Source: Candidatus Hermodarchaeota archaeon
Lineage (GTDB): Archaea; Asgardarchaeota; Heimdallarchaeia; Hodarchaeales; Hodarchaeaceae
Assembly: GCA_048886185.1 (NCBI GenBank)
Contig: JBHLKY010000007.1
Coordinates: forward strand, 99,092-163,091
Direction: 5' to 3'
Length of the DNA stretch: 64,000 nt
The translations under genes were made by a program, and so were the position numbers. Below, piece after piece: positions 1 through 64,000 of this stretch (positions are counted from its first letter, which is position 1; each line of letters starts with the position of its first letter). The notes below the pieces were generated by a model that ran no database searches, was not told where the DNA came from, and worked only from the letters and a program-made list of their open reading frames with translations.

Positions 1-251
1 TAGTCTTCCATTTCTACGAGAACAGCGTCTCGTTCTGTACCTAATAAATCTAGCAAATAATTTTGTATTCCTTTCATGAGAATTTCCATAGTTTGCACCA
101 TACGAGTCAAATTAGTGAGAAATCATTACAAAGATGAGAATGTATACTAATCAATTGTATTTTTCTTTGTTAAAAAACAAAGAAAAAGAATAACCCTCCA
201 AATAAAACAGAGACAGAGTACGTTAATATAGCTATAGAAGGGAGTGGTTGT

Positions 252-998
252 TCAGGTACCATTTCTCCAATCTTCAACAACCTTGTTTGCCTCTTTGGCG
301 TACTCTAATTTTTTAGTATCTAGCTTGAGATTATCTTCTTTTTCAAAAAACTCAAAATACGAACATTGATGACATTTTGCGTAAAGTAACAGCCTAGGTA
401 TAGTTTCAGGCACTCGGACAAGACGACAATGGTTAATTGATCTAACAAAATCTTTAAAAGTTTGTGAATCTACATTAACAAACTCTAGTATATCTATATT
501 ATTAAAATTGATCATCATACTCGTTCCTGATAAATCCAAAAGATCTTCCTCTGTGATTGTAAGCTGCTCTTGATGATTGACTGAGATCTCTTCCTGTCTC
601 TTTATTAACTTTCTTAAACTGTTTGCAGAGAAGTCAGGAAATATTCCATCAAATTTTAAGACAAAATCTTCCATTAGGGAGGTAAGAATTTCTCCAGGAT
701 CATAATTTAACTTTTTTGATAAGTTATAAAAATCGTTGTATAGTAATTCATCGATCTCTTTGATTAAAATGCTTAAGGATTGGTCATTTAAATCATATTT
801 TCGTATCCATCTGTTATGTGCTTCTTTAAGGACATCAATCTCGTTGAGAAGAATTTCGCGTTCAAAAAGAATTTTCTCTATTAATGTTTCCGTTTCCTCC
901 TTCGTAATTGCTTTTTTCTGGACTTGATTACGATACTCCTCAATCTCTTTCGATAACTCTGACCTTAATTGAGTAGGATTAAATACTTTGATACTCAT
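252..998 (-). CDS. hypothetical protein, paralog A of a tandem pair; coiled-coil-like N-terminus and conserved C-terminal signature domain
   Basis: 248-aa ORF. Its C-terminal ~55 aa (NIDILEFVNVDSQTFKDFVRSINHCRLVRVPETIPRLLLYAKCHQC) align with the C-terminus of the adjacent ORF 1033..1608 (HIDQLTFLPDVTQEVFTRHVRSISHCGTVRIPSIFPKLVMYSKLQFC). I recognise no known family. Confidence 0.5.
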   Translation of the reverse strand: MSIKVFNPTQLRSELSKEIEEYRNQVQKKAITKEETETLIEKILFEREILLNEIDVLKEAHNRWIRKYDLNDQSLSILIKEIDELLYNDFYNLSKKLNYDPGEILTSLMEDFVLKFDGIFPDFSANSLRKLIKRQEEISVNHQEQLTITEEDLLDLSGTSMMINFNNIDILEFVNVDSQTFKDFVRSINHCRLVRVPETIPRLLLYAKCHQCSYFEFFEKEDNLKLDTKKLEYAKEANKVVEDWRNGT

Positions 999-1032
999 TA
1001 AATCACAACCATATTTAGGTAAAGAATGTCAA

Positions 1033-1608
1033 TCAATCTTCAATTGAAGTATTCTTGAATGTCTCTACCTCATAAACATCAATACGATCGCAAAATTGCA
1101 GCTTAGAGTACATGACAAGTTTAGGAAAGATTGATGGTATCCTAACGGTTCCACAATGACTAATACTCCTAACATGACGCGTAAAAACTTCTTGAGTTAC
1201 ATCAGGTAGAAAGGTGAGCTGATCAATGTGTAAAAAGTCAATCATGGCATCTGCTTCTTCAAGGTCGGCACGACCAATCTTAAGTCGGTCATAATGAATA
1301 ATACGTATCCTCTTAAGTTCAAAACGATCAAAAGTAGTCCTTGCACGTAATGCTGGAAGATGATCCAACGAGTCATTTAAATCCACAAGAATATCCTTCA
1401 TCATTTTAGTAATTGCATCTCCGAGATTCATTCGTAGATTCTTTATCTTATATGAAAATTGTTCATAGATTTCACTATCAATTCCTCGGATAGTGACATT
1501 TTTTAATTTGGATTTTATTTCTTCCCAGTCTTCCTTGTCAATTTCTGGTTCTTTTTGGACATTTTCGTCTTCGTTTTCATGATCTCTTCCTGATTCATAT
1601 TTATTCAT
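1033..1608 (-). CDS. hypothetical protein, paralog B of a tandem pair; acidic N-terminus, possible ribbon-helix-helix-like segment, conserved C-terminal signature domain
   Basis: 191-aa ORF. The segment NVTIRGIDSEIYEQFSYKIKNLRMNLGDAITKMMKDIL has a beta-strand/helix/helix pattern reminiscent of RHH DNA-binding folds (inference). The C-terminal VRSISHC..VRIP...P.L..Y.K...C signature is shared with ORF 252..998. Confidence 0.5.
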   Translation of the reverse strand: MNKYESGRDHENEDENVQKEPEIDKEDWEEIKSKLKNVTIRGIDSEIYEQFSYKIKNLRMNLGDAITKMMKDILVDLNDSLDHLPALRARTTFDRFELKRIRIIHYDRLKIGRADLEEADAMIDFLHIDQLTFLPDVTQEVFTRHVRSISHCGTVRIPSIFPKLVMYSKLQFCDRIDVYEVETFKNTSIED

Positions 1609-1760
1609 TTAATATTCCTCAAAATCTAGGTATATTGTTTGACGCGCTATATTTGTAACGCATGTATGACAAGTATGACTAAGCTATAAAAACCTATTCT
1701 TAAAGGTAAGATTAGCCGCGCAATATAAATTTTTCATCCAATTATTTACTCTTATGTTGT

Positions 1761-3143
1761 TTGGAGGTACTCAGAATAATAGATTTAAATATCATCAACG
1801 CCAAAGTCTTTCTAGAAGATAGCCTTGTAGATGCAAGTTTGGGTATTGATCAGGGGAAGATTGCAATAATTGGTAAAGAAGATTCTCTTCCTAAAGCCCA
1901 AGAAACGATCAATGCTTCAGGAAAAATAATTATCCCTGGTGGGATTGATGTACACACTCACATTTTAGATTTAAATTTTAATTATAGAGAAACATTTGTT
2001 ACAGGTACTAGATCTGCCGCTGCAGGGGGAATAACAACTGTATTAGAGATGCCCCTAGGTATTGAGGGAAAAACAGCTCTCGAAGTATTTGATATGCAGT
2101 TTGATATCATGAAAAAGAAATGTTTAGTGGATTTCGGGATAATTGGGTCAGCTGGTTATTCAAGCATTGATTATATTCCTGAATTAGCACGAAGAGGTGC
2201 GATTGCGTTTAAAACCTTCATGATTAACCCCTCAGAAGAGGAGGCGGAATTAAAAGATCTGGCTCCACAGGATGACTATTTTTTAATAAAAATCTTTTCT
2301 GAGATTGCTAAGACAGGACTTGTTAGTAGTGTCCATGCGGAAAATGATGCAATTATTAGCAATGAAATCAAGAATTTAATTTCTAAAGGAAAAACAGACT
2401 TCAAAGCGCACACAGCTTCAAGACCTGCGATTGCTGAAGATGAAGCTTGTATGAGGGCCCTTTTACTGGCTCATCATGCTAATGTTAAGCTCAATCTTGT
2501 CCATATGAGTTCAAAAAACGCTTTTAATTTTATTAAGGAAGCGAAACAGAGAGACTGGGATGTAACTTGTGAGATAACACCTCATCACCTTTTTCTCACT
2601 GATGAAGATGGTGAGAAAATAGGTTCATGGGCTAAAGTAGATCCACCATTACGCTCAAAAGAGCACGTTCTTGCCGCATGGGAGGCACTGAACGATGGAA
2701 CAATCGATATGATAGCTTCTGATCATTCTCCGTATTCTAGCGATGAGAAGAATGTAATAGACGATAATTTCTTCGAAGTTGGATCAGGAACAACTGGTTT
2801 GGAAACACTTCTCCCTCTAATGCTTGATGCAGTTAATAAAAGGAAGATTTCGTTACAGAGACTTGTCGAATCAACATCTACTGCTCCTGCAAGACGATTT
2901 GGGTTATTTCCCCGTAAAGGGACAATTGCATTAGGAGCTGATGCTGATCTTCTAATAATAGATATGCAGCGGGAATACACTCTAAAAAATGAAGAATTAT
3001 TCACTAAACCCAAAGTGACAGTATTTAATGGAATGAAGTTAAAAGGATCAATCGAGAAAACGTTTGTGAGGGGGAAATTAGTGTACGATACTGGAACCTT
3101 TCATGTAGAACAAGGACATGGAGAGCTCGTATCTCCTCTTTGA
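1761..3143 (+). CDS. metal-dependent cyclic amidohydrolase (dihydroorotase/allantoinase/dihydropyrimidinase family)
   Basis: 460 aa. N-terminal GGIDVHTHI metal-binding HxH motif, AFKTFM, and a D(H)SPY-type C-terminal motif typical of the cyclic amidohydrolase superfamily. TTG start. Confidence 0.75.
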   Translation: MEVLRIIDLNIINAKVFLEDSLVDASLGIDQGKIAIIGKEDSLPKAQETINASGKIIIPGGIDVHTHILDLNFNYRETFVTGTRSAAAGGITTVLEMPLGIEGKTALEVFDMQFDIMKKKCLVDFGIIGSAGYSSIDYIPELARRGAIAFKTFMINPSEEEAELKDLAPQDDYFLIKIFSEIAKTGLVSSVHAENDAIISNEIKNLISKGKTDFKAHTASRPAIAEDEACMRALLLAHHANVKLNLVHMSSKNAFNFIKEAKQRDWDVTCEITPHHLFLTDEDGEKIGSWAKVDPPLRSKEHVLAAWEALNDGTIDMIASDHSPYSSDEKNVIDDNFFEVGSGTTGLETLLPLMLDAVNKRKISLQRLVESTSTAPARRFGLFPRKGTIALGADADLLIIDMQREYTLKNEELFTKPKVTVFNGMKLKGSIEKTFVRGKLVYDTGTFHVEQGHGELVSPL

Positions 3144-3347
3144 CTTCTTTTTCTTCAAAATGCTTAAAACAATTTCACTAATTCGTATCTAAGCCGTAAC
3201 TAATATATAAAATATTGATTATTGAATTGAACCTCTAAAAAAATACAGAGAGGAGAGTCTAGAATTCAATTATTATCATTAAATCGAAATGGATTGATCC
3301 TATTAATTGTAATAAATACACTTTCAAGTTATAAACTGATTAAATTG

Positions 3348-3353
3348 AAGGAG
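3348..3353 (+). promoter_or_regulatory. Shine-Dalgarno site (AAGGAG) 9 nt upstream of the ATG at 3363
   Basis: The sequence aaggag followed by tttaaattt and ATG. It supports the internal ATG as the true start of the beta-helix protein. Confidence 0.6.
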
Positions 3354-3362
3354 TTTAAATTT

Positions 3363-4868
3363 ATGAAACATAGAAAAATTTTGATTTTGTTGGTTTTTAG
3401 TTTGTCTTTACTGAGTTTTGGTTACAGACAAAATATGGCTTCTATTGATTTTGAATCCAGGGAAAAAATTTCTTTAAACAAGAGCTTACAATATGTTTCA
3501 CAAAGTCCTATCTATATTTCACATAATGACAACTTCTCTACATACGCAATAAGTGGAGACGGGGGAAAGAATAATCCCTGGATGATAACAGGCTATAATA
3601 TTACAAGTAATACGAACATATTAATACATATACAAGATACGACCGATTATTTTGATATTTCAGGCAATCTTTTAGACGGAATAGATAGAACTTACGATGG
3701 TATTGCCCTCTCAAACGTTGTTAATGGATCTATCTCAAATAATACCATCAGAAATAGCTATTATGGCATTTTTCTTAACAACTCTGTCTATAACATTATT
3801 TCAAACAATTCAGTGTATTATAACCACGAAGACGGTTTATATCTACATGACTCCAGTAATAATGCCATTATTCATAATCTTATACATAATAATGGTCAGA
3901 ATCCAGGTGGTAGTGGTATCTTCCTTGATCCCTCAAATCATAATCTAATTATTAATAATACCATATTTAACAATAGCAAACATGGTATATTGCTTAATCG
4001 TTCTGATTATAATATAATATCTAGTAATAATGTATCTCATAACCATGAACATGGCATGTTTCTATATTATTCCAATTATAGTATTCTATCTTGGAATCAA
4101 GTCCATAGTAATGGTGAAAATCCTGGTGGTAGTGGTATTTTTCTTGATCCTTCAAATCACAATACTATTTTTAATAATGTCATATTTAACAACAATAAAA
4201 CTGGCATTACTCTTAATGCCTCCGAATACAATATAGTTTCAAGTAATAATGTGTCTTATAACCATGAGGATGGATTATTCCTAAAAGATTCCAGTTTCAA
4301 TGCCATATCAAACAATTTAATTCACAATAATGGTGTCAATCCTGGTGGTAGTGGTATTTTTCTTGATCCATCCCATTATAACACAATTGATCACAATTCC
4401 ATCTTTTCTAACGGTCTGGCTGGGGTAAACATTAGTACCAGCTCTGGAAGTAATCAGATAGTATTAAATAATTTTATTAACAATGGTCCTGGAGGCGGTG
4501 AATCTCAAGCCTATGATGATGGGCTAGACAATTCATTCCAGTTTAATTATTGGAATGATCATACTAATACTGACAACAATCAGGATGGCATAGCAGATAC
4601 AGCATATAACATAAATGGTACTGCAAACAACAAGGATGAATATCCAAAAGTCAATCAATTTGTACATCCTACTCCATCACCGTATTTCATAACCTATACA
4701 ACTACTGTGACAGTACCATTCGGTGAAACTGAAACATCAACAACAAAATCGACAGAAAGTGTATCAACAAGTTCTGAAGAACCTATCGAAGGATGGCCTT
4801 TAGCTCTAGTATTATTTTCAATAATAACACTACTTTTCCTTCGTAAATTTAAACAGAGAACTCATTGA
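3363..4868 (+). CDS. secreted/cell-surface protein with right-handed parallel beta-helix (PbH1/NosD-like) repeats, N-terminal signal peptide and C-terminal Thr/Ser-rich linker plus TM anchor
   Basis: The N-terminus MKHRKILILLVFSLSLLSFG is signal-like. There are many N-x-I-x-x-N/NNxG repeat turns and three near-identical NPGGSGIFLDPSNHN blocks. The C-terminus is a T/S-rich stretch, then GWPLALVLFSIITLLFL (TM), then RKFKQR (basic tail). Confidence 0.7.
   Translation: MKHRKILILLVFSLSLLSFGYRQNMASIDFESREKISLNKSLQYVSQSPIYISHNDNFSTYAISGDGGKNNPWMITGYNITSNTNILIHIQDTTDYFDISGNLLDGIDRTYDGIALSNVVNGSISNNTIRNSYYGIFLNNSVYNIISNNSVYYNHEDGLYLHDSSNNAIIHNLIHNNGQNPGGSGIFLDPSNHNLIINNTIFNNSKHGILLNRSDYNIISSNNVSHNHEHGMFLYYSNYSILSWNQVHSNGENPGGSGIFLDPSNHNTIFNNVIFNNNKTGITLNASEYNIVSSNNVSYNHEDGLFLKDSSFNAISNNLIHNNGVNPGGSGIFLDPSHYNTIDHNSIFSNGLAGVNISTSSGSNQIVLNNFINNGPGGGESQAYDDGLDNSFQFNYWNDHTNTDNNQDGIADTAYNINGTANNKDEYPKVNQFVHPTPSPYFITYTTTVTVPFGETETSTTKSTESVSTSSEEPIEGWPLALVLFSIITLLFLRKFKQRTH
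3741..4440 (+). repeat. in-frame tandem coding repeats, period 219 nt (73 aa), about 3.2 copies
   Basis: The anchor codons of NPGGSG occur at 3903, 4122 and 4341, an exact 219-nt spacing, with about 75-85% nt identity between units. Each unit spans about three PbH1 coils. Confidence 0.8.
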
Positions 4869-4955
4869 TAAGATCTAGGTTAATTTCATATCTTTAGCTA
4901 AAAAAGGGTAAATGAGTTTTGTTACAGGTGATTCTCGAATTAGAGGTATTTAATT

Positions 4956-6827
4956 TTGCTTAATCGTTTTTTATCCCAATTAATCAGAGATAATAAAGAA
5001 CGAGAAACGACTAAAGTAAAAACTCTCAAGCAGATTGAACTGTTTATATTAAAAGATACACTCAAAGAGGCTCTACAAGAAGTTGACACTCTATTCTCCA
5101 ACGTTGAGTTAAATGAAGCAGATAAGTTGCAGATTCACATTCTCAAAAGTTTGATTCTCACTCAAATAGGAAACTTTGATACAAGTCTAGAGCTTGGTGA
5201 ACAAATATATTTAGAATGTCAACGATTGGAAAACCCCATATTAATTATTGATGCAATCATTTCACTTGCAAACACTAATTTTAGGCTTGATAAACTTGAT
5301 AAGTGTCTGGATCTAATTGACAACGGTGAAAAACTACTTAGTACTATTACCAAGGGAAATGAAGAAGAAATTATAGATAGAACTGTTGCATTAACATATC
5401 TAAAAGGGAAGGTTTTCTGGAAAAAAGGTGAACTTGATCAAGCTCTCAAGTTTATACAGGAAAGCTTTTCTTTTAAAGAAGAAAAGAGTACTTTATATGA
5501 AACTGCTGACTATCAAAACATCTTGGGGATACTTTTTGTGGGAAAGGGAGAGTTCAATAAGGCATTATATTATTTTCAAACCAGTCTTAAGATGTTCGAA
5601 GAACTCGGTATGAAATCCTCAATCGTTAAGTCCTATAATAATATAGGATTAATACTTTGGAAAAACGGTAACTTAAGGGAAGCTTTAGGTCATTATAAAA
5701 TGAGTCTATCCTTAAGTGAAGAACTCAAAAACAATCAGTTTATCGCAGTTACATCATTGAATATAGGTCTGATTTACTGGAATATGGGAGAATTAGATAA
5801 AGCTTTAAATTATTACCAGAAAAGTTTGGAAATAAGTGAAGAAATTAAAGATAAAGATTCCATGGCATCTTGTTTTAATAATATAGGAATTATATACCAA
5901 TTCAAGGGTGAATTGGATCAATCATTAGAATACTACCAGAAAAGCTTAGCTTTAAATGAAGAACTAGGCATAAAACCAGATATAGCCCTTTGTCTTAATA
6001 ATATTGGTGAAATATATCACATGAAAGGATCCTTTGAAGTTGCGAAAGAATACTTCACTAAGAGCTTGATTTTATTTGAGGAAGTTGGTGATAATTATAA
6101 TACAAGTTTAGCTCTTTATAATCTGGTTTTGGTTTCCATTGATAGTGGATTAACAAAGGATTCACAACTATATCTTCAGAAATTACAAGAGATTTACATT
6201 AAAGAGGATAAAAGGCATATTAGTCAAAAATTTCGTTTAGCCAAAGCAATCTTACTAAAAGAAAGTGAAAGGGTAATCAATATTGCTGAAGCTCAAAAAT
6301 TATTGTATGAAGTCGCTCAAGAAGAAATGATTAGTCTTGAAAATAACGTCACTGCAAATTTAAATCTCTGTGAGCTCCTTTTACAAGAATTACGAGCTAC
6401 TGGTAATGAGGAAATACTAATGGAATTGAAAGAGGTAGTATTTCGATTGGTAAGTGTTGCAGAAGGACAAAATTCGTACATCTGGCTTGCAAAGACCTAT
6501 TGGTTACAATCAAAAATAGCCTTACTAGAGTTTGATTTAGAACGATCACAAGAATTATTGACCCAAGCAGAATTAATCGCTAATGAGAAAGGACTAACAA
6601 AACTTCTAAACAAGATTTCAAGCGAACGTGATATTCTATTAAATCAATTTAACAAATGGGAACATGTTCTTGACCAAAAACCTTCTGTCAGCGAAATCAT
6701 TGAATTGACCCAAATTGAAGCAATGGTAGAGCGAATGATCCAGAAAAAATTAGACACTTCAGATGAAGAAGTAATGCAGTATGCGATTGAATCTCGACGT
6801 TTGGTTGACATGTGGGATAAGCATTAA
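4956..6827 (+). CDS. tetratricopeptide (TPR) repeat protein
   Basis: 623 aa. It contains at least six canonical 34-aa TPR units, for example YNNIGLILWKNGNLREALGHYKMSLSLSEEL and FNNIGIIYQFKGELDQSLEYYQKSLALNEEL. TTG start. Confidence 0.8.
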   Translation: MLNRFLSQLIRDNKERETTKVKTLKQIELFILKDTLKEALQEVDTLFSNVELNEADKLQIHILKSLILTQIGNFDTSLELGEQIYLECQRLENPILIIDAIISLANTNFRLDKLDKCLDLIDNGEKLLSTITKGNEEEIIDRTVALTYLKGKVFWKKGELDQALKFIQESFSFKEEKSTLYETADYQNILGILFVGKGEFNKALYYFQTSLKMFEELGMKSSIVKSYNNIGLILWKNGNLREALGHYKMSLSLSEELKNNQFIAVTSLNIGLIYWNMGELDKALNYYQKSLEISEEIKDKDSMASCFNNIGIIYQFKGELDQSLEYYQKSLALNEELGIKPDIALCLNNIGEIYHMKGSFEVAKEYFTKSLILFEEVGDNYNTSLALYNLVLVSIDSGLTKDSQLYLQKLQEIYIKEDKRHISQKFRLAKAILLKESERVINIAEAQKLLYEVAQEEMISLENNVTANLNLCELLLQELRATGNEEILMELKEVVFRLVSVAEGQNSYIWLAKTYWLQSKIALLEFDLERSQELLTQAELIANEKGLTKLLNKISSERDILLNQFNKWEHVLDQKPSVSEIIELTQIEAMVERMIQKKLDTSDEEVMQYAIESRRLVDMWDKH

Positions 6828-6832
6828 ATTAT

Positions 6833-7726
6833 TTACTTGAAGAGTTCGATGGATCCAAGTTTCAATACAGCTTCCCCAGCTTCATTTTTAGTCTCAAAAC
6901 CAAATACTTTACATGTTTCATTTTCCTCAAGTAACCATGCTTCTGTAGTAAGCGTATCATTCATAAAAACTGGCTTTGAAAACCTTGATTTTATTCTCTT
7001 GACCTTCCTCGGATCACCCTCAGCAAGATTATCCATGATGGCTTGAGTAGCAAACGCCAAGGTACATAAACCATGAAGAATTTTATCAGGAAGTCCAACC
7101 GACATAGCAACATCTCTATCTACATGAATAGGATTATCATCGCCAGATGCAGCAGCATAACGTACAGATTGATCCGATGTGACTTTCATCTGCTTACAGA
7201 CTATTACTTGTCTTTCCTTGTCTTTTTTTGTCTCTTTTCTTTTTTTAGATTCTTTTCTTGGTTTTCTGAAGAACAATCCAGCTCGCATCTCAAAGACAAG
7301 TTCCTCCTCGACCTTTCCTGAACTTTTAGCCCATAAAATATCTCCTGACTCTTTTATATCGATCGATTCTAATTTAATAGAAGTATTTACTTGGTCATGT
7401 ATTTTGAGTGGGCGATAATAAAGAATCTCGTGTTCACCATGGACCATTCGGAAAATGTCAAGATTAAGAGAATCATCCAATACAATCCTTTTCATTGGCT
7501 CAATGAGCATTGTAACTGGAAAGATGGGTGGAATTAATAATTTTTCAATATCCGATTCAAAATATCGCGAATTGGTCTCATTGGTTGCTTTGGCATAAGC
7601 TATTACTTTATCAGGGTCTACTATTTCTATCGATCCCTCATAAACTCTACCAACAATATTAGGGTCAAGGCCACTATAAGTAGACTCAAATGAGTCGGAA
7701 TTCTCTGGTACCATAATAACTTTCAC
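6833..7726 (-). CDS. MaoC-like dehydratase with two hotdog-fold domains joined by a Lys-rich linker
   Basis: 297 aa. The C-terminal hotdog domain has the GDDNPIHVDRDVAMSVGLPDKILHG motif of MaoC/(R)-hydratase. The linker is RKPRKESKKRKETKKDKERQ. Confidence 0.7.
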   Translation of the reverse strand: MKVIMVPENSDSFESTYSGLDPNIVGRVYEGSIEIVDPDKVIAYAKATNETNSRYFESDIEKLLIPPIFPVTMLIEPMKRIVLDDSLNLDIFRMVHGEHEILYYRPLKIHDQVNTSIKLESIDIKESGDILWAKSSGKVEEELVFEMRAGLFFRKPRKESKKRKETKKDKERQVIVCKQMKVTSDQSVRYAAASGDDNPIHVDRDVAMSVGLPDKILHGLCTLAFATQAIMDNLAEGDPRKVKRIKSRFSKPVFMNDTLTTEAWLLEENETCKVFGFETKNEAGEAVLKLGSIELFK

Positions 7727-7806
7727 CTATTTAACAAAGAATTCATAAAAAAATTTAATGGTTGCTAGAAAAAAATTTCATCTAGGGATAGTTTCTTATA
7801 GTTTGG

Positions 7807-9255
7807 GTGGTAAAATTGTCAACACAATTATTAGAATGGATTGATAGAAATCGAGATCAGTTCATTACAATTAGTAACCGAATCTGGAATTTAGCTGAAC
7901 TTGGATTATTTGAAACAGAATCCTCAGAATTATTAGCATGTAATCTCGAAGAAGCTGGTTTTACTGTCAAACGGGGGATTGCAGATATGCCAACAGCCTT
8001 TGTGGCTAGCTATGGGACTGAAGATCCTATCATAGCCATACTAGGAGAATTTGATGCATTACCAGGGCTTAGTCAAGTGGTGGAACCAGTCAAGAAGCCC
8101 CTTGAAGAAGGTAAACCTGGACATGGTTGTGGTCACAACCTATATGGTGCAGCTTGTCTGGCAGCATGTTTGGCTGTCAAAGAGGCAATTGAATCAGGAG
8201 AAGTAGTAGGAACCATTCGATTCTATGGGTGTCCCGCCGAGGAAAATGCGGATGGAAAAGGGTGGATGATAAATGCTGGTGCATTCGATGATGTTCATAT
8301 TTCACTGACATGGCACCCTTGGGACATTAATTTTGTAATGGCAAATAACTTCCAAGCGATGTACAATGTTACTTTCCAGTTTAAAGGGCAAACAGCTCAT
8401 GCTGCGGGGGATCCGTTCAATGGAAGATCTGCTCTTGATGCTGTAGAGTTAATGAACGTTGGATGTAACTATCTTCGGGAGCACATGATTCCTGATGCTC
8501 GCGTTCACTATGTTATAACAAAAGGAGGTCAGGCACCTAATATTGTACCTGATGAAGCTGAGGTATGGTATTTTGTTAGAGGGCCGAGGATTGCAGATGT
8601 TAAAGCTCTATATTCAAGGGTGCTTAATGTTGCGGAGGGGGCGGCTTTAATGACAGAAACCAAAGTTACTGTAACTCTCCTTGGTGGTTCAGCAAATCTC
8701 TTACTTAACGAAACATTAGAAAATTTGTTACATGAGAAAATGATTGAAATTGGGCCACCTAAATATTCTGAAGACGAGTTCGTATTTGCCAAACGAATTC
8801 GTGAGTCTTTTCCTGAAAATTATTTTGATAACACACTGGCCGTCCTCCCTCAAGATGCCAAACCTTTCTTAGAGCGATTTAGAAATATGGTGTTTTGTGA
8901 TACCGTTATTCCGATTTTTGGTAGAGGTATTACCCTTGGTGGATCAACTGATGTTGGTGATGTCTCTTGGATTACTCCATTGGCGCAATTTGCCACTGTA
9001 TGCGGGGCAATTGGAACTCCTGGTCACTCATGGCAAGCAGTTGCACAAAATGGTATGAGTATTGGACACAAAGGGATGATATATGCTGCAAAAATTCTTG
9101 GACTTGCATCGTTAGAGCTAATGCGAAAGCCAGAGTTGGTTGATAAAGCGAGAAAAGAGTTTGAAGAGAAGATCAAGAAAACTCCATTTGAGAGTCCCTT
9201 ACCTGAGGGTGCTAAACCTCCTATTGAATATTACAGAAGATTGTATAAGCAATGA
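7807..9255 (+). CDS. M20 family metallo-amidohydrolase (AbgB/aminobenzoyl-glutamate utilization-like)
   Basis: 482 aa. It has the HGCGHNLYG metal-binding motif and the acidic ..PAEE.. and dimerisation regions typical of M20D. GTG start. Confidence 0.75.
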   Translation: MVKLSTQLLEWIDRNRDQFITISNRIWNLAELGLFETESSELLACNLEEAGFTVKRGIADMPTAFVASYGTEDPIIAILGEFDALPGLSQVVEPVKKPLEEGKPGHGCGHNLYGAACLAACLAVKEAIESGEVVGTIRFYGCPAEENADGKGWMINAGAFDDVHISLTWHPWDINFVMANNFQAMYNVTFQFKGQTAHAAGDPFNGRSALDAVELMNVGCNYLREHMIPDARVHYVITKGGQAPNIVPDEAEVWYFVRGPRIADVKALYSRVLNVAEGAALMTETKVTVTLLGGSANLLLNETLENLLHEKMIEIGPPKYSEDEFVFAKRIRESFPENYFDNTLAVLPQDAKPFLERFRNMVFCDTVIPIFGRGITLGGSTDVGDVSWITPLAQFATVCGAIGTPGHSWQAVAQNGMSIGHKGMIYAAKILGLASLELMRKPELVDKARKEFEEKIKKTPFESPLPEGAKPPIEYYRRLYKQ

Positions 9256-9334
9256 TACATTGAGTTTTTTTTGAGCAGAAACTTCAAGAAGTAACTTTTT
9301 AATAGAGCTCCACCCCTTATTGTAGGAATGAGTC

Positions 9335-9943
9335 ATGGTTTCTAGTGATTATCTTAAACCAACCTTTTTTATTGACAGTAATTCCGACATTGTGACGGAA
9401 TTAGCACGAATGCTTTCCAAAGGAATAAGTAAGAAAGATGTGATAGCTATTAATACTTTTAACTTTGTAAGAGATGAAATCAAGTATACAATTGATATTA
9501 CCCAGTATCACACTCCTGAAGATATGAAAGCGAGTACGACTATTGAGCGAAAGATTGGTTTTTGTATCCCAAAATCAATTGCATTGGTCGCGCTTCTGCG
9601 TGCGAATGAAATTCCTGCCAGATTGCATTTTGCGGACATAATTAATCGTAGAATTCCATCACACTTACTAGAGCTCTTACAAACCAATGTTATGATATTC
9701 CATGGATATGCGGAAGTATTCCTTGGGAAATGGATAAAATTAACACCTTCTTTTCAGACTCCACTTTGTGAACGTCATAATTTCCCGGTTTGCTTCTTTG
9801 ATGGGAGGAATGATGCTACTTTCAAACCATTTGATAATGATGGAAATCCATTTGTAGAGTACATAAATGATAGAGGGGTTTATGCTGATCTTCCATACGA
9901 TGAAATCTTCACTGCTTTCCGTGAGTATTACGGATATCTCTGA
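9335..9943 (+). CDS. transglutaminase-like cysteine protease domain protein
   Basis: 202 aa. GFCIPKSIALVALLRANEIPAR (Cys) followed by FHGYAEVF (His) follows the Cys-His-Asp order of the transglutaminase-like core. Confidence 0.55.
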   Translation: MVSSDYLKPTFFIDSNSDIVTELARMLSKGISKKDVIAINTFNFVRDEIKYTIDITQYHTPEDMKASTTIERKIGFCIPKSIALVALLRANEIPARLHFADIINRRIPSHLLELLQTNVMIFHGYAEVFLGKWIKLTPSFQTPLCERHNFPVCFFDGRNDATFKPFDNDGNPFVEYINDRGVYADLPYDEIFTAFREYYGYL

Positions 9944-10232
9944 TATAAGAATAACATTTCTAATTCTTTTTGTTTTCTAAGCATTTTATGTCTGGAATGG
10001 AAAAGTTTAACCTCTGTACTTGAAATAATAGACTATCTTGAGAGAAAAAGGAAATTAATTTTGGTAAGATTTAAAAGCAATAAAAATCTCCAGAATCTCT
10101 TTTGAATACAAAGATTAATGGTAATCTTTGAGAGATGAAATCTATGAGAAGGGATTGAGGGAAGATTGATAAATATCAGAGAGGAAATATAATTATAGCA
10201 ATAATTATCACTAGAGATAAGAGGTTTTCTGA

Positions 10233-11936
10233 ATGAAAGATCCTGCAAAGGATGAAGAATTTAGGAGAAGAATGGAAGAATTACTTCCTTGCATGTTTGA
10301 TTATGTTGATCATTATGCAAAAGAAAAAGGTTCATCTCTCGCCCTCATTGAGTATGAGACGGGAGAAGAAGTGACTTGGAAAGATTTTGCCACAAAAACG
10401 AAGGCATTTGCAGCAAAATTACTTTCTATTGGATTGAAAAAAGGAGATATTGTAGCGACCTCTCTTCCCTTATTAAAAGAACATATCTTTTTAATGTACG
10501 CTTGTTATCGAATAGGAGTTATCATTGCTCCATTAGATCTAAGATTGAAAGCTCAAGAAATAAACCGTAATTTTGAGAAGATTAAGCCTAAAGTATATCT
10601 CTTTTTAGGAAAGACAGAAAATGTTGATTTTCGTCCTATTATTGCTGAAGTAATGAAAAACCATAAAAACACGTGTAAATACTGGGTACAGTTTCAACGT
10701 GAAGAAGACCTGATCATGGATGGAGCTGTGAGTATAACTGAGTTTGTCAAAGGTATTAAAGGAACATATGTTAAATCATTGATAACAAGAAGCGTTAAAA
10801 AAGCGCAGAACCAAATTGCTAAGAATGATCCCTGTTTAATTATCTTTACTACAGGTTCAACTGGTTTTCCTAAACCTGCCCTACTTTCTCATGAGAATAT
10901 TTTAGTACAAAATATTGGCCTTGCTTTAGGTTTTGGTATGGATGAGAATGACATAATGTGCGTTAATCTTCCTCCCAGTCATGTCGGATGCACCACAGAA
11001 CAATTAGCTACAACAATATACAGTGGGGGTATAAGTGTGATTCTACATATTTTTGATGCTGAGAAGACATTAGATGCAATTCAAAAATACAAAGTGACAG
11101 TACTTGGCCAAATTCCAGCCCTATTTGCAATGCAATGGCGTCTACCAAATTATAACGAATACGATTTATCCTCTTTGCGATTTGCCATCTATGGTGGGCA
11201 GGCTGTAACCCGCCCATTCCTTGAACAATTATCTACAATGGCTCCAGAGATGGGGAGTGGTTTTGGCTTAACTGAAAGTTCAGGTTTCATTACATATACT
11301 CCTCACGGTGGAACAGTTGATGATATTCTTGCTAGTATTGGTTATGCTTTTTCCGCTAGTCCCATATCAATTAGAGATTCTATGAAAGCAGATGGTTCCG
11401 CTGGTGATGAAAAGGCTCCTGGAGAAGTTGGAGAGATCTGCTTCTCTGGCCCCCAGGTATTTCTTGGGTATTTTGGTGATGAAGAAAACACAAAAAAGGT
11501 TATTTCTACTGATGGAATATGTTATTCGGGTGATCTGGGTTCTTATGACGATAGAGGGCTTCATTTTGCTGGAAGAGCTAAATTTATTATAAAACCAAAG
11601 GGATACAACGTTTTTCCAACAGAAGTCGAAGATTTTATTGAGCATTCATTCAAAGGGAAGGTTGGTACAGTTGCTTGTGTTGGTATCTCCCATGAGGTCT
11701 TTACAGAAGGAATAATGGCATTTGTCGAAGTAGTTGAAGGATCCACTGTCACCCTAATCCAATTGGAGGAAGCAATGAAGGATATTGCAGCTTATAAACG
11801 ACCAAGTCATTTTGAGATAATAAAAACAGGAGAAATTCCTCTAACGCGGATTGGTAAAACAGATTATATGATTTTGAAACAGAAGGGAGAGGAAATCGCC
11901 CAAAGACTACGATCTGAAGGAAAATGGGATTCCTAA
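10233..11936 (+). CDS. AMP-dependent synthetase/ligase (acyl-CoA synthetase, ANL superfamily)
   Basis: 567 aa. It has the IFTTGSTGFPKPALLSHENI AMP-binding motif. The SD site AGAGGT lies upstream of the ATG. Confidence 0.8.
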   Translation: MKDPAKDEEFRRRMEELLPCMFDYVDHYAKEKGSSLALIEYETGEEVTWKDFATKTKAFAAKLLSIGLKKGDIVATSLPLLKEHIFLMYACYRIGVIIAPLDLRLKAQEINRNFEKIKPKVYLFLGKTENVDFRPIIAEVMKNHKNTCKYWVQFQREEDLIMDGAVSITEFVKGIKGTYVKSLITRSVKKAQNQIAKNDPCLIIFTTGSTGFPKPALLSHENILVQNIGLALGFGMDENDIMCVNLPPSHVGCTTEQLATTIYSGGISVILHIFDAEKTLDAIQKYKVTVLGQIPALFAMQWRLPNYNEYDLSSLRFAIYGGQAVTRPFLEQLSTMAPEMGSGFGLTESSGFITYTPHGGTVDDILASIGYAFSASPISIRDSMKADGSAGDEKAPGEVGEICFSGPQVFLGYFGDEENTKKVISTDGICYSGDLGSYDDRGLHFAGRAKFIIKPKGYNVFPTEVEDFIEHSFKGKVGTVACVGISHEVFTEGIMAFVEVVEGSTVTLIQLEEAMKDIAAYKRPSHFEIIKTGEIPLTRIGKTDYMILKQKGEEIAQRLRSEGKWDS

Positions 11937-12092
11937 TTGTGTATCACCCACATCTTAGAACTTAATTCTATTTTCTTTTTTACAATTTAGAGAACTTATT
12001 TTCCAGAAGTCTATTATCAGATATGATCAACAATGTTATTATTCAATAATGAAATTGACATTACAGATACCTCAGCATAATGGTGACGCAAT

Positions 12093-12911
12093 GTGACCCC
12101 TGACATACTTCTATCCAACGATGATGGTATTTATTCAAGCGGAATTCGCTCATTCGCTTGTGCGATGCAGGAACGTAAATGGGATGTTACGATAATTGCT
12201 CCCCGTTCCCAGCGTTCTGCAGAAGGGAAAGCAATTACTTTCGATCAACCAGTGAGAATACAAGAGGTTCCATTATCTTACCTAAATGGGAAAGTTGGAT
12301 GGCGGACTACTGGTACTCCTGCTGATGCCGTGATTCATGGAGTCTATCAACGAGCGAATGGTGGTAAACCCCCCTTTGATCTAATTGTTTCTGGTATTAA
12401 TGCTGGAGAGAACACCAGTCTTCATTCTATTTTAACATCAGGAACCTGCGCGGTATCATTTGAAGCAGCTCTCCTTGGATTGCCAGCTATTGCGTTTTCT
12501 ATGGATGTGGACGAACGTCTCTTCTTTGATGATTTCGCTGATCCTCTTGGCATGAAAATTGCAGCAAACACTGCCTGTGACATAATGGAAAAAGTACTCA
12601 AAAATAATGGACTTCCTTCTGGTGTTAGATTTCTGAATGTTAATTTTCCTGATACAATTTCGGAAAGTACACCAATTCAAATTTGTCCGATGGCCATGAC
12701 AAAGTATCGTGATTATACAATTCGTCGTGAGGATCCTAGAGGAGTTCCTTATTATTGGATTTGGGGAGAAACGCTAGATATCCCCAAAAACACCGATGCT
12801 TATGCAGTACTGAAGAAAAAAGTCACAAGTATAACTCCTATTACATTTAATTTCGATGGTCGTGAAAATCCAGCTATTAACCAGTCTTTGAATTTCTTAA
12901 AGCGAGAATAG
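12093..12911 (+). CDS. surE: 5'/3'-nucleotidase SurE
   Basis: 272 aa. The N-terminal ILLSNDDGIYSSGI motif is the SurE signature. GTG start. Confidence 0.85.
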   Translation: MTPDILLSNDDGIYSSGIRSFACAMQERKWDVTIIAPRSQRSAEGKAITFDQPVRIQEVPLSYLNGKVGWRTTGTPADAVIHGVYQRANGGKPPFDLIVSGINAGENTSLHSILTSGTCAVSFEAALLGLPAIAFSMDVDERLFFDDFADPLGMKIAANTACDIMEKVLKNNGLPSGVRFLNVNFPDTISESTPIQICPMAMTKYRDYTIRREDPRGVPYYWIWGETLDIPKNTDAYAVLKKKVTSITPITFNFDGRENPAINQSLNFLKRE

Positions 12912-13060
12912 AGGAATTCTATAATAATTCTTGAGTATTTATTCTAGCCTATGTAACATAAAATATCGATATTCCTACAAATTATAACCGAGCTTTTATA
13001 TATATCAATAGAAAAATCATGCAAGTACTTAATATTAAAAACGATTGGTGGTTATTCTAG

Positions 13061-13270
13061 TTGAGTCAAAAAGGGTTTTTAAGCAGATTCTCTTGGCGTG
13101 AATACCTTCTTATTGGAGGATTACTAATTATATGGGCAACGGTTGGTTTCTTTTCTTTTCAAGCTTTTGGTAACGACGATATTGAGACCATAGGGGTTGC
13201 TTTGTTTCTTGGAGTCATATGTACTGGAGCCCTATTGATTCTTATAGCCCTTGTTGAAAGAATATTTTAG
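13061..13270 (+). CDS. small two-TM membrane protein (paralog of 15878..16078)
   Basis: 69 aa, TTG start. LLIIWATVGFFSFQAFG...LILIALVERIF aligns with the 66-aa ORF at 15878 (LIIIWVIAAFALLQAL...ILISIINRLL). Confidence 0.45.
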   Translation: MSQKGFLSRFSWREYLLIGGLLIIWATVGFFSFQAFGNDDIETIGVALFLGVICTGALLILIALVERIF

Positions 13271-14522
13271 ACCCAAGCCATTCCATATTTAAAATTATTC
13301 GTTTCCACTATTCATCAGTTATCATCCTACCCATATTGTAGTTATAATCAAGCATTCTGGACTTTTGTACAAGAAGTATTACTAATATACATAAGATTAT
13401 AATGACATCTTTTATCCTTCTGGTACTTTCCTGTTTGTTCACTGTTGTAATCATCCCAAAGAAAAGGAAATCTGGGAGAAAGTAACACTAAGTAGAGGAT
13501 TGAGAGAATAGTCCAAATAGGCTAAGTTATTAGATCTTTTACAGTTTTTAGCAAAAACTCTAGGTCCTTTTCTAATCTAGTCTTTAAAGTAAAATCCTTC
13601 ATGTATTGCATGTTGAGATGTTTTAATTTTCGTAGTTAGACGCTTTTTGCATCTTCAAAGTTTTGATTTCTATCAGTTTGACCTCTAGCATAGTATAATT
13701 TAAAGACTATAAGATCCTCAGGGATCTGTAAAAAAGCCTTATTATCTTCTGTCTCGAAAACTTCTTGATTGATCCGCTTTTTTAAAGAATTCTTCAAAAT
13801 CAGTATAGATTGTCAATTAAATCTCCTCAAGTAAATTACATAAAAAGGACAAAACGAAGTTGTTTGAGGAGTTCCTTTTCGTTTGCGTTAGGATTTTCTT
13901 TCTTTATTTTTTTAAGTAATGAATCCACAACTGTTTTTGTCATTGATGCAGCGATTTTTGACGATGAACCACCAATGCGTTGAAGAGCCAGAATATCGGT
14001 ATATATTGGATCAATTATTCTTTTTTGCGGTTTTTTCGTTATTTTCCACCTATTAGAACTTAGATGCTTTTCACATCAAGATGCACATATTATCCCATTT
14101 TGAACCACGCTTGGAATGTATCTGCAGTTAAACTAATAAATAGTTTTGTGAATTTATACACCTTTCCATGAAAGACCTTAACAGTTTGACATATTTTCAA
14201 ATTCAGATAGATAAATCAGGAGGATGATGAGAGCTTTGGTTAAATTTGGCAATAATAACAGCATAAACAAGAATTTATTTTTTCTATAGGGGTAAAAAGA
14301 GAATGATTCATCCTAAGAACTTCCATGATGTTGAAAAAAACCTATCATTTCAATATCATTGCAACGCAAACTTAATTTACGTACTGGTATTCTATAGATG
14401 ACAAGAAAGTCAATGTATCAGCGTTCCCAGTCTTAGATTTTCCTCAAATTACGTAAGCCAAGACGAAGTTTTTAATGGAAATTACGAAAGAATTCAATAA
14501 TTTCGAATAGATCTAGCATTTA

Positions 14523-15773
14523 ATGGGTTTGATTTTCATGAAGATAATTAAGGTTGAATTATTTCACATTTCTATCCCACTTAAATCTATATTTTATCCA
14601 TCGTGGATACCTGGATATCCTCAAACACATAATCGTTTTACTCTCCTTCGTTTATCCACTAATGTTGGTATCACTGGAGTTGCTGCTGGGGTGGCTTTTG
14701 GTGAGGAACGTGAGGGGTTAGGGGGTCTATTGGCACCATATATTTTAGGACTGGATCCTTGTGATCTTGATTTAGTACACCAAAGGATGATTGAAGCTTC
14801 CTTTTTAGGTTGGCGAAATTTCTGGATGGAAGCTGCTTTTTACGATATAAAAGCTCAAGCAGAAGGTGTTCCAGTTTGGAAGATGTTAGGTGGAACAGAC
14901 AAACCCATTCCAGTTTATTGGTCTACTGGGGCAACGTGTCAGTCAAAGCGTCATTCAAAAATAGTCGAACAAGCTCAAGAAGCAGGATACAAAGGAGTGA
15001 AACTTCGAGTCAAAACAAAAACCATAGATGAAGATGTTACCGCTATCAGAGAAACAAGATCCCGGGTTGACCAAGATTTTCCTCTAATGATAGATGCAAA
15101 CCAGGGTTGGTTGGTTACTATTGTTGACAGAACCCCTGCTTGGGATCTTAACCGAGCTCGACGATTTGTGGAATCAATAGAAGACCTCAATATACACTGG
15201 TTGGAAGAACCTTTGGAGATGCACAAATATGAAGAATTAGCTGATCTACGAAGCTCCAGTTCAATCAGAATCGCGGGTGCTGAGTTAAATTCTGGGTGGC
15301 ATGAAGCTAGGATGTTACTTCATTTCAAGAGTCTTGATCTCTATCAACCTGATGTTACTGTATTCGGTTTCAAAGATACATTAAAGGTTATTGACGCTAC
15401 AAAACAACAAGGATTGGGATTCAGTCCTCATACTTGGACCAATGGAGTTGGTTTATGGACCAACCTACACACAGCTGCATTAACTAATCGAGAGTTTCCA
15501 TTAGAGTATCCTTACGAACCTGGATCATGGACCCCCGAATATCGAGATGGAATCCTGAAATCTACAATCGTTCCAGATAAAGAAGGCTGCATTGAGCTCC
15601 CAGAAGAGCCAGGCCTTGGCCTAAAAATCGATTGGAGTAAGGTGGAAAACTTTGGAAGAAAATTCTTTTCCATGACAGAAGGAGAATTACGAAAGAAGGT
15701 AATGAAAGAAAAGGGAATTATTTCTGCTCTAAAATTAAAACGTAGGAAAGATAAAGAAGCCAAACAAAGCTAA
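14523..15773 (+). CDS. enolase-superfamily enzyme, mandelate racemase/muconate lactonizing enzyme (MR/MLE) family
   Basis: 416 aa. It has the metal-ligand pattern IDANQGW ... LEEP ... D together with KxK, and a Lys-rich C-terminal tail KLKRRKDKEAKQS. The true start may be the ATG at 14538 (MKIIKVELF). Confidence 0.75.
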   Translation: MGLIFMKIIKVELFHISIPLKSIFYPSWIPGYPQTHNRFTLLRLSTNVGITGVAAGVAFGEEREGLGGLLAPYILGLDPCDLDLVHQRMIEASFLGWRNFWMEAAFYDIKAQAEGVPVWKMLGGTDKPIPVYWSTGATCQSKRHSKIVEQAQEAGYKGVKLRVKTKTIDEDVTAIRETRSRVDQDFPLMIDANQGWLVTIVDRTPAWDLNRARRFVESIEDLNIHWLEEPLEMHKYEELADLRSSSSIRIAGAELNSGWHEARMLLHFKSLDLYQPDVTVFGFKDTLKVIDATKQQGLGFSPHTWTNGVGLWTNLHTAALTNREFPLEYPYEPGSWTPEYRDGILKSTIVPDKEGCIELPEEPGLGLKIDWSKVENFGRKFFSMTEGELRKKVMKEKGIISALKLKRRKDKEAKQS

Positions 15774-15877
15774 TTATGAATAAAGATCTTCATTTATAGT
15801 CTTATAAATTTGTTATATAAAAACGACAACAAACTCTATTATCAAGAAAAAAGAAAGTAAGTCTGGAGTCAATCTAT

Positions 15878-16078
15878 TTGAGCTTTCGAGAGAGATTTAC
15901 TTGGAAGAAATTCTTCTTATTTGCTGGTTTAATTATCATTTGGGTTATTGCTGCTTTCGCTTTGCTTCAAGCATTGAGTGAAGTTGATATCCTAACAGCT
16001 GGCCTCGCAATCATTGTAGGGATTGTATTTTCTGGGATTCTTTACATTCTCATTAGTATAATCAATAGACTTTTGTAA
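15878..16078 (+). CDS. small two-TM membrane protein (paralog of 13061..13270)
   Basis: 66 aa, TTG start. It shares a hydrophobic profile and conserved residues with the ORF at 13061. Confidence 0.45.
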   Translation: MSFRERFTWKKFFLFAGLIIIWVIAAFALLQALSEVDILTAGLAIIVGIVFSGILYILISIINRLL

Positions 16079-16162
16079 AAATGAGTTCATTTCCCTTTAC
16101 CCTGCCAGTCCGAGATGAATTTTGTGTCCCTCTAGTAGTAATCAATATCTGGAGAATTTGAT

Positions 16163-17116
16163 TTGCAAAAACTGGTTGATAAAATTTTAGAAGGTAATCG
16201 TCGGGCTATTGCACAAGCTATTTCTTTAGTGGAAAATCAACCAGATAAGTGTGCCAATTTTATTAAAAAAATTTTTCATGCAACTGGAAATGCATTCATT
16301 GTTGGCATAACTGGCCCTCCAGGATCAGGAAAGTCAACTTTAGTCAATAACTTGGCCGTTGAGTTTCGTAAACTTCAGAAGAAGGTCGGTATTATCGCAG
16401 TAGATCCTACTTCTCCTTTTAGTGGTGGTGCTTTGCTAGGTGATCGAATTCGGATGGATGATTTACAAACAGATCCAGGCGTTTTTATAAGGTCAATGGG
16501 TTCCCGTGGAAGCCTCGGGGGATTAAGTCGAGCAACAATGGATGCTGTTCGTGTCCTTGATGCTGCCAAATATGATATCATCTTGGTTGAGACTGTAGGT
16601 GCTGGACAGAGTGAGGTGGAAATTGTAAGAACTGCTCACTGTTGTTGCGTGTTAGGAATCCCTGGTACGGGAGATGCGGTTCAAGCTATAAAAGCTGGTA
16701 TCTTAGAAATTGCTGATATTTATGTTGTTAATAAAGCGGATCGCCCTGGGGCTCAAGAGATTGTTAATGAGTTGCAACTGCTGTTAAGTCTTGATCCTCT
16801 TGCTGAGGAAAAGGGACGATGGAAAATACCCGTAATTTCTACCTCCAATGTTGAGAAGACAGGAATATATGATTTAGTAGAGACTATACTAAGATTTCAA
16901 GACTATTTAATAAAAGCTGTAGAATTTGCACATGAACGAGAGTTGATCCGTCGAAGAAATGAGATATTGGAGATTATAAAAATTGAATTTTTTGAGAATA
17001 TTTTAGAAAATCTCGTGAATAAACAAAAGTGGGAAGAACTCCTAAATGAGGTCATTACAAAAAAGACTGATCCCTATTCAGCTGCAAAATCCATAATGGA
17101 TCCTCTCTTTAGGTAG
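16163..17116 (+). CDS. meaB: MeaB/ArgK-type G3E P-loop GTPase (methylmalonyl-CoA mutase-associated chaperone family)
   Basis: 317 aa. It has the GITGPPGSGKST Walker A, VETVGAGQSE, and the NKADR NKxD-like motif. TTG start. Confidence 0.85.
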   Translation: MQKLVDKILEGNRRAIAQAISLVENQPDKCANFIKKIFHATGNAFIVGITGPPGSGKSTLVNNLAVEFRKLQKKVGIIAVDPTSPFSGGALLGDRIRMDDLQTDPGVFIRSMGSRGSLGGLSRATMDAVRVLDAAKYDIILVETVGAGQSEVEIVRTAHCCCVLGIPGTGDAVQAIKAGILEIADIYVVNKADRPGAQEIVNELQLLLSLDPLAEEKGRWKIPVISTSNVEKTGIYDLVETILRFQDYLIKAVEFAHERELIRRRNEILEIIKIEFFENILENLVNKQKWEELLNEVITKKTDPYSAAKSIMDPLFR

Positions 17117-17221
17117 TCTTATGAAATTAATCAATTATTTTATTCATTTCACGGTATATATAAGTATTAACAAGAATTTCACAATTAAGTTTGTTTTAGC
17201 AAATAGAAGGTCTACTATAAT

Positions 17222-18904
17222 TTGTTTACATGGGTAACCATTGCTTCAATAATAGCTTTTGTCATAAGCGTGTTTTTATGGATTTATGATGATAAAGGGG
17301 AGAAGATTCCTATAAAAATAATCATGCCTGTAATGGCTTTAACTGCAATTACTGCCTTGTTCAGTCTGTTATTTATCGCTTCTCCTAGTACTTTTACTCA
17401 TTCTGACGTACAAATAATGATTGTCCTATTTTTCACTGTTGTTTTTACCTTTCTTACATTAGCAGAAGAGGAAAAACTTCGGGTAATTCTTTTCGGCAGT
17501 GCCCTCGCTGTTATGCTGATGATTATATTTCTCAACCAATTATTACCTTTAGAGTACTTAAGAAGGCTTACTGATGAACAATTACATAGTATAACTGCGG
17601 AGTATTTATCAGAGGAAATTGGTAGAAAGCTCCCTCTCACTCTAGAACAGCTCATTGAACTTGCTGAGGCTCCAGATCTCTTTTTTGAAGTTGCTTTATT
17701 TGGTTCATTTATTGAATGGGAAGTTATTTCTATCGTTTTTGGGATGAGTTTGCTTGTTGCAGTGCTTTCAGACACTGGTCTCTTTGATATGGTTTCCATT
17801 CGTACAATTAAAGCTTCTCAAGGAACACCCAGGAGGCTTTTAGTATTGGTTTTTTTCCTCACACTAATATTATCAGCCTTATTAGATAATACAACAGCTA
17901 TTATCCTGCTTAGTAGTATTACTATCACAGTCACGCGGGGATTGGATCTAAATCCAAAACCCTATATTTTAGCAGAGGTTGCAGCTACAGTAATGGCTGG
18001 AATAATAACAGTTATAGGTTCTTTACCAGGTATTCTGATTGCCAGTAAGAAAGCAGGTGATATACCATTCATGACATTTACTATTGTTAATTCTGTATTT
18101 ATTGGGGTAGCAGTTATGATATCGATCGGATATATCTTTATGGTCTTTAAAAATGAGTTATCTGTCACAGAAGATATGAGAATCGACCCAACAGTGGTGA
18201 GTTTTTTGGATGAGTGGTCTGTGGTGGACTCAAGGAGAAAATTGTACCTTGGATCAATAGTTTTAGGTGTAGTTATCTTTGGATTGGTACTATCAAGTAA
18301 CATTGGATTATCAGTAGGATTTGTAGCAATAACTGGAGCCATACTTGCAATCATCGTCACAAGAGCCGATATTGATAGCGTTATCCATGAAATTGAACTT
18401 GATTCAATATTATTTTTCATTGGATTGTTTGTATTGGTTGGTGCCTTACAAATATCAGGTGTTCTTGAGGTTTTAGCTGAAATTATGCTTGAAATATCTG
18501 GAGGTGATCCTCTTGTACTTACAATTATTATTATAACAGCTATTTCTATTTTAAGCGCAGTTGTAGCAAATATCCCCATAACAATTGCTTTAGCAGAGGT
18601 TATTCGAATCCTTCTTACTGATCCAGAATTCGCTGGACAAGCTGTTTTTGGATTTCCTGTAGAAGGTTTATTATGGTTTACTTTACTATATGCTGTAACT
18701 TTTGGTGGTGGATTTACTCCATTTGGAACTGTTACAGGAGTTATAGGTGTTCAAGTCCTACAGCAGGAGGGTCATCCAGTAACATTTATGAACTATGTAA
18801 AGAAAATGGCTCCATTGAGTGTAATACTTCTAGTTCTAGGTTTTCTCTATTTGTTAATTCTCCAATTAACAGGAATTTTACCATTATTATTAGGCTTATT
18901 ATAA
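17222..18904 (+). CDS. polytopic permease, ArsB/NhaD (citrate transporter-like) anion permease superfamily
   Basis: 560 aa. It has two hydrophobic halves separated by a hydrophilic insert. Family assignment is by overall architecture only. TTG start. Confidence 0.5.
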   Translation: MFTWVTIASIIAFVISVFLWIYDDKGEKIPIKIIMPVMALTAITALFSLLFIASPSTFTHSDVQIMIVLFFTVVFTFLTLAEEEKLRVILFGSALAVMLMIIFLNQLLPLEYLRRLTDEQLHSITAEYLSEEIGRKLPLTLEQLIELAEAPDLFFEVALFGSFIEWEVISIVFGMSLLVAVLSDTGLFDMVSIRTIKASQGTPRRLLVLVFFLTLILSALLDNTTAIILLSSITITVTRGLDLNPKPYILAEVAATVMAGIITVIGSLPGILIASKKAGDIPFMTFTIVNSVFIGVAVMISIGYIFMVFKNELSVTEDMRIDPTVVSFLDEWSVVDSRRKLYLGSIVLGVVIFGLVLSSNIGLSVGFVAITGAILAIIVTRADIDSVIHEIELDSILFFIGLFVLVGALQISGVLEVLAEIMLEISGGDPLVLTIIIITAISILSAVVANIPITIALAEVIRILLTDPEFAGQAVFGFPVEGLLWFTLLYAVTFGGGFTPFGTVTGVIGVQVLQQEGHPVTFMNYVKKMAPLSVILLVLGFLYLLILQLTGILPLLLGLL

Positions 18905-19128
18905 GATAACTGATATTATTAACAACAAAAACTCTTCATTGATTATTCTCCGAAAATAAACGAAAAACGTATAGACCAAGCTACCAATCCCTTAAGCCAT
19001 CTGATCGGTTCGTTTAATTTCCACAAAGACAAAAAGGACGAGAAGAGCTAAAGCCCTTGTACAATGAGTGAGAGTCAAGAGGCATTATTTTAGATGGCAT
19101 GAGAACTCCTTCTTTTGGTTATCTGCTG

Positions 19129-19147
19129 AAAGATTTTAGGAAAAATC
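19129..19147 (+). repeat. copy A of the 19-nt motif AAAGATTTTRGGAAAAATC
   Basis: The sequence aaagattttaggaaaaatc, overlapping the 3' end of gene 19136..19408. Confidence 0.5.
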
Positions 19148-19408
19148 GCCATCTCTCCGCTCACCTCTTCTTCCTTCAGTAGGAATATAATAAACTTGTA
19201 AAAGCCAAGTAACGAGGTAAGCGATAAGCAGAAAATATACAACTGCAACAATAGCTTGGATAATGTCTTGAAGTATCATGAGTAGGGGAGGAAGAAACCC
19301 AAAGAGTACACTACTAACAAAGAGAATAACCAAAACGAGTCCAGAAAGAAGGAAAAGCCCCTTTTTGGTAAGAAGTCCTTTCCATTTTGAGATTTTGAGA
19401 TCTCGCAT
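19136..19408 (-). CDS. small hypothetical membrane protein
   Basis: 90 aa with two predicted TM helices. I recognise no family. Confidence 0.35.
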   Translation of the reverse strand: MRDLKISKWKGLLTKKGLFLLSGLVLVILFVSSVLFGFLPPLLMILQDIIQAIVAVVYFLLIAYLVTWLLQVYYIPTEGRRGERRDGDFS

Positions 19409-19464
19409 TTTTTCCCTATTTAAGACAGACCCTTGACTAATAAAAAGCTATCGAATGGTAAACT

Positions 19465-19481
19465 CAATTTTAGGAAAAATC
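19465..19481 (+). repeat. copy B (partial) of the 19-nt motif
   Basis: The sequence caattttaggaaaaatc, in the divergent intergenic region. Confidence 0.45.
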
Positions 19482-19548
19482 TCACTTTCCATAATTTCTG
19501 AGAGAAATGAACCTGGGTGTGATTAGTGGGAATATAATTCGCCAAATC

Positions 19549-19567
19549 AAAGATTTTGGGAAAAATG
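19549..19567 (+). repeat. copy C of the 19-nt motif
   Basis: The sequence aaagattttgggaaaaatg, about 70 nt upstream of the TTG start at 19636. Confidence 0.5.
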
Positions 19568-19635
19568 AAATACAATTTATAAAGGTAATTAGGGAGATCT
19601 ACATCAAGCTCTTGTACGATTAGTGGTTTAAGACG

Positions 19636-20190
19636 TTGAAGGATAAAGTAAGAAAATTTTTGCAGAGAAGAATAGGGAAAGAAGCTAGAGAGAAGCTTTT
19701 TGCGAATTCGAATGTTGAGGATAATTCTGTCCCAAGACTCTGGCAGTGGATTGAGGAATGTTTTAGAGAACTGGAGTTAGGGGAACACGCAGACAGAGCG
19801 AAAGAGATTGACAAGTTTACAATGGAACTATTTGGCGCCCATACTCAAACCAAGCGGTGGATAGAGGATTTTGAGACAGTAACACAAGTGCGAAATCTGG
19901 GAACCATTTACAATCTGATAAGGGAATGTAATTATTCTGTTCCGTGTTGTACGGAAAATGTATTGAACATACGAAGAAAATTTTTTCAATTGCATCGGCC
20001 AACAAAGCTTAGGTTTTATTGTATGCAAGGCCCCTGTCCTTTGTACGAATCCAAGACACAGTATTGTAATCATCACAAAAGCTTGTACATGGAGATCTTT
20101 CACTATTTAGAACGAAATTTACCCTGGAAGTATTACGAGGACGGGGAAGGCGTATTAGTTGCAAATAATACAGAATGGTTTGATGCCTGA
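19636..20190 (+). CDS. hypothetical Cys/His-rich protein
   Basis: 184 aa. The C-terminal half is CC..C....C..C..C.HH..H-rich (VPCCTEN, CMQGPCPLY, CNHH). It may bind metal. I recognise no family. TTG start. Confidence 0.4.
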   Translation: MKDKVRKFLQRRIGKEAREKLFANSNVEDNSVPRLWQWIEECFRELELGEHADRAKEIDKFTMELFGAHTQTKRWIEDFETVTQVRNLGTIYNLIRECNYSVPCCTENVLNIRRKFFQLHRPTKLRFYCMQGPCPLYESKTQYCNHHKSLYMEIFHYLERNLPWKYYEDGEGVLVANNTEWFDA

Positions 20191-20263
20191 ACCGATTTTC
20201 ATCTGAGGAAGGAGCCAACTCCAGGGGAGAGTAATAACCAATTAAACATGGTAAGTTCTGACG

Positions 20264-20282
20264 AAAGATGTCGGGAAAAATC
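20264..20282 (+). repeat. copy D of the 19-nt motif
   Basis: The sequence aaagatgtcgggaaaaatc, about 75 nt downstream of the stop at 20190. Confidence 0.45.
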
Positions 20283-20692
20283 TTAATTACCACACAGTTA
20301 GCCCTTGTGATTAGAGCTGCTATATTAGTGTTTGGAAAACTCTTGATGAATGGATCACTACTAATAATTGCGAAAGAACCAGCATTGGTTCTGTAGTGAT
20401 CACTCAGGCTGACTTGAATCCTCCTGATAAAAGCTGAAACATAGTACCTAAATTAAAGCTGAATAAAAGAAAGAAACGAGGTAATTGAAAAGAAAGGTAT
20501 CTTCTCTGTCTCCGAAAATGGATCATAGCATAAGTCAAGAGAAAAATCTTTCGAAAAAGGAGATAATTAAAACTCAGATATTTCTTTTAGAATATTCCTG
20601 ATAATAAGAGTATTTATAGAACAACTAATAACACCTCAGTAACAGACCCAATTAATTTAATATAACTTTTATTCGAATTTGAGGTTTTTTTT

Positions 20693-21328
20693 ATGAATTT
20701 TGATCCACGGACAGTTATTAGTATTCGTATCATTGGTATTTTGGGAATCTTATCTCCTATTATAGCTTATAGTGGTATTATAATTGCCATTTTATTAAAT
20801 CTGGATTGGTTTAGTTGGACGGATAGCGCATTGTCTGATTTAGGACATTATGGTAACTTAGGACTCCGAGCATTTATTTTTAACGGTGGATTATTTATTA
20901 GTGGTATTTTCGCTTTAATTTTTTGCCTAGCTTTTTACCATCAAGAAAAAGAAAAGTTTAAGGATGATAAAATCGGGAGATTGCTTATAATTATTGGAAT
21001 GATTGCGTTTTTCTTTGCTGTTCTAGCATTAATTGGCATTAGTATTTTTTCAGAAGATTTTGGGGCTATTCATAGGTTTGTATCAGAAGTCTTTTTCACC
21101 TGTATTCCCTTCGCTATGTGGTTTTTTGGAGGTGCATTTTATCGCCAAAAGAAATTGAAAGTTATGGGTTTGTTAGCACTTCTTATTGGCACCATAGCAG
21201 GTATAACATGGATTTCTTATTTCATTCTCCATTTATTTTCTGGAGTGGCTATCCCTGAGGCTATTTCGTCAATTGCTGTGAGTTTTTGGATTGTTTTACG
21301 TGGTGTACAGTATTACTGGTATGGATAG
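20693..21328 (+). CDS. hypothetical integral membrane protein (about 6 TM)
   Basis: 211 aa. Hydrophobic profile. An SD site GAGGT lies upstream. Confidence 0.45.
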   Translation: MNFDPRTVISIRIIGILGILSPIIAYSGIIIAILLNLDWFSWTDSALSDLGHYGNLGLRAFIFNGGLFISGIFALIFCLAFYHQEKEKFKDDKIGRLLIIIGMIAFFFAVLALIGISIFSEDFGAIHRFVSEVFFTCIPFAMWFFGGAFYRQKKLKVMGLLALLIGTIAGITWISYFILHLFSGVAIPEAISSIAVSFWIVLRGVQYYWYG

Positions 21329-21524
21329 TCAAAAATCACCATAATATTGCTCATTATGGATCCTTTCAAGGTTTAAAAACTGACAAATAAAAGGAGAAAA
21401 ATTCATTGTGTTTATCATGGTTTCTTTTTCCTTCCTCTTGTTATTAGCATAAGCTTTTAGATTATCACACGACAGAAGCATAAATCATCTTGAATTCACG
21501 AACTGATAATAAGGAGAATCCATT

Positions 21525-22928
21525 TTAATCCTTCTCTATGATTAGTTCATCAGGGAATTTCGTAAAGACAAATAGAGCCACTAACATTGGGATAAAAGCA
21601 AAAGCTCCCATGAGTAAAATTGGGCCTACTGGGTCATAGATGTAATACGGAATATCTAAGCCAGTTCCAATATAATCAGGATGCGGAATGATGTCAATAA
21701 CAAATAGACCTAGTATGAGTCCTTCTAAAAAGATAGCAACGGCAATAGCTAATTTTTCTGTGAATTCTTGAAACGCATAATACATTGATTCCCTTCTAAG
21801 ACCTAATCTTTTCTCCTCCTCATCCACAATATCCCCAACAATGGTTGGTGGAAATATCCATAAACCACCCATTCCGAAACCAATAGTACAGATCATAATG
21901 AATGCAATAAATAGATTCTTGGGGAAGATAAGGAGTAGGAAGCTCAATAGTAAGGGGATTGTGAAAACAATCATAGAAATAATGAATGCTCTTTTCTTGC
22001 CCAAATATCGAGGACTTGAGAGTTTTCCCCAGATAGGAAAACTAATAATCGCTACGACAATCCAGGGTGCTGTTAATACCATTATTTGATCAAGTTCTAG
22101 AGCAAGAACACTTACTGCGAAGAATGGCATTACTGCATTTAGAATTCGGAATGAGAACTGCATCCCAATCTGATTAGTCAAGAAGATTTGATAAGCCTTG
22201 TTCTGAACACTTATCTTCAATGATTCCAATAATGAGACATGGGGTTGTTTCCTAATTTCATCACCAGGTAATTCTTTGATAGGAAGAACGGCAATGATTG
22301 TTAAAAAGACAATAATTCCTAAAATAGTGCTTGTATTTGAGAATCCAATGTTATCATACATGATTGGAGCAATTACAACACCAACAATATTCGCTAAAAT
22401 CGCGAAAATGTTACCCCAAACTGCTAATGTTACGCGTTCACCTGAGGTAGGAGCAATTTCAGGTAAAAGTGCATAAATGGGAACGAATACAAACGTAAAT
22501 AGAGCATCAAAAATAGATATTATAATAAAAAGATATAGTATAAGAAGTAATTCTCCCAACCCATCTGAAAAAAGAGATAGTAGAAATATTGGAGGATTGA
22601 AAAGAAGTATAAAACTTAAAGTCATAGGTAGAATTCCAACAAGAACGAATGGTCGACGCCGTCCCCATCTTTTCCATCGAGTATTATCAGATAACCAACC
22701 CACTAAAGGATTCACGAAAGCATCAACTAATCGTCCAACCATTAGAGCAGCCCCTACCAAAGCTCCGATTACCATTGGATGGAGGGAAACGCCAGTCATT
22801 CCTTCAGTTAAATAGAAAAATAGGACAAATCCTAATATTGATGCATTTATTATAGAAATTCCAAAATTAGCTGTGGAATAAAGAAAAATTTCCTGTCTTG
22901 TGAGTTTTCTTTGGTGAAATGTATTCAT
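21525..22928 (-). CDS. MFS transporter, glycoside-pentoside-hexuronide (GPH):cation symporter family
   Basis: 467 aa. The sequence D..RWKRWGRRRPFVLVG matches the GPH family R-x-GRRRP signature after TM2, and there are 12 TM helices. Confidence 0.75.
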   Translation of the reverse strand: MNTFHQRKLTRQEIFLYSTANFGISIINASILGFVLFFYLTEGMTGVSLHPMVIGALVGAALMVGRLVDAFVNPLVGWLSDNTRWKRWGRRRPFVLVGILPMTLSFILLFNPPIFLLSLFSDGLGELLLILYLFIIISIFDALFTFVFVPIYALLPEIAPTSGERVTLAVWGNIFAILANIVGVVIAPIMYDNIGFSNTSTILGIIVFLTIIAVLPIKELPGDEIRKQPHVSLLESLKISVQNKAYQIFLTNQIGMQFSFRILNAVMPFFAVSVLALELDQIMVLTAPWIVVAIISFPIWGKLSSPRYLGKKRAFIISMIVFTIPLLLSFLLLIFPKNLFIAFIMICTIGFGMGGLWIFPPTIVGDIVDEEEKRLGLRRESMYYAFQEFTEKLAIAVAIFLEGLILGLFVIDIIPHPDYIGTGLDIPYYIYDPVGPILLMGAFAFIPMLVALFVFTKFPDELIIEKD

Positions 22929-22992
22929 CAGTGGAACCTCTTGGCGTAAAAACAGGATTATTGGGTTTCAAACTAAAGAGAAATTTAACTAC

Positions 22993-23673
22993 TTAATCCC
23001 TGCTACCACCAAAGAGGTAGATAAAAATCAATAATAATTCTTTTAATAGATAAATTATGTCATAAAAGAGCCACAGTGCCATGAGAGCTGGTGATGAGAA
23101 TGCTCTATTCTCAAGACGAGCAAAATCAAGGAACATATATATACTGAAAATGGCTGCTCCGAATAGACTGATTATCAGATAAAATACTGGATCCGCACTG
23201 TAAAAGAAGAGCCCAAACAATAAGAGGATGAAAAAGCAGATAACTAAAACAATGACTAATTTTGTTATTTGATTGATCCTTTTATATGTATGGCCTGAGA
23301 ACAAGTACGCTGCCAAGACGACAATTGTGGTTGTACCCACTGCCCCGACAACTAAAGCAACATCTAAAGCAAGAGCTATATAGACAAGTAATGAAAGGGT
23401 TATGGAACTACATACAGCAAAAGAGTACAAGAGGATAGTAGCTGTTGATTCACTAAATTGTGTCCTAAATAAACCTGAAAACAACAGAATCATGATGATT
23501 ATAAATTCACCTGCGCTTCCTACCCAATAAAGAGCTAATGGAACATCTAGCCATAACATTATCCCAACAGTGATAGTTGCTAACATTAAAGCAATACCTA
23601 GATGTCTATAGGCTTCTATTTTTATATCATATCCTGTATATTGCCTCGTTTCCATTCTATAATAATATGACAC
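22993..23673 (-). CDS. Bax inhibitor-1/YccA family membrane protein
   Basis: 226 aa with 7 TM helices. The C-terminal MALWLFYDIIYLLKELLLIF segment is typical of BI-1. Confidence 0.65.
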   Translation of the reverse strand: MSYYYRMETRQYTGYDIKIEAYRHLGIALMLATITVGIMLWLDVPLALYWVGSAGEFIIIMILLFSGLFRTQFSESTATILLYSFAVCSSITLSLLVYIALALDVALVVGAVGTTTIVVLAAYLFSGHTYKRINQITKLVIVLVICFFILLLFGLFFYSADPVFYLIISLFGAAIFSIYMFLDFARLENRAFSSPALMALWLFYDIIYLLKELLLIFIYLFGGSRD

Positions 23674-23689
23674 CTTATTTCACCTTATT

Positions 23690-25600
23690 TCATTTGGGTT
23701 TATCTCCACTGAAATCTTTCATAAGGTCAATCGCTGAGCTTACTTCATCAATGCTAGCCCCATCTTCAATTGTACTTAAATCTCCGAGGTGTTTTCCTTC
23801 ATAGACACCTTTCATGACTCTTCGCATTATCTTTCCACTTCGAGTTTTAGGAAGCATTTTGACAACTTCAACAGCTTTTGGTGCAGCAATTGGACCAATA
23901 TCCCTACGAACAATTTGAATTATTTCCTTTTTAAGTTCATCTGAAGACTCAAATCCTTGTTTAAGTACTACAAAAGCAATAACAACAGTTCCCTTAACTG
24001 GGTCCTCGACCCCAATGCATGAAGTTTCAGCAACAGCATCATGAGAGGACACAGCTTCCTCAATTTCTCGTGTGCCTAATCTGTGACCTGCAATCTTTAT
24101 AACTTCATCTGCACGTCCTAAAACCTTAAAATATCCCTCCTCATCTCGAATAGCATAATCACCAGTGTAGTAGTATTGTTTTCCTGGGAATATTTCCCAA
24201 TAAGTCTTCTTGTAACGATCATCATCACCATAAATAGTCATCAGAGTTCCTGGGGGTAATGGTGGACGAGAAACAAGGGTACCTTTCTCTCCATTAGGGA
24301 TTTCATTACCCTTTTCATCTACTACTAAAAGATCATACCCCATTGCCGCTACACCAGCAAATCCTGGTTTTACAGGAATGTCTTCAATACATCGTCCTGT
24401 TAAAATACTCCACCCAGATTCAGTCTGCCAATAGTGGTCTACTATCCGAGTATTGAGTGTCTCCTTTGCCCAGTAATACGTTGGTTCATCTAATGGTTCC
24501 CCTGCTAGAAAAAAGATACGTAAGGATGACAGATCTCGGTCTTTTATCCATTTGATAGGGAATTTTCTAAGGATTCGTAAGGCAGTTGGTGCAGAGAAAA
24601 CAACTGTGACTCCATACTTCTCCATTACCTTCCACCATGCATCGGGTTCAGGATACACAGGTGTTCCTTCAAAAAGTACTGTTGGAATCCCAAGAAGTAA
24701 TGGTGCATAAATGATATATGAGTGTCCGACTACCCATCCTATGTCGCTAGTCGAGAAATAGACATCTCGATCAGGTTGACAATCATAGATTTGGGTCATT
24801 GATGCATGTAAAGCTACCATATAACCTCCAGTGTCACGAAGAACTCCCTTAGGTTTTCCAGAGGTACCAGATGTATAAAGAATATAAGACGGATCTGTAG
24901 AGTCCATAATTTCAGGTTCTACAAAATTTGATCCTTTATTATGAAGTAGTTCAAGCCAATCAAGATCACGATCTTTGGTTTTTGGAAAGTTAGGATTCAA
25001 TCCTCGATTCAAGACAATTACATGTTCTACTTCGGTGGATGCCAACTCAAGTGCTTCATCAACAATTTCTTTTAGTTTAACTATTTTTCCGTTACGAGAT
25101 CCAGCTTCACATGTGAGAATCAATTTTGGTTTGGCATCATCAATCCTCCCTGCAAGTGATTCCCGACTAAACCCCGCAAAGACTACAGAGTGAATGGCAC
25201 CAATTCGAACACATGCTAACATTGAGATATGTGCTTCAGGTATCATTGGTAGATAAATTATAATTCGGTCCCCCTTTTCAATGCCAAGATTCTTTAGTAC
25301 ACCTGCAAATCGGTTAACTTCTCGATATAAATGATAAAAAGTGTAGATTCGTGATTGACCTGTTTCTGGGCTTTCCCATATTACTGCAGCGGTTCCTCGT
25401 TTCGATCCAAGAGCGTGGCGGTCAACTGCGTTATAACAGAGGTTAGTTTTACCTCCTACGAACCATTTGAAAAAAGGGTAATTGGAATCATCCAGGACTT
25501 TATCCCACTTCTTGTACCAATGTAGTTTCTCTGCTTCTCTACCCCAAAATACTTGAGGATTTTTAATCGATAAGTTAAGAGCTTCTTTATACGATTTCAT
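23690..25600 (-). CDS. acs: acetyl-CoA synthetase (AMP-forming acetate--CoA ligase)
   Basis: 636 aa. It has the Acs N-terminal domain (FWGREAEKLHWYKKWDKVLD), YTSGTSGKPKGV, and WQTESG. Confidence 0.9.
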   Translation of the reverse strand: MKSYKEALNLSIKNPQVFWGREAEKLHWYKKWDKVLDDSNYPFFKWFVGGKTNLCYNAVDRHALGSKRGTAAVIWESPETGQSRIYTFYHLYREVNRFAGVLKNLGIEKGDRIIIYLPMIPEAHISMLACVRIGAIHSVVFAGFSRESLAGRIDDAKPKLILTCEAGSRNGKIVKLKEIVDEALELASTEVEHVIVLNRGLNPNFPKTKDRDLDWLELLHNKGSNFVEPEIMDSTDPSYILYTSGTSGKPKGVLRDTGGYMVALHASMTQIYDCQPDRDVYFSTSDIGWVVGHSYIIYAPLLLGIPTVLFEGTPVYPEPDAWWKVMEKYGVTVVFSAPTALRILRKFPIKWIKDRDLSSLRIFFLAGEPLDEPTYYWAKETLNTRIVDHYWQTESGWSILTGRCIEDIPVKPGFAGVAAMGYDLLVVDEKGNEIPNGEKGTLVSRPPLPPGTLMTIYGDDDRYKKTYWEIFPGKQYYYTGDYAIRDEEGYFKVLGRADEVIKIAGHRLGTREIEEAVSSHDAVAETSCIGVEDPVKGTVVIAFVVLKQGFESSDELKKEIIQIVRRDIGPIAAPKAVEVVKMLPKTRSGKIMRRVMKGVYEGKHLGDLSTIEDGASIDEVSSAIDLMKDFSGDKPK

Positions 25601-25673
25601 TGATCCAGACCGACCTATTGTAATAATATAAATTCAAGAGGTTATCACTGGTGCTAATTGTTCACAATTTAAA

Positions 25674-25713
25674 AAGAATTTTCTTTCGTCAAAAGAAAGA
25701 TAACGAAATTCTT
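25674..25713. promoter_or_regulatory. nested imperfect palindrome in the divergent acs/phosphoesterase intergenic region
   Basis: Outer arms aagaattt / aaattctt. Inner hairpin tctttc-gtcaaaa-gaaaga. Confidence 0.3.
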
Positions 25714-25810
25714 TTCTGTTATAAAGGAGATTGATGCTAATAACTAGATAGGATGAAAATCTTCGGATGAGGTTATTTTCTCAGTAATAGAAAAGTGTGA
25801 GGCCAAGCAA

Positions 25811-26806
25811 TTGACTATAAAACTAATAGCTATTTCTGATCTTCATCAAGGTAATCCTATCTCTTTTCACAGTAACATCAAAGTGATTCCTCAAGAAAAA
25901 TTAATCTTTAACTTAATAAAGAGAAAACCAGATGGAATTCTGGTTGCAGGTGATCTTCAAGATTACATGTGGAATCTAGGAGTAGACGCTGGAAGTGTTA
26001 GTGAAATTAAAGTACAACTGAGAAATGATCCAGTATTTAAAACACTTAATAAAAGTCCTGTTCCTGTTTTTTTTATATGGGGTAATACGGATATTATGGA
26101 TTTTGAAAAAGAATGGTCTGAAACAAATGTTACAAACGAGTTACGTGCATGGTTTTGCGACGAATTCCAAAATTTAAAAAACTGCCACAATCAAGTTCAA
26201 TATATCAAAGGAGTCCCCTTATTGGGATATTCTGATGCTAACAAAACTACAGATAATCATAGTGGAAAATGTTGGGATGAACCAACGATCCTTAAAGACT
26301 TTCAAAATAAGCTTCAAGATTTCAAGCTAGAAAAGAAACCCCCAATTTTTATGACACATTGTGCTCCTAGGGGAGTTCTTGACTTTTCTAGCTTAGGTGG
26401 TCGTCACATTGGTTCATATTATTTAAGGGAGCTTATTGAAACATACCAACCTATTCTTTCAATATTCGGGCATGTGCATTATTGTGGGGGGTATTCTGAG
26501 TTTATTGGTAAAACCCAATGTATCAATGTATCTTCCTTTGGTATTGTGGTATCTCATGAAATACTCTTTGGACAGAGTGCATTCGAACTCCACATTGATT
26601 CCAATCCCTACCGAGTTAGTTCCACAAAGATGATTGTTTCACATTATTGGGAAGGAAAACAGAAAAAGGCATTTGTTGAGTATCGTCACTGTCAAGTTTG
26701 TGGACGTCACACACCATTTGCCAGAAAGCAGTTTAAAACCTGTCGTGTTTGTTTAGCAGCACGAAGAATTGAGGATAGGCAAAAACAACAAACTGAAATT
26801 ACTTGA
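25811..26806 (+). CDS. calcineurin-like metallophosphoesterase with C-terminal Cys4 zinc ribbon
   Basis: 331 aa. Motifs ISDLHQG, VAGDLQD, GNTD and GHVHY. The C-terminus is CQVCGRH...CRVC. TTG start. Confidence 0.7.
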   Translation: MTIKLIAISDLHQGNPISFHSNIKVIPQEKLIFNLIKRKPDGILVAGDLQDYMWNLGVDAGSVSEIKVQLRNDPVFKTLNKSPVPVFFIWGNTDIMDFEKEWSETNVTNELRAWFCDEFQNLKNCHNQVQYIKGVPLLGYSDANKTTDNHSGKCWDEPTILKDFQNKLQDFKLEKKPPIFMTHCAPRGVLDFSSLGGRHIGSYYLRELIETYQPILSIFGHVHYCGGYSEFIGKTQCINVSSFGIVVSHEILFGQSAFELHIDSNPYRVSSTKMIVSHYWEGKQKKAFVEYRHCQVCGRHTPFARKQFKTCRVCLAARRIEDRQKQQTEIT

Positions 26807-26832
26807 TTCTTTGGAAATCTTCTTCCTCTTGC

Positions 26833-27918
26833 TTATGTGAATGAATATTCATCTAGCCCTAATTCTTTTTGTATTATAAGCAGATCTTGAAGGACAGAGG
26901 AACCTATAGGAATTCCTTTCTTTGTACGTTCGATTTCCATTTCATATTCCTTCTCGCCAGCAGTATAAATTCTTGATTCTCCAGGAGCTTTTTTCGATCT
27001 TCTTAGTTCCCGTAAAATATTACCTGCAATCTTTTTAAATACTTCAAGAGGGATGAAACTTTCAATATTGATAGCTAGAAAGAAATGGCCGAGTTTATAG
27101 CCCTTTTCTAATGTTAAATCTTTCATAAAAGGGCCTCCTGTTAATGCTCCAGCGAGTATTTCAACTGCAGTTCCATATCCATATCCCTTATGCCCCCCTA
27201 AAGTTTCTCCTGCACCTCCTAATGGTAATAAGGCAGCAGTTCCTTTTATTAATTTATTTAGAATTGCCACGGTATCTGTAGATTGTTCTCCGCTAGAATC
27301 AATGACCCATCCACTTGGTGAGGGGGTTTTTGTCCTTGCAAGTACTTCAATTTTTCCTCTCTGAGTAATTGAGGTAGCACAATCAATCAAAAAAGGAAAT
27401 TCCTCATCAGTGGGGCATCCAATCGTCAATGGATTGGTTCCAAGCATTGGTTCAACACCGAATGTCGGTGCTATAGACGGACGAGCATTTGTTAATGTTA
27501 TTCCAATCATTCCTTCCTGGATTGCCATTAGTGAATAATATCCTGCAATGCCATAATGGGTTGAATTACGAACTGCAACAGCACCTGTACCATATTTTCT
27601 TGCTTTTTTAATGGCTAGGTTCATTGCATTATATCCTGCAACATGACCCATTCCATGGCCTGCGTCAATCAATGCTGTGGTTTCTGATTCTTTTACTATT
27701 TCAAATGTAGTAACTGGTTTTTGGAAATTGGCAAGGATTCGGTCATAGTACATTTTTAATCGTTGTACACCATGGGATTCTATTCCACGAAGATCGGAAC
27801 TGATTAAAACATCAGCACAAATTTTAGCATCTTCTTTTGGCACTTTAAGGCCAATAAAAACATCTTGCATGAAATTATGTAAAGTTTTAGCGTCTATGCG
27901 AATAATATCTTCAGTCAT
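26833..27918 (-). CDS. Ldh_2 family NAD(P)H-dependent oxidoreductase (malate/L-sulfolactate dehydrogenase-like)
   Basis: 361 aa. DLRGIESHGVQRLKMY and HGMGHVAGYNAM match the Ldh_2 (PF02615-type) family. Confidence 0.75.
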   Translation of the reverse strand: MTEDIIRIDAKTLHNFMQDVFIGLKVPKEDAKICADVLISSDLRGIESHGVQRLKMYYDRILANFQKPVTTFEIVKESETTALIDAGHGMGHVAGYNAMNLAIKKARKYGTGAVAVRNSTHYGIAGYYSLMAIQEGMIGITLTNARPSIAPTFGVEPMLGTNPLTIGCPTDEEFPFLIDCATSITQRGKIEVLARTKTPSPSGWVIDSSGEQSTDTVAILNKLIKGTAALLPLGGAGETLGGHKGYGYGTAVEILAGALTGGPFMKDLTLEKGYKLGHFFLAINIESFIPLEVFKKIAGNILRELRRSKKAPGESRIYTAGEKEYEMEIERTKKGIPIGSSVLQDLLIIQKELGLDEYSFT

Positions 27919-28022
27919 GAATGTTCACACTCTTTGAGCTGAGACACCAAAGGAGATTCTGTTTAATGATTGCGATAAACAGCCCTATAGAATTATTCGA
28001 TATTAATTTAAGGTTAGAGAAC

Positions 28023-29465
28023 CTATTTTAAGTTATTAGCTGCAATTTTATCTAATTCATTTTTTAGGTTTTCATCAACAGCTTGTCTAGGTGGACGTTT
28101 GCTTAATTTAATAGCAATTTCTTTTGCTCTGTTACGAGCTGATGTTTCACCACCTTTCCTCCATTGATCACGGGTCTCTCTATTTATGATCTGTAAATTT
28201 TCAACTGTAAAAGGGAAATAAAGCTCTTTTCTGAATAAACTTAGCGTAGTTGGGTGAGATAGTAATGAAATATTAGCATCATAATCACTAAGAATATCTT
28301 GAGCAAATGGTACGCCATGATCTGTGATCCCTTGAAGAAGATGTTTAACCATTCCTGCGATTTCATTATCAATGATTAATTTCTCGAAGCTTTGAGTTGA
28401 TTCGAAATCCAGCATACCAGGCCCAGAAATCATATTGATTCCAGCGAGACCAGCTAGCAATGCCCCCATGCCTCCCTCAAATCCTGCTTGAGCATCAGGA
28501 ACTTTTGAGTCAGATAATGTCATATATGCATGTGTTGGTAGATTTAAGAACTTTCCCATTTGAGCATCTGCAATATTAATCATCATTGTCTCAATTGCCC
28601 CCATGGGGGTCGTTCCATTCCTCATATCAAATACTGCTGGAGATCCTCCCCATATAACAGGAGAATTTCTCTTGGCTAGTTGTGAAATTACAAGTCCTGC
28701 CAAAGATTCAGCGGTATGTTGAGTGACACAGCCAATTAAAGTTATAGGAGCTGTTGAACCTGCAAGAGGCATACTAATGAATTCTGATGGGATTCCGCTT
28801 CGTGCTGCGTCAATTACAGATTGAGTAGTTAGATTTGACCACATCAAGGGGGGACTTGGGCATGCATCAAAAATCGCCAAAGGTTTTTCAGCTAGTTTTT
28901 CCTTTGAAGTTCTTGTTGCCTCCAATAACTCTTGCATTATAGAAAAGCTTTCTATTCTAAAAGTGCCTGTAACAATCGGTTTGGAACAATTAATTAATGC
29001 GATGTACAAACGATGCCAATCTTGAGCATTATTAGGGACATCAGAACAAACAAGTGAGGTTGATTGAGCTGCAAAATTGGGTAGATGGTCCACAATTTTT
29101 GAAAACATTATGAAATCTGAAGATAATGCTTCTCGTATTGTCTTTGTTTCTAGATCTTGTACGAAAATTGCAGCAGATCCAGGATCAAAGTGAATATTAT
29201 CTTTTGAGAGCTGGATTACTTCTCTTCCTTCTCTATCATATAATTTGATTTCAGAGGGAGCGTTGGTGCGTAGCTTTTCAACTAGATCCTCTGGTATAAA
29301 GTACCTTAAATTTTTATAATGGATCCCTTCCTCCTGTAATAAGCTTTGAGCATCAGGATTTTCAATTATTACTCCTTGGTTGTGAAGAATAGCTTTAGCT
29401 TCATTGAATATCTTTTTCATGTATTCATTGGTCAATAATTCAGTTTTGGGTCTTAAAATTGTCAA
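28023..29465 (-). CDS. MttB-superfamily (trimethylamine methyltransferase-like) substrate:corrinoid methyltransferase, non-pyrrolysine type
   Basis: 480 aa. The N-terminus (YMKKIFNEAKAILHNQGVIIENPDAQSLL) and the overall length fit the MttB TIM-barrel. No in-frame TAG interrupts the frame. Confidence 0.75.
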   Translation of the reverse strand: MTILRPKTELLTNEYMKKIFNEAKAILHNQGVIIENPDAQSLLQEEGIHYKNLRYFIPEDLVEKLRTNAPSEIKLYDREGREVIQLSKDNIHFDPGSAAIFVQDLETKTIREALSSDFIMFSKIVDHLPNFAAQSTSLVCSDVPNNAQDWHRLYIALINCSKPIVTGTFRIESFSIMQELLEATRTSKEKLAEKPLAIFDACPSPPLMWSNLTTQSVIDAARSGIPSEFISMPLAGSTAPITLIGCVTQHTAESLAGLVISQLAKRNSPVIWGGSPAVFDMRNGTTPMGAIETMMINIADAQMGKFLNLPTHAYMTLSDSKVPDAQAGFEGGMGALLAGLAGINMISGPGMLDFESTQSFEKLIIDNEIAGMVKHLLQGITDHGVPFAQDILSDYDANISLLSHPTTLSLFRKELYFPFTVENLQIINRETRDQWRKGGETSARNRAKEIAIKLSKRPPRQAVDENLKNELDKIAANNLK

Positions 29466-29471
29466 AAACTA

Positions 29472-30359
29472 TCATCTTCCAGTAAGTTCGTCAATAATTT
29501 TGCGTAATAGGTTAATATGGTTTGGTTCAGTACCACAACATCCTCCAACAATTTGGCCATCATAATCAAGAATATGTTTGATATCTTCTGCAAATGTCTC
29601 AGGGGATTGTTTGTAGACTGATTTTCCATTTTCTAGTTTAGGACTGCCAGCGTTTGGTTTTATTGAAAGTGGGATATCTGGAGCAGCAGCTCTCATAGTT
29701 TTTATCAGCTCAAGAAAATCATTACTACTAAGAGTGCAGTTCGCTCCAACAACAGTTACTCCTGAATCAATTAATTCAGAGACACAGTCAAAAACAGTGT
29801 TTCCCATAATAGTAAAGAATCCCCTTGGGGTTCTTTGATAAGTCATACTAGCAATAATAGGTTTGTCTGATTCAGTTTGAATAGCTAATATTGCTGCTTT
29901 CATCTCTCGGATATCAGAGAATGTTTCAATGTGCCACGCATCAATATAGGGTGCGAGCGCTTGTGCTTGCAACTGAAAGCTCTGTTTTAAATCATCAATA
30001 GATATCTTACCTACTGGCGGAAGGAATTCTCCAGAAGGGCCAATATCACCTATCACGCACCTTCCTGGAGGACAGACACTTCTTAATATTTCAGCTGAGC
30101 TTTTATTAATGTCTTTGAGTAGGTTTTGAATACCATAGTTTTGTAAAGCAATATTATTTGCTCTAAAAGTAGCAGTTTGAACCAGATCGCTCCCCGCTTT
30201 GTAATATTGATCAAAAACTTCTTTAATATCATTAGGACGATCTAAATTCCATTTATCAGGAGCTTCTCCTGGTTTTAATCCTCGACGAATTAATTCGGTA
30301 CCCATAGCTCCATCAAACAGAAGAATTTTCTTTTCGCGTAATAAGGAGAGAAAATCCAC
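29472..30359 (-). CDS. homocysteine S-methyltransferase domain protein (MetH N-terminal module-like, zinc-dependent thiol methyltransferase)
   Basis: 295 aa. LLFDGAMGTELIRRGL resembles MetH LILDGAMGT. A Cys is followed by IVGGCCGTEPNHI, the Zn-binding GGCCGT motif. Confidence 0.8.
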   Translation of the reverse strand: MDFLSLLREKKILLFDGAMGTELIRRGLKPGEAPDKWNLDRPNDIKEVFDQYYKAGSDLVQTATFRANNIALQNYGIQNLLKDINKSSAEILRSVCPPGRCVIGDIGPSGEFLPPVGKISIDDLKQSFQLQAQALAPYIDAWHIETFSDIREMKAAILAIQTESDKPIIASMTYQRTPRGFFTIMGNTVFDCVSELIDSGVTVVGANCTLSSNDFLELIKTMRAAAPDIPLSIKPNAGSPKLENGKSVYKQSPETFAEDIKHILDYDGQIVGGCCGTEPNHINLLRKIIDELTGR

Positions 30360-30380
30360 GAATTATCTCACCATAATAGA

Positions 30381-31034
30381 TTATTCAAGACCTAGTAACT
30401 GTATAGCTAATGTAACTGCAGCTACTGCATTTTCAGCATAACCATCTGCACGACACTCGTCTACCCACTTTGATGTAACAGGAGCACCTCCTAGCATTAC
30501 CTTGAATTTATTACGAATGCCCTGTTCTTCGAGTAACTCAATAATTTTCTTTTGTCCTATCATTGTAGTAGTCAGTAGAGCAGATACACCAATAAGATCA
30601 GCTTGCTGCTTTTCTGCCTCTGCGATAATGGTTTCAGCTTTCACATCTGCCCCTAGGTCAATTACATCAAATCCATTAGCTTTTAACATTGTGGAGACTA
30701 TTGTTTTTCCAATGGTATGAATATCACCCTCAATTGTGGCCATAACAACCTTACCTTTCGTCTTTCTTTCCCCAGAACCTTCCATATGGGGCGTAATAAT
30801 ATCGACAGCTTCTTGCATCACTTGCGCACCTCGCATAAGTTCTGGAAGAAAGAATTCACCTGCATCCCATAAATCACCAACTTTTTTGATGCCATTACCA
30901 AAGCCTTTTTCAATTACTTCAAGCAATGGGAGGTTTTCGTCTAAAGCTTTTTGTGCAAGGCTTTTTGCTTTGTCCATATCAAGTTCCACAACACTATTAG
31001 CCATCTCTTCGTAGATTGGTTCCATTCTAAACAC
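30381..31034 (-). CDS. cobalamin-binding corrinoid protein (MtmC/MttC/MtgC-like)
   Basis: 217 aa. It has an N-terminal helical cap and a Rossmann-like domain with the GDIHTIGK (DxHxxG) His-on B12 ligand motif and ...S.L..G. Confidence 0.8.
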   Translation of the reverse strand: MFRMEPIYEEMANSVVELDMDKAKSLAQKALDENLPLLEVIEKGFGNGIKKVGDLWDAGEFFLPELMRGAQVMQEAVDIITPHMEGSGERKTKGKVVMATIEGDIHTIGKTIVSTMLKANGFDVIDLGADVKAETIIAEAEKQQADLIGVSALLTTTMIGQKKIIELLEEQGIRNKFKVMLGGAPVTSKWVDECRADGYAENAVAAVTLAIQLLGLE

Positions 31035-31162
31035 CTTTTGAGCTAGGAAACAGAAATTTCTTTGCTAACATAAATTTAACACGAAATAAATTTAAATTAT
31101 GACATTTATTATTAGTTTTCATAATTTACCTTTTTAACAGTAAGTTTTAAGTAATAACTTTG

Positions 31163-32572
31163 CTAATGAAAACGTCTTTTAAATTCTTTCATCTGAATAA
31201 CTTTAGAAGTCAATCGTGCCTCTTCTGCAGCAAAAGCCATCATATGGCTTTCTAGTGAAGATCTGGCACTAGTTAAAGGTTCTTCTAAACCGAATTGAAT
31301 TGATTTAATAAATGACCGAATCAGCCTTGGATCTCCTCCCCCATGCCCACTACCAGCATTTAAAAGTGTTTTTTGATCCATAATGATTTCTTCGGTTTCC
31401 TTAAGATGATCATAGAGAACTATTTTCTCCTTTGTTGTAAGGAACTCTCCAATCAAAGTCCCTTTTGTCCCATCTATGCGAATTGTTCTCCCCTCTAAAT
31501 GTGAACAACCATGCATTGTGAAAGTAGCTGTGACTCCATTCTGAAATTCAATTATTGTAACTTGGTGATCAACAACATCATTCCCTGCAAAATAGACACA
31601 CCGCCCGTACGGTCCAGTTTGTAAAGCATCCCACTTTCCTTCTAAAGATAAGTTTTCTGTAATGGTAGAAACCGGCCATCCTTGATATTCATACACTTTT
31701 CGAAAAAGTGGTAAACTTTTAAGCTTTTTAAATAATTGCGGATGGTTAATCGCTATATTAGCAATAAATTTGACGTATCCAGAACCTGCCTCTTGTGCTA
31801 TACGAAGAAGGGGAACAATATCAATGTAAATCCGTGGGGCAAAGTATTCACAGCAATTAGCTACAGAACATCCATCTAAACATCGTTTTGTGGCTCCGTG
31901 AGGTGCTTTTTCCTCCTTAAAATGCTTTAAACTTCCAAAAGAACTAATTGATTTAGGAAAACTTCCTGCTATCCAGTATAGAAGGTCTAAATCATGTACA
32001 CTCTTCGTGAGTATCATCGGACTGGATTTAGACAAATTAGCCCAATTTCCTCTAACAAAGGAATGACTCATATGCCAATATGAGACGTTTTCACAATGAT
32101 CGATGGTAATGATGTCCCCAATTTTACCTAATTGGATTATTTCATGAATTTTTTTGAAAAAGGGGGCATATCGTAATACTTGTGCTATACATAATTGTGA
32201 CTTGACTTCATCAGATTTCTGTACTAGCTGGATACACTCTTCAGGTTGGGTAGCCATGGGTTTCTCTAATAATACTTGATAACCTAAGGCTAACGCTTGT
32301 AAGGTTGGAGCGGTGTGCATTTGGTCTTGAGTACAAATGATTGCTGCATCTGCGAGTTTTGATTTTAAACCCTCTTCCCATGTTCTGAATTGATGAGTGG
32401 AAGGAATAGCGTGTGCTTGAGCAAAAATTTTTCTTCTAATGGGATGGGGTTCAGCAACAGCTATGATTTTCAATTCGTGAGGATGATCTAGAGCATATTG
32501 TCCATATACATCTTTCCCACGATTCCCAGCTCCAATCACTATCGCTGTTAAGCATTCTTCTGAATCAGCCAA
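31163..32572 (-). CDS. Gfo/Idh/MocA family NAD(P)-dependent oxidoreductase
   Basis: 469 aa. It has the N-terminal Rossmann fold IVIGAGNRGKDVYGQYALDHPHELKIIAVAEP, the LLEKPMA (EKP) motif, and a long C-terminal extension. The SD site AAGGAG lies upstream of a TTG start. Confidence 0.75.
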   Translation of the reverse strand: MADSEECLTAIVIGAGNRGKDVYGQYALDHPHELKIIAVAEPHPIRRKIFAQAHAIPSTHQFRTWEEGLKSKLADAAIICTQDQMHTAPTLQALALGYQVLLEKPMATQPEECIQLVQKSDEVKSQLCIAQVLRYAPFFKKIHEIIQLGKIGDIITIDHCENVSYWHMSHSFVRGNWANLSKSSPMILTKSVHDLDLLYWIAGSFPKSISSFGSLKHFKEEKAPHGATKRCLDGCSVANCCEYFAPRIYIDIVPLLRIAQEAGSGYVKFIANIAINHPQLFKKLKSLPLFRKVYEYQGWPVSTITENLSLEGKWDALQTGPYGRCVYFAGNDVVDHQVTIIEFQNGVTATFTMHGCSHLEGRTIRIDGTKGTLIGEFLTTKEKIVLYDHLKETEEIIMDQKTLLNAGSGHGGGDPRLIRSFIKSIQFGLEEPLTSARSSLESHMMAFAAEEARLTSKVIQMKEFKRRFH

Positions 32573-33644
32573 TACTATCTTCTCCTTAAATTGACAGTTA
32601 TCATCATTATAGAAAAATGAAAAAAACTTATGTTAAAAATCAATTCTTACTTTAAAATTTCAAAATATGAAGAATGAAATGTTTGAAGCTATTAAGACAA
32701 AAAATAACATACTATATTCCACTAGGCTCTAAATGTAAATTTTTGTCCTTTACTTTTGAAAAAACTTCTAATTTATATAGGTAGGGCACCATTGATTCTG
32801 GTTATTTTAACTTTCATAAACTTTTTATAATATTTTAAGTCAATTCTGGTTGTATTTCAGGATACAGAAGTTACGAGATAAGAATGCAAGAACTAAAACA
32901 TGTAATATCGAAACTAACGATTTGCATCATATTATGTATTCTCTTCTTTATAGACACTGTAAATGCTCATATAACAGGTACTTTTAGATTTTCTGGTGAT
33001 TACATGATGACCCTAATTGCATTTGGAGGAATAATGTATTATCTCATTCATTTTATTATAATGATAAAAAGACAAAACTTCTCGAAGAATCAAAAAAATA
33101 TGTTATGAAAAACATATTAACTGGATTTCTATAAAGGAATCTTGATTTTTCCGACTAATTTGATGAATAATGGTTTCTGAATTATTTGAACCAGCTGAAA
33201 AGATACTTAAGGTAATTTTATCCTACACGGGGACTATTTTATGCCCTAAACAGTATCATTTTGTTATTGCGGTATAACATAAGTACCAAAAGTGTATTTA
33301 AATCTACCTTGAGCCTTTATAATTTTATAAATCCAAAATCATTTGGATTAACATCATAAGAACTAATTGTATCACTACAACAACTTGGAATCACTCCTAA
33401 TAAAATCATGAACAATATAATACCAGAGAAAGCCCAGATCAACGTATAGATTTACAACTCACGTTAATCACGATTGATCATAACAAATCAGACTAAATAT
33501 TTTCAGAATAAGGTATTTATTCTTACATCTACAGAAGTCTATAGGTTTTTAGTTGATAGAATATAATTAGGATCCTCTTATTACCTTAGAATATTGAGAT
33601 AAAGCTAAACTTTCTTCAATTACATTTTTATAATAATTTTAAAC

Positions 33645-34094
33645 CTATTGATTGATATTAACTTCGTAAGTTACTTTTGGTTTAATGTTTTTTCCAATCA
33701 CACAGTATTTTGGGATTAATTCACACGCTCTCTCTAAAAGAAAACTTTCACCATGAATATTAATTAAACATTTTATTACAGAGAAAAAGAAATCGTTATT
33801 TTCCTTATTAAATTCAAGTGTGGCTTTAGTTGTGACTGAAAGACTTTTTGGAGTAGTATGGAGGCTATCACATAAATGGAGGATTGTAGTCAAAGTGCAA
33901 GTTGCAATAGCAGAAAGAAATAAATCCTCTGGAGACGGTTGGTCATTACCTCCAAAGACTGGAGGACAACTAAAGGGTACAGGCTTTTTCCAATTTGTTG
34001 TGACGAAAAATCCTTCTTTCTTTTTCTCCCATATTGCTATTGTCTGCACGTCCAAATTTTTAATATTTGATTTGAGCATAATTGATATTTCCAT
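33645..34094 (-). CDS. OsmC/Ohr family protein
   Basis: 149 aa. SPEDLFLSAIATCTLTTI and the C-terminal ERACELIPKYCVIGKNI match the two-Cys OsmC pattern. Confidence 0.65.
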   Translation of the reverse strand: MEISIMLKSNIKNLDVQTIAIWEKKKEGFFVTTNWKKPVPFSCPPVFGGNDQPSPEDLFLSAIATCTLTTILHLCDSLHTTPKSLSVTTKATLEFNKENNDFFFSVIKCLINIHGESFLLERACELIPKYCVIGKNIKPKVTYEVNINQ

Positions 34095-34248
34095 TTGAAT
34101 GTTAATAAACGACCCTACAATCTTGACAGAATATTAGTATTATGTTCAATAGTTAAATGTGTTTTATTTCTGTTTTGAGTTTCTACCGAGTAAAATCCTA
34201 TAAATTAAAAATCAATTAAGTGAAAGAACATTTAAGGAATGGATAACA

Positions 34249-35064
34249 GTGAAGGAAAATTTTTCTTTGAATTCTGTTACCAATGAAAATTGTTTGCAGT
34301 TCATTCAGAAATTACCTGATAAGTCTATTGATATCGTACTTACAGATCCACCTTACGCCATATCTTCGGGTAATAAGTTGTCAATGAGAAATATTAAAAA
34401 ACAAAAGGGATTTGGTGGAGATTGGAACATTATTAATGAAAAATGGGATATTTTTTCATTTCAGGATTATTGCAGATTGATAGAAAATATGTTGAAAGAA
34501 ACGTACAGGGTTTTAAAACCAACAGGAACAGTATTTATCTGTGGAACTTACCATAATATAGGAATTATTAACTATTTTGCTCTTAAAACTACTTATAATA
34601 TTATCAATGAAATTATCTGGTTTAAGAGGAACGCTTTTCCAAATTTATCCCAAAAATGTATGACCGCTTCTCACGAGAACATTTTATGGTTAAGTAAATC
34701 AGATTCTTGGAATTATAATTATGAAGCCATAAAAGAAACAAGTTATCATTTTGATAAGATAAAAGAATCTGATAAGCAATTACGGTCCGTATGGGATATT
34801 CCAAATAATAAAGAGAAGGATGAGCTATTATATCGGACGGTTTTTACAGATCAATCATATTGGATTAAATCCCAAAAACCTCTTAGACTCATTGATAGAT
34901 GCATAGAACTGGCTTCCCAACCCGGAGATATTATCGCAGATTGGTTTAGTGGGTCAGGGACAACCCTAGTTTCAGCCTCAAATCATTCTTTATCCTTTAT
35001 TGGATGTGAAATCAACCCCAAATATGTTGAAGTAATCCGTTGGCGATTAGAAAGAGGAATTTAA
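34249..35064 (+). CDS. DNA methyltransferase, beta-class N6_N4_Mtase (DPPY motif IV, probably N6-adenine), apparently an orphan
   Basis: 271 aa. Motif IV IVLTDPPY lies near the N-terminus and motif I DWFSGSGTT near the C-terminus, which is the beta-class order. GTG start. Confidence 0.85.
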   Translation: MKENFSLNSVTNENCLQFIQKLPDKSIDIVLTDPPYAISSGNKLSMRNIKKQKGFGGDWNIINEKWDIFSFQDYCRLIENMLKETYRVLKPTGTVFICGTYHNIGIINYFALKTTYNIINEIIWFKRNAFPNLSQKCMTASHENILWLSKSDSWNYNYEAIKETSYHFDKIKESDKQLRSVWDIPNNKEKDELLYRTVFTDQSYWIKSQKPLRLIDRCIELASQPGDIIADWFSGSGTTLVSASNHSLSFIGCEINPKYVEVIRWRLERGI

Positions 35065-35181
35065 GGTTTTTTAATTAAAACTGATTTACTTGATTTTTTA
35101 TCTTTGATTTCATTATATTTAACTTACAGATATTAACTCTCTTCTATTTCTATTATTTTGGATCCTTTTGTATATTACTTT

Positions 35182-35964
35182 TTATCTAGCGACATTTAGA
35201 ATCGTTTCTCTCATTAATAATGGAAGAAGACCACTTAGAAGATAAACTGGGGTAAGGGGAATATAAAGAAGAATGATAAATGAATCACGATCAATGGAAG
35301 GTATGTTAATTGTTAGAAGAGCTAAGCTGATGAAAAAAATCATTTCTACAATAAGAAAATAAGAAATCTGTTTCAATTTTTGTGGCCAGGAATAAATAAT
35401 AAAGTTTTTTGAACCCAATTTCAGCTCTATTGTCTGATCTACCTTATGTTTGCTTGCAAAGTGAGCGAAAACTAAAAAATAAACTAATTCAAAGTGGCCA
35501 TCTAATGTACCGATTATTTTAGCCAACAGTGAGTTATAAATAGGACTAAGGTCTTCATATGTGAAAGAAAGGATGATCGTTCGTTCGCCTAATGGCTGAA
35601 ATGGCCATAAGAGAGTTACTCCATCAAAATAAACCATATCTAGCGCCACATGAATAAACATTCCAGCTGTTAATCCCACAATAAATGGATAATATATGAT
35701 TGAAGCCGATTTAAAATAAAAATTTGTCAGATAGCCAGTAATAAGGATTATGGCTATTATCACAAGACTGTGGGTCACTGAACGATGGAATGCAATTGCC
35801 ATCTCTTTTTCAGCGGTAAGAAGGAAGATTAAGACACTACCTAGAAGGTCAAGATCAGGTATGACAGAACCCGCTACTAGCCCAATTTTAAGATATTTAT
35901 GATTCTCTCCTAGTCTGCTTGCCAAAAATAATCCTAACAGACCATGAAAACCTGTCGGAGCCAT
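35182..35964 (-). CDS. membrane-bound metal-dependent hydrolase, YdjM/DUF457-like
   Basis: 260 aa. It has the N-terminal FHGLLGL motif, IPDLDLLGS, and HRSVTHSL His clusters within a polytopic membrane protein. Confidence 0.55.
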   Translation of the reverse strand: MAPTGFHGLLGLFLASRLGENHKYLKIGLVAGSVIPDLDLLGSVLIFLLTAEKEMAIAFHRSVTHSLVIIAIILITGYLTNFYFKSASIIYYPFIVGLTAGMFIHVALDMVYFDGVTLLWPFQPLGERTIILSFTYEDLSPIYNSLLAKIIGTLDGHFELVYFLVFAHFASKHKVDQTIELKLGSKNFIIYSWPQKLKQISYFLIVEMIFFISLALLTINIPSIDRDSFIILLYIPLTPVYLLSGLLPLLMRETILNVAR

Positions 35965-36127
35965 AAAAGTATTTCTTCCTTTGTTTTATACCATTAAATT
36001 TCAAATCTTATTGTAAAGTAACTACGGAAACTTTTACTGGTAACTCTTTAATTAAACGCGATATCCTAATTATCTAACTCACCTTAAAATCAGGAGCTTG
36101 AAAGGGTAAAATTTGGAGAAAGATTAA

Positions 36128-36883
36128 GTGACTATTAGAGCAACTGGTAGAATAACACGCGTTTTAAAACAAGCAATGCCACACGGTTTTAGGGGAGTCT
36201 ATAAAATTAACATTGTTGGCTCAACGGGGGCTGGAAAGACTGAGTTTCTGCGATATTTATTAAAAGATCTATTTGAACCCAGTACAGAAGCACCAAGACG
36301 TTCAAAAACCGAAAATACGGTAGATTCAACACACACTTGGTTTCATATTGGTCCTCAGAGCAAACAATCGACGACAACTATAGCTTTAAACCCAGTAGGG
36401 ATTTTATTAGTGCGGACCTTATTTAACTCCATTGAATTCCATCCAGTTAATAAAGTTGACGAATTGCTTTTGCGTGATGACATTGAAGAAATATGGCAGT
36501 TAATATTCTTTGATAATGCTGGTCAAGAAAGATTTGACTTTATGCCACAAATCACAATGCGTGGTGCTGATGCGGTAATAGTTCTAGCAGATGGAACCAA
36601 TATGGCTAGTATAGAAAAGATTTCATATTTTTTAGAACTTATACAAGATGAAGAGTACAGAGCAAGTGGTGGATTAATTCGGATCCCCGTTTTTATTCTT
36701 TTAAATAAGAAAGATTTAATTGAGTACGGTTGTTTTATTGGCCTTAAAAGTGTTCGGCATATGATCGGTTCCTCTGATGAATATGATTTTTATGAAACAT
36801 CAATGAAAACTGGAGATGGAGTTGATGATACAATTAGATCACTGATCTCCCGCCTTCATGAAAAAGCTATTGAAAAGAGATAA
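36128..36883 (+). CDS. Ras-superfamily small GTPase (Rab/Arf/Roc-like)
   Basis: 251 aa. It has G1 GSTGAGKTEF, G3 FDNAGQERF (DxxGQ), and G4 LLNKKDL (NKxD). GTG start. Confidence 0.75.
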   Translation: MTIRATGRITRVLKQAMPHGFRGVYKINIVGSTGAGKTEFLRYLLKDLFEPSTEAPRRSKTENTVDSTHTWFHIGPQSKQSTTTIALNPVGILLVRTLFNSIEFHPVNKVDELLLRDDIEEIWQLIFFDNAGQERFDFMPQITMRGADAVIVLADGTNMASIEKISYFLELIQDEEYRASGGLIRIPVFILLNKKDLIEYGCFIGLKSVRHMIGSSDEYDFYETSMKTGDGVDDTIRSLISRLHEKAIEKR

Positions 36884-36900
36884 TATTCCCATCGTAGGAT

Positions 36901-37218
36901 TTATTCTTTTCTTAATGCCTCTACTGTATCTAATTTCGCTGCTCTCTCGAAGGGATAAAATCCTGCTACCATTATATTTCCTTCTTTAGGATTATCCAAA
37001 GTTCCTAAACAGTTAAGTAATGTATTTTTTCCTGATCCTGAAAATCCCATTACTACAATACAGTCTTCTTTTTTCACCAGTAACTCTACACCTTGAAGTG
37101 CATTCACCATCACTCCTTCTCCTAAATTGTATGTTTTTCGTAGGTTAGTGATTTCAATTGTGAAGTCAGTTTTCTTTTTGTGGAAGGATTCACCAATAAA
37201 ATGTTCCCCTTCTTGATT
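36901..37218 (-). pseudogene. truncated ABC transporter ATP-binding protein (N-terminal 100 aa only, LolD/MacB-like)
   Basis: The frame encodes ...IEITNLRKTYNLGEGVMVNALQGVELLVKKEDCIVVMGFSGSGKNTLLNCLGTL...EALRKE and then stops. The Walker A is present. The Q-loop, signature, Walker B and H-loop are absent. There is no canonical start for the full N-terminus. Confidence 0.55.
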
Positions 37219-37548
37219 TTATTGGTGGAATATGCTTATTAGTGCAGAAATCATAATACTTACTAAAAGAAATAGTAAAATTAGTGTTGGAATGAAAAAT
37301 GAGACCTTTAGGTTATTTAAAAGAGCAACACATTGAAGAAATCTCTCTGCTAGAATAACCATTAATGCTAATATGATATTCATTCTTGAATCAGTTAAAA
37401 TACCTAGTAACCCCAAAATCCCATAAAAAACCATTATAATGGGAATAACGGCCGAAATTGGATATTGAAGGATATTAACAGCTGATTTGAATAATCCAAA
37501 TCTCTCTGCAAGTGAAAAAAGAGTCAGCTTAAGAATAAGATAACTGAG
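37219..37548 (-). pseudogene. C-terminal fragment of an FtsX-like ABC permease
   Basis: The open frame ...LAERFGLFKSAVNIL...MVFYGILGLLGIL...ALISIFHQ resembles the last TM helices of an FtsX/LolE permease. The N-terminal about 300 aa are absent. Confidence 0.4.
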
Positions 37549-37664
37549 ATATCTTCAAAATCAGAAATCGAATCTGAAAATTGATTAATAGTCATCTTCT
37601 ATTCTATATCAAAATCTATCAGTTCTTATTCCTTTCATTAGGCTCTTCATTGATGATCTATTTG

Positions 37665-38645
37665 TCATTTATTCTTATAACGGGGATTTTCTGCTTCAAA
37701 AATTATTCGTTCTATTGTTTTATCAAGGTGATAATTCTCAGGGTAGATTTTGGAATTTTTTGAAGGAGTTGCTTTTTTACCAACTTGTCGTGAAAAGGTA
37801 AATTTTGTAATATCTTCTCCTGTTTTATCTACATACCGTCGTAGTGTTTTAAGGTTTGGAAAGTTATCATTTTCATCAGGAACACCATTTAGACGATGAT
37901 TAGCTATATCCACATACTTTTTGACTATCTCACATCCAATAAAACGTCGATTATTATTTTTAGCTACAACTGCAGTAGTACCAGATCCTATGAACGGATC
38001 TAGAACAATGTCATTTAATTCAGTTGTCGAAAGAATAATACGTGTAACTAAATCTTCAGGAAACTGACATGGATGTTCTGTCTGTTCTTCGTGGTTGTGT
38101 TTGACATTTCTAAAAGCCCAAACGTCTCCTGGGTTCTTTCCACGAGGGTCACTAGTAAATTTGCCGTAGTCCATACCTTGGCGATAATTCTTCTTTTTAG
38201 GATAAATTTGTGGCACACGAATGTCATCTAGGAAGAACTTATAGTTATCAGATTTGGAAAACCAAAGAATTGTTTCGTGACGGTTCGAAAATTTATGTTT
38301 CGCATGCGTTCCATGCTGACGAATCCAGATTATTCTATTCCTTGGAATGAAACCTAATTTAACAAAAATTGGAAAAATAACTGCATCCCATGGGAAATGA
38401 GCTCCATTGTTTCCAACATATGTTCCAACTTGATAGAAAATGGATCCTGTGATCTTAAGTATACGCCAACATTCAGTTAAAACCTTATTAGACCACTCTA
38501 AGTATTGGTTTAAAGTTGTTTTTTTCTCATACTCTTTACCTATTCCATAAGGGGGAGAAGTGACAATCAGATCAATAGTTTCTTCTGAAAGTTTTTTAGA
38601 GAATTCAATAAAGTCCTCATTATAGATTCTATTGTATTTAATCAT
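37665..38645 (-). CDS. DNA methyltransferase, beta-class N6_N4_Mtase (SPPY motif IV, probably N4-cytosine)
   Basis: 326 aa. It has the DLIVTSPPYGIG motif near the N-terminus and the LDPFIGSGTT motif near the C-terminus. An SD site (GAGGT) lies 11 nt upstream. It is co-oriented 17 bp downstream of gltX. Confidence 0.85.
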   Translation of the reverse strand: MIKYNRIYNEDFIEFSKKLSEETIDLIVTSPPYGIGKEYEKKTTLNQYLEWSNKVLTECWRILKITGSIFYQVGTYVGNNGAHFPWDAVIFPIFVKLGFIPRNRIIWIRQHGTHAKHKFSNRHETILWFSKSDNYKFFLDDIRVPQIYPKKKNYRQGMDYGKFTSDPRGKNPGDVWAFRNVKHNHEEQTEHPCQFPEDLVTRIILSTTELNDIVLDPFIGSGTTAVVAKNNNRRFIGCEIVKKYVDIANHRLNGVPDENDNFPNLKTLRRYVDKTGEDITKFTFSRQVGKKATPSKNSKIYPENYHLDKTIERIIFEAENPRYKNK

Positions 38646-38662
38646 AAGAAGATATAACCTCG

Positions 38663-40408
38663 TTAAAATGATTCAGTTAGGTTGAGTTGAACGCTGTTGG
38701 GTGTGAGCTTGTCAATTCTACCAAAACCTATACGTTCAAGCTGTATTATCTCACCTACCTGAAATTCTAAAACTGATTTTTCTATAAATCCACTTTTAAT
38801 TGTTAAAGAATTGGGATTAATCTTACCATCTATATATAAAGGACCTGGCACATTTATTGATAGATCAGTACTGTATTCTTTTGGTACCCATTGAATTTTT
38901 GGGTAATTTAGAGATGGATCTTCAATATAGTGGGCCTTAATAATATACCTTTTATCAGTCAATGTTTTTATTTCATAAATTTCAATATTAAAAAGATCCT
39001 TAAGCCGAACAAATTCCTTTGGCTTTAATAAATTTAGATCACTAAAACTAATGTAAAAAATTTCACTATAAGGGATTTTTCGCATCCCCAAATCAGTATT
39101 TTTTGGGTGATATGGTATTTTTACATCCTTTCCTGGCACATCAGCAACTTGTAGTTCAATTGGATCGACAACAGAAAATAATCGTCTTGTACTGTCGTCA
39201 ACAATCTTCCTATTGATTGCTAATAAAATTGACATATCCAGCTCTGATTGACCTGTACTTAATTGCATTTCAAAAGCCAATTGACGAATAGTTTCAGGAA
39301 CAATCCCACGTCGACGCATTCCTGAAAGGGTGCTTAGCCGAAAATCATTCCAATTTGAAATAATGCCTTTATTTATAAGTTCACGAATTCGTCTTTTTGC
39401 TACTGGAACATCAGACAATCGAAGTCTTGAAAAATGTACAAAAATAGGTGATCGCAGGCCAAGAACGTCTCTAATGTAATTCTGCAAAGGAACTTTCTGA
39501 ACAAATTCTTCCGATCTCAAAACATGAGTTATTCCAAGTATTGAATCCTCTATAGAAACTGCAAAATCATATAGAGGCCAAACACGATATTTATCCCCTT
39601 GTAAACAATGAGATGCTTCTATTACTCGCATTATAGTAGGATCACGCAATGCAGCATTTTTGTGAGACATATCTATCTTTAATCTAAGTGATAATTCCCC
39701 CTCAAGACTATCTTCAAGCATACGTTCCCACAATTCGAGGTTATCCGAAGATGTTGAAATTCGATGAGGACACTCTTTTTGTTTGTGCCTATTTTCGCGA
39801 ACAACTTTTACGGGGCAGCCGCATACATACGCATTTCTTTCTTCTATTAATTTCTGAACATAGTCATAATACAATGGGATTCTATCGGATTCATTAACTT
39901 CCTCATCCCATTCTATGCCCATAAACCGAAAATCTTCCCTGATGGCATCATAATACTTCAGTTCAACCTTCCGGGGATTGGTGTCTTCAAAACGCAGAAT
40001 CAGCTTACCATTGTATCTCTTCGCATAGTAATAATTTATGAACCCTGCATATCCGTGTCCTATATGTAAATACCCGCTTGGTTCAGGTGGTAGTCTTGTA
40101 CACACTTTACCATCAATAGCTCCTTCAAGCGGAGGAAGTGTTGTCTTTTTTTTCTTAATTCTTTCTTCTTTTTTAAAAAACTCTGGATATTTTTCTTGAC
40201 AGTGCTGTTCGATTTCTTTTGGACTCAAAGAGTTAACAAAAGTAATTTTAGATGAAGTTAAAGTCGCGATCTCCTTTACTTGACTTTTTAGCCCTGGAAA
40301 AGCAGCAATTATTGCTCCCATTACAGAACCAGTTTTTGCTTTACCGTGTTTCATGGCGTTTTCATAAACAAATTTGTCAATAATTTTTTCAAGATCCAAA
40401 ATATCCAC
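38663..40408 (-). CDS. gltX: glutamyl-tRNA synthetase, archaeal/eukaryal-type class I
   Basis: 581 aa. It has the HIGH region PEPSGYLHIGH and the THVLRSEEF segment, which is related to the GlxRS catalytic core. The N-terminal about 90 aa are a helical appended domain. Confidence 0.8.
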   Translation of the reverse strand: MDILDLEKIIDKFVYENAMKHGKAKTGSVMGAIIAAFPGLKSQVKEIATLTSSKITFVNSLSPKEIEQHCQEKYPEFFKKEERIKKKKTTLPPLEGAIDGKVCTRLPPEPSGYLHIGHGYAGFINYYYAKRYNGKLILRFEDTNPRKVELKYYDAIREDFRFMGIEWDEEVNESDRIPLYYDYVQKLIEERNAYVCGCPVKVVRENRHKQKECPHRISTSSDNLELWERMLEDSLEGELSLRLKIDMSHKNAALRDPTIMRVIEASHCLQGDKYRVWPLYDFAVSIEDSILGITHVLRSEEFVQKVPLQNYIRDVLGLRSPIFVHFSRLRLSDVPVAKRRIRELINKGIISNWNDFRLSTLSGMRRRGIVPETIRQLAFEMQLSTGQSELDMSILLAINRKIVDDSTRRLFSVVDPIELQVADVPGKDVKIPYHPKNTDLGMRKIPYSEIFYISFSDLNLLKPKEFVRLKDLFNIEIYEIKTLTDKRYIIKAHYIEDPSLNYPKIQWVPKEYSTDLSINVPGPLYIDGKINPNSLTIKSGFIEKSVLEFQVGEIIQLERIGFGRIDKLTPNSVQLNLTESF

Positions 40409-40607
40409 ACTTCGTTGTAAAATGTGTAATGTTCAATTGATCAGTAAAAATGATTGTATTAAAGCTACTATAAGTAATTTAACTAGGGGAACAAGTAGTT
40501 TGTGAAACTCATTTGGGGGAATATGATAATGGAATAACAATACAAATTTTATTAATTATTAACTATTTTCCTCAGATGAAAGGTTCACATCTAACTGGGT
40601 TATTAAA

Positions 40608-41303
40608 ATGCAAAAACTGACTCTAGAAGACATCATTAATCAGGATATAAATGATTTTAAGAATTGTCAACAGCTTCATGATTGTGAAGGGTGTGAAAAG
40701 CCCACCTGTGTTATGATTGTGGCTATAGCTGATTTTCCAAGTAAATATGGGCTTTTTAAGATTGTAGGTTTCGTTAATAATAAGGATCAAGAAGAACACA
40801 TTGCTATAATTAAGGGGGATATTTCAAATAAAGAGGGGATCTTAACTCGTGTTCATTCAGCATGTTTAACTGGAGATGCTTTAGGTTCTCTACGATGTGA
40901 CTGTGGTCCTCAATTGGGGCAATCTCTAAAAAAGATCGAAGAGAAAGGACTAGGTGTAATAATTTACATGCAACAAGAGGGCCGAGGGATAGGACTATTG
41001 AATAAACTCCGTGCTTATGCCTTACAAGATGATGGTTTCGATACATATGATGCGAACATTGCACTGGGATTTGGTCCAGATCAAAGAGATTATGAGGTGG
41101 CTGGAGCGATGTTAGAAAAGTTGGGTGTGAAGAGTATTCGTTTAATCACGAATAATCCAGAGAAAATTAATCAACTTGGTAAGTTTATCAAAATCATTGA
41201 ACGAATACCGATTGAATTACCTGCAACTGAATATAGTCTTAACTACTTACAAACAAAAAAGCAACGTTTTGGGCATTTATTAAGGATTCATTCGAGAGGA
41301 TAG
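40608..41303 (+). CDS. ribA: GTP cyclohydrolase II (bacterial-type RibA)
   Basis: 231 aa. It has the Zn motif CLTGDALGSLRCDCGPQ and the EGRGIGLLNKLRAYALQDDGFDTYDAN catalytic segment. Confidence 0.8.
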   Translation: MQKLTLEDIINQDINDFKNCQQLHDCEGCEKPTCVMIVAIADFPSKYGLFKIVGFVNNKDQEEHIAIIKGDISNKEGILTRVHSACLTGDALGSLRCDCGPQLGQSLKKIEEKGLGVIIYMQQEGRGIGLLNKLRAYALQDDGFDTYDANIALGFGPDQRDYEVAGAMLEKLGVKSIRLITNNPEKINQLGKFIKIIERIPIELPATEYSLNYLQTKKQRFGHLLRIHSRG

Positions 41304-41444
41304 TTCTCTGAACGTTTGGAATATAAAAAGAACATGATATCTTAAACAGGTCCAAAGAGTAATTAATTTTAGCAGCAGTTTTTTTGGCATATAAGCAAAA
41401 TGAATTCTATATTGTTTAACATAAAGGATATCTGGTATGTCTAT

Positions 41445-42359
41445 CTATTGTGCGATCTCAATCTTTAAGGGTGTGGCATTACTCCAGAGTTCTTGAAATT
41501 TAGGTCTTAATTCCGATGCCAATTTTTTTTGCCAGACAAAAATCCAAGCAAAAAATTCATCAGGGTTTACTGGATTCATTATTTTCAAAAGGATTTTCTC
41601 ATTATCAATAATATCAAAAGCTGTCGGGGTCTGCTGAGTTCGTTTTACTTCAACTCGCTCTAAGTAAATGAAATAGTGTACTATTGAAGCTAAATATGAC
41701 TCTTCTCGACTTCCTGGTGTAATACCACTAAGTAGAATTTGAATAGATACTCCTTTCTCTGTTAATAATTTAATAGAAGCAATTAGATTTTCAAGAATCT
41801 CCTTCTCTGGTATACGGGCTGCTACTCTGATATTAAGAATTATTTGTAATTCTTTTTCAGTTTCATTGATTTTTTCAATATACTTACTGATTGCTTTTTC
41901 ACCAAGAGCAACGCTCCAGAATAAACTATCCTCTGGCTTTGTAGTTTGCAGATTGCTTAACTTCTCTTCAATCAAAGCTGCTTTTGTAGTTAGGATTTGA
42001 AGCTCATCCTTTTTCATTTTCAAAAGGTTATTTAGAGCAATTTTTGGTTCTTTCCCAACATATTGTTTTGGTCGAGATTCTTGCGTATCAGCGAGACCTT
42101 TGTCCTCTAAAGAGCTGAGAACATCATAAATTCTTCCAAATGGAATTTTTGATTCAGTGGCTATTTCTTTTGCGGTTCTAATCCCAGCTTTCAACAAAAC
42201 GAGATAAGCGCGAGATTCATAGTTTGATAATCCCAGCATTTCAAGTTCTTGAATAGTACGTTCCTCAACATCACTAAATTTATTCACCCAAAGAAAAGAT
42301 ATTTTTTCAATTTTATATAGTTTACAACTCATTGTTGTGAAAATGAGAGTGAAAGCCAT
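41445..42359 (-). CDS. TrmB family transcriptional regulator
   Basis: 304 aa. It has the N-terminal winged HTH LEMLGLSNYESRAYLVLLKAGIRTAKEIATESKIPFGRIYDVLSSLEDKGL. Confidence 0.75.
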   Translation of the reverse strand: MAFTLIFTTMSCKLYKIEKISFLWVNKFSDVEERTIQELEMLGLSNYESRAYLVLLKAGIRTAKEIATESKIPFGRIYDVLSSLEDKGLADTQESRPKQYVGKEPKIALNNLLKMKKDELQILTTKAALIEEKLSNLQTTKPEDSLFWSVALGEKAISKYIEKINETEKELQIILNIRVAARIPEKEILENLIASIKLLTEKGVSIQILLSGITPGSREESYLASIVHYFIYLERVEVKRTQQTPTAFDIIDNEKILLKIMNPVNPDEFFAWIFVWQKKLASELRPKFQELWSNATPLKIEIAQ

Positions 42360-42416
42360 TTAATCACCCCCCGTTGAGTTGTTAATTACGATAATCGTAA
42401 TAAGGAAAGTTGGAAA

Positions 42417-43274
42417 ATGAACAGAAATCTTCTATTAGGATTTAGTCTCTCTTTGATCGGAGCTGTTGTAGGAATGCTAGGTGGTATGGTAATTTTTGTA
42501 TTCACATACGAACCTTACATGTGGTGGGAAGCACACAGTCCATTGGCAGAAGAAGGATGTAAAGTCATTATTGAGGAGATTCTGCCTATTATCTCTGATC
42601 TCAGCATCATTGGTGGATTATTATTTGCGGTGAGTGCTTATGGATTCTATACAGAGGAGGAATGGTCTGTTTCAGTTGCAATAGTAGGTAATACCCTCTG
42701 TTTATTAGCTGGTTTTTGGCCTACTATCCCTGCGATGCAAATGGGGTTGATACCAATCTGGGGAATTATTTTTCTTCCGAATTTAATTATATTTTTAATT
42801 ATAACTCATTATGTAGCGGGTATCCCATGGATTACTGTAATTCTTGCACTTCTTACTGGAATAGCTTATGTAATGTGCTTCTTAAATGGTGTTGCAAGTA
42901 CTAATCGCATGAAGCTATTCTTACCTTATGAAGGAGCAGACATCAGTACTATTGCAGATCCAACTGTAACTATTCACGCGGTTTTCAGAGCTTTACAGAG
43001 AGTCAGTTGGGCTGCAGCTATTGGTTGGGGGATTACAACAATTGGAATCCTACGTCGTCCGAATGAGGATTGGGTACGCATTGTAGCTCTTGGTTCTGGT
43101 ATTTTAGCTATAGTAACTGGATATCCTGTAGCTGTTGCGTCATCGCTTAGTTTTGGGAAATTTTCTATGTTCTTCATGGCACCAATTCTCTCAACTTTAC
43201 TGGTAATGGTTCCATTTTTCCCACGGATATGGAATCGACTAGTTCTTTCTCCTGAAAACCAAGCTGCGAATTAG
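42417..43274 (+). CDS. hypothetical integral membrane protein
   Basis: 285 aa with about 7 TM helices. It is divergent from the trmB-like gene. Confidence 0.4.
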   Translation: MNRNLLLGFSLSLIGAVVGMLGGMVIFVFTYEPYMWWEAHSPLAEEGCKVIIEEILPIISDLSIIGGLLFAVSAYGFYTEEEWSVSVAIVGNTLCLLAGFWPTIPAMQMGLIPIWGIIFLPNLIIFLIITHYVAGIPWITVILALLTGIAYVMCFLNGVASTNRMKLFLPYEGADISTIADPTVTIHAVFRALQRVSWAAAIGWGITTIGILRRPNEDWVRIVALGSGILAIVTGYPVAVASSLSFGKFSMFFMAPILSTLLVMVPFFPRIWNRLVLSPENQAAN

Positions 43275-43420
43275 CATTTATCTTTGAAAAAATGAAATTA
43301 GCTCAGACTTTGGGGATTGAGAAAGCTTTTCTCATCCCCTTTCTGACTTTTTCTTCTTATTCTGAACTCATACATTAGTAAAAATCCTGAAGAACCATTA
43401 AATGTTTGATAATATAAAAG

Positions 43421-44275
43421 GTGAAAAGAATAATATATTCTCAAAATAGAGTACTTCCTTTTGAAGCTATTTATGGAGTACCAATGATTATTTTATGGAT
43501 TGTTACATTTTTGTTCTGTATTATCTTGATTGATGCGAAATTGTTGACTAAAAGAGTGAGATTTGGAATTTATGCATTAAATATTGTAAGTGCAGGTATT
43601 TTGTTAGGTGGAATACCCAATGCAGTCGTCCCTATACAAGAAGTTATTATAACAATTGGTCTTAGAGGTGATTTTGGCTATCTTCTCCCAGCAATTATAG
43701 TTTTAAGCGTTTTATTGATTTCATCTGTGTTCGTAGGAAGGATTTTTTGTGGATTTGCATGTCCTTTAGGAGCTTTACAAGAAATCATCTCTGGAATAAA
43801 CTTCAAATCTAATCTAAAATCACACAAACAAGTGAAATATCGAATTGATGTCTTCTCTCCTTTGCCAAGTATAATCCGATGGATTTTTCTTGGTGTTATA
43901 ATTCTTTTGGCATTTTTGGGTGTTATTCTTCTTCCATTGTTTAATCCTCTCTCAGGATTTGCAGTTATAAAAAGACAATTTGAACTTGCAGTGATAATTC
44001 CTTTCATCAGCTTAATTTTTGTAAGTTTCGCGAGTATTTTTTTGTATCGTCCGTGGTGTAGGTTTATATGTCCTTTTGGTGCGGGATCCTCCCTCTGTGG
44101 ACGGTACACCAGAAAAAAATATCGTCGAACAGAAAACTGCACAAATTGTGGGGCATGTGAAGAAATATGTCCTACTCAAGAAGCAGGAACTGATAGTAAG
44201 AAGGGAGAGTGCTATTATTGTAATCGCTGCATAGAAATATGCCCCCATGACGCTATCACGCTTAATTTAGGGTGA
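43421..44275 (+). CDS. NapH/MauN-like membrane-integral polyferredoxin (4Fe-4S binding)
   Basis: 284 aa. It has the FCGFACPLGALQE and RFICPFGA CxxCP-type TM motifs plus two C-terminal CxxCxxCxxxCP clusters (CTNCGACEEICP, CYYCNRCIEICP). Confidence 0.65.
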   Translation: MKRIIYSQNRVLPFEAIYGVPMIILWIVTFLFCIILIDAKLLTKRVRFGIYALNIVSAGILLGGIPNAVVPIQEVIITIGLRGDFGYLLPAIIVLSVLLISSVFVGRIFCGFACPLGALQEIISGINFKSNLKSHKQVKYRIDVFSPLPSIIRWIFLGVIILLAFLGVILLPLFNPLSGFAVIKRQFELAVIIPFISLIFVSFASIFLYRPWCRFICPFGAGSSLCGRYTRKKYRRTENCTNCGACEEICPTQEAGTDSKKGECYYCNRCIEICPHDAITLNLG

Positions 44276-44399
44276 TTTTTCTTCATCTAGTACTTTAATT
44301 AATTATACCTATTTCTTAATTAACATCGTCCTATATGTTTCTCTGTGACATGACTGAAAGAATAATAGTTTGTTTCCATTAAAAGGAGGATAAATTTTA

Positions 44400-45611
44400 T
44401 TGAATCAAGCAAACATACCAGAAGAAAAACTCATGCAAATAGTGAAAGAAAAACATGAACAAATACCTTCCATAATGATGGAAAATGAAGTTGATTGCTG
44501 GATTATCTTTATAAGAGAAACTGAAGCAAATCCTGATCCAGTTTCGGACTTGGTTATAGGAGGAAAAGTCGTTTGGGAATCTGCTTTCATATTTATTAAC
44601 AAAATGGAAATATTTTCGAAAGTTGCAATCGTGGGAAATTTTGATGCTCCAGCAGAGACGAAAAAAGCAATTTGGGATGAGGTTATTTCATATAAAGAAG
44701 GTATTGCTAAAAGTTTAAAGGAAACCATAGAAAGATTTGATCCCCAAAAAATAGCTCTAAACTTTTCCGAAGATGATGTAGTGTCCGATGGACTTTCCCA
44801 TGGAATGTTCTTAAAAATTTCAAGCATACTAAAAGATAGGGCTGAACATTTTATTTCTGCTGCACCAATAATTCAGGCCATCAGAGGAAGAAAAACAAAA
44901 ACTGAAATTGATTTAATTACTAAAGCCTGTGAGTTAACTGAGGAGATCAATCAAACAATAACTCCTTTATTAAAACCTGGTATGAACGAAACTGAGATTC
45001 AAAAGTTATTTCACTCTGAAATGGATCGATTAAGAGTAGCTACAGCATGGCAACGAGTATCTTGTCCTGCTATTGATGCAGGGCCAGATAAGGAAATAGG
45101 GCATATAGGTCCGGCCCCAAACCATATTACAAAGAGAGGGCACACTTTACATAATGATTTTGGGATTAAACTACAAGGATATTGCTCTGATATTCAAAGA
45201 ATGTGGTTTTTTGGTGATAATATACCAGATGAACTGGTTCATGCTTTCAAAACAGTTCAAAAGGCCATTATTAAAGCAGCTGACTACATTAAACCAGGTG
45301 TAACTGGGTATTCTGTTGATAAGATAGCCCGAGATTATGTGAAATCGAGAGGGTACGAGGAGTATGCCCATGCCTTGGGCCATCAAATAGGAACAAAAGC
45401 TCATGATGGAGGAATAATTCTGGGTCCCCTCTGGGAAAGATACGGCGATACTCCTAGAGGAATTGTAGAAGTAAATAATGTATTTACTTTGGAATTACAT
45501 GTGAAAACACAGAATTATGGTGTAGTCTCATTAGAGGAAAACATACTAATTACAGAAAAAGGTTGTCGGTTTCTTATCCCCCCACAAGTGAACTTCATTT
45601 TGATTAAATAA
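44400..45611 (+). CDS. M24 family Xaa-Pro aminopeptidase/dipeptidase
   Basis: 403 aa. It has the creatinase-like N-domain and the pita-bread motifs HALGHQIGTKAHDGG. TTG start. Confidence 0.8.
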   Translation: MNQANIPEEKLMQIVKEKHEQIPSIMMENEVDCWIIFIRETEANPDPVSDLVIGGKVVWESAFIFINKMEIFSKVAIVGNFDAPAETKKAIWDEVISYKEGIAKSLKETIERFDPQKIALNFSEDDVVSDGLSHGMFLKISSILKDRAEHFISAAPIIQAIRGRKTKTEIDLITKACELTEEINQTITPLLKPGMNETEIQKLFHSEMDRLRVATAWQRVSCPAIDAGPDKEIGHIGPAPNHITKRGHTLHNDFGIKLQGYCSDIQRMWFFGDNIPDELVHAFKTVQKAIIKAADYIKPGVTGYSVDKIARDYVKSRGYEEYAHALGHQIGTKAHDGGIILGPLWERYGDTPRGIVEVNNVFTLELHVKTQNYGVVSLEENILITEKGCRFLIPPQVNFILIK

Positions 45612-45725
45612 AATTAATTAACAAATTGTTATTAATAGCCAATAAAAGAATAACCACTCACTCTAAATTTTCAAGAGATTCTTTGATAAAAAAGATTTTC
45701 CTTATTTATCTTTCTTGGTGATCAT

Positions 45726-46733
45726 ATGGCCTTCCTCGAAGGATTCTTTGAACTTTTATCTGATCTTTTAATTGTCTACATAATGATTGGCATTGGGATC
45801 ATCTGGCGTTTTTCAAAATTTTATAAACCAGAATATGGTGAATGGATCACAAAAATAACAATTTGGGTTTTCTTTCCAATTAATATCATTTCTTCGTTTG
45901 CTTCTATTGAATCTTTTGCAGGTGAAACGATAATTATTGTGACCGTGATAGCATTCACAGTACATATAGCCAGCTTCCTTTCTATTCATTTCATCTCTAG
46001 AAATAAACCACCAGAAGAAGTGGGAGCACGGGTTCTATGCAGCACATTCCCCAATTCCTTATTATTTCCATTTCCGATTATTTTGGCAGTATTAGGGGAC
46101 TTCGCGTTGCTCTATGCCTCGATATTTGTTTTTATGGCGATGATACTCCGTAATAGTCTTGGAGTACTGTTAGGAATTTGGTATAACCCAGAAAATACTG
46201 ATAATAGTGTATTAAGGGAATCACCATTTTTAGATGCCAAGAGAATTTTACTCAATCTTCTGAAGTTCCCTCCTTTTTTAGCAGTAATTGCTGGATTTAT
46301 ACTACATGCGACTGTAGGGCCAGGAACAATAGGTGCTTTCCCTGGATTAGAGATAATAAAACCAATATCATTATATGGAGCTTTGATAGTCGTTGGAATT
46401 TCATTCCGAGGGATAGAACAACTTTATCCAAGGAGTCTTTTCTCAAAAGAAGTATTCAGGGTAAGTTCTGTCCGGTTTCTGATAGCTCCTCTAGTAGTAT
46501 TGATCTCTCTAGTAATACTTCAGGTTCATGACTCCTTTGTAGCTATTACGCTTATGATTCAAGGAATGGCCCCGCCAGCAGTTATTAATATTATGTATGG
46601 AAAATTCTTCAAACTAAAAGAAGATGAAATAAGCCTCTTGATAACTAGTTTAACATTACTAGCTTTGTTATTCTTACCGTTTGAACTAATTATTTTACTT
46701 ATCTTGTTTCCTATCCCTAACTTCTCCCTGTAA
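45726..46733 (+). CDS. AEC (auxin efflux carrier/malate permease) family transporter
   Basis: 335 aa. It has two 5-TM halves separated by a hydrophilic loop, and the N-terminus IVYIMIGIGIIWRF is typical of AEC. Confidence 0.6.
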   Translation: MAFLEGFFELLSDLLIVYIMIGIGIIWRFSKFYKPEYGEWITKITIWVFFPINIISSFASIESFAGETIIIVTVIAFTVHIASFLSIHFISRNKPPEEVGARVLCSTFPNSLLFPFPIILAVLGDFALLYASIFVFMAMILRNSLGVLLGIWYNPENTDNSVLRESPFLDAKRILLNLLKFPPFLAVIAGFILHATVGPGTIGAFPGLEIIKPISLYGALIVVGISFRGIEQLYPRSLFSKEVFRVSSVRFLIAPLVVLISLVILQVHDSFVAITLMIQGMAPPAVINIMYGKFFKLKEDEISLLITSLTLLALLFLPFELIILLILFPIPNFSL

Positions 46734-46773
46734 TGACATTAATCAATATTACATTCGCCAAGAAAAGTACTGT

Positions 46774-47379
46774 TCAGAGGAAAGCCATCAACTGTTCACT
46801 AGTATGGTCATCAATATACTTTTCAGTACGATAGACTTTTTTTGTCGTGACTGTGTAAAGAGCTCCTGTTGGTGTTACTTTTTCGTCAATTGCTTTTAAA
46901 ACGCTAATTATCTCTTCTTCACTTGGCCAGTGAGCCCATTCAAACGCATAATCAAATTCTCCGATAAGAATAGAGGACTTTAGTGTATCCAATGTATTTG
47001 TGGGTTCCATTTCCTGAATTACTTGCTCAATAGCACGAACAGCTTTTGAAAGACTTGGCCCATGAATTCGTATGAAAGAAAAAATTGTATGATGTGCTTG
47101 TTTTCCCATTTCTGCTGTTACTCGGTTAGTGTGGCGACTTTCAGATGTTATAGAATACTTTGTTGGTAAACCAGTTAGAGTATCATCAATTTTCTCTAAC
47201 AACGTGAATATTTGCTGATGTTTCGGATCCTCAATCCAGTGAAATACAAAATCATATCTTCCAAATGTAACTTCCCCTCTAGAAAGAGGAAGCTCAGATT
47301 TAATAGTATCAACAAGGTTCGATAACCGATCAAGGGCTTGTGGAATTTGTGGGCCATAAAGTCGAACATTAGACTTCAT
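46774..47379 (-). CDS. hypothetical protein with internal tandem duplication of an about 85-aa domain
   Basis: The start is at the ATG at 47379, with an SD site GAGGT 9 nt upstream. The two halves align as R.YGPQIPQALDRL...GEVTFGRYDFVFHWIEDP...LLEKIDDTLTGLPTKYSITS and RIHGPSLSKAVRAI...GEFDYAFEWAHWPS...VLKAIDEKVTPTGALYTVTT. Confidence 0.45.
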   Translation of the reverse strand: MKSNVRLYGPQIPQALDRLSNLVDTIKSELPLSRGEVTFGRYDFVFHWIEDPKHQQIFTLLEKIDDTLTGLPTKYSITSESRHTNRVTAEMGKQAHHTIFSFIRIHGPSLSKAVRAIEQVIQEMEPTNTLDTLKSSILIGEFDYAFEWAHWPSEEEIISVLKAIDEKVTPTGALYTVTTKKVYRTEKYIDDHTSEQLMAFL

Positions 47380-47721
47380 TATAGTTAACCTCTCACTTAT
47401 TATTATCAGAATTATTCTAAGCAAAGTTTTTTAATCTTTGTTCTTTGATTAGGTGAAATTCGAAATCAATTTTTTACCTAAATAACAAATACATATTTGA
47501 CAAAAAACAACCCACATATGAGCGCGGGGTTAAAACCAGCAGAGCTAAGACATATAAACTCCTCACGAATGGTTCACTTTCCGAGAGCTTAGTTACTTCC
47601 GTTTATGACTTTGTGTAATTAATGAATTTAAAGGTTACCAGAACTGTTAATCTCAAGAGAATTTGATAATTTCTTCTTAAATTAATAAAATAATAGCATA
47701 ATTACGAGTGTTGGTTAAAAA

Positions 47722-49407
47722 ATGGCGGATATTAAAGCTATAGCCTCCTTCATACCTCAAAATAGGCTCTCTATTGAAGAGTTGGTCGATAGCTATCACA
47801 GTTTATCTACCCTGAATTATAAGGTTGCCTTACGAAAGCTCAAACAAACAGTTAATCGCTTTCGTGGGAAGACTTTGCGTAGTGTTCGTTGGGTATATAA
47901 TCAACGGTTAATGCTTCGAGAAAAGGTTGTTCCAGGTCCTAATGAGGATGCACTAACTGCTGGCACTCAATCGTTAATATATGCTATACGTCGTGCAGAT
48001 ATTTCTCCGGATGAAATTGACGCGTTATTTGTTGTTTCAGAATCTTATCCCTATGCTGTAAAATCAAGTACCGCTATTGCGGGAAAAGCTGGTTTAACTG
48101 ATCTAAAGTATGGTGTTCGTGGAGAATTTGCCTGCAAACCCTTCGGGGAGTTTCTCGATATTGCAGCTGCACTTATTGATTCTGGGAGGTGTAGGTATGT
48201 TGCTGTTACTGCAACAGACGCTAGTCAAGGTGCTCCAGGGGATGATCTAGAATTTTCAGCATCTTTCTATTCTACTAGTATTATTCTTGGGAAAGAAAAG
48301 GGTATTGCTGAGATCAAAGGACGGACATCCATTAATTATGATTTTTCAGATTTTATAAGGAAAGAGGGAGAAGAATTTCCTGAGCATGAGGGTCAGGGTA
48401 CCTCACTAGCGTTCCGAGGAATGATCCTTTCTACATTAAAGAAACATCTAGAACGCTTTCCAGAAATGGATACTAGTTGTCTTTCAAGAAAGACTTGGGT
48501 AATTCATTCTCCCAATGGTAGTTTTCCTAATGAGGCATTATTAGATATTGGGAACCATTTTGGAGTTACTTTAGCTGAAAAAGTCTTTGATGATGATGGT
48601 ACTTTGCTAGGGATTGAACCTAGGGTTAATGTCTCAAATTTAGCTCCTGATATTGCTAATGGTTATTCTGCAACTGTACCAACCGCATTATGCAATGCTA
48701 TGGAAAATGCGAAAAAAGGTGAAGAGATTATGGCTGTTCTTTACGGTTCAGGAGCAGGATCGGACGTAATTAGCATTAAACTTAAAGCAAATGGATCACA
48801 AGTGGCTAATAATGGAGTTCCCACAGTACAGGAGCAGATAGACTATAAACAAAAAATCACTGTTGACGACTATTTCCGCTTTCGTGATAGTCCAGATCAA
48901 GTAGCGAGAAATATAGCTTTGCTCGAAGTAGACCCAATATCCAAAGAATATTATCAGATGGAGGGGTGTCCTGAATGTGGTGCTGTGTACTTTGGTGATA
49001 GTTGGACCAAGGGGAACTTCCCTGATTTTTCTCCTCCTGAAAAATTTGACGAGTTAGAAGGTCGATGTTTACGTGGGATTCAGAAAAGAGCTGGCGATCC
49101 TAAAAAAATATGTGGAGCCAAATTAAAACAGGTGAAAATTCCTAAAAGGGCAAAAATTAGAAATGTACACTATTATGCTCCTTCAAAAAAGTCCCCTGGC
49201 CATCCTGAAAACCCTTATTGGGCAATGTTTGATCAAAAGTATGTTAGGGGTTTTAATTACAATCCAAAAGTCTGTAGTTTTGCTGAAGGAGAGGAAGTAA
49301 AAGCAGTTATTGGTCGTTGGCGTCCTGCACCGAAAGGATGGGTACCAATATTATATGTTCCTATGTATACTCATCTAAGGCGAGATTACCAACAATCATC
49401 AAATTAA
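47722..49407 (+). CDS. HMG-CoA synthase-like thiolase-fold condensing enzyme fused to a C-terminal zinc-ribbon (DUF35-like) extension
   Basis: 561 aa. VPGPNEDALTAG, VSESYPYAVKSS, EFACKPFGE and TDASQGAPGDDLEFSAS closely match archaeal HMGCS catalytic regions, as does HSPNGSFP. The C-terminal about 190 aa carry CPECG...C..C. Confidence 0.7.
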   Translation: MADIKAIASFIPQNRLSIEELVDSYHSLSTLNYKVALRKLKQTVNRFRGKTLRSVRWVYNQRLMLREKVVPGPNEDALTAGTQSLIYAIRRADISPDEIDALFVVSESYPYAVKSSTAIAGKAGLTDLKYGVRGEFACKPFGEFLDIAAALIDSGRCRYVAVTATDASQGAPGDDLEFSASFYSTSIILGKEKGIAEIKGRTSINYDFSDFIRKEGEEFPEHEGQGTSLAFRGMILSTLKKHLERFPEMDTSCLSRKTWVIHSPNGSFPNEALLDIGNHFGVTLAEKVFDDDGTLLGIEPRVNVSNLAPDIANGYSATVPTALCNAMENAKKGEEIMAVLYGSGAGSDVISIKLKANGSQVANNGVPTVQEQIDYKQKITVDDYFRFRDSPDQVARNIALLEVDPISKEYYQMEGCPECGAVYFGDSWTKGNFPDFSPPEKFDELEGRCLRGIQKRAGDPKKICGAKLKQVKIPKRAKIRNVHYYAPSKKSPGHPENPYWAMFDQKYVRGFNYNPKVCSFAEGEEVKAVIGRWRPAPKGWVPILYVPMYTHLRRDYQQSSN

Positions 49408-49449
49408 TCTATTCCATTGGTCAAGTAGATTAATGAGTTTCTGGTTTTA

Positions 49450-50307
49450 TTATTTTTGACATTTTGAGCAATAGAAGGTACTTCTGTTTTTCTGAGTCAT
49501 CCGACTTATATGAGTTCCACAAACAATGCAGGGTTGTCCCTCCCGATTGTAGGCCATATGCCATGATTGAGCATCCCCAGTAGCGCCTGATGGTAGTTCA
49601 TAAGGCTGAAAATTCATAGAGCTCCCCTTATCTTGCAACGCCTTCTGCAATATTTTGCTAATCGCTAGTCCTAGCTCCTCTCTTTCAGTATTTGAGAGCG
49701 TGTCTACTTTTCTTAAAGGATGAATCTTCGCGCAAAATAGAGATTCAGTTTTGTAGATATTACCAATTCCAGCTACAAGGCGTTGATTAAGTAATACCTC
49801 ACCAATCGGTTTATCTTTAAAATTTATTTTACTAAGTCGAGTTAAAAACTCTTCTAATGGAAAAGGAGAGGCTAATCCATCAATTCCTAAAAATCGAATT
49901 GGATCGTACTGCATAACTTTCTCATAAGAGGAAAATACTTTAAATTGGCCAAAATTACGGATATCATCGAAAATAGCACATGGGGGTGTTTCCATCTGTA
50001 CAATTACTTTAATGTGGTTTGCGGTTGAGGGTAACTTATTAGTATCAGTATAAAGACACCACTTCCCTGACATGCCTAAGTGATTCAAGATGACTGCGTC
50101 AACCCTCTCAAAACACCAAACTAAAAATTTCCCAAAACGAACAATATCTTGAATTGTTTTCCCTTTAAATTGCTCAAAAAACGGCTGTTTATTATTATAT
50201 TTAGCATATTTTTGAGACAATGGAGTCAATTGAATCCTTTTGACTTTCTTTGAAATCAGTTGACATAATTCTCGTCTCACACTTTCTACTTCAGGACCTT
50301 CAGGCAT
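49450..50307 (-). CDS. formamidopyrimidine-DNA glycosylase / endonuclease VIII (Fpg/Nei family)
   Basis: 285 aa. It has the N-terminal MPEGPEVE with catalytic Pro2/Glu3, a helix-two-turn-helix region, and the C-terminal zinc finger CIVCGTHI...CSKCQK. Confidence 0.8.
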   Translation of the reverse strand: MPEGPEVESVRRELCQLISKKVKRIQLTPLSQKYAKYNNKQPFFEQFKGKTIQDIVRFGKFLVWCFERVDAVILNHLGMSGKWCLYTDTNKLPSTANHIKVIVQMETPPCAIFDDIRNFGQFKVFSSYEKVMQYDPIRFLGIDGLASPFPLEEFLTRLSKINFKDKPIGEVLLNQRLVAGIGNIYKTESLFCAKIHPLRKVDTLSNTEREELGLAISKILQKALQDKGSSMNFQPYELPSGATGDAQSWHMAYNREGQPCIVCGTHISRMTQKNRSTFYCSKCQK

Positions 50308-50514
50308 TTTTAATTACCATTTCTGATTTTAGAGATAACTCCCTAATTTCTTAACGATAAACAATGGTTTTAAGAAAAGCTTTACTCTTTTCGTTCTTTA
50401 CCATTAAAACTATTCTAGCAACCTGAATGAGCTGATAGTCGCACTTATAGTCATTGTACGCTATCTACAAACATATTACTATATAAACAGGCTTCTGTAG
50501 AGAAGATTTGAAGA

Positions 50515-51384
50515 ATGAATAAATTAAAATTTTCCACTTCAGTTATGGAAATTATTAGACGACGCTATTCTTGTAGAACTTATAGTTTAGAACCCCTTGA
50601 TGAAACAATCATTGATAATTTAAGAAAATTCCTCCAAGAAGACTATAGTAGCCCTCTAGAAGGTGAAATACGGTTTGAATTATTGGAGATGTCAGATTTA
50701 GATCCTAAAGTAAAGAAAAAACTTGGTACTTATGGGTTCATCCAAGGAGCTCAATATTTCCTTGTTGGAGCAGCTACAAAATCTAGGTATGATATGGAGA
50801 ATTTTGGGTATATTTTTGAAGAGTTAATATTAATTGCGACTGATTTGGGTTTAGACACTTGCTGGGTTGGCGGAACTCTTCGACGTAACAGATTTGCAGA
50901 CCAGATCAACATCATGGATAGTGAAATTATCCCAGCTATTACTCCTGTCGGATATGCAGCAAAACATCGTAGTAAAGTTGATAGATTGGCACGTTGGGCA
51001 GCTCGGTCAAAAAATCGCTACCCTTTTACAAATTTATTCTTCGAAGGAGACTGTAAGCATCCGCTTACTCAAGAGAAAGCAGTTCCATACGATATACCAT
51101 TGGAGATGATACGAATTGCTCCCTCGGCATCCAATCGACAACCTTGGCGAATTATAAAGGAAATTGATAGCCATCATTACCATTTCTTCATTCTTCGGAA
51201 TAGAAGCTGGTACAGCCACTTTCTCTCATGGCCTGATTTTCCAAGGGTTGATCTAGGAATCGCTATATGTCACTTTAATTTAACTGTTCAAGAATTATGT
51301 CTTCAAGGAAGGTGGCAATTTATTCGACCTAAATTCACCATTCCAAATCATCTAGAATATTTCATCTCATGGATTAGTGAGTAA
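50515..51384 (+). CDS. nitroreductase-family (FMN-dependent) protein
   Basis: 289 aa. The N-terminus IIRRRYSCRTYSLEPL matches the nitroreductase fold signature. Confidence 0.55.
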   Translation: MNKLKFSTSVMEIIRRRYSCRTYSLEPLDETIIDNLRKFLQEDYSSPLEGEIRFELLEMSDLDPKVKKKLGTYGFIQGAQYFLVGAATKSRYDMENFGYIFEELILIATDLGLDTCWVGGTLRRNRFADQINIMDSEIIPAITPVGYAAKHRSKVDRLARWAARSKNRYPFTNLFFEGDCKHPLTQEKAVPYDIPLEMIRIAPSASNRQPWRIIKEIDSHHYHFFILRNRSWYSHFLSWPDFPRVDLGIAICHFNLTVQELCLQGRWQFIRPKFTIPNHLEYFISWISE

Positions 51385-51419
51385 AACTTTTTTAAAATAA
51401 AGAAATATTTACGAAAGCT

Positions 51420-53435
51420 ATGTTAACAACTCACTCATTTAAGAACTACATCAATCAATTTTATTCAGAATTAGCCCTAATCAGTATAACATTTCTATTT
51501 TTCTTCGAATTAATATCGGATTTCGTAGAGGCAATTTATGCCCTCTGTCTTTTGACTCTATCCCTCAATGAGAACATTCTAAGCATTATTTTTCTCTTTT
51601 CTCCTATACTTCTAGTATTCTTAAGGAAAAACTTTTCAGATAAAATTCTCATTATTGTTGGGGAATTAATGGTTGTTTCTCGAATTCTTGAACCATTATT
51701 AAGCAATTACACACAAATTAGGATGATAGTTGCTGGTTTGGGCGTTGCTTGTTTTCTTATTTTTTTACCGTTATTTCTCTACCGAAAATATGGGTATGAA
51801 GAAGAGCAAAGTGCTATAACAATTGGATTAGGATTGAGTATTGGATTAGCATTATCAATTTTGTTTAGGACAATTGGTTCATCAATTGATATTTCCACTT
51901 ATAGCTGGTTTCAATCGATTGGTTGGATACTGGCAATAGTCGCAGGTATCATGTTTCTTGGCTTGGTAACAAGAGAGCAAAAGGTCGCTAACTCATTAAG
52001 TCTAGGAGACTCTATTAGTATTTGGAGAACAGTAGGGCTCACAATTGGCTTAATTGGAATTCTAATGATGATATATTATACTTTTGCTAGTCCTACTGTC
52101 GTTTCTAGGTGGACTGAAGGGAATTACTTTCTTATTGTCTTCTTAGCTATTATTATGCTTACTCTCTTTGTTGTTATTGTAATAATGAAGCGTGATTTAT
52201 TGAAGAGATTAGATCCTTGGATAATTTGGTTAGGGAATGCCCTTTTTGTTATATCATTAGTCTTAACAATCATGCTAAATCAAACAGATTTTTCAAGAAA
52301 TGCTTATCCAATTGATGCCCTTCCGACAACAATACTAAATCATATACCACTAATCTTGATGATATTTCTTTTCCCAATAATCTTAGTTGATTTTATGTTA
52401 ATCTCTCGTGAGGTAATAATTAACAAACCAACATTGGGGAAATTAGCTGTGGGTTTCGCTCTCGCATCGATGTTTTTCTTACTTATGATCTTTGCACATG
52501 TTTTTACGACAGTTTATGACTACATTGATGTTGTTGGCCCTTTTTTTCGTGACATGTTTTGGTTTGTGTATTTAATCGGGGGATTGAGTGTTGCCTTACC
52601 AGTATTTTTTGTGAGAAGGGGAGCTTTCATTTTCGATCCATTCGTTCTCGAATTCCGATCCAAGATAGTTGCTATAGTTATTATGACCATTACAATAGGA
52701 ACTATTTTTGCTGCGTTTCTAACCGCCCCCACGCCTCCTACTCTTGGAGAAACCCCCTCAATAACTGTTTTGACTTATAATATTCAACAAGGATATAGCG
52801 AAGATGGCATTAAAAATATTGATGGTCAATTACACGTAATTAAAGCAATTAATCCTGATATTATTGGATTACAGGAATGTGATACAGCTAGGATTGCTAA
52901 TGGAAACATGGATGTCGTTAGATATTTTGCTAATAATCTGAATATGTATTCTTATTATGGTCCGAAGACAGTTACGGGAACATTTGGGATTGCATTACTC
53001 TCAAAATATCCAATCATGAATCCTAATACTTTTTTCATGTCTAGTGAAGGTGAACAGGCAGCAACCATTACAGCACAAATCAAAGTGGGTACGATTCTTT
53101 TGAATGCATTTGTGACACATCTTGGTAATGGTGGCCCCCTTGTGCAACAAGAAGAAATACTTGATCGGATCGAAGGAAAAAACAATCTAATTCTGATAGG
53201 TGATTTTAATTTTAGACCAGGTACTATCCAGTATAATAAAACCATGAGTAATTTAAATGATTCATGGTTAATCTCACAGACTTCAAATCTAGAATATTTG
53301 GATGATATTGAATACAACATTAATCGAAGGATAGATCACATCTTTGTATCTTTCGGAGTAGCTGTTTCCGAATGTGAATATATTGTAAGTAAAGAATCAG
53401 ACCACCCAGCAGTTTGGGCTGAAATCATACTATAG
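51420..53435 (+). CDS. membrane-anchored endonuclease/exonuclease/phosphatase (EEP) family protein
   Basis: 671 aa. It has an about 440-aa polytopic N-terminal domain. The C-terminal EEP motifs are LTYNIQ, GLQECD, GDFNFRPG and SDHPAVWAEI. Confidence 0.7.
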   Translation: MLTTHSFKNYINQFYSELALISITFLFFFELISDFVEAIYALCLLTLSLNENILSIIFLFSPILLVFLRKNFSDKILIIVGELMVVSRILEPLLSNYTQIRMIVAGLGVACFLIFLPLFLYRKYGYEEEQSAITIGLGLSIGLALSILFRTIGSSIDISTYSWFQSIGWILAIVAGIMFLGLVTREQKVANSLSLGDSISIWRTVGLTIGLIGILMMIYYTFASPTVVSRWTEGNYFLIVFLAIIMLTLFVVIVIMKRDLLKRLDPWIIWLGNALFVISLVLTIMLNQTDFSRNAYPIDALPTTILNHIPLILMIFLFPIILVDFMLISREVIINKPTLGKLAVGFALASMFFLLMIFAHVFTTVYDYIDVVGPFFRDMFWFVYLIGGLSVALPVFFVRRGAFIFDPFVLEFRSKIVAIVIMTITIGTIFAAFLTAPTPPTLGETPSITVLTYNIQQGYSEDGIKNIDGQLHVIKAINPDIIGLQECDTARIANGNMDVVRYFANNLNMYSYYGPKTVTGTFGIALLSKYPIMNPNTFFMSSEGEQAATITAQIKVGTILLNAFVTHLGNGGPLVQQEEILDRIEGKNNLILIGDFNFRPGTIQYNKTMSNLNDSWLISQTSNLEYLDDIEYNINRRIDHIFVSFGVAVSECEYIVSKESDHPAVWAEIIL

Positions 53436-53505
53436 GAATAATCAAAGAGAATTAAAAGAAACAGAAACAAGATTTTGAATAATAATAACGAATGGAGACT
53501 CACTT

Positions 53506-54405
53506 TTGTCTTTGAGGACAAAATCAATGTCTGATTATGGTTGTCAGTCAATGATAGGAAAAATGAGAAGGGTGTTGATTAAAACTCCAAAAGATGCTTT
53601 TATTAGTCAAGATTACTTGTATAAAAACTGGAATGATTATAACTACTTATCCTGTCCCAGTTACGAGAAAGCATTAAAGGAATATGAAGCTTTTGAAGGA
53701 ATACTAAAGGAGTTTGTACCAGTGATAAACTATCTACCTTATGACCCAGAAGTTGGTTTGGATTCGATATTTACTCACGATCCAGTGAAGATCACAAAAA
53801 AGGGGGCGATCTTACTAAATATGGGTAAAAGAGGACGAATGAATGAGCCTTATGTAATAAATAAAATACTAGAAAAATTAGGCATTCCTATTCTTGGTTC
53901 AATAACAGGAAAAGGGACAGTTGAGGGGGGAGATTTATTGTGGTTAGACGAGAAAACACTAGCTATAGGGAGAGGATATCGGACGAATGATGAGGGTATC
54001 ATACAAATAAAAGAAATCACAGCAAATATTGTAGAGAAATATGTGATTGTGCCTTTACCCCATGGAGATGGTCCAGAAGCATGTCTTCATCTGATGTCCA
54101 TAATAAGTATGATTGCTGAAGACTTGGCAGTAATTTACTCTAAATTCATGCCTGTTCAATTTCGTGAATTATTGATTACATGGGGGATAAAATTACTCGA
54201 AGTTCCTGAAAAAGAATTTTACACATTAGGATCCAATGTACTAGCTATTGAACCTAGAAAGTGTATTATGGTTGCAGGTAATCATAAAACAAAGAAATTA
54301 CTCGAAAATGAGGGTGTTGATGTATTTGAGTATGAGGGAGAAGAAATATCACTCAAAGGTTCAGGGGGACCAACTTGTTTAACCTGCCCTATCGTTCGGA
54401 AGTGA
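53506..54405 (+). CDS. amidinotransferase-superfamily hydrolase (dimethylarginine dimethylaminohydrolase/arginine deiminase-like)
   Basis: 299 aa. GTVEGGD, RTNDEG and LHLM are present, and the C-terminal GSGGPTCLTCPIV carries the catalytic Cys. The arrangement is colinear with DDAH. Confidence 0.65.
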   Translation: MSLRTKSMSDYGCQSMIGKMRRVLIKTPKDAFISQDYLYKNWNDYNYLSCPSYEKALKEYEAFEGILKEFVPVINYLPYDPEVGLDSIFTHDPVKITKKGAILLNMGKRGRMNEPYVINKILEKLGIPILGSITGKGTVEGGDLLWLDEKTLAIGRGYRTNDEGIIQIKEITANIVEKYVIVPLPHGDGPEACLHLMSIISMIAEDLAVIYSKFMPVQFRELLITWGIKLLEVPEKEFYTLGSNVLAIEPRKCIMVAGNHKTKKLLENEGVDVFEYEGEEISLKGSGGPTCLTCPIVRK

Positions 54406-54556
54406 ATTAACCAAACTATTCAGAAAAATAGCTTTTTCAAATCTCATTAATCGTTTCTCATCTTCTTGTATTGTACATCATACTTTTCTTATATAAAGAA
54501 GAAAAAACCATAAAAGATTGAATTCAATTCTTCTGCAATAAACTTGGTAGATAAGC

Positions 54557-54967
54557 ATGAGTAAATGTATATTTTGTAAGATTGTCAGTGGTGTGGAACC
54601 TGGGATTTTTATTTATGAAGACAAAAAAACATTGGCAATTTTAGATATTTACCCAATATCTAGAGGGCATACACTTGTTATTCCTAAAAAACATTCACGA
54701 AATCTCTTTGACATTCAAGATGATGATGTCGCAGCGATTGGAATAACAATTAGGCGTGTAGCTAATGTATTGAAACAAGTTCTCCAATGTGATGGAATTA
54801 ATATTCTTCAGGGAAATGAAAGAGCTGCATTGCAAGAAATCTTTCACACACATTTTCATGTCTTACCACGGTGGTTTAATGATAAAATTATCTTTGGAGC
54901 ACAGCGAGAACGACTTAAGGAAGATCCTGTATTGATATCACAACTAAAACAGGGATTTTCTAAATAA
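54557..54967 (+). CDS. HIT (histidine triad) family nucleotide hydrolase/transferase
   Basis: 136 aa. It has the N-terminal CIFCKIV and the HTHFHVLPR (HxHxHxx) motif. Confidence 0.85.
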   Translation: MSKCIFCKIVSGVEPGIFIYEDKKTLAILDIYPISRGHTLVIPKKHSRNLFDIQDDDVAAIGITIRRVANVLKQVLQCDGINILQGNERAALQEIFHTHFHVLPRWFNDKIIFGAQRERLKEDPVLISQLKQGFSK

Positions 54968-56099
54968 TTTAAAGAGGTGTTTTCTTATCTCTGAATTTCA
55001 GAACACAATACTTCATGGAGATGCATTTAAACTCATTGATAAACTTCCAAATGACTCAATTGATACTGTAATCACAAGTCCCCCATATTGGCGGCAAGTA
55101 AGATACAGTGAATCTGATAATGAATTAGGCCAGGAAAGCTCTGCTCAAGAATACATAAATAAAATATGTCTTCTCTTCAATAAAATCAAACACAAGCTTA
55201 AGGATCATGGATCACTCTGGGTCAATGTGGCAGACAATTATATAAGCAATAAAACGAAAAATATCCATTCCCTGAGTCTAGCAGCAATCCCTGAGCTTTT
55301 TAAATCGACCATGATTTACACTTATTCTTGGATCTGTCGAAACGACATTATCTGGTATAAACCAAACGCTAGACCGAGTGGTGGAGTTTCAAGTCGGTTC
55401 GGAGTTGATTATGAGCACATTTTTTGGTTTGTGAAGAGTCCATATTATTATTTTGTTACTCAACGTCTTCCTCATGAATGGATTGAAAAAGATAATCTTT
55501 CTCTGATAGGAAAATCAAGTAAAGCTGATCTTCTCGAGCATAATGAAAAGAAAACTGTTGGGATGCATGAAGCATTAAGCTTACGGGGGAAACCACGGAC
55601 AAAAAGATATCATCCATTGGGGAAATTGATGCGTAGTGTGTGGCCCATTGAGATTGAAAATGGCGAACTACCATTTATTATCTATCCTACCATCTGGATG
55701 ATAAACACAACTGGATATTCAGGAAAACATTTTGCTCCTTTTCCCTCTCAACTTGTACATCGTGTTTTAACCACTACCTGCCCCAGAAGAGTATGCAATC
55801 TTTGTGGGAAACCTATATTCGATCCGTTAGTTAAGGCTTATTATCCTAAAACGACTAAGAGAATCCTTTGCACTTGTGGAACAGTTTTGGAGTCGGAAGA
55901 GTCGAACCCAGGTTGTGTTTATGATCCCCTTGCAGGAACTGGGACAGTAGCTAAAGCAGCTATTGAATGTGGTAGGAATTTTATTGTTAGTGAGATACTT
56001 CAAGATAACATTAAGCAAATTCATGACAGAATAAAGACCGCTGAATTTAAAGACTTCTATATAATGGAATTTTTAGATTATTCAGATAAATTGAAGTAG
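54948..56099 (+). CDS. DNA methyltransferase, beta-class N6_N4_Mtase (SPPY motif IV, probably N4-cytosine); initiation codon unresolved
   Basis: The frame is open from 54948 and encodes ...ILHGDAFKLIDKLPNDSIDTVITSPPYW...NDIIWYKPNA...VYDPLAGTGTVAKAAIECGRNFIVSE. The first ATG/GTG/TTG in frame is the GTG at 55227, which lies after the catalytic SPPY. The frame overlaps the HIT gene by 20 nt in the +1 frame. Confidence 0.7.
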   Translation, partial: NRDFLNNLKRCFLISEFQNTILHGDAFKLIDKLPNDSIDTVITSPPYWRQVRYSESDNELGQESSAQEYINKICLLFNKIKHKLKDHGSLWVNVADNYISNKTKNIHSLSLAAIPELFKSTMIYTYSWICRNDIIWYKPNARPSGGVSSRFGVDYEHIFWFVKSPYYYFVTQRLPHEWIEKDNLSLIGKSSKADLLEHNEKKTVGMHEALSLRGKPRTKRYHPLGKLMRSVWPIEIENGELPFIIYPTIWMINTTGYSGKHFAPFPSQLVHRVLTTTCPRRVCNLCGKPIFDPLVKAYYPKTTKRILCTCGTVLESEESNPGCVYDPLAGTGTVAKAAIECGRNFIVSEILQDNIKQIHDRIKTAEFKDFYIMEFLDYSDKLK

Positions 56100-56132
56100 A
56101 ATTAATTGTTATAACCTGCAAATAAAAATGAT

Positions 56133-56582
56133 ATGGTAAGAATTATGTCAACTCAAAAAGGAAAATTCACAATTGGGATCGGTGCCATAATTGAACATTC
56201 TCAAACAGGTAAAATTCTTCTTCTCCATAGAATATCTTCAATGGATTTTGCAGCAAATCAATGGGATGATGTTGGCGGCAGAATGAGGCAATTTGAAACT
56301 CCAGAGGAGACTTTACGAAGAGAAGTGAACGAGGAGACTGGAATAAGAAGTTTTGAAGTCGTAAAACCAATAGATGTGTCACATTACTTTCGTGGAGGGG
56401 AAACTGCTGATAACGAAATGATAGTCATAACTTTCTGGTGTAAAACATCATCTAATAAAATCATTCTCTCTCCTGAACATGATGACTATCGCTGGGTGCT
56501 CCCAGAAGAGGCATTGTTCTTGATTGATGATCCTCCTCTAAAGCGGAATATCCAGAGATTCATTGATGAAAAAAATGCATAA
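56133..56582 (+). CDS. NUDIX hydrolase
   Basis: 149 aa. It has the Nudix box GGRMRQFETPEETLRREVNEETGI (Gx5Ex7REUxEExGU). Confidence 0.8.
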   Translation: MVRIMSTQKGKFTIGIGAIIEHSQTGKILLLHRISSMDFAANQWDDVGGRMRQFETPEETLRREVNEETGIRSFEVVKPIDVSHYFRGGETADNEMIVITFWCKTSSNKIILSPEHDDYRWVLPEEALFLIDDPPLKRNIQRFIDEKNA

Positions 56583-56599
56583 AAATCAGCCTTTCATCT

Positions 56600-57577
56600 T
56601 CAGATCTGCGTGTTTTTCCATATTACTCTATAACCACCGATTAATAATCCTCCTATAATAAATAGTACAATTGTGGGAATAACTAATGCTCCAGCTAATC
56701 CCGTGAGATCAAGAACTATTCCTTCTGGTTTTGAGGAATAATAGAGAACGCTATTTTCCCCCGTTAACATGTACGAGAAGACTGAAAGGACAGTGAAAAA
56801 ATCAAGATACATTACTAGCTCAAAAGCTTCTGTTTGACCAATAAGGGATTGCACAATTATTGTACTAGATAGAAAAAACATGAATGATAATAAACCTGCA
56901 TACAATCTTCTTTGGGTCAGAGAAGAAAACACAAGTATAATGCTTGAGAGAACTATTGTTAAAATCTCAGTAAAAAAGACAACTCCACAAAGGACTGGAA
57001 AAGCTACAAGGATATCGACTGAACTTCCAATGCCTATAATCAATAAGACCCATTCAATGACACAAGGTAATGTATAGAAAAGATTACCGAAAATAAGAAG
57101 AGAACCATATTTTCCGAATAGATATTCATATCTACTTACTTTTGAATCATAAATCTCCGAAACCTTATATCGAAGATCATCCGATATTAGCCCAGCTCCC
57201 ATGATTACTACCCCAATCAACATCAAAATCGAGAATCCTGTGTCGAAAGTTGGATCTGTTTCGTCAGGAGCCGTTATCATTACTTGGAATCGGGCGAAAT
57301 TGCGAACTGTACTCCATAAGTGATCCTCTAAAATCTCATTGGACGTTTGTGTCTCTAGTTGAGTGTCTAATCCTACAAAAAGAAACATATTGGGAATGAT
57401 TAGTATAAAAAGAGTAACAATGATTAGTATCTTGATAATTCGTGAACGATGCCATTGATGGATCATATTAAACCATGAGATTGACCATATTCGCCATAGT
57501 CTTCCTCTATGTGTCCCCTCAAATGAACGAAATCCAAACCTTCTAACATATGCCTTTTCATTCACCTTAAACACCAT
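56600..57577 (-). CDS. hypothetical polytopic membrane protein
   Basis: 325 aa with about 7 TM helices. I recognise no family. Confidence 0.4.
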   Translation of the reverse strand: MVFKVNEKAYVRRFGFRSFEGTHRGRLWRIWSISWFNMIHQWHRSRIIKILIIVTLFILIIPNMFLFVGLDTQLETQTSNEILEDHLWSTVRNFARFQVMITAPDETDPTFDTGFSILMLIGVVIMGAGLISDDLRYKVSEIYDSKVSRYEYLFGKYGSLLIFGNLFYTLPCVIEWVLLIIGIGSSVDILVAFPVLCGVVFFTEILTIVLSSIILVFSSLTQRRLYAGLLSFMFFLSSTIIVQSLIGQTEAFELVMYLDFFTVLSVFSYMLTGENSVLYYSSKPEGIVLDLTGLAGALVIPTIVLFIIGGLLIGGYRVIWKNTQI

Positions 57578-57673
57578 AAAACATGAAAATAATAACTAGG
57601 ATTTATACACTTAACAAATTGGTCTCGTTCAAACTTTTTATTTTATCTACTTAATCTATTTAAAAAGATGTGA

Positions 57674-58264
57674 TTGGGGATGCATATGGTACAAGATCAA
57701 ACAATAATTGAAGAATGGACCGATATAGAGCCCCCAGTACCACCAGAACTTGAAGAAGTGACTGTTGATGTGGATTCAACAGCGCTACTTGTATTAGATT
57801 TTCAATATTTAAATTGCAATCAGGAAAGAAGGCCTAGATGTGTATCTAGTCTCCCTAAAGTACATAAATTGATCTCGAATGCAAGGGAGAAGGATTTGTT
57901 TATCGTTTATGCACTAATAAGGTCTTCAGCTGTTGAAGATATTCGTGAAGAAGTCAAACCACGAGGAGATGAACCAATAGTAAAAGCAGGGGTAGATAAA
58001 TTCTATAAAACTGACTTAGAAGAGATTTTGAAGACGAAAAATATCTCAAAAATCATTATTGTTGGAACATCTGCTCATGGTGCTGTATTACATACTGCTG
58101 TTGGGGCAGCACAGAGACAGCTAGAAGTAATCGTTCCAATTGATGGAATCTCTGCAAGTGAGGTCTACGCAGAACAATATACTATCTGGCATTTAGCGAA
58201 TTCTCCAGGAACCAGACGAAGTGTGACATTGACAAAGTGTGATATGATTAAATTCCCCTTGTGA
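57674..58264 (+). CDS. isochorismatase-family cysteine hydrolase
   Basis: 196 aa. It has the ALLVLDFQ (D) motif, the K, and IIVGTSAHGAVLHTA, the Cys-equivalent region. Confidence 0.65.
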   Translation: MGMHMVQDQTIIEEWTDIEPPVPPELEEVTVDVDSTALLVLDFQYLNCNQERRPRCVSSLPKVHKLISNAREKDLFIVYALIRSSAVEDIREEVKPRGDEPIVKAGVDKFYKTDLEEILKTKNISKIIIVGTSAHGAVLHTAVGAAQRQLEVIVPIDGISASEVYAEQYTIWHLANSPGTRRSVTLTKCDMIKFPL

Positions 58265-58273
58265 GATAAAACA

Positions 58274-59374
58274 ATGGAATTAAAACATCTCTTCAGTCCT
58301 CATAAAATAGGAAAAGTCCGAATAAATAATAGAATCATAAGATCAGCTACGGCAGAAAACATGGCAGAAAACGGGCACCCTAGTGATCAGCTCATTAATC
58401 TCTATACTGAGCTAGCAGAAGGGGGAGTTGGATTAATTATCACAGGAGGTATTGCAGTTGATCCTTCAAGCACTTTTTCAAAGAAAGGAACCAGTTTACA
58501 TAGTGATGAATTTATTTCCAGTCATCGGAATTTAGTTGATATTATTCATAATTTTGATACAAGAATTGCGGCTCAAATTGGTCACACAGGTCGTCAAAGT
58601 TCGAATCGAAGATATGAGGCGGTCGCACCGTCTTCGATACAATATCCTATAACCAAACGAGTTCCACGGGCACTAACAACTGAAGAAATCATTAATGTTA
58701 TCATACCCTCATTTGTTAATAGTGGTCGAAGAGCTTTTGAAAGTGGTTATGATATGGTACAATTACACGCTGCTCATGGATATTTATTGGGGAGTTTTCT
58801 GACACCTTATACTAATCGACGAGCAGACGAATTCGGAGGCAGCATCGCTAATCGTGCAAAAATCTTGGTAGATGTATATAATGGTCTCAGGGATGAAGTA
58901 GGGAAGGAGTTTCCAATTATTATTAAATTACAAACCCATGATGGGGATTTAGTTGGAGGATTACGCCTTGAAGAGGGATTAAAAATTGCTAAAATAATAT
59001 TAAAAACAGGATTTGACGCTATAGAACCTAGTGGGGGTGGTGGGGATCTTTTTGAAGCTGATAGGTGGTTTCCAAGTGTCCAAATTGAATCTCCTATAGA
59101 CGAAAACTATTTTCTACCAGTAGTGAAAGAAATTCGTACATTTAGCAATGATTGTACGCTTATTCTTATGGGCGGAATTAGAAATCCTTTACTAGCAGAA
59201 AGTTTCGTTCAAAAAGGGATAACGGATTTCATATCAATGAGTAGACCCTTAATTTGTGAACCAGATCTCGTCAATCGGTGGAAGAGTGGTGATCACTCCC
59301 CAGCTCTTTGCGAAAGTTGTAATTCTTGTTCTTTCTCTATAATCAATGGCCCCCTAGAATGTATTCTTAACTGA
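58274..59374 (+). CDS. Old Yellow Enzyme family NAD(P)H:flavin oxidoreductase
   Basis: 366 aa. It has the N-terminal LFSPHKIGKVRINNRIIRSA, HAAHGYLLGSFLTPYTNRRADEFGGS, and the C-terminal ISMSRPLICEPDL. Confidence 0.8.
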   Translation: MELKHLFSPHKIGKVRINNRIIRSATAENMAENGHPSDQLINLYTELAEGGVGLIITGGIAVDPSSTFSKKGTSLHSDEFISSHRNLVDIIHNFDTRIAAQIGHTGRQSSNRRYEAVAPSSIQYPITKRVPRALTTEEIINVIIPSFVNSGRRAFESGYDMVQLHAAHGYLLGSFLTPYTNRRADEFGGSIANRAKILVDVYNGLRDEVGKEFPIIIKLQTHDGDLVGGLRLEEGLKIAKIILKTGFDAIEPSGGGGDLFEADRWFPSVQIESPIDENYFLPVVKEIRTFSNDCTLILMGGIRNPLLAESFVQKGITDFISMSRPLICEPDLVNRWKSGDHSPALCESCNSCSFSIINGPLECILN

Positions 59375-59490
59375 AAAGATGAAGTATTATATTTCATTAA
59401 ATCAATAATAATTAAATAAATGTAAACAATATTAGAATCCATTTTGACTCACCCATTATAGACTATTCATGAAAAGGACCTGATTTCCAA

Positions 59491-60276
59491 ATGAAAATCC
59501 TTCCAGTTGAACTCTCTCTCATTCAAGACATTATTGTCATAATTATCTCATTTATCATCAGTATACTGTTCTTCTATTTCACTGATTGGATAAAAAAGAA
59601 AGAGATTGCCTCGCAATACTTCACTCGTAAACTGATACACCTTGCTTTAGCCCCAATTTTTTTATTCACCTTTCTATTCTATTCAGGGGAATGGTTTAGT
59701 CCTTGGATCGCCGTTATAATTCCTATCATTTATTTCATTGCAATTCTTTTGATTAATTTTGACATTATAAAATTAAGCCAGCTAACAACAACAATGAGTC
59801 GTTCTGGCGACCCACGTGAACTTCTCCGTGGTATCGCTTACTATCTGGTTGTCGTGATCGTTGTTTGCATTATCGGGTGGACATCTTACCCTCTTATGAC
59901 ATGGTATAGCCCATTATCCATTTTTGTAATTACTATCCTAGCAATAGGAGATGGATTCGCGGACATTATTGGTCGCAAAGTAGATCGGTTAAAATTTAGA
60001 ATTTTCGCTGATAAATCCATCCCTGGATCCCTAGCAATGTTTTTCTCTTCCCTTGCTGGTTGTCTGGCATTTCTAGCTGTTTTTGGCTACAATGTCCTAA
60101 CTATGACTTTTCTTACTGTTTTAATTGTATTAATTGCTACAATCGTTGAGGCATTTTCTCTTGGTGACTTGGATAATATAACGGTTCCCCTCAGTACCCT
60201 TATTGCTTTTTTAATACTGTCTCCAATTCTTGTACCTTCAGCTGAATGGTCTTTGTTATCATTACCTCTACCTTAG
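59491..60276 (+). CDS. CTP-dependent polyprenol kinase / cytidylyltransferase family membrane protein (dolichol/phytol kinase-like)
   Basis: 261 aa. It has RKLIHLALAP, IGDGFADIIGRKV and EAFSLGDLDNITVPL, the conserved motifs of the CdsA/DolK/VTE5 family. Confidence 0.5.
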   Translation: MKILPVELSLIQDIIVIIISFIISILFFYFTDWIKKKEIASQYFTRKLIHLALAPIFLFTFLFYSGEWFSPWIAVIIPIIYFIAILLINFDIIKLSQLTTTMSRSGDPRELLRGIAYYLVVVIVVCIIGWTSYPLMTWYSPLSIFVITILAIGDGFADIIGRKVDRLKFRIFADKSIPGSLAMFFSSLAGCLAFLAVFGYNVLTMTFLTVLIVLIATIVEAFSLGDLDNITVPLSTLIAFLILSPILVPSAEWSLLSLPLP

Positions 60277-60392
60277 TGATTAGCGTTATTACTACCTATT
60301 AGTCTTTCTTAGAGTTACAACTTTTCGAAGTCAGAAGCATTCTGCTTTTTATTTTCTCATGAAATCGATCAAATGTGTGGAATGGATAATCT

Positions 60393-62474
60393 ATGGATCA
60401 GAATAGACAAGCTAATCAATTAGCTAATGAAACAAGTCCTTATCTTCGTCAACATATGTATAATCCAGTCGAATGGTATCCATGGGAGGAAGGTTTGGCG
60501 AAAGCAAAGCAAAAAAATAAGCCATTACTAATCTCAATAGGTTATGCGGCTTGTCATTGGTGTCATGTCATGGAAAAGGAATCATTCGAGGATCCTGAGA
60601 CTGCTGTACTAATGAATGAGCTATTTATCAACATCAAAATTGATCGTGAAGAACGGCCAGATTTAGATTCATTTTACCAAAAAGCTGTTTCATTGATAAC
60701 TAGAAGAGGGGGAGGATGGCCTCTTACTGTTTTTGCAACACCTTCAGGTGAGGCATTTCGGGGAGGAACATATTTTCCTAAGAAGGCGATGTATGGACTT
60801 CCGAGCTTTAAACAAGTACTTAAAAGCGTAGCAAGTGAGTATCAAAGAAAGAATAATCAAATTCAAGATATCTCACAAAATGTTATTTCAAATCTGAAAA
60901 TGCAGTCAAGTACCGCAGCTGCAACCGATATATCACCTCTGAGTGATGTTCTCGATTCATCAATGATCCAATTAGTAGATCAAATTGATAATATCTTTGG
61001 TGGGTTTGGATTTCAACCAAAATTTCCTCAAGTGACTGAATTACGATTCTTACTGCTTTCCTATTATCGGCATAAAAAAAATCGAGAATTGCTTAAGCCA
61101 ATCACATTAACTCTCGATAACATGGCTGCAGGAGGAATTTATGATCATTTAGGGTATGGTTTTCACAGATACTCAGTCGATCGAAAGTGGTTAATTCCTC
61201 ATTTTGAGAAAATGCTTTACGATAATGCTCAACTTATTGACTTATATTTGGAAGCTTATCAAGTTACAAAACGTCCTAGATATGCAGAGATCGCTAGAGA
61301 AATAATAGAATATCTTTGTCGTGAAATGAGGCATTTTGAGCATGGCGGGTTTTACTCCTCCCAAGATGCCGACTCAGAAGGAATCGAGGGGAAATTTTTT
61401 ATCTGGAAGCCCCAAGAGATCCTGAATATCCTAGGTGAGAAGGATGGAAGGGAATTTTCTACTTATTATGGGATCACAAAAGATGGTAACTTTGAAAATG
61501 GTTATTCTATCCTCCATGAAACAGTGGAACTCGGTAGTGCTATTGAAAAGGGTATTTCGTGGAACAAAATTCAGCAGTTAAAACAGAAGTTATTCTTTCA
61601 CCGTGAAGAACGTGAAAAGCCCTTTGTAAATGATAATATTATTGTCTCTTGGAATGCTCTAACCATTCATGCGTTGGCGAGAGCCTCATTTGTATTGAAT
61701 GAACCTGATTATTTGATTATGGCTGAAAAAGCACTTAACTTTATTTTAACACACCTAAGAGATGAATCAGGAAAACTTTTCCGAAACTTTCGTGAAAAAG
61801 TGAAATCCTTAGCTTTTGCAGAGGATTATGCTCTGATGATAAGATCCCTCTTGGAAGTTTTTTCTAGATTAGGAGAGAAAAAATATCTCGATGAGGCGCT
61901 GAAGCTACAAAAAATTCTGGATAAAGAATTTTGGGATCCAACTGATTTTGGGTATTATATTAGTGGTAGCCAGCAAAATGAATTAATAGTCCGCGAAAAA
62001 CCTGTAGTGACGTTTGCTCTTCCTAGTGCAAATGCAGTTAGTCTTAAGAATTTACTTCGTCTGTATCATTTTACAGGGGATGAAATGTTCTTGGAACAAG
62101 CAGAAAAACAGGCCCATTTTCTTCTAGGCTGGTTTCAAGAGCATGGTTATTTGAGCGGGGATTCATTAATTGCGTTGGATATGTTTCTTAATAAACCCCT
62201 TGAGATAATCGTTTTTAATGGAAGCGATATTAATGATTCAGATTCAACCGAGAATTTTCTTCGTGCAACATATTTACCTCAATCAGTTTCCATCTATGTT
62301 AAACCTGATACGCTCAATGAGTTAAGTCAGCTTCCTTTACTTGAACAAAGGCTTAATTCACAGGATTACCATGAATGGTTTAATGGAACTACATTCATCT
62401 GTAGAAATTTCACTTGCTCCCTCCCTTTAAACAGTGGATTAGATATCGATTTCTATTTAAAAGAGTCTGGATAG
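60393..62474 (+). CDS. thioredoxin-domain protein of the YyaL/SSP411 (DUF255) family with six-hairpin glycosidase-like domain
   Basis: 693 aa. It has the N-terminal [47 protein letters not shown] signature. Confidence 0.8.
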
Positions 62475-62661
62475 GATAAACCGTAAAAATTCTATTTTTC
62501 TCTTCTCTACTCTGATAACATCAATTCGAACAGTTTCATCACTCCTTTTCAAGATGACATGAAAGGTACTTATTTTTACAAGACGATCCTTGGCAAACAA
62601 TAACACTTCTTGTTCCTAAAAGAGGAATTCTTCCAGTGATCAGAGAGACTTTTCCATCGTT

Positions 62662-62716
62662 GAAAGTACTTTATACAAAGTACTCCGCATTACATAGTAA
62701 AGTACTCCGCATTACA
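62662..62716. promoter_or_regulatory. candidate operator: direct repeats AAAGTACTCCGCATTACA x2 (22-bp register) plus an upstream partial copy AAAGTACT
   Basis: Exact 18-nt copies lie at 62677..62694 and 62699..62716. Each has a palindromic AGTACT core. A third AAAGTACT lies at 62663..62670. The element sits 36 nt upstream of the ATG at 62752. Confidence 0.5.
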
Positions 62717-62751
62717 AAGCTTTATAAGATCTGTTATATGCCAATCTAATT

Positions 62752-63429
62752 GTGAAAACAATGTCTGAGTATCATAAAAACGTTGATTTAAAGGAGATTT
62801 CACAAAAAGTATATCGTAACGAGTATATAGACGGTTTTATATTTATTTTTCTTGGTATTATGCTACTTCTTGCCGCAGGTATAATTAATTTACATCCTGT
62901 GTTCTTGAACTTGTTAGTTGCGGTATTTATTGCGTTTTTTCCTATAAGTAAAGCATTACGTTCACGTTATACCTATCCACGACTTGGATATTTTAAAGTA
63001 AAAACTGAAGACCTTAAGACTCTAGTTCCAGGAATGTTTTTGTTTTCTTTCTTGGTCATCATTCTATTTCTCGTGCTGCTGATAATTTTTACTGGTGATG
63101 ATCCCAGATCCTTTTACGACTTTGAGAATTGGTATAGATTTCTACCCATTCTTTTTGGTCTTATTATGTTTGGCCCAAGCTTAGATCTAGTTGATAAAAC
63201 AGGCCAAAGAATATATTATGGTCTTGGAACGTTTTCAACCATTTTAGGTTTGATAATAGTCTTGTTGAATTTTCAAAATGCCAAATTTGGCTTAACAATC
63301 TATTTATTACTATTAGGCAGCATTTCTTGTATTATTGGCTTTATAATTTTCATTAGATTCATTAAAAAGTATCCAATAATTGCAGATACAGAACTTCTGG
63401 ATATGCAGGAAGATTCCGATGACTCCTAA
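62752..63429 (+). CDS. hypothetical membrane protein (about 6 TM)
   Basis: 225 aa. Hydrophobic profile, with an acidic C-terminal tail. Confidence 0.4.
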   Translation: MKTMSEYHKNVDLKEISQKVYRNEYIDGFIFIFLGIMLLLAAGIINLHPVFLNLLVAVFIAFFPISKALRSRYTYPRLGYFKVKTEDLKTLVPGMFLFSFLVIILFLVLLIIFTGDDPRSFYDFENWYRFLPILFGLIMFGPSLDLVDKTGQRIYYGLGTFSTILGLIIVLLNFQNAKFGLTIYLLLLGSISCIIGFIIFIRFIKKYPIIADTELLDMQEDSDDS

Positions 63430-63772
63430 GAAAAAGGCTAGTATTTTTCCAATCGATATGAAAACCATTGACAAGATTGACAGGACTTTACACGATCCAT
63501 CTCGGTTAAAGATCATTGCATATTTATATTCATTAAAAGAAACTGATTTTAGTTTTTTAAAAAATCAGACTGAGTTTAGTTGGGGGAAATTAGCCTCCCA
63601 CCTAGATAAACTACAAGAGGAGGGTTATGTCGTGCTAAAGAAAGAACTCGTTCAGAAGAAGAAAAGTTCAAAGAAAACACCTAGAACTTTCATTAGCTTG
63701 ACAATTGAAGGAAGGAGAGCATTTGACAAGTATAGAGAGTCTATGCAACAACTCTTGCAATTGGACAAATGA
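63418..63772 (+). CDS. winged-helix transcriptional regulator
   Basis: About 118 aa starting at the ATG at 63418 (MTPKKK). [24 protein letters not shown]...[14 protein letters not shown] matches a wHTH pattern. It overlaps the upstream gene by 12 nt and precedes an ABC ATPase. Confidence 0.55.
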
Positions 63773-63794
63773 AAAAACTGAAAGTGAAACAGAA

Positions 63795-64000
63795 ATGAGA
63801 AATTCTATACAACATGAAAATGATATAGTCTTAGAAGTGAGTAATTTAACAAAAAAGTTTGGCCAAACCATAGCAGTTGATCAACTTGCCTTTAAAGTAT
63901 TCACTGGTGAAATTTATGGTTTATTAGGACCGAATGGGGCGGGTAAATCGACTACCATTAAATCGATCCTCGGTTTACTTAAAATTGATTCTGGAAATAT
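63795..64000 (+). CDS. ABC transporter ATP-binding protein (5' partial, continues beyond the window)
   Basis: It has [41 protein letters not shown] (Walker A). Confidence 0.8.

Follow-up and report, generated by a model that had tools for sequence, protein, structure and literature searches.

An intact Rup3-like small GTPase gene beside the relic of a MacB-type exporter operon in a Hodarchaeales genome

Introduction

Hodarchaeales are the archaeal group currently placed nearest to the eukaryotes, and a small GTPase gene in one of their genomes raises the question of what kind of GTPase it encodes and why fragments of an ABC transporter lie directly beside it. The gene is located in a stretch of 64,000 nucleotides, here called the window. 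An initial annotation, made from the sequence alone, described a Ras-like GTPase gene abutting decayed ABC transporter genes and took the neighbourhood for a rearrangement scar. Here we report that the locus is a case of ordinary gene loss and pseudogenisation: in all probability a MacB-type exporter operon died through a 3218-bp deletion next to an intact, Rup3-like GTPase gene, the adjacency of the two being inherited synteny. The Asgard origin proposed for the DNA holds, given the NCBI label 'Promethearchaeota archaeon' and the Hodarchaeales and Heimdallarchaeota sources of the GTPase homologs. The features of the locus are listed in Table 1.

Table 1. Coordinates of the features of the locus, numbered from the first nucleotide of the window
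Feature	Position	Strand	Remarks
YdjM-family membrane metal-dependent hydrolase, divergent from the GTPase gene	35182..35964	-	Pfam YdjM 1.7e-17
Small GTPase gene, intact, 251 aa, GTG start	36128..36883	+	apparently Heimdallarchaeia-specific, insertion-bearing, 'Rup3'-like
GTPase G1, GSTGAGKT	36218-36241	+	aa 31-38
GTPase candidate G2, STTT	36368-36379	+	
GTPase G3, DNAGQ	36512-36526	+	aa 129-133
GTPase G4, NKKD	36704-36715	+	aa 193-196
GTPase G5, ETSM	36794-36805	+	aa 223-226
17-bp spacer from GTPase stop codon to transporter-relic stop codon, genes convergent	36884..36900		
FtsX/MacB-type permease relic, final 23 codons and stop	36901..36972	-	MVAGFYPFERAAKLDTVEALRKE*
Deletion junction, in frame	36972..36974	-	…PKEGNI/MVAGFYP…; blastn vs L024
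ABC nucleotide-binding domain head relic, from the first strand to slightly beyond Walker A	36973..37164	-	
Degenerate Walker A in the head relic, GFSGSGKNT	37021-37047	-	
In-frame stop in the former ATPase gene	37219..37221	-	IFHQ*NQ vs IYHHQQQ in L024
ATPase N-terminal extension relic, about 3 TM	37222..37527	-	colinear blastn and tblastn, L024
Original ATPase start and first ~23 codons, different frame	37524..37595	-	ATG 37593-37595
N4/N6 DNA methyltransferase, SPPY motif, 326 aa, intact	37665..38645	-	Pfam N6_N4_Mtase 1.7e-64

The small GTPase

The 251-aa reading frame with G1, G3 and G4 motifs was described correctly from the outset. The protein has the attributes of the Ras superfamily, namely a G1 P-loop GxxxxGK[ST], G3 DxxG, G4 NKxD and an SA-like G5, together with a G-domain fold. 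Residues G31, G36 and K37 of G1 are invariant in 102 sequences, as are D129, G132, Q133, N193, K194 and D196 in the homolog alignment. With a dN/dS of about 0.06, the gene evolves under strong purifying selection. Because G1 to G5 and the catalytic Gln are intact, the protein most likely acts as a conventional GTP/GDP switch, as judged from the sequence and from a structure model whose residues 50-85 have low confidence.

The label 'Ras-like' was justified at the level of the superfamily. The top sequence match (3e-15) and the top fold matches in the PDB are Rab/Ras proteins, and Pfam Ras is matched with E=2.1e-13. Eukaryotic Rab/Ras proteins such as Rab3C (8a4a) and Ypt7/Rab7 (1ky2) share with it a DxxGQ with catalytic Gln, NKxD and an ETS(A/M)K-type G5. 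They differ from it in several respects: Pfam Ras aligns just to the C-terminal two-thirds of the GTPase (residues 123-243), and between the P-loop helix and β3 the archaeal protein has about 49 residues more than Ypt7 from G1 to G3, so that its profile positions 51-116 correspond to just Ypt7 residues 37-53. The distances are 47 residues from K37 to T84 and 45 from T84 to D129. This enlarged switch I/interswitch region may form a lineage-specific partner surface. A C-terminal Cys for prenylation occurs in none of the 23 aligned homologs (the window protein ends …HEKAIEKR), and Rab/Ras proper was rejected on this motif. There is instead a basic and amphipathic helix at the N-terminus (residues 3-16, charge +4, hydrophobic moment 0.74), which on sequence and model probably docks the GTPase on membranes.

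In MglA proteins G3 lacks the Asp (TxxGQ), and in Arf proteins it reads DxGGQ. That the protein is simply of MglA or Arf type, with no lineage of its own, might be argued from the amphipathic N-terminal helix, which is an Arf/Sar trait, and from the JGI names 'SAR1 family' or 'SR-beta' given to some homologs. We consider this improbable: DNAGQ fits neither motif, the Pfam Arf score of 18.4 bits lies under the 22.3 cutoff, the best sequence and fold matches are Rab/Ras, and no MglB/roadblock partner gene was found adjoining. The retained G3 Asp and the Rab/Ras matches likewise settle the initial doubt whether the protein might group with MglA.

A better fit is offered by the Rup3 group of Ras-superfamily GTPases of Vargová et al. 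(bioRxiv 10.1101/2024.02.28.582541), which a supplement legend of that preprint defines by sequence expansions between G1 and G2 and between G2 and G3, described as unique; the preprint reports no eukaryotic relatives of the group. The window GTPase carries both expansions within otherwise canonical G1, G3 and G4 boxes, which, as far as the legend's description goes, again argues against an MglA or Arf identity. Its distribution agrees as well with a group confined to Heimdallarchaeia: the sources of some 110 strong matches are all Heimdallarchaeota, Hodarchaeales, Heimdallarchaeaceae or Promethearchaeota, save one MAG labelled Thorarchaeota that has Hodarchaeales-type synteny, and none of the matches points to a particular eukaryotic counterpart. 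A scan of GTDB genomes with the GTPase alignment returned at least 11 loci, with none of the closest clade among the matches listed. The accessions of six homologs (OLS30588, PWI48521, UCE12313 and others) have no match in the supplementary text of the preprint, as far as that text was accessible. Assigned by described features, the GTPase best matches the Rup3 group. An additional basic, amphipathic N-terminal helix of about 20 aa marks the Hodarchaeales subfamily, and a 230-aa Heimdallarchaeaceae subfamily is without it. In family terms the Ras-like label is thus to be narrowed: the protein appears from its insertions and distribution to belong to a Heimdall-restricted, insertion-bearing Ras-superfamily branch, outside Ras, Rab, Arf and MglA in the strict sense.

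The transporter relic

The transporter remnant as a whole spans 36901-37595 on the minus strand, between the GTPase gene and the SPPY methyltransferase gene that bounds it upstream, as had been noted; the stop-to-stop spacer to the GTPase gene is 17 bp, not the 18 bp first given. Its most recognisable part is the ORF 36901-37113 (-), which was rightly described as a convergent ABC fragment without Q-loop, signature or Walker B and which has a Walker A region. The nucleotide-binding domain (NBD) head covers positions 1-46 of the 137 of the Pfam ABC_tran model (E=3.2e-7), has PsdA, MacB, MJ0796 and LolD as its top PDB matches and is 71% identical at the amino acid level to the ATPase of the related locus L024. 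Its Walker A is degenerate: 119 of 120 homologs read G[PA]SG[SC]GK[ST]T, and the two substitutions in the window occur in none of the 120.

The upstream stretch in the same frame, at about 37222-37548, had been taken for an FtsX C-terminus preceding the ATPase, which is not borne out. The TM fragment gave no FtsX match in Pfam at E≤10 and, in a phmmer search of the PDB, a chance match to chorismate mutase and none to FtsX; for the Pfam model the fragment is too short or decayed. It is instead colinear with the ATPase N-terminus of L024 (48% amino acid identity to residues 23-135), and tblastn with the intact L024 ATPase, 378 aa long, covers residues 23-216 of that protein in the window with E=6e-61. 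A +1 frameshift near 37523-37527, which blastn shows as a gap of 1 nt, parts the first ~23 ATPase codons from the rest; their frame-1 translation, MTINQFSDSISDFEDISVILFLS*, matches …SFSSIKDISVILFVS of L024. The true FtsX C-terminus lies within the 'ABC' ORF, in its final 23 codons, so that the real order on the minus strand is ATPase TM domain, NBD head, FtsX tail. This tail corresponds to residues 373-395 or 374-396 of the intact L024, L028 and L029 permeases (70-74% identity by tblastn; 75% by blastn to the 3' end of the L024 gene) and to the final 23 residues of Acinetobacter baumannii MacB, of which a single chain (5gko) matches both the head (residues 9-78) and the tail (residues 649-671) of the query.

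The earlier proposal to align the fragments with an intact locus gave a simple result. By blastn, minus-strand positions 507-691 of the window match 506-690 of L024, and 692-763 directly thereafter match 3909-3980, a single gap of 3218 bp that comprises the remaining ATPase, the whole gene of a ~520-aa protein and permease codons 1-372. ATPase codons ~1-213 thus run in frame into the last 23 permease codons, leaving an open frame of 70-105 codons. One clean 3218-bp deletion accounts for the ATPase-permease join. Microhomology at the junction cannot be asserted because the one intact reference is about 70% identical at the DNA level. Measured against a functional MacB exporter, the NBD has a degenerate Walker A, no later motif from Q-loop to H-loop and both a frameshift and a stop upstream, and of a permease with FtsX domain, four TM helices and periplasmic core, 23 of ~395 residues are left. 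The view that a MacB/LolCDE-type system with an FtsX permease had been pseudogenised is therefore upheld, with frameshift, stop, Walker A decay and deletion as its lesions. The term 'remodelled' applies insofar as the operon was cut down; the changes are a single deletion, a frameshift and a nonsense codon in an anciently syntenic operon, not a rearrangement or insertion.

It could be supposed that ORF 36901-37113, perhaps with the upstream TM ORF, represents real small genes of a short-ORF family, since the junction is in frame, the ORF has a call and a name at NCBI as well as in all six assemblies, and the NBD head retains 71% identity with its intact counterpart. We regard this as most improbable. 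A word-indexed protein search with the ORF returned itself as the sole match, which argues against a short-ORF family and is uninformative on origin; the ORF maps onto residues ~140-216 of the 378-aa ATPase and, in its remainder, onto the C-terminal 23 residues of another protein; every catalytic motif past a Walker A altered at two otherwise invariant positions is absent; and the relatives hold other, non-equivalent remnants. The annotated 69/70-aa 'ABC protein' is rather a chimera in which the head of one dead gene is fused to the tail of another. Six contigs that were assembled separately carry the sequence without a difference, and it is therefore no assembly artefact. Synonymous sites of the relic are saturated (pS 0.75-0.80) and yield no dN/dS ratio; the identity that the NBD head retains suggests that inactivation may be fairly recent.

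The locus in related genomes

Through exact-protein contig look-ups, an intact exporter operon was found at the position of the window relic in L024, L028 and L029, whose GTPases are 82%, 69% and 53% identical to that of the window. Its three genes code for an ABC ATPase whose N-terminus carries a TM extension, a surface protein of ~520 aa and a permease of the FtsX/MacB_PCD kind (MacB_PCD 2.4e-17, FtsX 1e-22). Its likeness to MacB/LolCDE-type (type VII) systems rests on these permease domains, on the nearest PDB relatives of the NBD head and on the fit of the window tail to the conserved FtsX C-terminal motif G-F-x-P-x-x-x-A-A-x-L-D-P-V-x-A-L-R. It differs from them in that ATPase and permease are separate genes, in an unusual N-terminal TM extension of ~135 aa on the ATPase and in the surface-anchored protein encoded between the two; in the window, ~213 broken ATPase codons and the 23 permease codons are retained.

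Other relatives show different states of decay. A 78-aa permease tail is left in L026, and in L010 and L011 a tail of 47 aa with an internal stop, whose PDB matches are all FtsX-type C-termini; the L010 relic, likewise too short or decayed for the model, has no Pfam FtsX match at E≤10. The permease is split in L025, and in L008 and L027 the exporter is wholly gone, with spacers of 62 bp and 35 bp. A 126-aa membrane ORF in L013 and L014 was considered as a relic of the ATPase TM domain and dropped, as informal comparison revealed no evident similarity. In a neighbour-joining tree of two proteins, which is nearly star-like, the intact L024 groups with L027, where the exporter is lost. The methyltransferase orthologs of L008, L010, L024, L026 and L027 are 74-81% identical to that of the window, and a YdjM gene adjoins the GTPase gene in L007, L008, L010, L014, L024, L025, L027, L028 and L029.

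These loci bear on a further reading, in which horizontal transfer or a mobile element inserted the fragments beside a GTPase gene that had always been without an adjacent transporter. The GTPase gene does lie directly beside the methyltransferase gene in the closest relatives L008 and L027, and the interval between the GTPase and GluRS genes is variable among relatives. An insertion would nonetheless hardly explain an intact operon in exactly the same position and orientation down to 53% GTPase identity, nor the permease tails left there in L010 and L026. No flanking repeats, transposase or tRNA were found at the fragment; the repeat search around it gave short chance pairs and no IS ends, and an Rfam scan of 35900-37800 gave no match. 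We give an insertion very little credence.

In all probability, the genes of the ancestral locus of the Hodarchaeales-like clade stood in the order YdjM(-), GTPase(+), permease(-), surface protein of ~520 aa(-), ABC ATPase(-) and GluRS(-). In the lineage of the window, one deletion of 3218 bp ran from just after the ATPase Walker A to 23 codons before the permease end, joining ATPase head and permease tail in frame, and the remaining head was further hit by the +1 frameshift, the nonsense codon and the two Walker A substitutions.

Finally, GTPase, YdjM hydrolase and MacB-type exporter could constitute a functional module, the scar then marking loss of the GTPase's effector. Export or the remodelling of the envelope would then be under the control of the GTPase. 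The YdjM-GTPase-exporter neighbourhood is kept down to 53% GTPase identity, a relocated exporter block in CP070760 again adjoins a YdjM-domain gene and BacA, and the N-terminal helix suggests membrane association of the GTPase. Functional coupling is nevertheless unlikely: exporter and GTPase genes converge and are not co-transcribed, at least five relatives lack the exporter or hold it in broken form with the GTPase intact and conserved, and the more distant 230-aa Heimdall subfamily (L015-L017) has neither YdjM nor exporter nearby. Somewhat less likely still is a stronger version, with a Hodarchaeales-specific ancestral envelope module under GTPase control and exporter deletions that spare a terminator. 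Control would there be exerted by a GTPase docked through its amphipathic N-terminus, on an exporter that includes the ~520-aa surface protein. The last 23-78 permease codons, held in that version to be always spared, would carry the T-rich transcription terminator of the GTPase gene. Scans for sigma-70 promoters and intrinsic terminators, with models ill-suited to archaea, did not exceed shuffle expectation.

Returning to inherited synteny, we infer that the exporter was lost repeatedly, through different and independent deletions in the relatives, with the GTPase kept each time. The exporter would therefore be dispensable in the clade, and the GTPase would need no exporter.

Conclusions

The locus provides a clean case of stepwise operon loss in Hodarchaeales, dated by relatives, and the public MAG annotation of a 69-aa 'ATP-binding cassette domain-containing protein' should carry a pseudogene flag. 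Since Rup3 is without reported eukaryotic relatives, the GTPase would tell little about Ras/Arf ancestry, and because it fits a Heimdall-specific side branch it should not be tallied as a Ras/Rab/Arf homolog in arguments on eukaryogenesis. Two features offer cheap, testable leads on Rup3 function, namely the conserved pairing with YdjM and the basic, amphipathic helix at the N-terminus.

Exporter relic in the window

The window carries a deletion scar in a dispensable three-gene ABC exporter operon of the MacB type, beside a conserved, lineage-specific small GTPase gene. The minus-strand frame from ~37548 to 36901 is open apart from one stop codon, and its last 70 codons (36901-37113) match only positions 1-46 of the 137 in Pfam ABC_tran (E=3.2e-7), a cut-off ABC gene as the initial annotation proposed. 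It does lie between the GTPase and the SPPY methyltransferase, with the GTPase and relic stop codons 17 bp apart rather than the 18 bp first reported. Six contigs from separate assemblies (two MAGs at NCBI, four from Logan) agree at every base of 36001-37800, so the structure of the relic is real.

Features of the window and of related loci
Sequence	Feature	Position	Strand	Remark
Window	MttB-family methyltransferase, S-methyltransferase, B12-binding corrinoid protein	28023-31034	-	cluster
Window	N6_N4 DNA methyltransferase	34249-35064	+	
Window	YdjM membrane metal-dependent hydrolase	35182-35964	-	
Window	GTPase ORF	36128-36883	+	251 aa, GTG start
Window	Exporter relic	36901-37595	-	
Window	T-rich stretch	~36905-36918	+	GTPase 3' region
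Window	Deletion junction	36972-36974		
Window	Stop codon in relic	37219-37221	-	
Window	+1 insertion	near 37523-37527		
Window	Original ATPase ATG	37593-37595	-	
Window	N6_N4 DNA methyltransferase	37665-38645	-	Pfam; SPPY motif
L024	Permease	5640-6827	-	intact
L024	~520-aa protein	6854-8413	-	519 aa
L024	ABC ATPase	8429-9565	-	378 aa
L025	Permease	6812-8180		split
L028	Second GTPase paralog	4187-4921		244 aa
L028	~520-aa protein	6455-8017		
L029	~520-aa protein	10089-11669		
L010	MmeI-type restriction-modification gene	1-555		
L010	Further small GTPase	1433-1873		146 aa
L013	Insertion between YdjM and GTPase	5311-6585		
L030 (CP070760)	Exporter block	457.6-472.4 kb		
L007 (CP070760)	YdjM-GTPase	1.749-1.766 Mb		

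The 781-bp spacer of the window (36884-37664, minus orientation) was compared with the 4034-bp spacer of L024, an intact relative's locus. The alignment, suggested in the initial annotation, consists of three colinear blocks: window 110-277 with L024 105-273, 507-691 with 506-690, and then directly 692-763 with 3909-3980. The last two blocks abut in the window, so its loss relative to L024 is exactly one block, 3218 bp long. At the protein level the relic head corresponds to L024 ATPase residues ~23-216 (E=6e-61), the equivalent residues of the intact loci L028 and L029 also matching, and the tail to the final 23 permease residues of all three (70-74% identity). Independently of these relatives, residues 9-78 of the fused ATPase-permease MacB of A. 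baumannii (5gko) align with the head and residues 649-671, the very C-terminus, with the tail. The 69-aa ORF annotated by NCBI as 'ATP-binding cassette domain-containing protein' is thus a chimera that joins the head of one dead gene to the tail of another.

Besides the deletion, the original ATG and ~23 codons are out of frame with the remainder because of the +1 insertion, a stop codon occurs where a Gln-rich linker once stood, and Walker A reads GFSGSGKNT, the motif being G[PA]SG[SC]GK[ST]T in 119 of 120 homologs; together these lesions bear out the reading as a pseudogenised transporter. For the upstream membrane stretch, first taken for an FtsX-like C-terminal fragment, neither Pfam nor PDB gave an FtsX signal; it is the N-terminal TM domain of the ATPase itself (48% identity to L024). 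The window's spacer yielded no ncRNA, no ends of mobile elements and no meaningful repeats.

Intact operon and its decay in relatives

Neighbourhoods of relatives were obtained via exact-protein look-ups of GTPase orthologs, and identities below refer to the GTPase. L024 (82%) has the order YdjM (-), GTPase (+, 252 aa), permease (-, 395 aa), 519-aa protein (-), ABC ATPase (-) and methyltransferase (-, 328 aa). Its permease matches MacB_PCD (2.4e-17) and FtsX (1e-22), and its ATPase is nearest to MacB, LolD and FtsE models. Unusually for MacB/LolD-type NBD subunits, the ATPase bears an N-terminal extension of ~135 aa with ~3 TM segments, kept in 370-380-aa orthologs (P0127-P0154) across Hodarchaeales, in which Walker A begins at residue ~185. 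In the 519-aa protein the N-terminus is signal/anchor-like and the C-terminal part holds a TM segment; it has no family assignment, CARDB matching only weakly. Its ~520-aa counterparts always lie between the ATPase and permease genes, and such a protein may act as surface partner of the exporter or be its cargo. L028 (69%) and L029 (53%) likewise keep YdjM, GTPase, permease, ~520-aa protein, ATPase and GluRS intact and in this order, so the adjacency of GTPase and exporter is old; a methyltransferase between ATPase and GluRS occurs only in the 78-82% clade.

State of the exporter operon beside GTPase orthologs
Locus	State
L024, L028, L029	exporter intact
L025 (GTPase protein same as L024)	permease split by ~150 extra bp
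Window	ATPase head and 23-aa permease tail
L026	permease tail, 78 aa
L010, L011, L012	permease tail, 47 aa, with internal stop
L008	no exporter remains; spacer 62 bp
L027	no exporter remains; spacer 35 bp
L013, L014 (62-63% identical)	operon absent

Searched against PDB, the 47-aa tail gave 11 matches, each to the C-terminus of LolF, LolE, LolC, MacB or a related permease. L024 and L025 come from the same sample series, the split permease pieces of L025 overlapping by 18 aa; the two may differ through decay within the population or through assembly. In the complete Heimdall genome CP070760, a block of GluRS fragment (C-terminal, 241 aa), methyltransferase, ATPase, 519-aa protein and permease lies 1.3 Mb from YdjM-GTPase and adjoins BacA and a 453-aa YdjM-domain protein.

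An NJ tree built from the GTPase and methyltransferase pairs intact L024 with fully lost L027 and places the window with L008 and L010, whose breakpoints differ; this tree, which is nearly star-like, suggests several independent exporter deletions. The GTPase is retained in every observed loss. That GTPase and exporter form a functional module is thus very unlikely, as the genes are convergent, hence not co-transcribed, and the GTPase outlasts the exporter; we read the adjacency as inherited synteny. Every partial relic keeps the permease 3' end beside the GTPase stop, which may reflect selection against deletions reaching the GTPase 3' region, where the T-rich stretch could be an archaeal terminator.

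Flanking genes

The two N6_N4 methyltransferase genes flanking the YdjM-GTPase pair (~28% identical to each other) are both conserved in relatives, with no restriction enzyme gene evident. In L010 an MmeI-type gene and a further small GTPase (Arf/Ras/Roc matches) are encoded a few kb ahead of the pair, and in L013 the pair is interrupted by an insertion of IS200/IS605-type TnpB-like ORFs and fragments of acyl-CoA dehydrogenase. Elsewhere in the window, the MttB/corrinoid cluster suggests use of methylated amines or methyl compounds.

The GTPase

The 251-aa protein carries the G1 (GSTGAGKT, aa 31-38), G3 (DNAGQ, 129-133) and G4 (NKKD, 193-196) boxes previously noted, and a G5-like ETSM (223-226). 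Conservation in relatives of the 25 residues ahead of the first internal Met supports the GTG start. Among 102 aligned sequences G31, G36, K37, D129, G132, Q133, R135, D155, S161, N193, K194 and D196 are invariant, and the nearly invariant S81, T83 and T84 are candidates for G2. With dN 0.13 and dS >2 against L024 (ratio ~0.06), the gene is intact and constrained.

The label 'Ras-type' needs correction. Pfam Ras matches (E=2.1e-13), but over residues 123-243 only. The family profile matches Ypt7/Rab7 (3e-15), KRas, M-Ras and Rab3 in PDB, Ypt7 in two pieces (positions 20-50 with 6-36; 117-236 with 54-174), which places ~49 extra residues between α1 and β3. An AF2 model (pLDDT 77.4) predicts an N-terminal helix at 3-16, a poorly defined region at 50-85 and, confidently, an extra strand-helix unit at 88-118. 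At residues 3-16 (IRATGRITRVLKQA) the helical hydrophobic moment reaches its maximum for the protein (0.74) and the charge is +4; this amphipathic segment suggests membrane association as in Arf/Sar. Asp is kept in G3, the protein has no C-terminal Cys, its Pfam Arf score is under that model's cutoff, and no roadblock/MglB gene was found nearby.

Homologs number ~110 at E<1e-25 (230-255 aa), and the named ones are from Hodarchaeales, Heimdallarchaeota and Heimdallarchaeaceae, with one labelled 'Thorarchaeota'. The exact protein is in NCBI under 'Promethearchaeota archaeon' (GCA_048941095.1), and the Asgard origin first proposed is right. The passages defining Rup3 in 'Arf family GTPases are present in Asgard archaea' (bioRxiv 10.1101/2024.02.28.582541) describe it as Heimdallarchaeia-specific, apart from RasL, ArfR, ArfL, RagGtr and MglA, and without eukaryotic relatives. 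The window GTPase agrees with Rup3 in both described features compared, the sequence expansions between G1-G2 and G2-G3 and the restriction to Heimdallarchaeia, and is a candidate member; accessions of its homologs gave no match in the supplementary text. In L028 a second Rup3-like paralog follows the ortholog in tandem, ahead of the intact exporter operon.

The locus records ordinary gene loss beside a GTPase that is a candidate addition to a group described only recently.

Follow-up and report, generated by a model that had tools for sequence, protein, structure and literature searches.

A diverged HMG-CoA synthase-like protein with a fused DUF35-like module in Hodarchaeales

A solitary gene encodes a 561-aa HMG-CoA synthase-like protein

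The window, i.e., the whole 64-kb stretch of DNA that was analyzed, contains a complete ORF whose ends were placed exactly by the first-pass annotation (Table 1). Its 561-aa product (P0001) is identical to the NCBI entry "hypothetical protein ACFFB2_08795". The protein belongs to a family of ~50 sequence clusters from Hodarchaeales/Heimdall-group MAGs, the members of which share 71-87% identity with it. A distant lineage, represented by P0074 and P0078, has the same architecture at 30% identity. Family members are named HMG-CoA synthase (HMGCS) by JGI and "hypothetical protein" by NCBI, and no account of the family or of Hodarchaeales HMGS was found in the literature.

Table 1. Features of the HMGCS-like locus, in window coordinates
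Feature	Position	Strand	Basis or remark
Divergently transcribed gene, 201 aa, function unassigned	46774..47379	-	Without Pfam family
Complete ORF, 561 aa + stop	47722..49407	+	ATG start; HMGCS-type condensing enzyme with fused DUF35-like C-terminal module
Archaeal-type HMG-CoA synthase (thiolase-superfamily) catalytic domain, residues 1-396	47722..48909	+	NCBIfam, 6esq_I, alignment
N-terminal lineage-specific basic insertion, residues 26-59	47797..47898	+	Inserted columns 26-48 and 56-59, ~27 aa
Glu107 codon (SESYPY), catalytic base	48040..48042	+	E82 of 6esq HMGCS
Cys138 codon (EFACK), acetyl-accepting nucleophile	48133..48135	+	C114 of 6esq HMGCS
His262 codon (HSPNG)	48505..48507	+	H238 of 6esq HMGCS
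Second insertion, residues 277-300	48550..48621	+	Residues 277-280 and 286-300 vs 13 canonical archaeal HMGCS
Asn313 codon (ANGYS)	48658..48660	+	N270 of 6esq HMGCS
Four-Cys zinc-ribbon-like region, expanded, residues 398-466	48913..49119	+	Invariant Cys, AF2, hhalign
OB-like five-stranded barrel, residues 467-553, basic overall	49120..49380	+	

By tblastn, no thiolase gene was detected in the 64 kb, as had been noted at first reading, and neither was a DUF35 or second HMGCS gene. Across eight genomic contexts, covering 2-9 kb around the gene, no thiolase, DUF35, HMG-CoA reductase or lipid gene was found beside the HMGCS-like gene. The canonical archaeal enzyme, by comparison, is encoded in an HMGCS-thiolase-DUF35 operon.

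The divergently transcribed gene for a 201-aa protein has an equally placed orthologue of 59% identity in one relative (L101), and is missing from the corresponding position in three others (L006, L007, L009). Its synteny with the HMGCS-like gene therefore extends to some relatives, which makes it at most a candidate member of a common system. No upstream leader or regulatory element was apparent: in the spacers of 280-700 bp, conservation among close relatives is limited to blocks of ~20 nt.

The catalytic domain is of archaeal HMGCS type and retains the active-site tetrad

Archaeal HMGCS equivalog models were by far the best NCBIfam matches, with FabH, PhlA-like and eukaryotic models scoring far more weakly, although the protein fell below the equivalog cut-offs of both NF003274 (1.7e-57, 195 bits vs 244) and TIGR00748 (2.3e-51, 175 bits vs 353). 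The best PDB match was 6esq_I (E=1.1e-41), the HMGCS of the M. thermolithotrophicus thiolase/HMGCS/DUF35 complex. Residues 61-388 of the query aligned with residues 36-344 of this chain, so that the whole thiolase-fold catalytic core is homologous. These matches bear out the original description of the product as an HMGCS-like enzyme, with the difference that the HMGCS core reaches approximately residue 396 and not ~370. PhlA and MucA formed a second tier of sequence matches to the domain (9e-18 and 2e-14). A relationship with eukaryotic or bacterial HMGCS was ruled out (TIGR01833, E=0.015; 5hwo-type PDB entries, E~0.45).

The Cys, Glu and His residues that had been singled out in the EFACK, SESYPY and HSPNG motifs aligned with the catalytic positions of 6esq_I. 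Together with Asn313, they make up the E-C-H-N tetrad (E82/C114/H238/N270, numbered as in PMC12960953), which is experimentally essential in archaeal HMGCS (PMC12960953). All four residues, i.e., E107, C138, H262 and N313, were invariant in 18/18 family members, among them the Cys/His/Glu triad for which conservation had been proposed as a check. The tetrad was also kept in the 30%-identical P0074.

The domain was 31-35% identical to canonical archaeal HMGCS, as opposed to 62-77% identity among the canonical enzymes themselves across phyla; long branches of this kind are typically seen when function has changed. In an alignment with 13 canonical archaeal HMGCS, several otherwise near-invariant motifs were changed, i.e., PDFWRR to SDFIRK, FHQPNGKF to IHSPNGSF, GNTYS to ANGYS and AVKPT to AVKSS. 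The same alignment located the N-terminal insertion, which had been put at ~30 aa and is ~27 aa long (Table 1); P0074 and P0078 have a still longer insertion at this site. A second insertion, missing from the first-pass annotation, was also observed, the 15-aa part of which is specific to the Hodarchaeales family. A full-length AF2 model, for which 18 close orthologues were used, was of too low confidence to be informative (pLDDT 59.5).

A probable role as the working HMGCS of Hodarchaeales

The divergence of the catalytic domain could reflect a neofunctionalized paralogue, present beside a canonical HMGCS-thiolase-DUF35 operon and using acetyl-Cys/Glu/His chemistry for another condensation or acyl transfer. 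Such a paralogue might use another beta-ketoacyl-CoA acceptor, perform a beta-branching-type reaction or partner an Asgard fatty-acid-linked thiolase/DUF35 pair. We regard this explanation as possible, though unlikely. It would fit the scores below the equivalog cut-offs, the ~33% identity to canonical enzymes, among which conservation otherwise exceeds 60%, the altered substrate-proximal motifs, the two insertions and the solitary gene context. Additionally, thiolase/DUF35 pairs, which have been implicated in fatty-acid metabolism, number 3.8 per Asgard genome on average (bioRxiv 10.1101/2024.07.05.601840), and the repurposing of HMGS/ACAT/DUF35 complexes has precedent (PMC12960953). However, the repurposed proteins PhlA, MucA and Pseudomonas fluorescens (Pf) HMGS-DUF35 all lack the E-C-H-N tetrad that is invariant in the 561-aa family. 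The HMGCS-like protein is moreover under strong purifying selection and is more constrained than neighbouring housekeeping genes, displaying 86, 73 and 85% identity in genome comparisons that give only 70, 57 and 69% for the orthologues of its neighbours Fpg and M24. Its gene is mostly single copy per verified genome, with two or three copies in some possibly mixed bins.

The distribution of canonical HMGCS may also argue against a paralogue. Among the matches listed by homology searches, some of them word-filtered, none was a canonical HMGCS that came from a verified genome of Hodarchaeales or from a verified carrier genome. A contig search with P0054 returned no Heimdall-group genome among the 600 stretches listed. 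Assemblies with the canonical operon and those with the HMGCS-like gene formed disjoint sets; by cluster membership and accession proximity, even the closest pair of canonical and HMGCS-like genes came from different assemblies.

Candidates for a canonical Hodarchaeales enzyme were examined and rejected. P0054 itself was shown by a homologue search to be Odin-like. Canonical HMGCS labelled as Hodarchaeales were either Odin-like, with 74-78% identity to Odinarchaeia and a GC content of 42% vs 35%, or, in the case of matches labelled "Hodarchaeaceae", 99% identical to a Hadesarchaea protein.

We conclude that Hodarchaeales probably rely on the 561-aa protein as their working HMG-CoA synthase and that it is not an accessory copy; it may possibly be the only one in the clade.

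The C-terminal module resembles a strongly diverged DUF35

The catalytic domain is followed by an extension that had been recognized from the outset, at a length of ~190 residues; it comprises ~165 aa. Residues 398-466 consist of a beta-hairpin, C416-x2-C419, a VYF strand, an insert of ~25 aa with a helix, C449 and C464. The CPECG motif reported earlier is present and supplies C416 and C419. The accompanying C-x-C motif is absent, with C449 and C464 each standing isolated, in GRCLRG and KICG, respectively. All four cysteines were invariant across 44 sequences, including the distant P0074 and P0078, and the putative ribbon that they would form may bind zinc. The strands of the ensuing barrel span residues 469-474, 476-485, 508-510, 525-533 and 544-551.

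The extension had been interpreted as a fused DUF35-like module, verifiable with the Pfam models PF12172 (zf-ChsH2) and PF01796 (OB_ChsH2_C). Neither the full protein nor its C-terminal 191 aa matched these models even at E<=10; a genuine DUF35 protein and P0233, a metagenomic HMGCS-DUF35 fusion, did score with DUF35 models. NCBIfam likewise held no relevant match for the C-terminal 191 aa. An exhaustive C-terminal profile search of 1.84 billion representatives revealed no stand-alone DUF35 relatives, returning only the protein's own family, one fragment, the distant P0074 and repeat-protein noise. Taken at face value, the lack of Pfam matches and of stand-alone relatives would refute a DUF35 assignment by the standard set at first reading, but more sensitive tests reverse that.

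By hhalign, the module aligned with 68 genuine DUF35 proteins over 98 colinear columns (score 28.0, P=6.5e-4), at an hhalign probability of only 28%. The score exceeded those of 200/200 column-shuffled controls (mean 13.8, SD 2.7, z~5.3). All four cysteines were placed on the CxxC...CxxC of DUF35, but the second cysteine pair has the spacing C-x14-C, as opposed to CxxC in DUF35. Modelled with AF2 (pLDDT 78, pTM 0.70), residues 396-561 displayed a Zn-knuckle region and then a five-stranded barrel. In this predicted model, the OB-fold barrel directly after the ribbon is structurally similar to solved DUF35 proteins. The top Foldseek matches of the model were the DUF35 subunits 7pxp, 6esq_E/F/G, 7pyt, 9vbt, 9skh and 5m3k, and DUF35 chains of five different thiolase-type complexes ranked above all else in two structure-comparison methods. 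Finally, the profile of the 561-aa family aligned colinearly with P0233 from end to end (473 columns, E=7.8e-46).

The hhalign score, the structural matches and the P0233 alignment thus uphold the proposed fusion. They support the assignment of residues 397-561 to a putative, strongly diverged DUF35, in which an OB barrel follows a four-Cys zinc ribbon that two insertions have expanded. The predicted single-chain order, i.e., HMGS domain, Zn ribbon and OB, is that of HMGS-DUF35 fusions. It would also follow that Pfam DUF35 models miss diverged members.

It is improbable that the module does not dock thiolase and is instead a Zn-ribbon/OB unit, unrelated to DUF35 or re-purposed, with another binding target such as nucleic acid, membrane or a regulatory partner; the chance that the synthase thereby gains a lineage-specific regulatory or moonlighting role is just as slim. 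Such a unit could account for the failure of the Pfam models, the near-orphan status of the module among 1.84 billion representatives, the remodelling of the ribbon by two insertions and the basic character of the module (pI 9.3, loops rich in K/R). The Foldseek matches also included MCM N-terminal OB/Zn domains, and Trf (6htj), a DUF35-fold protein, is described as a translation factor that binds nucleic acid. Against this stand the first rank of the thiolase-complex DUF35 chains, the profile score relative to shuffles and the colinearity with the certified fusion P0233; as to charge, a genuine DUF35 of the same clade type is similarly basic (pI 8.7).

An artefact, whether a decaying pseudogene or an HMGCS gene and a small Zn-ribbon gene joined erroneously in sequencing or assembly, has only the unusual ORF length and the NCBI label "hypothetical protein" in its favour and can be dismissed, because the same unbroken ORF of 556-569 aa occurs in ~50 clusters from many independent assemblies (NCBI, JGI, ENA and Logan, including a closed 3.16-Mb genome), and family members share 61-81% identity in the C-terminal part, where 18 columns are invariant.

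Proposed mechanism and implications

HMG-CoA synthase catalyzes the step that commits carbon to the mevalonate pathway, and hence to archaeal membrane lipids. The DUF35 of the canonical complex serves as a clamp without catalytic function that holds the thiolase against the synthase, and the favourable synthase step pulls the unfavourable thiolase step via a shared CoA site. This coupling is seen as a general archaeal answer to the unfavourable first step.

We favour, with a probability of roughly 60%, a reading in which the 561-aa protein combines a catalytically competent HMGCS-type domain with a fused, diverged DUF35 clamp that recruits thiolase, and is probably the working HMGCS of Hodarchaeales. 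Cys138 would be acetylated by acetyl-CoA and Glu107 would deprotonate the acetyl methyl group. The resulting enolate would then attack the 3-keto group of acetoacetyl-CoA, held by His262 and Asn313, and hydrolysis would free the presumed product, HMG-CoA, for the mevalonate pathway. The clamp, covalently joined to the synthase, would most likely recruit a thiolase whose gene lies elsewhere in the genome.

A more far-reaching version, in which Hodarchaeales discarded the three-gene thiolase/HMGCS/DUF35 module, near-universal in archaea, for a fast-evolved single-chain enzyme with a new partner, localization or product, appears to us decidedly doubtful. The new partner, localization or product would in that case be owed to the remodelled Zn-ribbon/OB module, with its two insertions and basic surface, and to the basic helix insertion at the N-terminus. 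Isoprenoid entry, or another acyl-CoA condensation, would then be organized unlike in any characterized archaeon.

Hodarchaeales are the archaea currently placed closest to eukaryotes and are central to debates on the archaeal-to-eukaryotic lipid transition. If the fused long-branch enzyme is their sole HMGCS, reconstructions relying on equivalog cut-offs will miss it, and the lineage represents a natural experiment in the rewiring of the thiolase/HMGCS/DUF35 machine. If the protein is a paralogue, it would be the first to keep the tetrad among the repurposed HMGS-type enzymes compared, i.e., PhlA, MucA and Pf HMGS-DUF35. On either reading it is a concrete, testable protein. In Hodarchaeales, the mevalonate pathway is reported to be mosaic (PMC11052028).

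Comparison with known systems

The closest solved relative of the catalytic domain, the HMGCS of the 6esq complex (2018, as cited in PMC12960953), has an identical E-C-H-N tetrad, and the DUF35 chains of that complex are among the best structural matches of the C-terminal module. In that complex, HMGCS and DUF35 are two polypeptides made from an operon that also encodes the thiolase, whereas the 561-aa protein is a fusion encoded by a solitary gene. It differs from canonical archaeal HMGCS by the two insertions in a catalytic domain of only ~33% identity, and from the DUF35 of the 6esq complex by the C-x2-C...C-x14-C pattern, ~25 extra residues and its escape from Pfam.

In PhlABC and MucABC acyltransferases (5M3K, 9SKH, 9VBT), PhlA and MucA work with thiolase-like and DUF35 subunits but no longer carry the HMGS tetrad and are catalytically inactive (PMC12960953). 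Given that its tetrad is fully kept, the 561-aa protein is not of this dead-subunit type. A characterized natural HMGS-DUF35 fusion, that of P. fluorescens PfACAT/HMGS-DUF35, works with a separate thiolase; its HMGS domain has, however, lost the tetrad and is inactive, and the complex only cleaves acetoacetyl-CoA (PMC12960953). The Pf genes are clustered with the ACAT gene, in contrast to the gene described here, which has no adjacent thiolase.

DUF35-type zinc ribbons and HMGCS-like domains also share one chain in P0065 and in the Helarchaeota proteins P0067 and P0070, from Asgard or other archaea, but in reversed order, with DUF35 first, and with catalytic domains only 27-33% identical to that of the 561-aa protein. 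P0233 (496 aa, 71% identical to Odin-like HMGCS) has the same order of HMGCS, short linker, Zn ribbon and OB. Both of its halves are canonical (PF12172, 9e-15; PF01796, 3e-22), whereas both halves of the 561-aa protein are long-branch and no Pfam DUF35 is matched. The arrangement, an HMGCS-DUF35 fusion, is therefore known; what is new is its highly diverged variant in Hodarchaeales.

Identity and conservation of the gene

The ORF of the HMGCS-like protein begins with ATG and lies exactly where the first-pass annotation had placed it, in a window of ~35% GC. An identical protein, annotated as "hypothetical protein", is encoded in a Promethearchaeota (Asgard) MAG (assembly GCA_048941095.1), and the family comprises about fifty 90%-identity clusters with members of 556-569 aa, 71-87% identical to the protein of the window. 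Where clusters carry a label, it is nearly always that of a Hodarchaeales, Hodarchaeota or Heimdallarchaeota MAG; the closed 3.16-Mb genome CP070760.1 is among these. Because of this recurrence, the gene is real and conserved and not an assembly fusion; an artefact, to which we give practically no weight, is counted as already refuted. Some MAGs carrying family members are labelled Thorarchaeota or Hermodarchaeota. P0209 (NCBI UCE08501.1, locus tag JSW07_10955) is a partial copy of 418 aa that shares 90% identity or more with P0040 of the family; its 5,215,025-bp contig has only "bacterium" as its organism entry. Either the contig is an Asgard chromosome under a wrong label, or the copy was transferred or has decayed. 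Two MAGs, whose locus tags begin with ACFFAJ and ACFE8U, hold two or three different members each (P0208/P0048; P0040/P0214/P0216), pointing to bins that mix several Hodarchaeales populations or to genuine within-genome duplicates.

Features of the window
Feature	Position	Strand	Remarks
ORF of HMGCS-like protein	47722..49407	+	ATG start, 561 aa
201-aa gene, divergently transcribed, directly upstream of HMGCS-like gene	46774..47379	-	Orthologue 59% identical, same position, in most divergent Hodarchaeales relative (L101 7852..8469 (-))
MttB-family ORF, 480 aa, uninterrupted	28023..29465	-	Rfam PYLIS_3 inside
Rfam PYLIS_3 match (pyrrolysine insertion element of mttB)	28418..28517	-	51.3 bits vs gathering score 38
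Methyltransferase-like gene	29472..30359	-	From look of sequence
Putative B12/corrinoid-binding protein gene	30381..31034	-	From look of sequence

Using tblastn with thiolase, DUF35 and canonical HMGCS queries, nothing further was found in the 64-kb window, in line with the earlier remark that it contains no thiolase gene. The HMGCS-like gene is solitary in eight genomic contexts, mostly behind a 280-700-bp spacer, and never neighbours a thiolase, HMG-CoA reductase or lipid gene there. No conserved element is common to the spacers. The only recurrent neighbours are a nearby Fpg/Nei gene and, in some genomes, a divergent ~205-aa gene. The 201-aa upstream gene matched no Pfam family, and its orthologue is missing at that position in three other genomes. 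Cross-genome identity was 86, 73 and 85% for the HMGCS-like protein, compared with 70 and 57% for the neighbouring Fpg and 69% for an M24 peptidase, and the former is therefore under strong purifying selection.

Catalytic domain

By far the best NCBIfam models were two archaeal HMG-CoA synthase equivalogs (1.7e-57 and 2.3e-51, residues 60-389); the 195 and 175 bits scored lie below the curated cut-offs of 244 and 353 bits, respectively. The closest solved structure was 6esq_I, which is HMGCS in the thiolase/HMGCS/DUF35 complex of M. thermolithotrophicus (1.1e-41), followed by PhlA-type proteins. Counted along the alignment, E107, C138, H262 and N313 correspond to E82, C114, H238 and N270 of 6esq_I. 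All four are unchanged in 18/18 family members, upholding the HMGCS-like domain first proposed from its Glu, Cys and His residues. In the archaeal complex, HMG-CoA is no longer formed once this E-C-H-N tetrad is mutated (PMC12960953).

Alignment with 13 canonical archaeal HMGCS placed insertions at residues 26-48 plus 56-59 (the "30-aa insertion" of the first-pass annotation, rightly seen) and at 277-280 plus 286-300. The C-terminal extension it had described is also present, at residues ~397 to 561, and measures ~165 aa, not ~190. Canonical archaeal HMGCS share 62-77% identity across phyla, yet only 31-35% with the 561-aa protein, in which several of their near-invariant motifs are changed. 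Judged by sequence, its catalytic domain is a long-branch form of HMGCS.

C-terminal module

The Pfam search suggested earlier was negative: neither PF12172 nor PF01796 matched the 561-aa protein even at E<=10. By contrast, the models recognised a genuine DUF35 encoded in an Asgard operon (1e-21 and 8e-14). Among 1.84 billion representatives, a profile of the module retrieved its own family, one fragment and one distant 547-aa protein (P0074), and no stand-alone DUF35. P0074 (with P0078) is 30% identical to the 561-aa protein over the full length, and its architecture is that of the family: it has the insertion site near the N-terminus and the tetrad, as well as the motifs CPxC...YFG..W...GKCxRGI...KIC...RWRP...YxPMY in series; the HMGCS-module fusion is therefore older than the Hodarchaeales family.

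By hhalign, a 44-sequence C-terminal alignment matched 68 DUF35 genes taken from HMGCS-thiolase-DUF35 operons over 98 colinear columns (P=6.5e-4, probability 28%). C416/C419 paired with the first CxxC of DUF35, and C449 and C464 with its second Cys pair, which here reads C-x14-C; the C-x-C motif reported previously is absent. VYF, PPE, L..V.IPKRAKI and G.EVKAV of the module aligned with VYF, PPR, L..l.lP..G.v and GM.VEAV of DUF35, respectively. The score of 28.0 exceeded those of all 200 column-shuffled controls (mean 13.8, SD 2.7, max 23.3) and of the reversed control (17.7). An AF2 model of residues 396-561 (44 sequences; pLDDT 78, pTM 0.70) showed a hairpin/knuckle region followed by five strands. 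The scores of these more sensitive tests are individually weak, their agreement is not, and all point to a module related to DUF35. Finally, the family profile aligned colinearly and end to end (473 columns) with P0233, a canonical-type HMGCS that is 71% identical to the Odin-like HMGCS P0054 and bears a Pfam-certified C-terminal DUF35, indicating an HMGCS-DUF35 architecture. The fusion first suspected from sequence is thus supported. We infer that the 561-aa protein is an HMGCS-DUF35 fusion with both halves strongly diverged and the ribbon enlarged by ~25 residues.

Function in Hodarchaeales

The canonical HMGCS-thiolase-DUF35 operon occurs in MAGs labelled Hodarchaeota or Promethearchaeota. 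Several lines argue that these differ from carriers of the 561-aa gene: "Candidatus Hodarchaeota" P0054 (loci L001, L093, L098) is nearest to Odinarchaeia among the matches listed (74-78%); GC is 42% at canonical-operon loci vs 35% at 561-aa gene loci; the assemblies (JBHLKU, JBHLPJ, JBHLKL vs JBHLNX, JBHLRO, JBHLKP, CP070760, RDOB01, JAEOUP01) show zero overlap; and the "Candidatus Hodarchaeaceae" HMGCS P0253 (L099) is 99% identical to a Hadesarchaea protein, its label probably being a Hod-/Had-archaeaceae mix-up. For the proteins compared here, the taxonomic labels attached to MAG entries in public databases cannot be relied on. Among the matches listed in homology searches, no canonical HMGCS came from verified Hodarchaeales genomes. 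We lean, at about 60:40, towards the 561-aa protein being the working HMGCS of the Hodarchaeales lineage. A neofunctionalised paralogue with the same chemistry and another substrate, for which the changed motifs speak and against which the invariant tetrad does, is distinctly less probable. Hodarchaeales are the archaeal order nearest to eukaryotes, and the fusion is possibly their sole HMGCS.

The protein joins an HMGCS-type domain with intact tetrad to a DUF35-related four-Cys and OB module, under strong constraint and encoded by a solitary gene. Following the established mechanisms of HMGCS and the 6ESQ complex (PMC12960953; Voegeli 2018 as cited there), C138 would be acetylated and E107 would enolise the acetyl group, H262 and N313 would hold the acetoacetyl-CoA under attack, and hydrolysis would yield HMG-CoA. 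The fused module would probably tether a separately encoded thiolase and so channel acetoacetyl-CoA; given its likeness to DUF35, a non-thiolase partner appears improbable.

Other features of the window

The MttB-family ORF lacks an in-frame TAG and is uninterrupted, and hence encodes a non-pyrrolysine MttB-superfamily methyltransferase; the PYLIS_3 match probably reflects coding-sequence similarity. ARAGORN found no tRNA or tmRNA gene across 1..64000.

Comparison with known fusions

On an unrelated JGI contig, a four-gene HMG-CoA reductase-HMGCS-thiolase-DUF35 cluster (L100 8566..12679 (+)) lies close to GGDEF/response-regulator genes and an Arf/Ras-like GTPase gene.

HMGS-DUF35 fusions as such are already known. 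In that of P. fluorescens the HMGS domain is dead (PMC12960953), whereas the 561-aa protein keeps its tetrad. Natural single-chain DUF35/HMGCS-type fusions occur in both orders: P0233 (JGI metagenome, 10.6-kb contig) carries DUF35 C-terminally, as does the 561-aa protein, but is canonical, while P0065 and the Helarchaeota proteins P0067 and P0070, the latter two without Pfam recognition over most of their length, carry DUF35 N-terminally, unlike the 561-aa protein. The novelty lies in a C-terminal HMGCS-DUF35 fusion that is spread across the clade, has diverged strongly and keeps the tetrad; Pfam models miss its DUF35 half, and as a whole it fails the HMGCS equivalog cut-offs.

Follow-up and report, generated by a model that had tools for sequence, protein, structure and literature searches.

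Reviews of archaeal translation name AUG, GUG and UUG as the only start codons (PMC7531240), and the Sulfolobus initiation factor aIF1, a homologue of eIF1, has been found to discriminate against AUU in vitro on mRNA with a Shine-Dalgarno leader (PMC4705826, PMC6237735). In bacteria, genes that begin at AU-N codons have been described: infC starts at ATT or ATA and Deinococcus dnaA at ATC, the latter shown by N-terminal proteomics (PMC2830850). Escherichia coli pcnB, with an AUU start, is a further example, and the AUU or AUA codon of infC serves the autoregulation of IF3. In these genes a near-cognate AU-N codon with a Shine-Dalgarno site upstream is conserved across related genomes, the heterogeneous, mis-assigned N-termini become uniform once that codon is taken as the start, and the presumed role of the codon is to hold down or regulate expression.

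Here we describe the same set of features for a DNA methyltransferase gene in a 64,000-nucleotide stretch of Asgard archaeal DNA (the whole stretch analysed, hereafter the window). Unlike the bacterial cases, its host is an archaeon with the eukaryote-type factors aIF1, aIF1A and aIF2. Unlike infC and dnaA, it encodes neither a translation nor a replication factor, has no evident autoregulatory logic and is known from sequence alone. Under near-cognate initiation controlled by eIF1 or aIF1, the reading of AUC would scale with how stringent initiation is; in contrast to eukaryotic near-cognate initiation, however, a Shine-Dalgarno site, and not scanning and Kozak context, would position the start in the window. 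The proposed AU-N start of the methylase would fall within known near-cognate initiation. In the literature searched, the coverage of which was limited, we found no report of AU-N starts in Asgard archaea or of this methylase.

The solved beta-class DNA methyltransferases, with which the enzyme is compared below, include TTHA0409 (2zie), CcrM (6pbd), M.BceJIV (8urk), rotifer N4CMT (8s9m), M.MboIIA (1g60), M.PvuII (1boo) and M.RsrI (1eg2).

Results

Layout of the locus

The methyltransferase gene lies between genes for a HIT-family and a Nudix hydrolase (Table 1). An earlier note on this DNA had described three tightly spaced genes on one strand, had placed the end of HIT, the opening of the methyltransferase frame and the start of the Nudix gene (34 nt beyond the end of the methyltransferase stop codon), and had pointed out that motif IV precedes the first in-frame ATG, GTG or TTG; the coordinates bear all of this out. 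The overlap that it reported between HIT and the methyltransferase holds for the open frame, which shares 20 nt with HIT, but not for the coding sequence as read from ATC 54987, a codon that lies 19 nt past the HIT stop codon. HIT, the upstream neighbour, probably opens the transcription unit. The DNA of the window is identical to an independent NCBI contig from a metagenome-assembled genome. NCBI models the Nudix gene from ATG 56145 (145 aa).

Table 1 Features of the HIT-methyltransferase-Nudix locus (positions in the window)
Feature	Position	Strand	Remarks
HIT-family (Hint-like) hydrolase gene	54557-54967	+	136 aa; Pfam HIT 8.9e-24
Histidine triad HTHFHVL of HIT	54845-54865	+	motif located in sequence
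TAA preceding the methyltransferase open frame	54945-54947	+	frame opens at 54948
HIT stop codon TAA	54965-54967	+	
Putative Shine-Dalgarno site GAGGTG	54974-54979	+	6 nt past the HIT stop; 7 nt ahead of ATC
Predicted initiation codon ATC (AUC), near-cognate to AUG	54987-54989	+	from orthologue comparison
Beta-class N6/N4 DNA methyltransferase coding sequence, as predicted	54987-56099	+	370 aa plus TAG stop; Pfam PF01555 7.9e-30
Catalytic motif IV TSPPYW	55074-55091	+	residues 30-35
First canonical in-frame codon GTG	55227-55229	+	not the real start; lies past motif IV, 80 codons into the conserved domain
Cysteine cluster CPRRVCNLC ... CTC	55779-55877	+	residues 265-297; just before motif I
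AdoMet-binding motif I DPLAGTGT	55923-55946	+	residues 313-320; C-terminal to motif IV
Methyltransferase stop codon TAG	56097-56099	+	
Nudix hydrolase gene	56133-56582	+	149 aa from ATG 56133; Pfam NUDIX 2.9e-19
Nudix box	56277-56345	+	

The first canonical start codon of the methyltransferase frame appears 279 nt into it, the sole case above 63 nt among the 52 long open frames of the window; no ATG, GTG or TTG stands upstream of the conserved N-terminus, and the first is 80 codons downstream. Among 72 open frames scanned, this gene was the only clear case of an AT-N start, next to a few ambiguous ones, so that such starts are not evident as a general habit of the genome. Other genes of the window carry GGTG 5-9 nt ahead of their canonical starts. 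The pattern AGGTG-N7-ATH occurs six times in the window against 6.5 expected; since it is not rare, the pattern alone is no evidence for an AUC start. When the local RNA was folded, no occluding or regulatory hairpin was found around the start, and the structure there was not above that of shuffled sequence (folding energy z +0.69). Readthrough of UAG as pyrrolysine, hinted at by a PYLIS match, is irrelevant here, since the match falls in an MttB-family open reading frame that lacks an in-frame stop, and HIT ends in TAA.

A conserved AT-N codon behind a Shine-Dalgarno site

We compared the start region across 16 distinct orthologues, that of the window and 15 others from Asgard genomes and metagenomes, which share 73-87% nucleotide identity. 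At all 16 loci an in-frame AT-N codon stands 6-7 nt downstream of GAGGTG, or at least of GGT; this codon is ATC in seven lineages, ATT in seven, ATA in one and ATG in the sixteenth. Of the three ways in which the earlier note had sought to account for the missing start codon, non-canonical initiation is strongly supported by this arrangement. Moreover, ATC makes up 7 of the 15 AT-H codons at the site, compared with 17-19% of isoleucine codons elsewhere.

The 16 loci keep GGT unchanged, and GAGGTG almost so, despite differing reading frames: the frame of the motif changes between lineages with a spacing of 6 and those with a spacing of 7, TAG stands immediately ahead of it in L003 and L040, and L038 reads AGG TGA, with an in-frame stop inside the motif. 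A hexamer that is kept in differing frames, and with a stop inside it, is non-coding, and on this pattern of conservation we identify it as a Shine-Dalgarno site.

Amino-acid conservation accompanied by synonymous variation begins at the AT-N codon, from which the orthologues follow the pattern I/M-S-x-x-x-N-Q-I/V-L-H-G-D; the stretch from the HIT stop to ATC has no protein-level conservation. Downstream, the frame is intact over 370 codons in all 16 lineages, with a pN/pS of 0.18 over the full gene and 0.33 over codons 2-29. In distant members of the family, an ATG start lies 26-33 codons ahead of SPPY, and a start at ATC 54987 would place it 29 codons ahead. Finally, seven of the 16 lineages (the window, L001, L002, the L003 group, L034, L040 and L041) have no ATG, GTG or TTG between the opening of the frame and the AT-N codon. 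Judged from these comparisons, ATC 54987 is the most likely start of the methyltransferase, giving a protein of 370 aa, and we consider it quite probable that this is an intact, stand-alone beta-class methyltransferase gene of an Asgard (Promethearchaeota) archaeon, inherited vertically and translated from this AUC. A point against the AUC start is that the isoleucine might be no more than a conserved residue at position two or three.

The AT-N codon would have no part in initiation if ribosomes that terminate on HIT reinitiated on the methyltransferase, or if each lineage used an upstream codon of its own, such as a GTG within the Shine-Dalgarno site, a TTG, or AAG or AGG. The HIT stop does lie 12-30 nt upstream in 10 of the 14 lineages that have HIT, and the window offers near-cognate AAG 54972 and AGG 54975. 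Nine lineages carry a canonical codon within 15 nt upstream (-3 to -15 nt) and may use that codon instead. The positions of these canonical codons are not conserved, however; most fall inside the Shine-Dalgarno site and lack one of their own, and neither AAG nor AGG is conserved among the lineages. Furthermore, four lineages in which HIT is 58-163 nt away, as well as L040, which has no HIT, all keep the Shine-Dalgarno site, a 7-nt spacing and ATT. We therefore regard initiation independent of the AT-N codon as unlikely. Coupling to HIT is compatible with the AUC start, and reinitiation would mainly act as a modifier of it.

The methyltransferase and its neighbours

The protein scores 104.9 bits on the PF01555 (N6_N4_Mtase) profile, for which the curated cut-off is 26.7, and an NCBIfam scan returned generic names only. 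Motif IV is N-terminal and the AdoMet motif I C-terminal, which is the beta-class order; both motifs are conserved in homologues, and the S, P, P and Y of motif IV are invariant in 79 of them. An AlphaFold 2 model built with 79 diverse homologues reached a pLDDT of 82.5 and a pTM of 0.84 (with 15 close orthologues the pLDDT was 38). Its predicted fold, Rossmann-like, matches that of solved members of the class, and the top Foldseek matches were CcrM (E 1.5e-16), M.BceJIV, rotifer N4CMT (6.6e-15), M.MboIIA, TTHA0409 and M.PvuII, with E-values ranging from 1e-16 to 1e-12. In the model, residues 1-30 (pLDDT 92-98) form a strand, a helix and a strand running into SPPY, and they align with 2zie from its residue 24 onward. 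According to this model, the N-terminal 29 residues are an integral part of the fold.

Identity to any solved enzyme is only 13-20%. SPPY or SPPF is common to the window methylase, the N4-cytosine enzymes M.PvuII and N4CMT, and TTHA0409. From this motif, the target base is probably N4 of cytosine (m4C), and the Foldseek neighbours include both m6A and m4C enzymes. Unlike the solved enzymes, the window methylase has a low-confidence insertion (residues 167-234, roughly 100 residues) and a cluster of cysteines that are invariant in an alignment of 15 orthologous sequences. The cluster, in a region of pLDDT 90-97, is a probable zinc-binding insertion before motif I.

The gene's inheritance with its neighbourhood resembles that of the orphan enzyme CcrM and differs from that of a mobile restriction-modification gene. 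Type II restriction-modification systems are recognised by an adjacent cognate endonuclease; here no partner nuclease was found among the characterised genes between 51420 and 59374, and none was called in the orthologous loci. Besides HIT and Nudix, the neighbours comprise a membrane protein, an isochorismatase and an ADI/DDAH-family protein.

The earlier note had also suggested that the HIT, methyltransferase and Nudix genes work together as a module, for defence at the nucleotide level or in an epigenetic role. In the window the three genes are tightly spaced on one strand, HIT adjoins the methyltransferase in 14 of the 16 lineages (the window and 13 of the 15 others; it was not detected in L009 and L040), and PADLOC models matched two of the products (HIT-family ThsC, 2.4e-19; Nudix-like PDC-S07, 1.1e-14). 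The synteny that the note had proposed to compare in relatives holds in most lineages for HIT and the methyltransferase, but not for the trio: Nudix is adjacent to the methyltransferase in the window, L001, L003/L030 and L036, is set apart by an extra gene, at a distance of about 1 kb, in L002, L004, L005 and L034, and is missing next to it in at least three lineages (L028, L037 and L038). Furthermore, the flanking genes for an EEP phosphatase, a DnaJ-like protein, a membrane protein, an isochorismatase and an OYE protein share this synteny and are conserved to an equal degree (62-84% identity). Since all neighbours are conserved alike, adjacency adds no signal, and on this comparison the trio reflects the general synteny of one clade. 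A tblastn search found no HIT or Nudix neighbour for any of 19 more distant methyltransferase homologues, the locus has no nuclease or other effector, and the PADLOC matches (MTase_II, ThsC and PDC-S07) were to generic domains only, with the partner genes of those systems absent. A module of this kind is therefore unsupported and in our estimate very unlikely, and there is no case for listing the cluster among new defence systems.

Inactivation, truncation and frameshifting

If the gene were a pseudogene, carried an assembly or sequencing error, or were translated only as a truncated protein from GTG 55227 or ATC 55071, this would account for the lack of a canonical start ahead of motif IV in the window and for the truncated public gene models of the window gene and four orthologues (P0001, P0011-P0015). 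The start-less state is, however, common to seven independent lineages and to the identical NCBI contig, and the strong purifying selection on the intact frame extends to codons 2-29. These pN/pS values refute inactivation, and a sequencing error, such as the indel that the earlier note had proposed to exclude by resequencing, is rejected on the same values together with the conservation across 16 lineages and the identical contig. As to the two downstream codons, a product from GTG 55227 would lack motif IV, along with the 29 N-terminal residues that are conserved and structurally integral, and one from ATC 55071 would lack the strand and helix modelled ahead of motif IV. We hold this group of explanations to be highly improbable.

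A programmed +1 frameshift at the end of HIT (AAA-TAA-T), giving a HIT-methyltransferase fusion that needs no start codon of its own, would fit the +1 relation and the 20-nt overlap of the two frames in the window, but it is refuted by the frame offsets among lineages (0 in L003, L006, L034, L038 and L041; 1 in the window, L004, L005, L028, L035 and L036; 2 in L001, L002 and L037), by gaps of 12 to 163 nt, by in-frame stops that separate HIT from the conserved methyltransferase N-terminus in most lineages, and by the HIT-less L040, and it can hardly be credited. A stop codon with a Shine-Dalgarno-like element nearby recalls prfB; in prfB, however, the element lies upstream of the stop codon, and here it lies downstream. 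The conserved frame relation and shift site of prfB- and antizyme-type frameshifting are likewise absent from this locus.

Discussion

In the initiation from AUC 54987 that we favour, GAGGUG, a strong Shine-Dalgarno site 7 nt upstream, would position the small ribosomal subunit at this codon, and the initiator Met-tRNA would pair with it despite a third-position mismatch and presumably insert methionine. The predicted product of 370 aa would begin (M)SEFQNTILHGD, with (M)SEFQNTILHGDAFK as its predicted N-terminal peptide. Ribosomes finishing HIT may also feed the AUC start 19 nt on. Because aIF1 discriminates against AUU in vitro, initiation at AUC is expected to be inefficient, and the weak start codon would likely keep methyltransferase expression low, possibly in an aIF1-sensitive manner; that the start depends on aIF1 is conjecture. 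It is conceivable, if doubtful, that AU-N starts are a selected regulatory device in Asgard archaea, with the output of the clade-wide orphan methyltransferase set by the stringency of start-codon selection by aIF1 and by coupling to HIT translation. In a bolder extension, HIT and Nudix might act with the methylase on a common nucleotide or nucleic-acid substrate.

An AU-N start across 16 Asgard lineages would offer a concrete case for aIF1-type proofreading of AU-N codons on mRNAs with Shine-Dalgarno leaders. In addition, the vertical inheritance of an orphan SPPY methyltransferase leads one to expect a methylation motif, probably m4C, throughout the clade.

The non-canonical start also leads gene finders to mis-call the start of the methylase. 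NCBI's model of the window gene begins at ATC 55071, 28 codons too late, and of the 14 models located for orthologues, five are cut short at the catalytic motif or beyond it. Of the remaining nine, several probably use an upstream TTG or GTG that is unlikely to be the true start. Taking the AT-N codon as the start yields a uniform family of about 370-385 aa, and one orthologue (P0002, of L002) is annotated with its start at the codon homologous to ATC 54987.

The methyltransferase frame lacks a canonical start

ORF listing and translation confirmed the coordinates that an earlier note had given for three neighbouring same-strand genes, encoding a HIT protein, a DNA methyltransferase and a Nudix protein, and bore out its observation that the methyltransferase has no canonical start codon before motif IV. 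Among the 52 long open frames of the window, the first canonical start lies 279 nt into the methyltransferase frame and at most 63 nt into all others. The start anomaly is real.

Features of the HIT, methyltransferase and Nudix genes (window positions)
Feature	Position	Details
HIT gene	54557-54967	stop TAA 54965-54967; Pfam HIT 8.9e-24; histidine triad HTHFHVL
Methyltransferase frame	opens 54948	stop TAG 56097-56099; Pfam N6_N4_Mtase PF01555, 7.9e-30
TSPPYW motif (motif IV)	55074-55091	residues 30-35
First in-frame ATG/GTG/TTG	55227	GTG
Cys cluster CPRRVCNLC...CTC	55779-55877	residues 265-297, between motifs IV and I
Nudix gene	56133-56582	Pfam NUDIX 2.9e-19; complete Nudix box

Searching by protein recovered this gene at NCBI as 'DNA-methyltransferase [Promethearchaeota archaeon]', on a contig (L042) 100% identical to the window across 7029 nt, together with 14 orthologues (76-82% identity) from metagenomes and Asgard MAGs labelled by their submitters as Heimdall-, Hod- or Thorarchaeota. 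In P0001, the 342-aa NCBI model, the N-terminus is MTSPPYW and the start is ATC 55071 (L042 position 3001); here the pipeline itself took a non-canonical ATC, 28 codons downstream of the conserved ATC described below. Among the 14 orthologue models, truncation reaches the catalytic motif or goes past it in five, and the remainder have heterogeneous starts; models P0011-P0015 are truncated.

A conserved Shine-Dalgarno site precedes an AT-N codon

We compared DNA from 16 distinct orthologous loci, flanks included (L numbers denote fetched loci), anchoring them 29 codons upstream of TSPPYW and also aligning the DNA. All 16 share one pattern: GAGGTG, in which GGT is invariant and the other bases nearly so, then 6 or 7 nt, an in-frame AT-N codon and a conserved coding sequence (S-[EK]-[FVI]-x-[ND]-Q-[IV]-L-H-G-D) that varies synonymously. 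ATC stands at this codon in the window, L001, L002, L004, L005, L009 and L034, ATT in the L003 group, L028, L035, L036, L037, L038 and L040, ATA in L041, and ATG in L006. The L006 ATG is homologous provided that the one-codon offset in length relative to L041, its nearest relative, falls downstream of it. ATC makes up 7 of the 15 isoleucine-type codons at this site, versus 17-19% of isoleucine codons elsewhere. In the window, GAGGTG (54974-54979) lies 7 nt before ATC 54987, the sole conserved near-cognate codon at a Shine-Dalgarno (SD)-compatible spacing.

Judged by sequence, GAGGTG is non-coding, since its frame differs between spacing-6 and spacing-7 lineages and stops lie beside or inside it (TAG directly before it in L003 and L040, TAA one codon upstream in L034, AGG TGA within it in L038). 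Seven lineages (the window, L001, L002, the L003 group, L034, L040 and L041) have no ATG, GTG or TTG from the frame opening to the AT-N codon; the nine others do have canonical codons, at variable positions from -3 to -15 nt and mostly within the SD, and it is these that gene finders chose. GGTG also lies 5-9 nt ahead of canonical starts in other window genes, and a natural strong-SD mRNA of P. abyssi reads GGAGGUG, 6 nt, AUG (PMC6237735). Taken together, these alignments make SD-directed initiation at AUC the best explanation of the methyltransferase start.

Alone among the orthologues, L006 (3998-4018) carries ATG at the start position, and its SD is degraded (GAGGTTGTG). L041 (1606-1623; 86% nucleotide identity) reads GGCGGTG, 7 nt, ATA; SD strength may trade off against start-codon strength in this single pair. 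Elsewhere in the window, a 545-codon open frame (3231-4868, plus strand) holds an in-frame ATT at 3264, 8 nt after the end of a GGAG. Its first canonical start, TTG 3294, comes 30 nt later, and the start assignment is ambiguous. A distant bacterial homologue (L008, Clostridium sp. MAG contig NZ_DATCQT010000082.1, ~3900-4010; 27% identity) also lacks ATG, GTG or TTG where its N-terminus would be expected: 35 codons separate the frame opening from TSPPYW, the upstream in-frame sequence begins INIYNINDI, and the sole canonical start, an ATG, precedes the motif by 4 codons.

The N-terminus is conserved and part of the predicted fold

Purifying selection acts on codons 2-29 (pN/pS 0.33, against 0.18 over the whole gene). 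In a profile alignment the protein matches the solved homologue 2zie from residue 9 (2zie residue 24) through the strand leading into SPPY, and in an AlphaFold model built with 79 homologues (pLDDT 82.5, pTM 0.84) residues 1-30 score pLDDT 92-98 and make up a strand (7-10), a helix (13-17) and a second strand (25-30). Furthermore, the ATG of distant family members sits 26-33 codons before the motif. Because the N-terminus is selected, modelled within the fold, aligned to 2zie and matched in length by distant members, products begun at GTG 55227 or at the NCBI start would be predicted to be defective. Both were rejected as starts, their upstream residues being conserved and part of the modelled fold.

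Alternative accounts of the start

Where HIT ends close to the methyltransferase, as in the window (gap 19 nt), termination-reinitiation may play a part, but it cannot be the general mechanism. Folding revealed no stable RNA structure around the start site (z +0.69). Non-canonical initiation, one option the earlier note had listed, is strongly supported by the conserved SD and AT-N codon at 16 loci; its alternative of a +1 frameshift or HIT fusion is excluded by HIT-to-methyltransferase offsets of 0, 1 and 2, gaps of 12-163 nt across lineages, in-frame stops between the genes, and a locus without HIT (L040) that retains GAGGTG-7-ATT. Loss of the start through sequencing error or gene inactivation is likewise excluded, given conservation over 16 lineages and purifying selection.

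In L009 (560-620; a metagenome contig of 2 kb), HIT is reduced to its final ~10 codons (SKLKQGFLQ*) ahead of the methyltransferase, and no HIT is detected there by tblastn; this is either a rearrangement or chimeric assembly.

Mechanism and precedents

Under SD-directed initiation, the SD would direct initiation at a near-cognate AUC read by initiator tRNA, yielding a 370-aa methylase at low level. In bacteria, conserved AU-N starts are established in infC and pcnB. The Deinococcus dnaA start is ATC, by N-terminal proteomics (PMC2830850). The methyltransferase shares a conserved AU-N start with these genes, but they are bacterial whereas it is archaeal. A review of archaeal initiation gives only AUG, GUG and UUG as starts, and describes SD sites as not widespread in the first Asgard genome (PMC7531240). 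Sulfolobus aIF1 discriminates against AUU on SD-leadered mRNA (PMC4705826), and therefore methyltransferase output would be expected to depend on initiation stringency. We found no earlier report of this case in the literature searched. Besides its practical value for gene annotation, it gives a naturally occurring case in which to test how stringently Asgard archaea select start codons.

The enzyme and its neighbourhood

By sequence and predicted fold, the protein is a beta-class DNA amino-methyltransferase, with motif IV preceding motif I (DPLAGTGT, residues 313-320); its nearest structures are CcrM, M.BceJIV, rotifer N4CMT, M.MboIIA, TTHA0409, M.PvuII and M.RsrI. SPPY suggests N4-cytosine specificity, which we can only infer because structural neighbours of both base specificities score alike. 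Between motifs IV and I lie a poorly modelled, low-confidence insertion (residues 167-234) and the Cys cluster, which is invariant in Asgard orthologues, absent from columns conserved over the wider family, and probably an insertion that binds zinc, immediately ahead of motif I. No nuclease gene was found near the methyltransferase, making it an orphan methylase.

The earlier note had also read the trio as a possible defence or epigenetic module. In relatives the HIT-methyltransferase pairing held (HIT upstream in 14 of 16 lineages), but Nudix was adjacent in only some lineages: ~1 kb of extra DNA intervenes in L002, L004, L005 and L034 (in L034 a minus-strand Lactamase_B gene, 5030-5953), and in at least three lineages (L028, L037, L038) other genes directly follow the methyltransferase and Nudix is missing. 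All flanking genes, among them an EEP phosphatase, a DnaJ-like gene, a membrane protein, an isochorismatase and OYE, are kept in order and equally conserved (62-84% identity); tblastn placed HIT or Nudix beside none of 19 distant methyltransferase homologues, and a PADLOC scan gave generic domain matches only. The cluster is best read as clade-level synteny; nothing here calls for a functional module or supports one.

A TATA-like TTATATAA seen by eye at 54488-54495, ~62 nt ahead of the HIT start codon ATG, may be an archaeal promoter of a HIT-methyltransferase(-Nudix) transcript. On the minus strand, Rfam PYLIS_3 (pyrrolysine insertion sequence, mttB) matches 28418-28517 (51.3 bits; gathering score 38) within an MttB-family ORF (28029-29468; Pfam MTTB 9.9e-73). 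This ORF has no in-frame stop codon and looks like a non-Pyl MttB homologue; the match is probably due to similarity of the coding sequence and not to a functional PYLIS.
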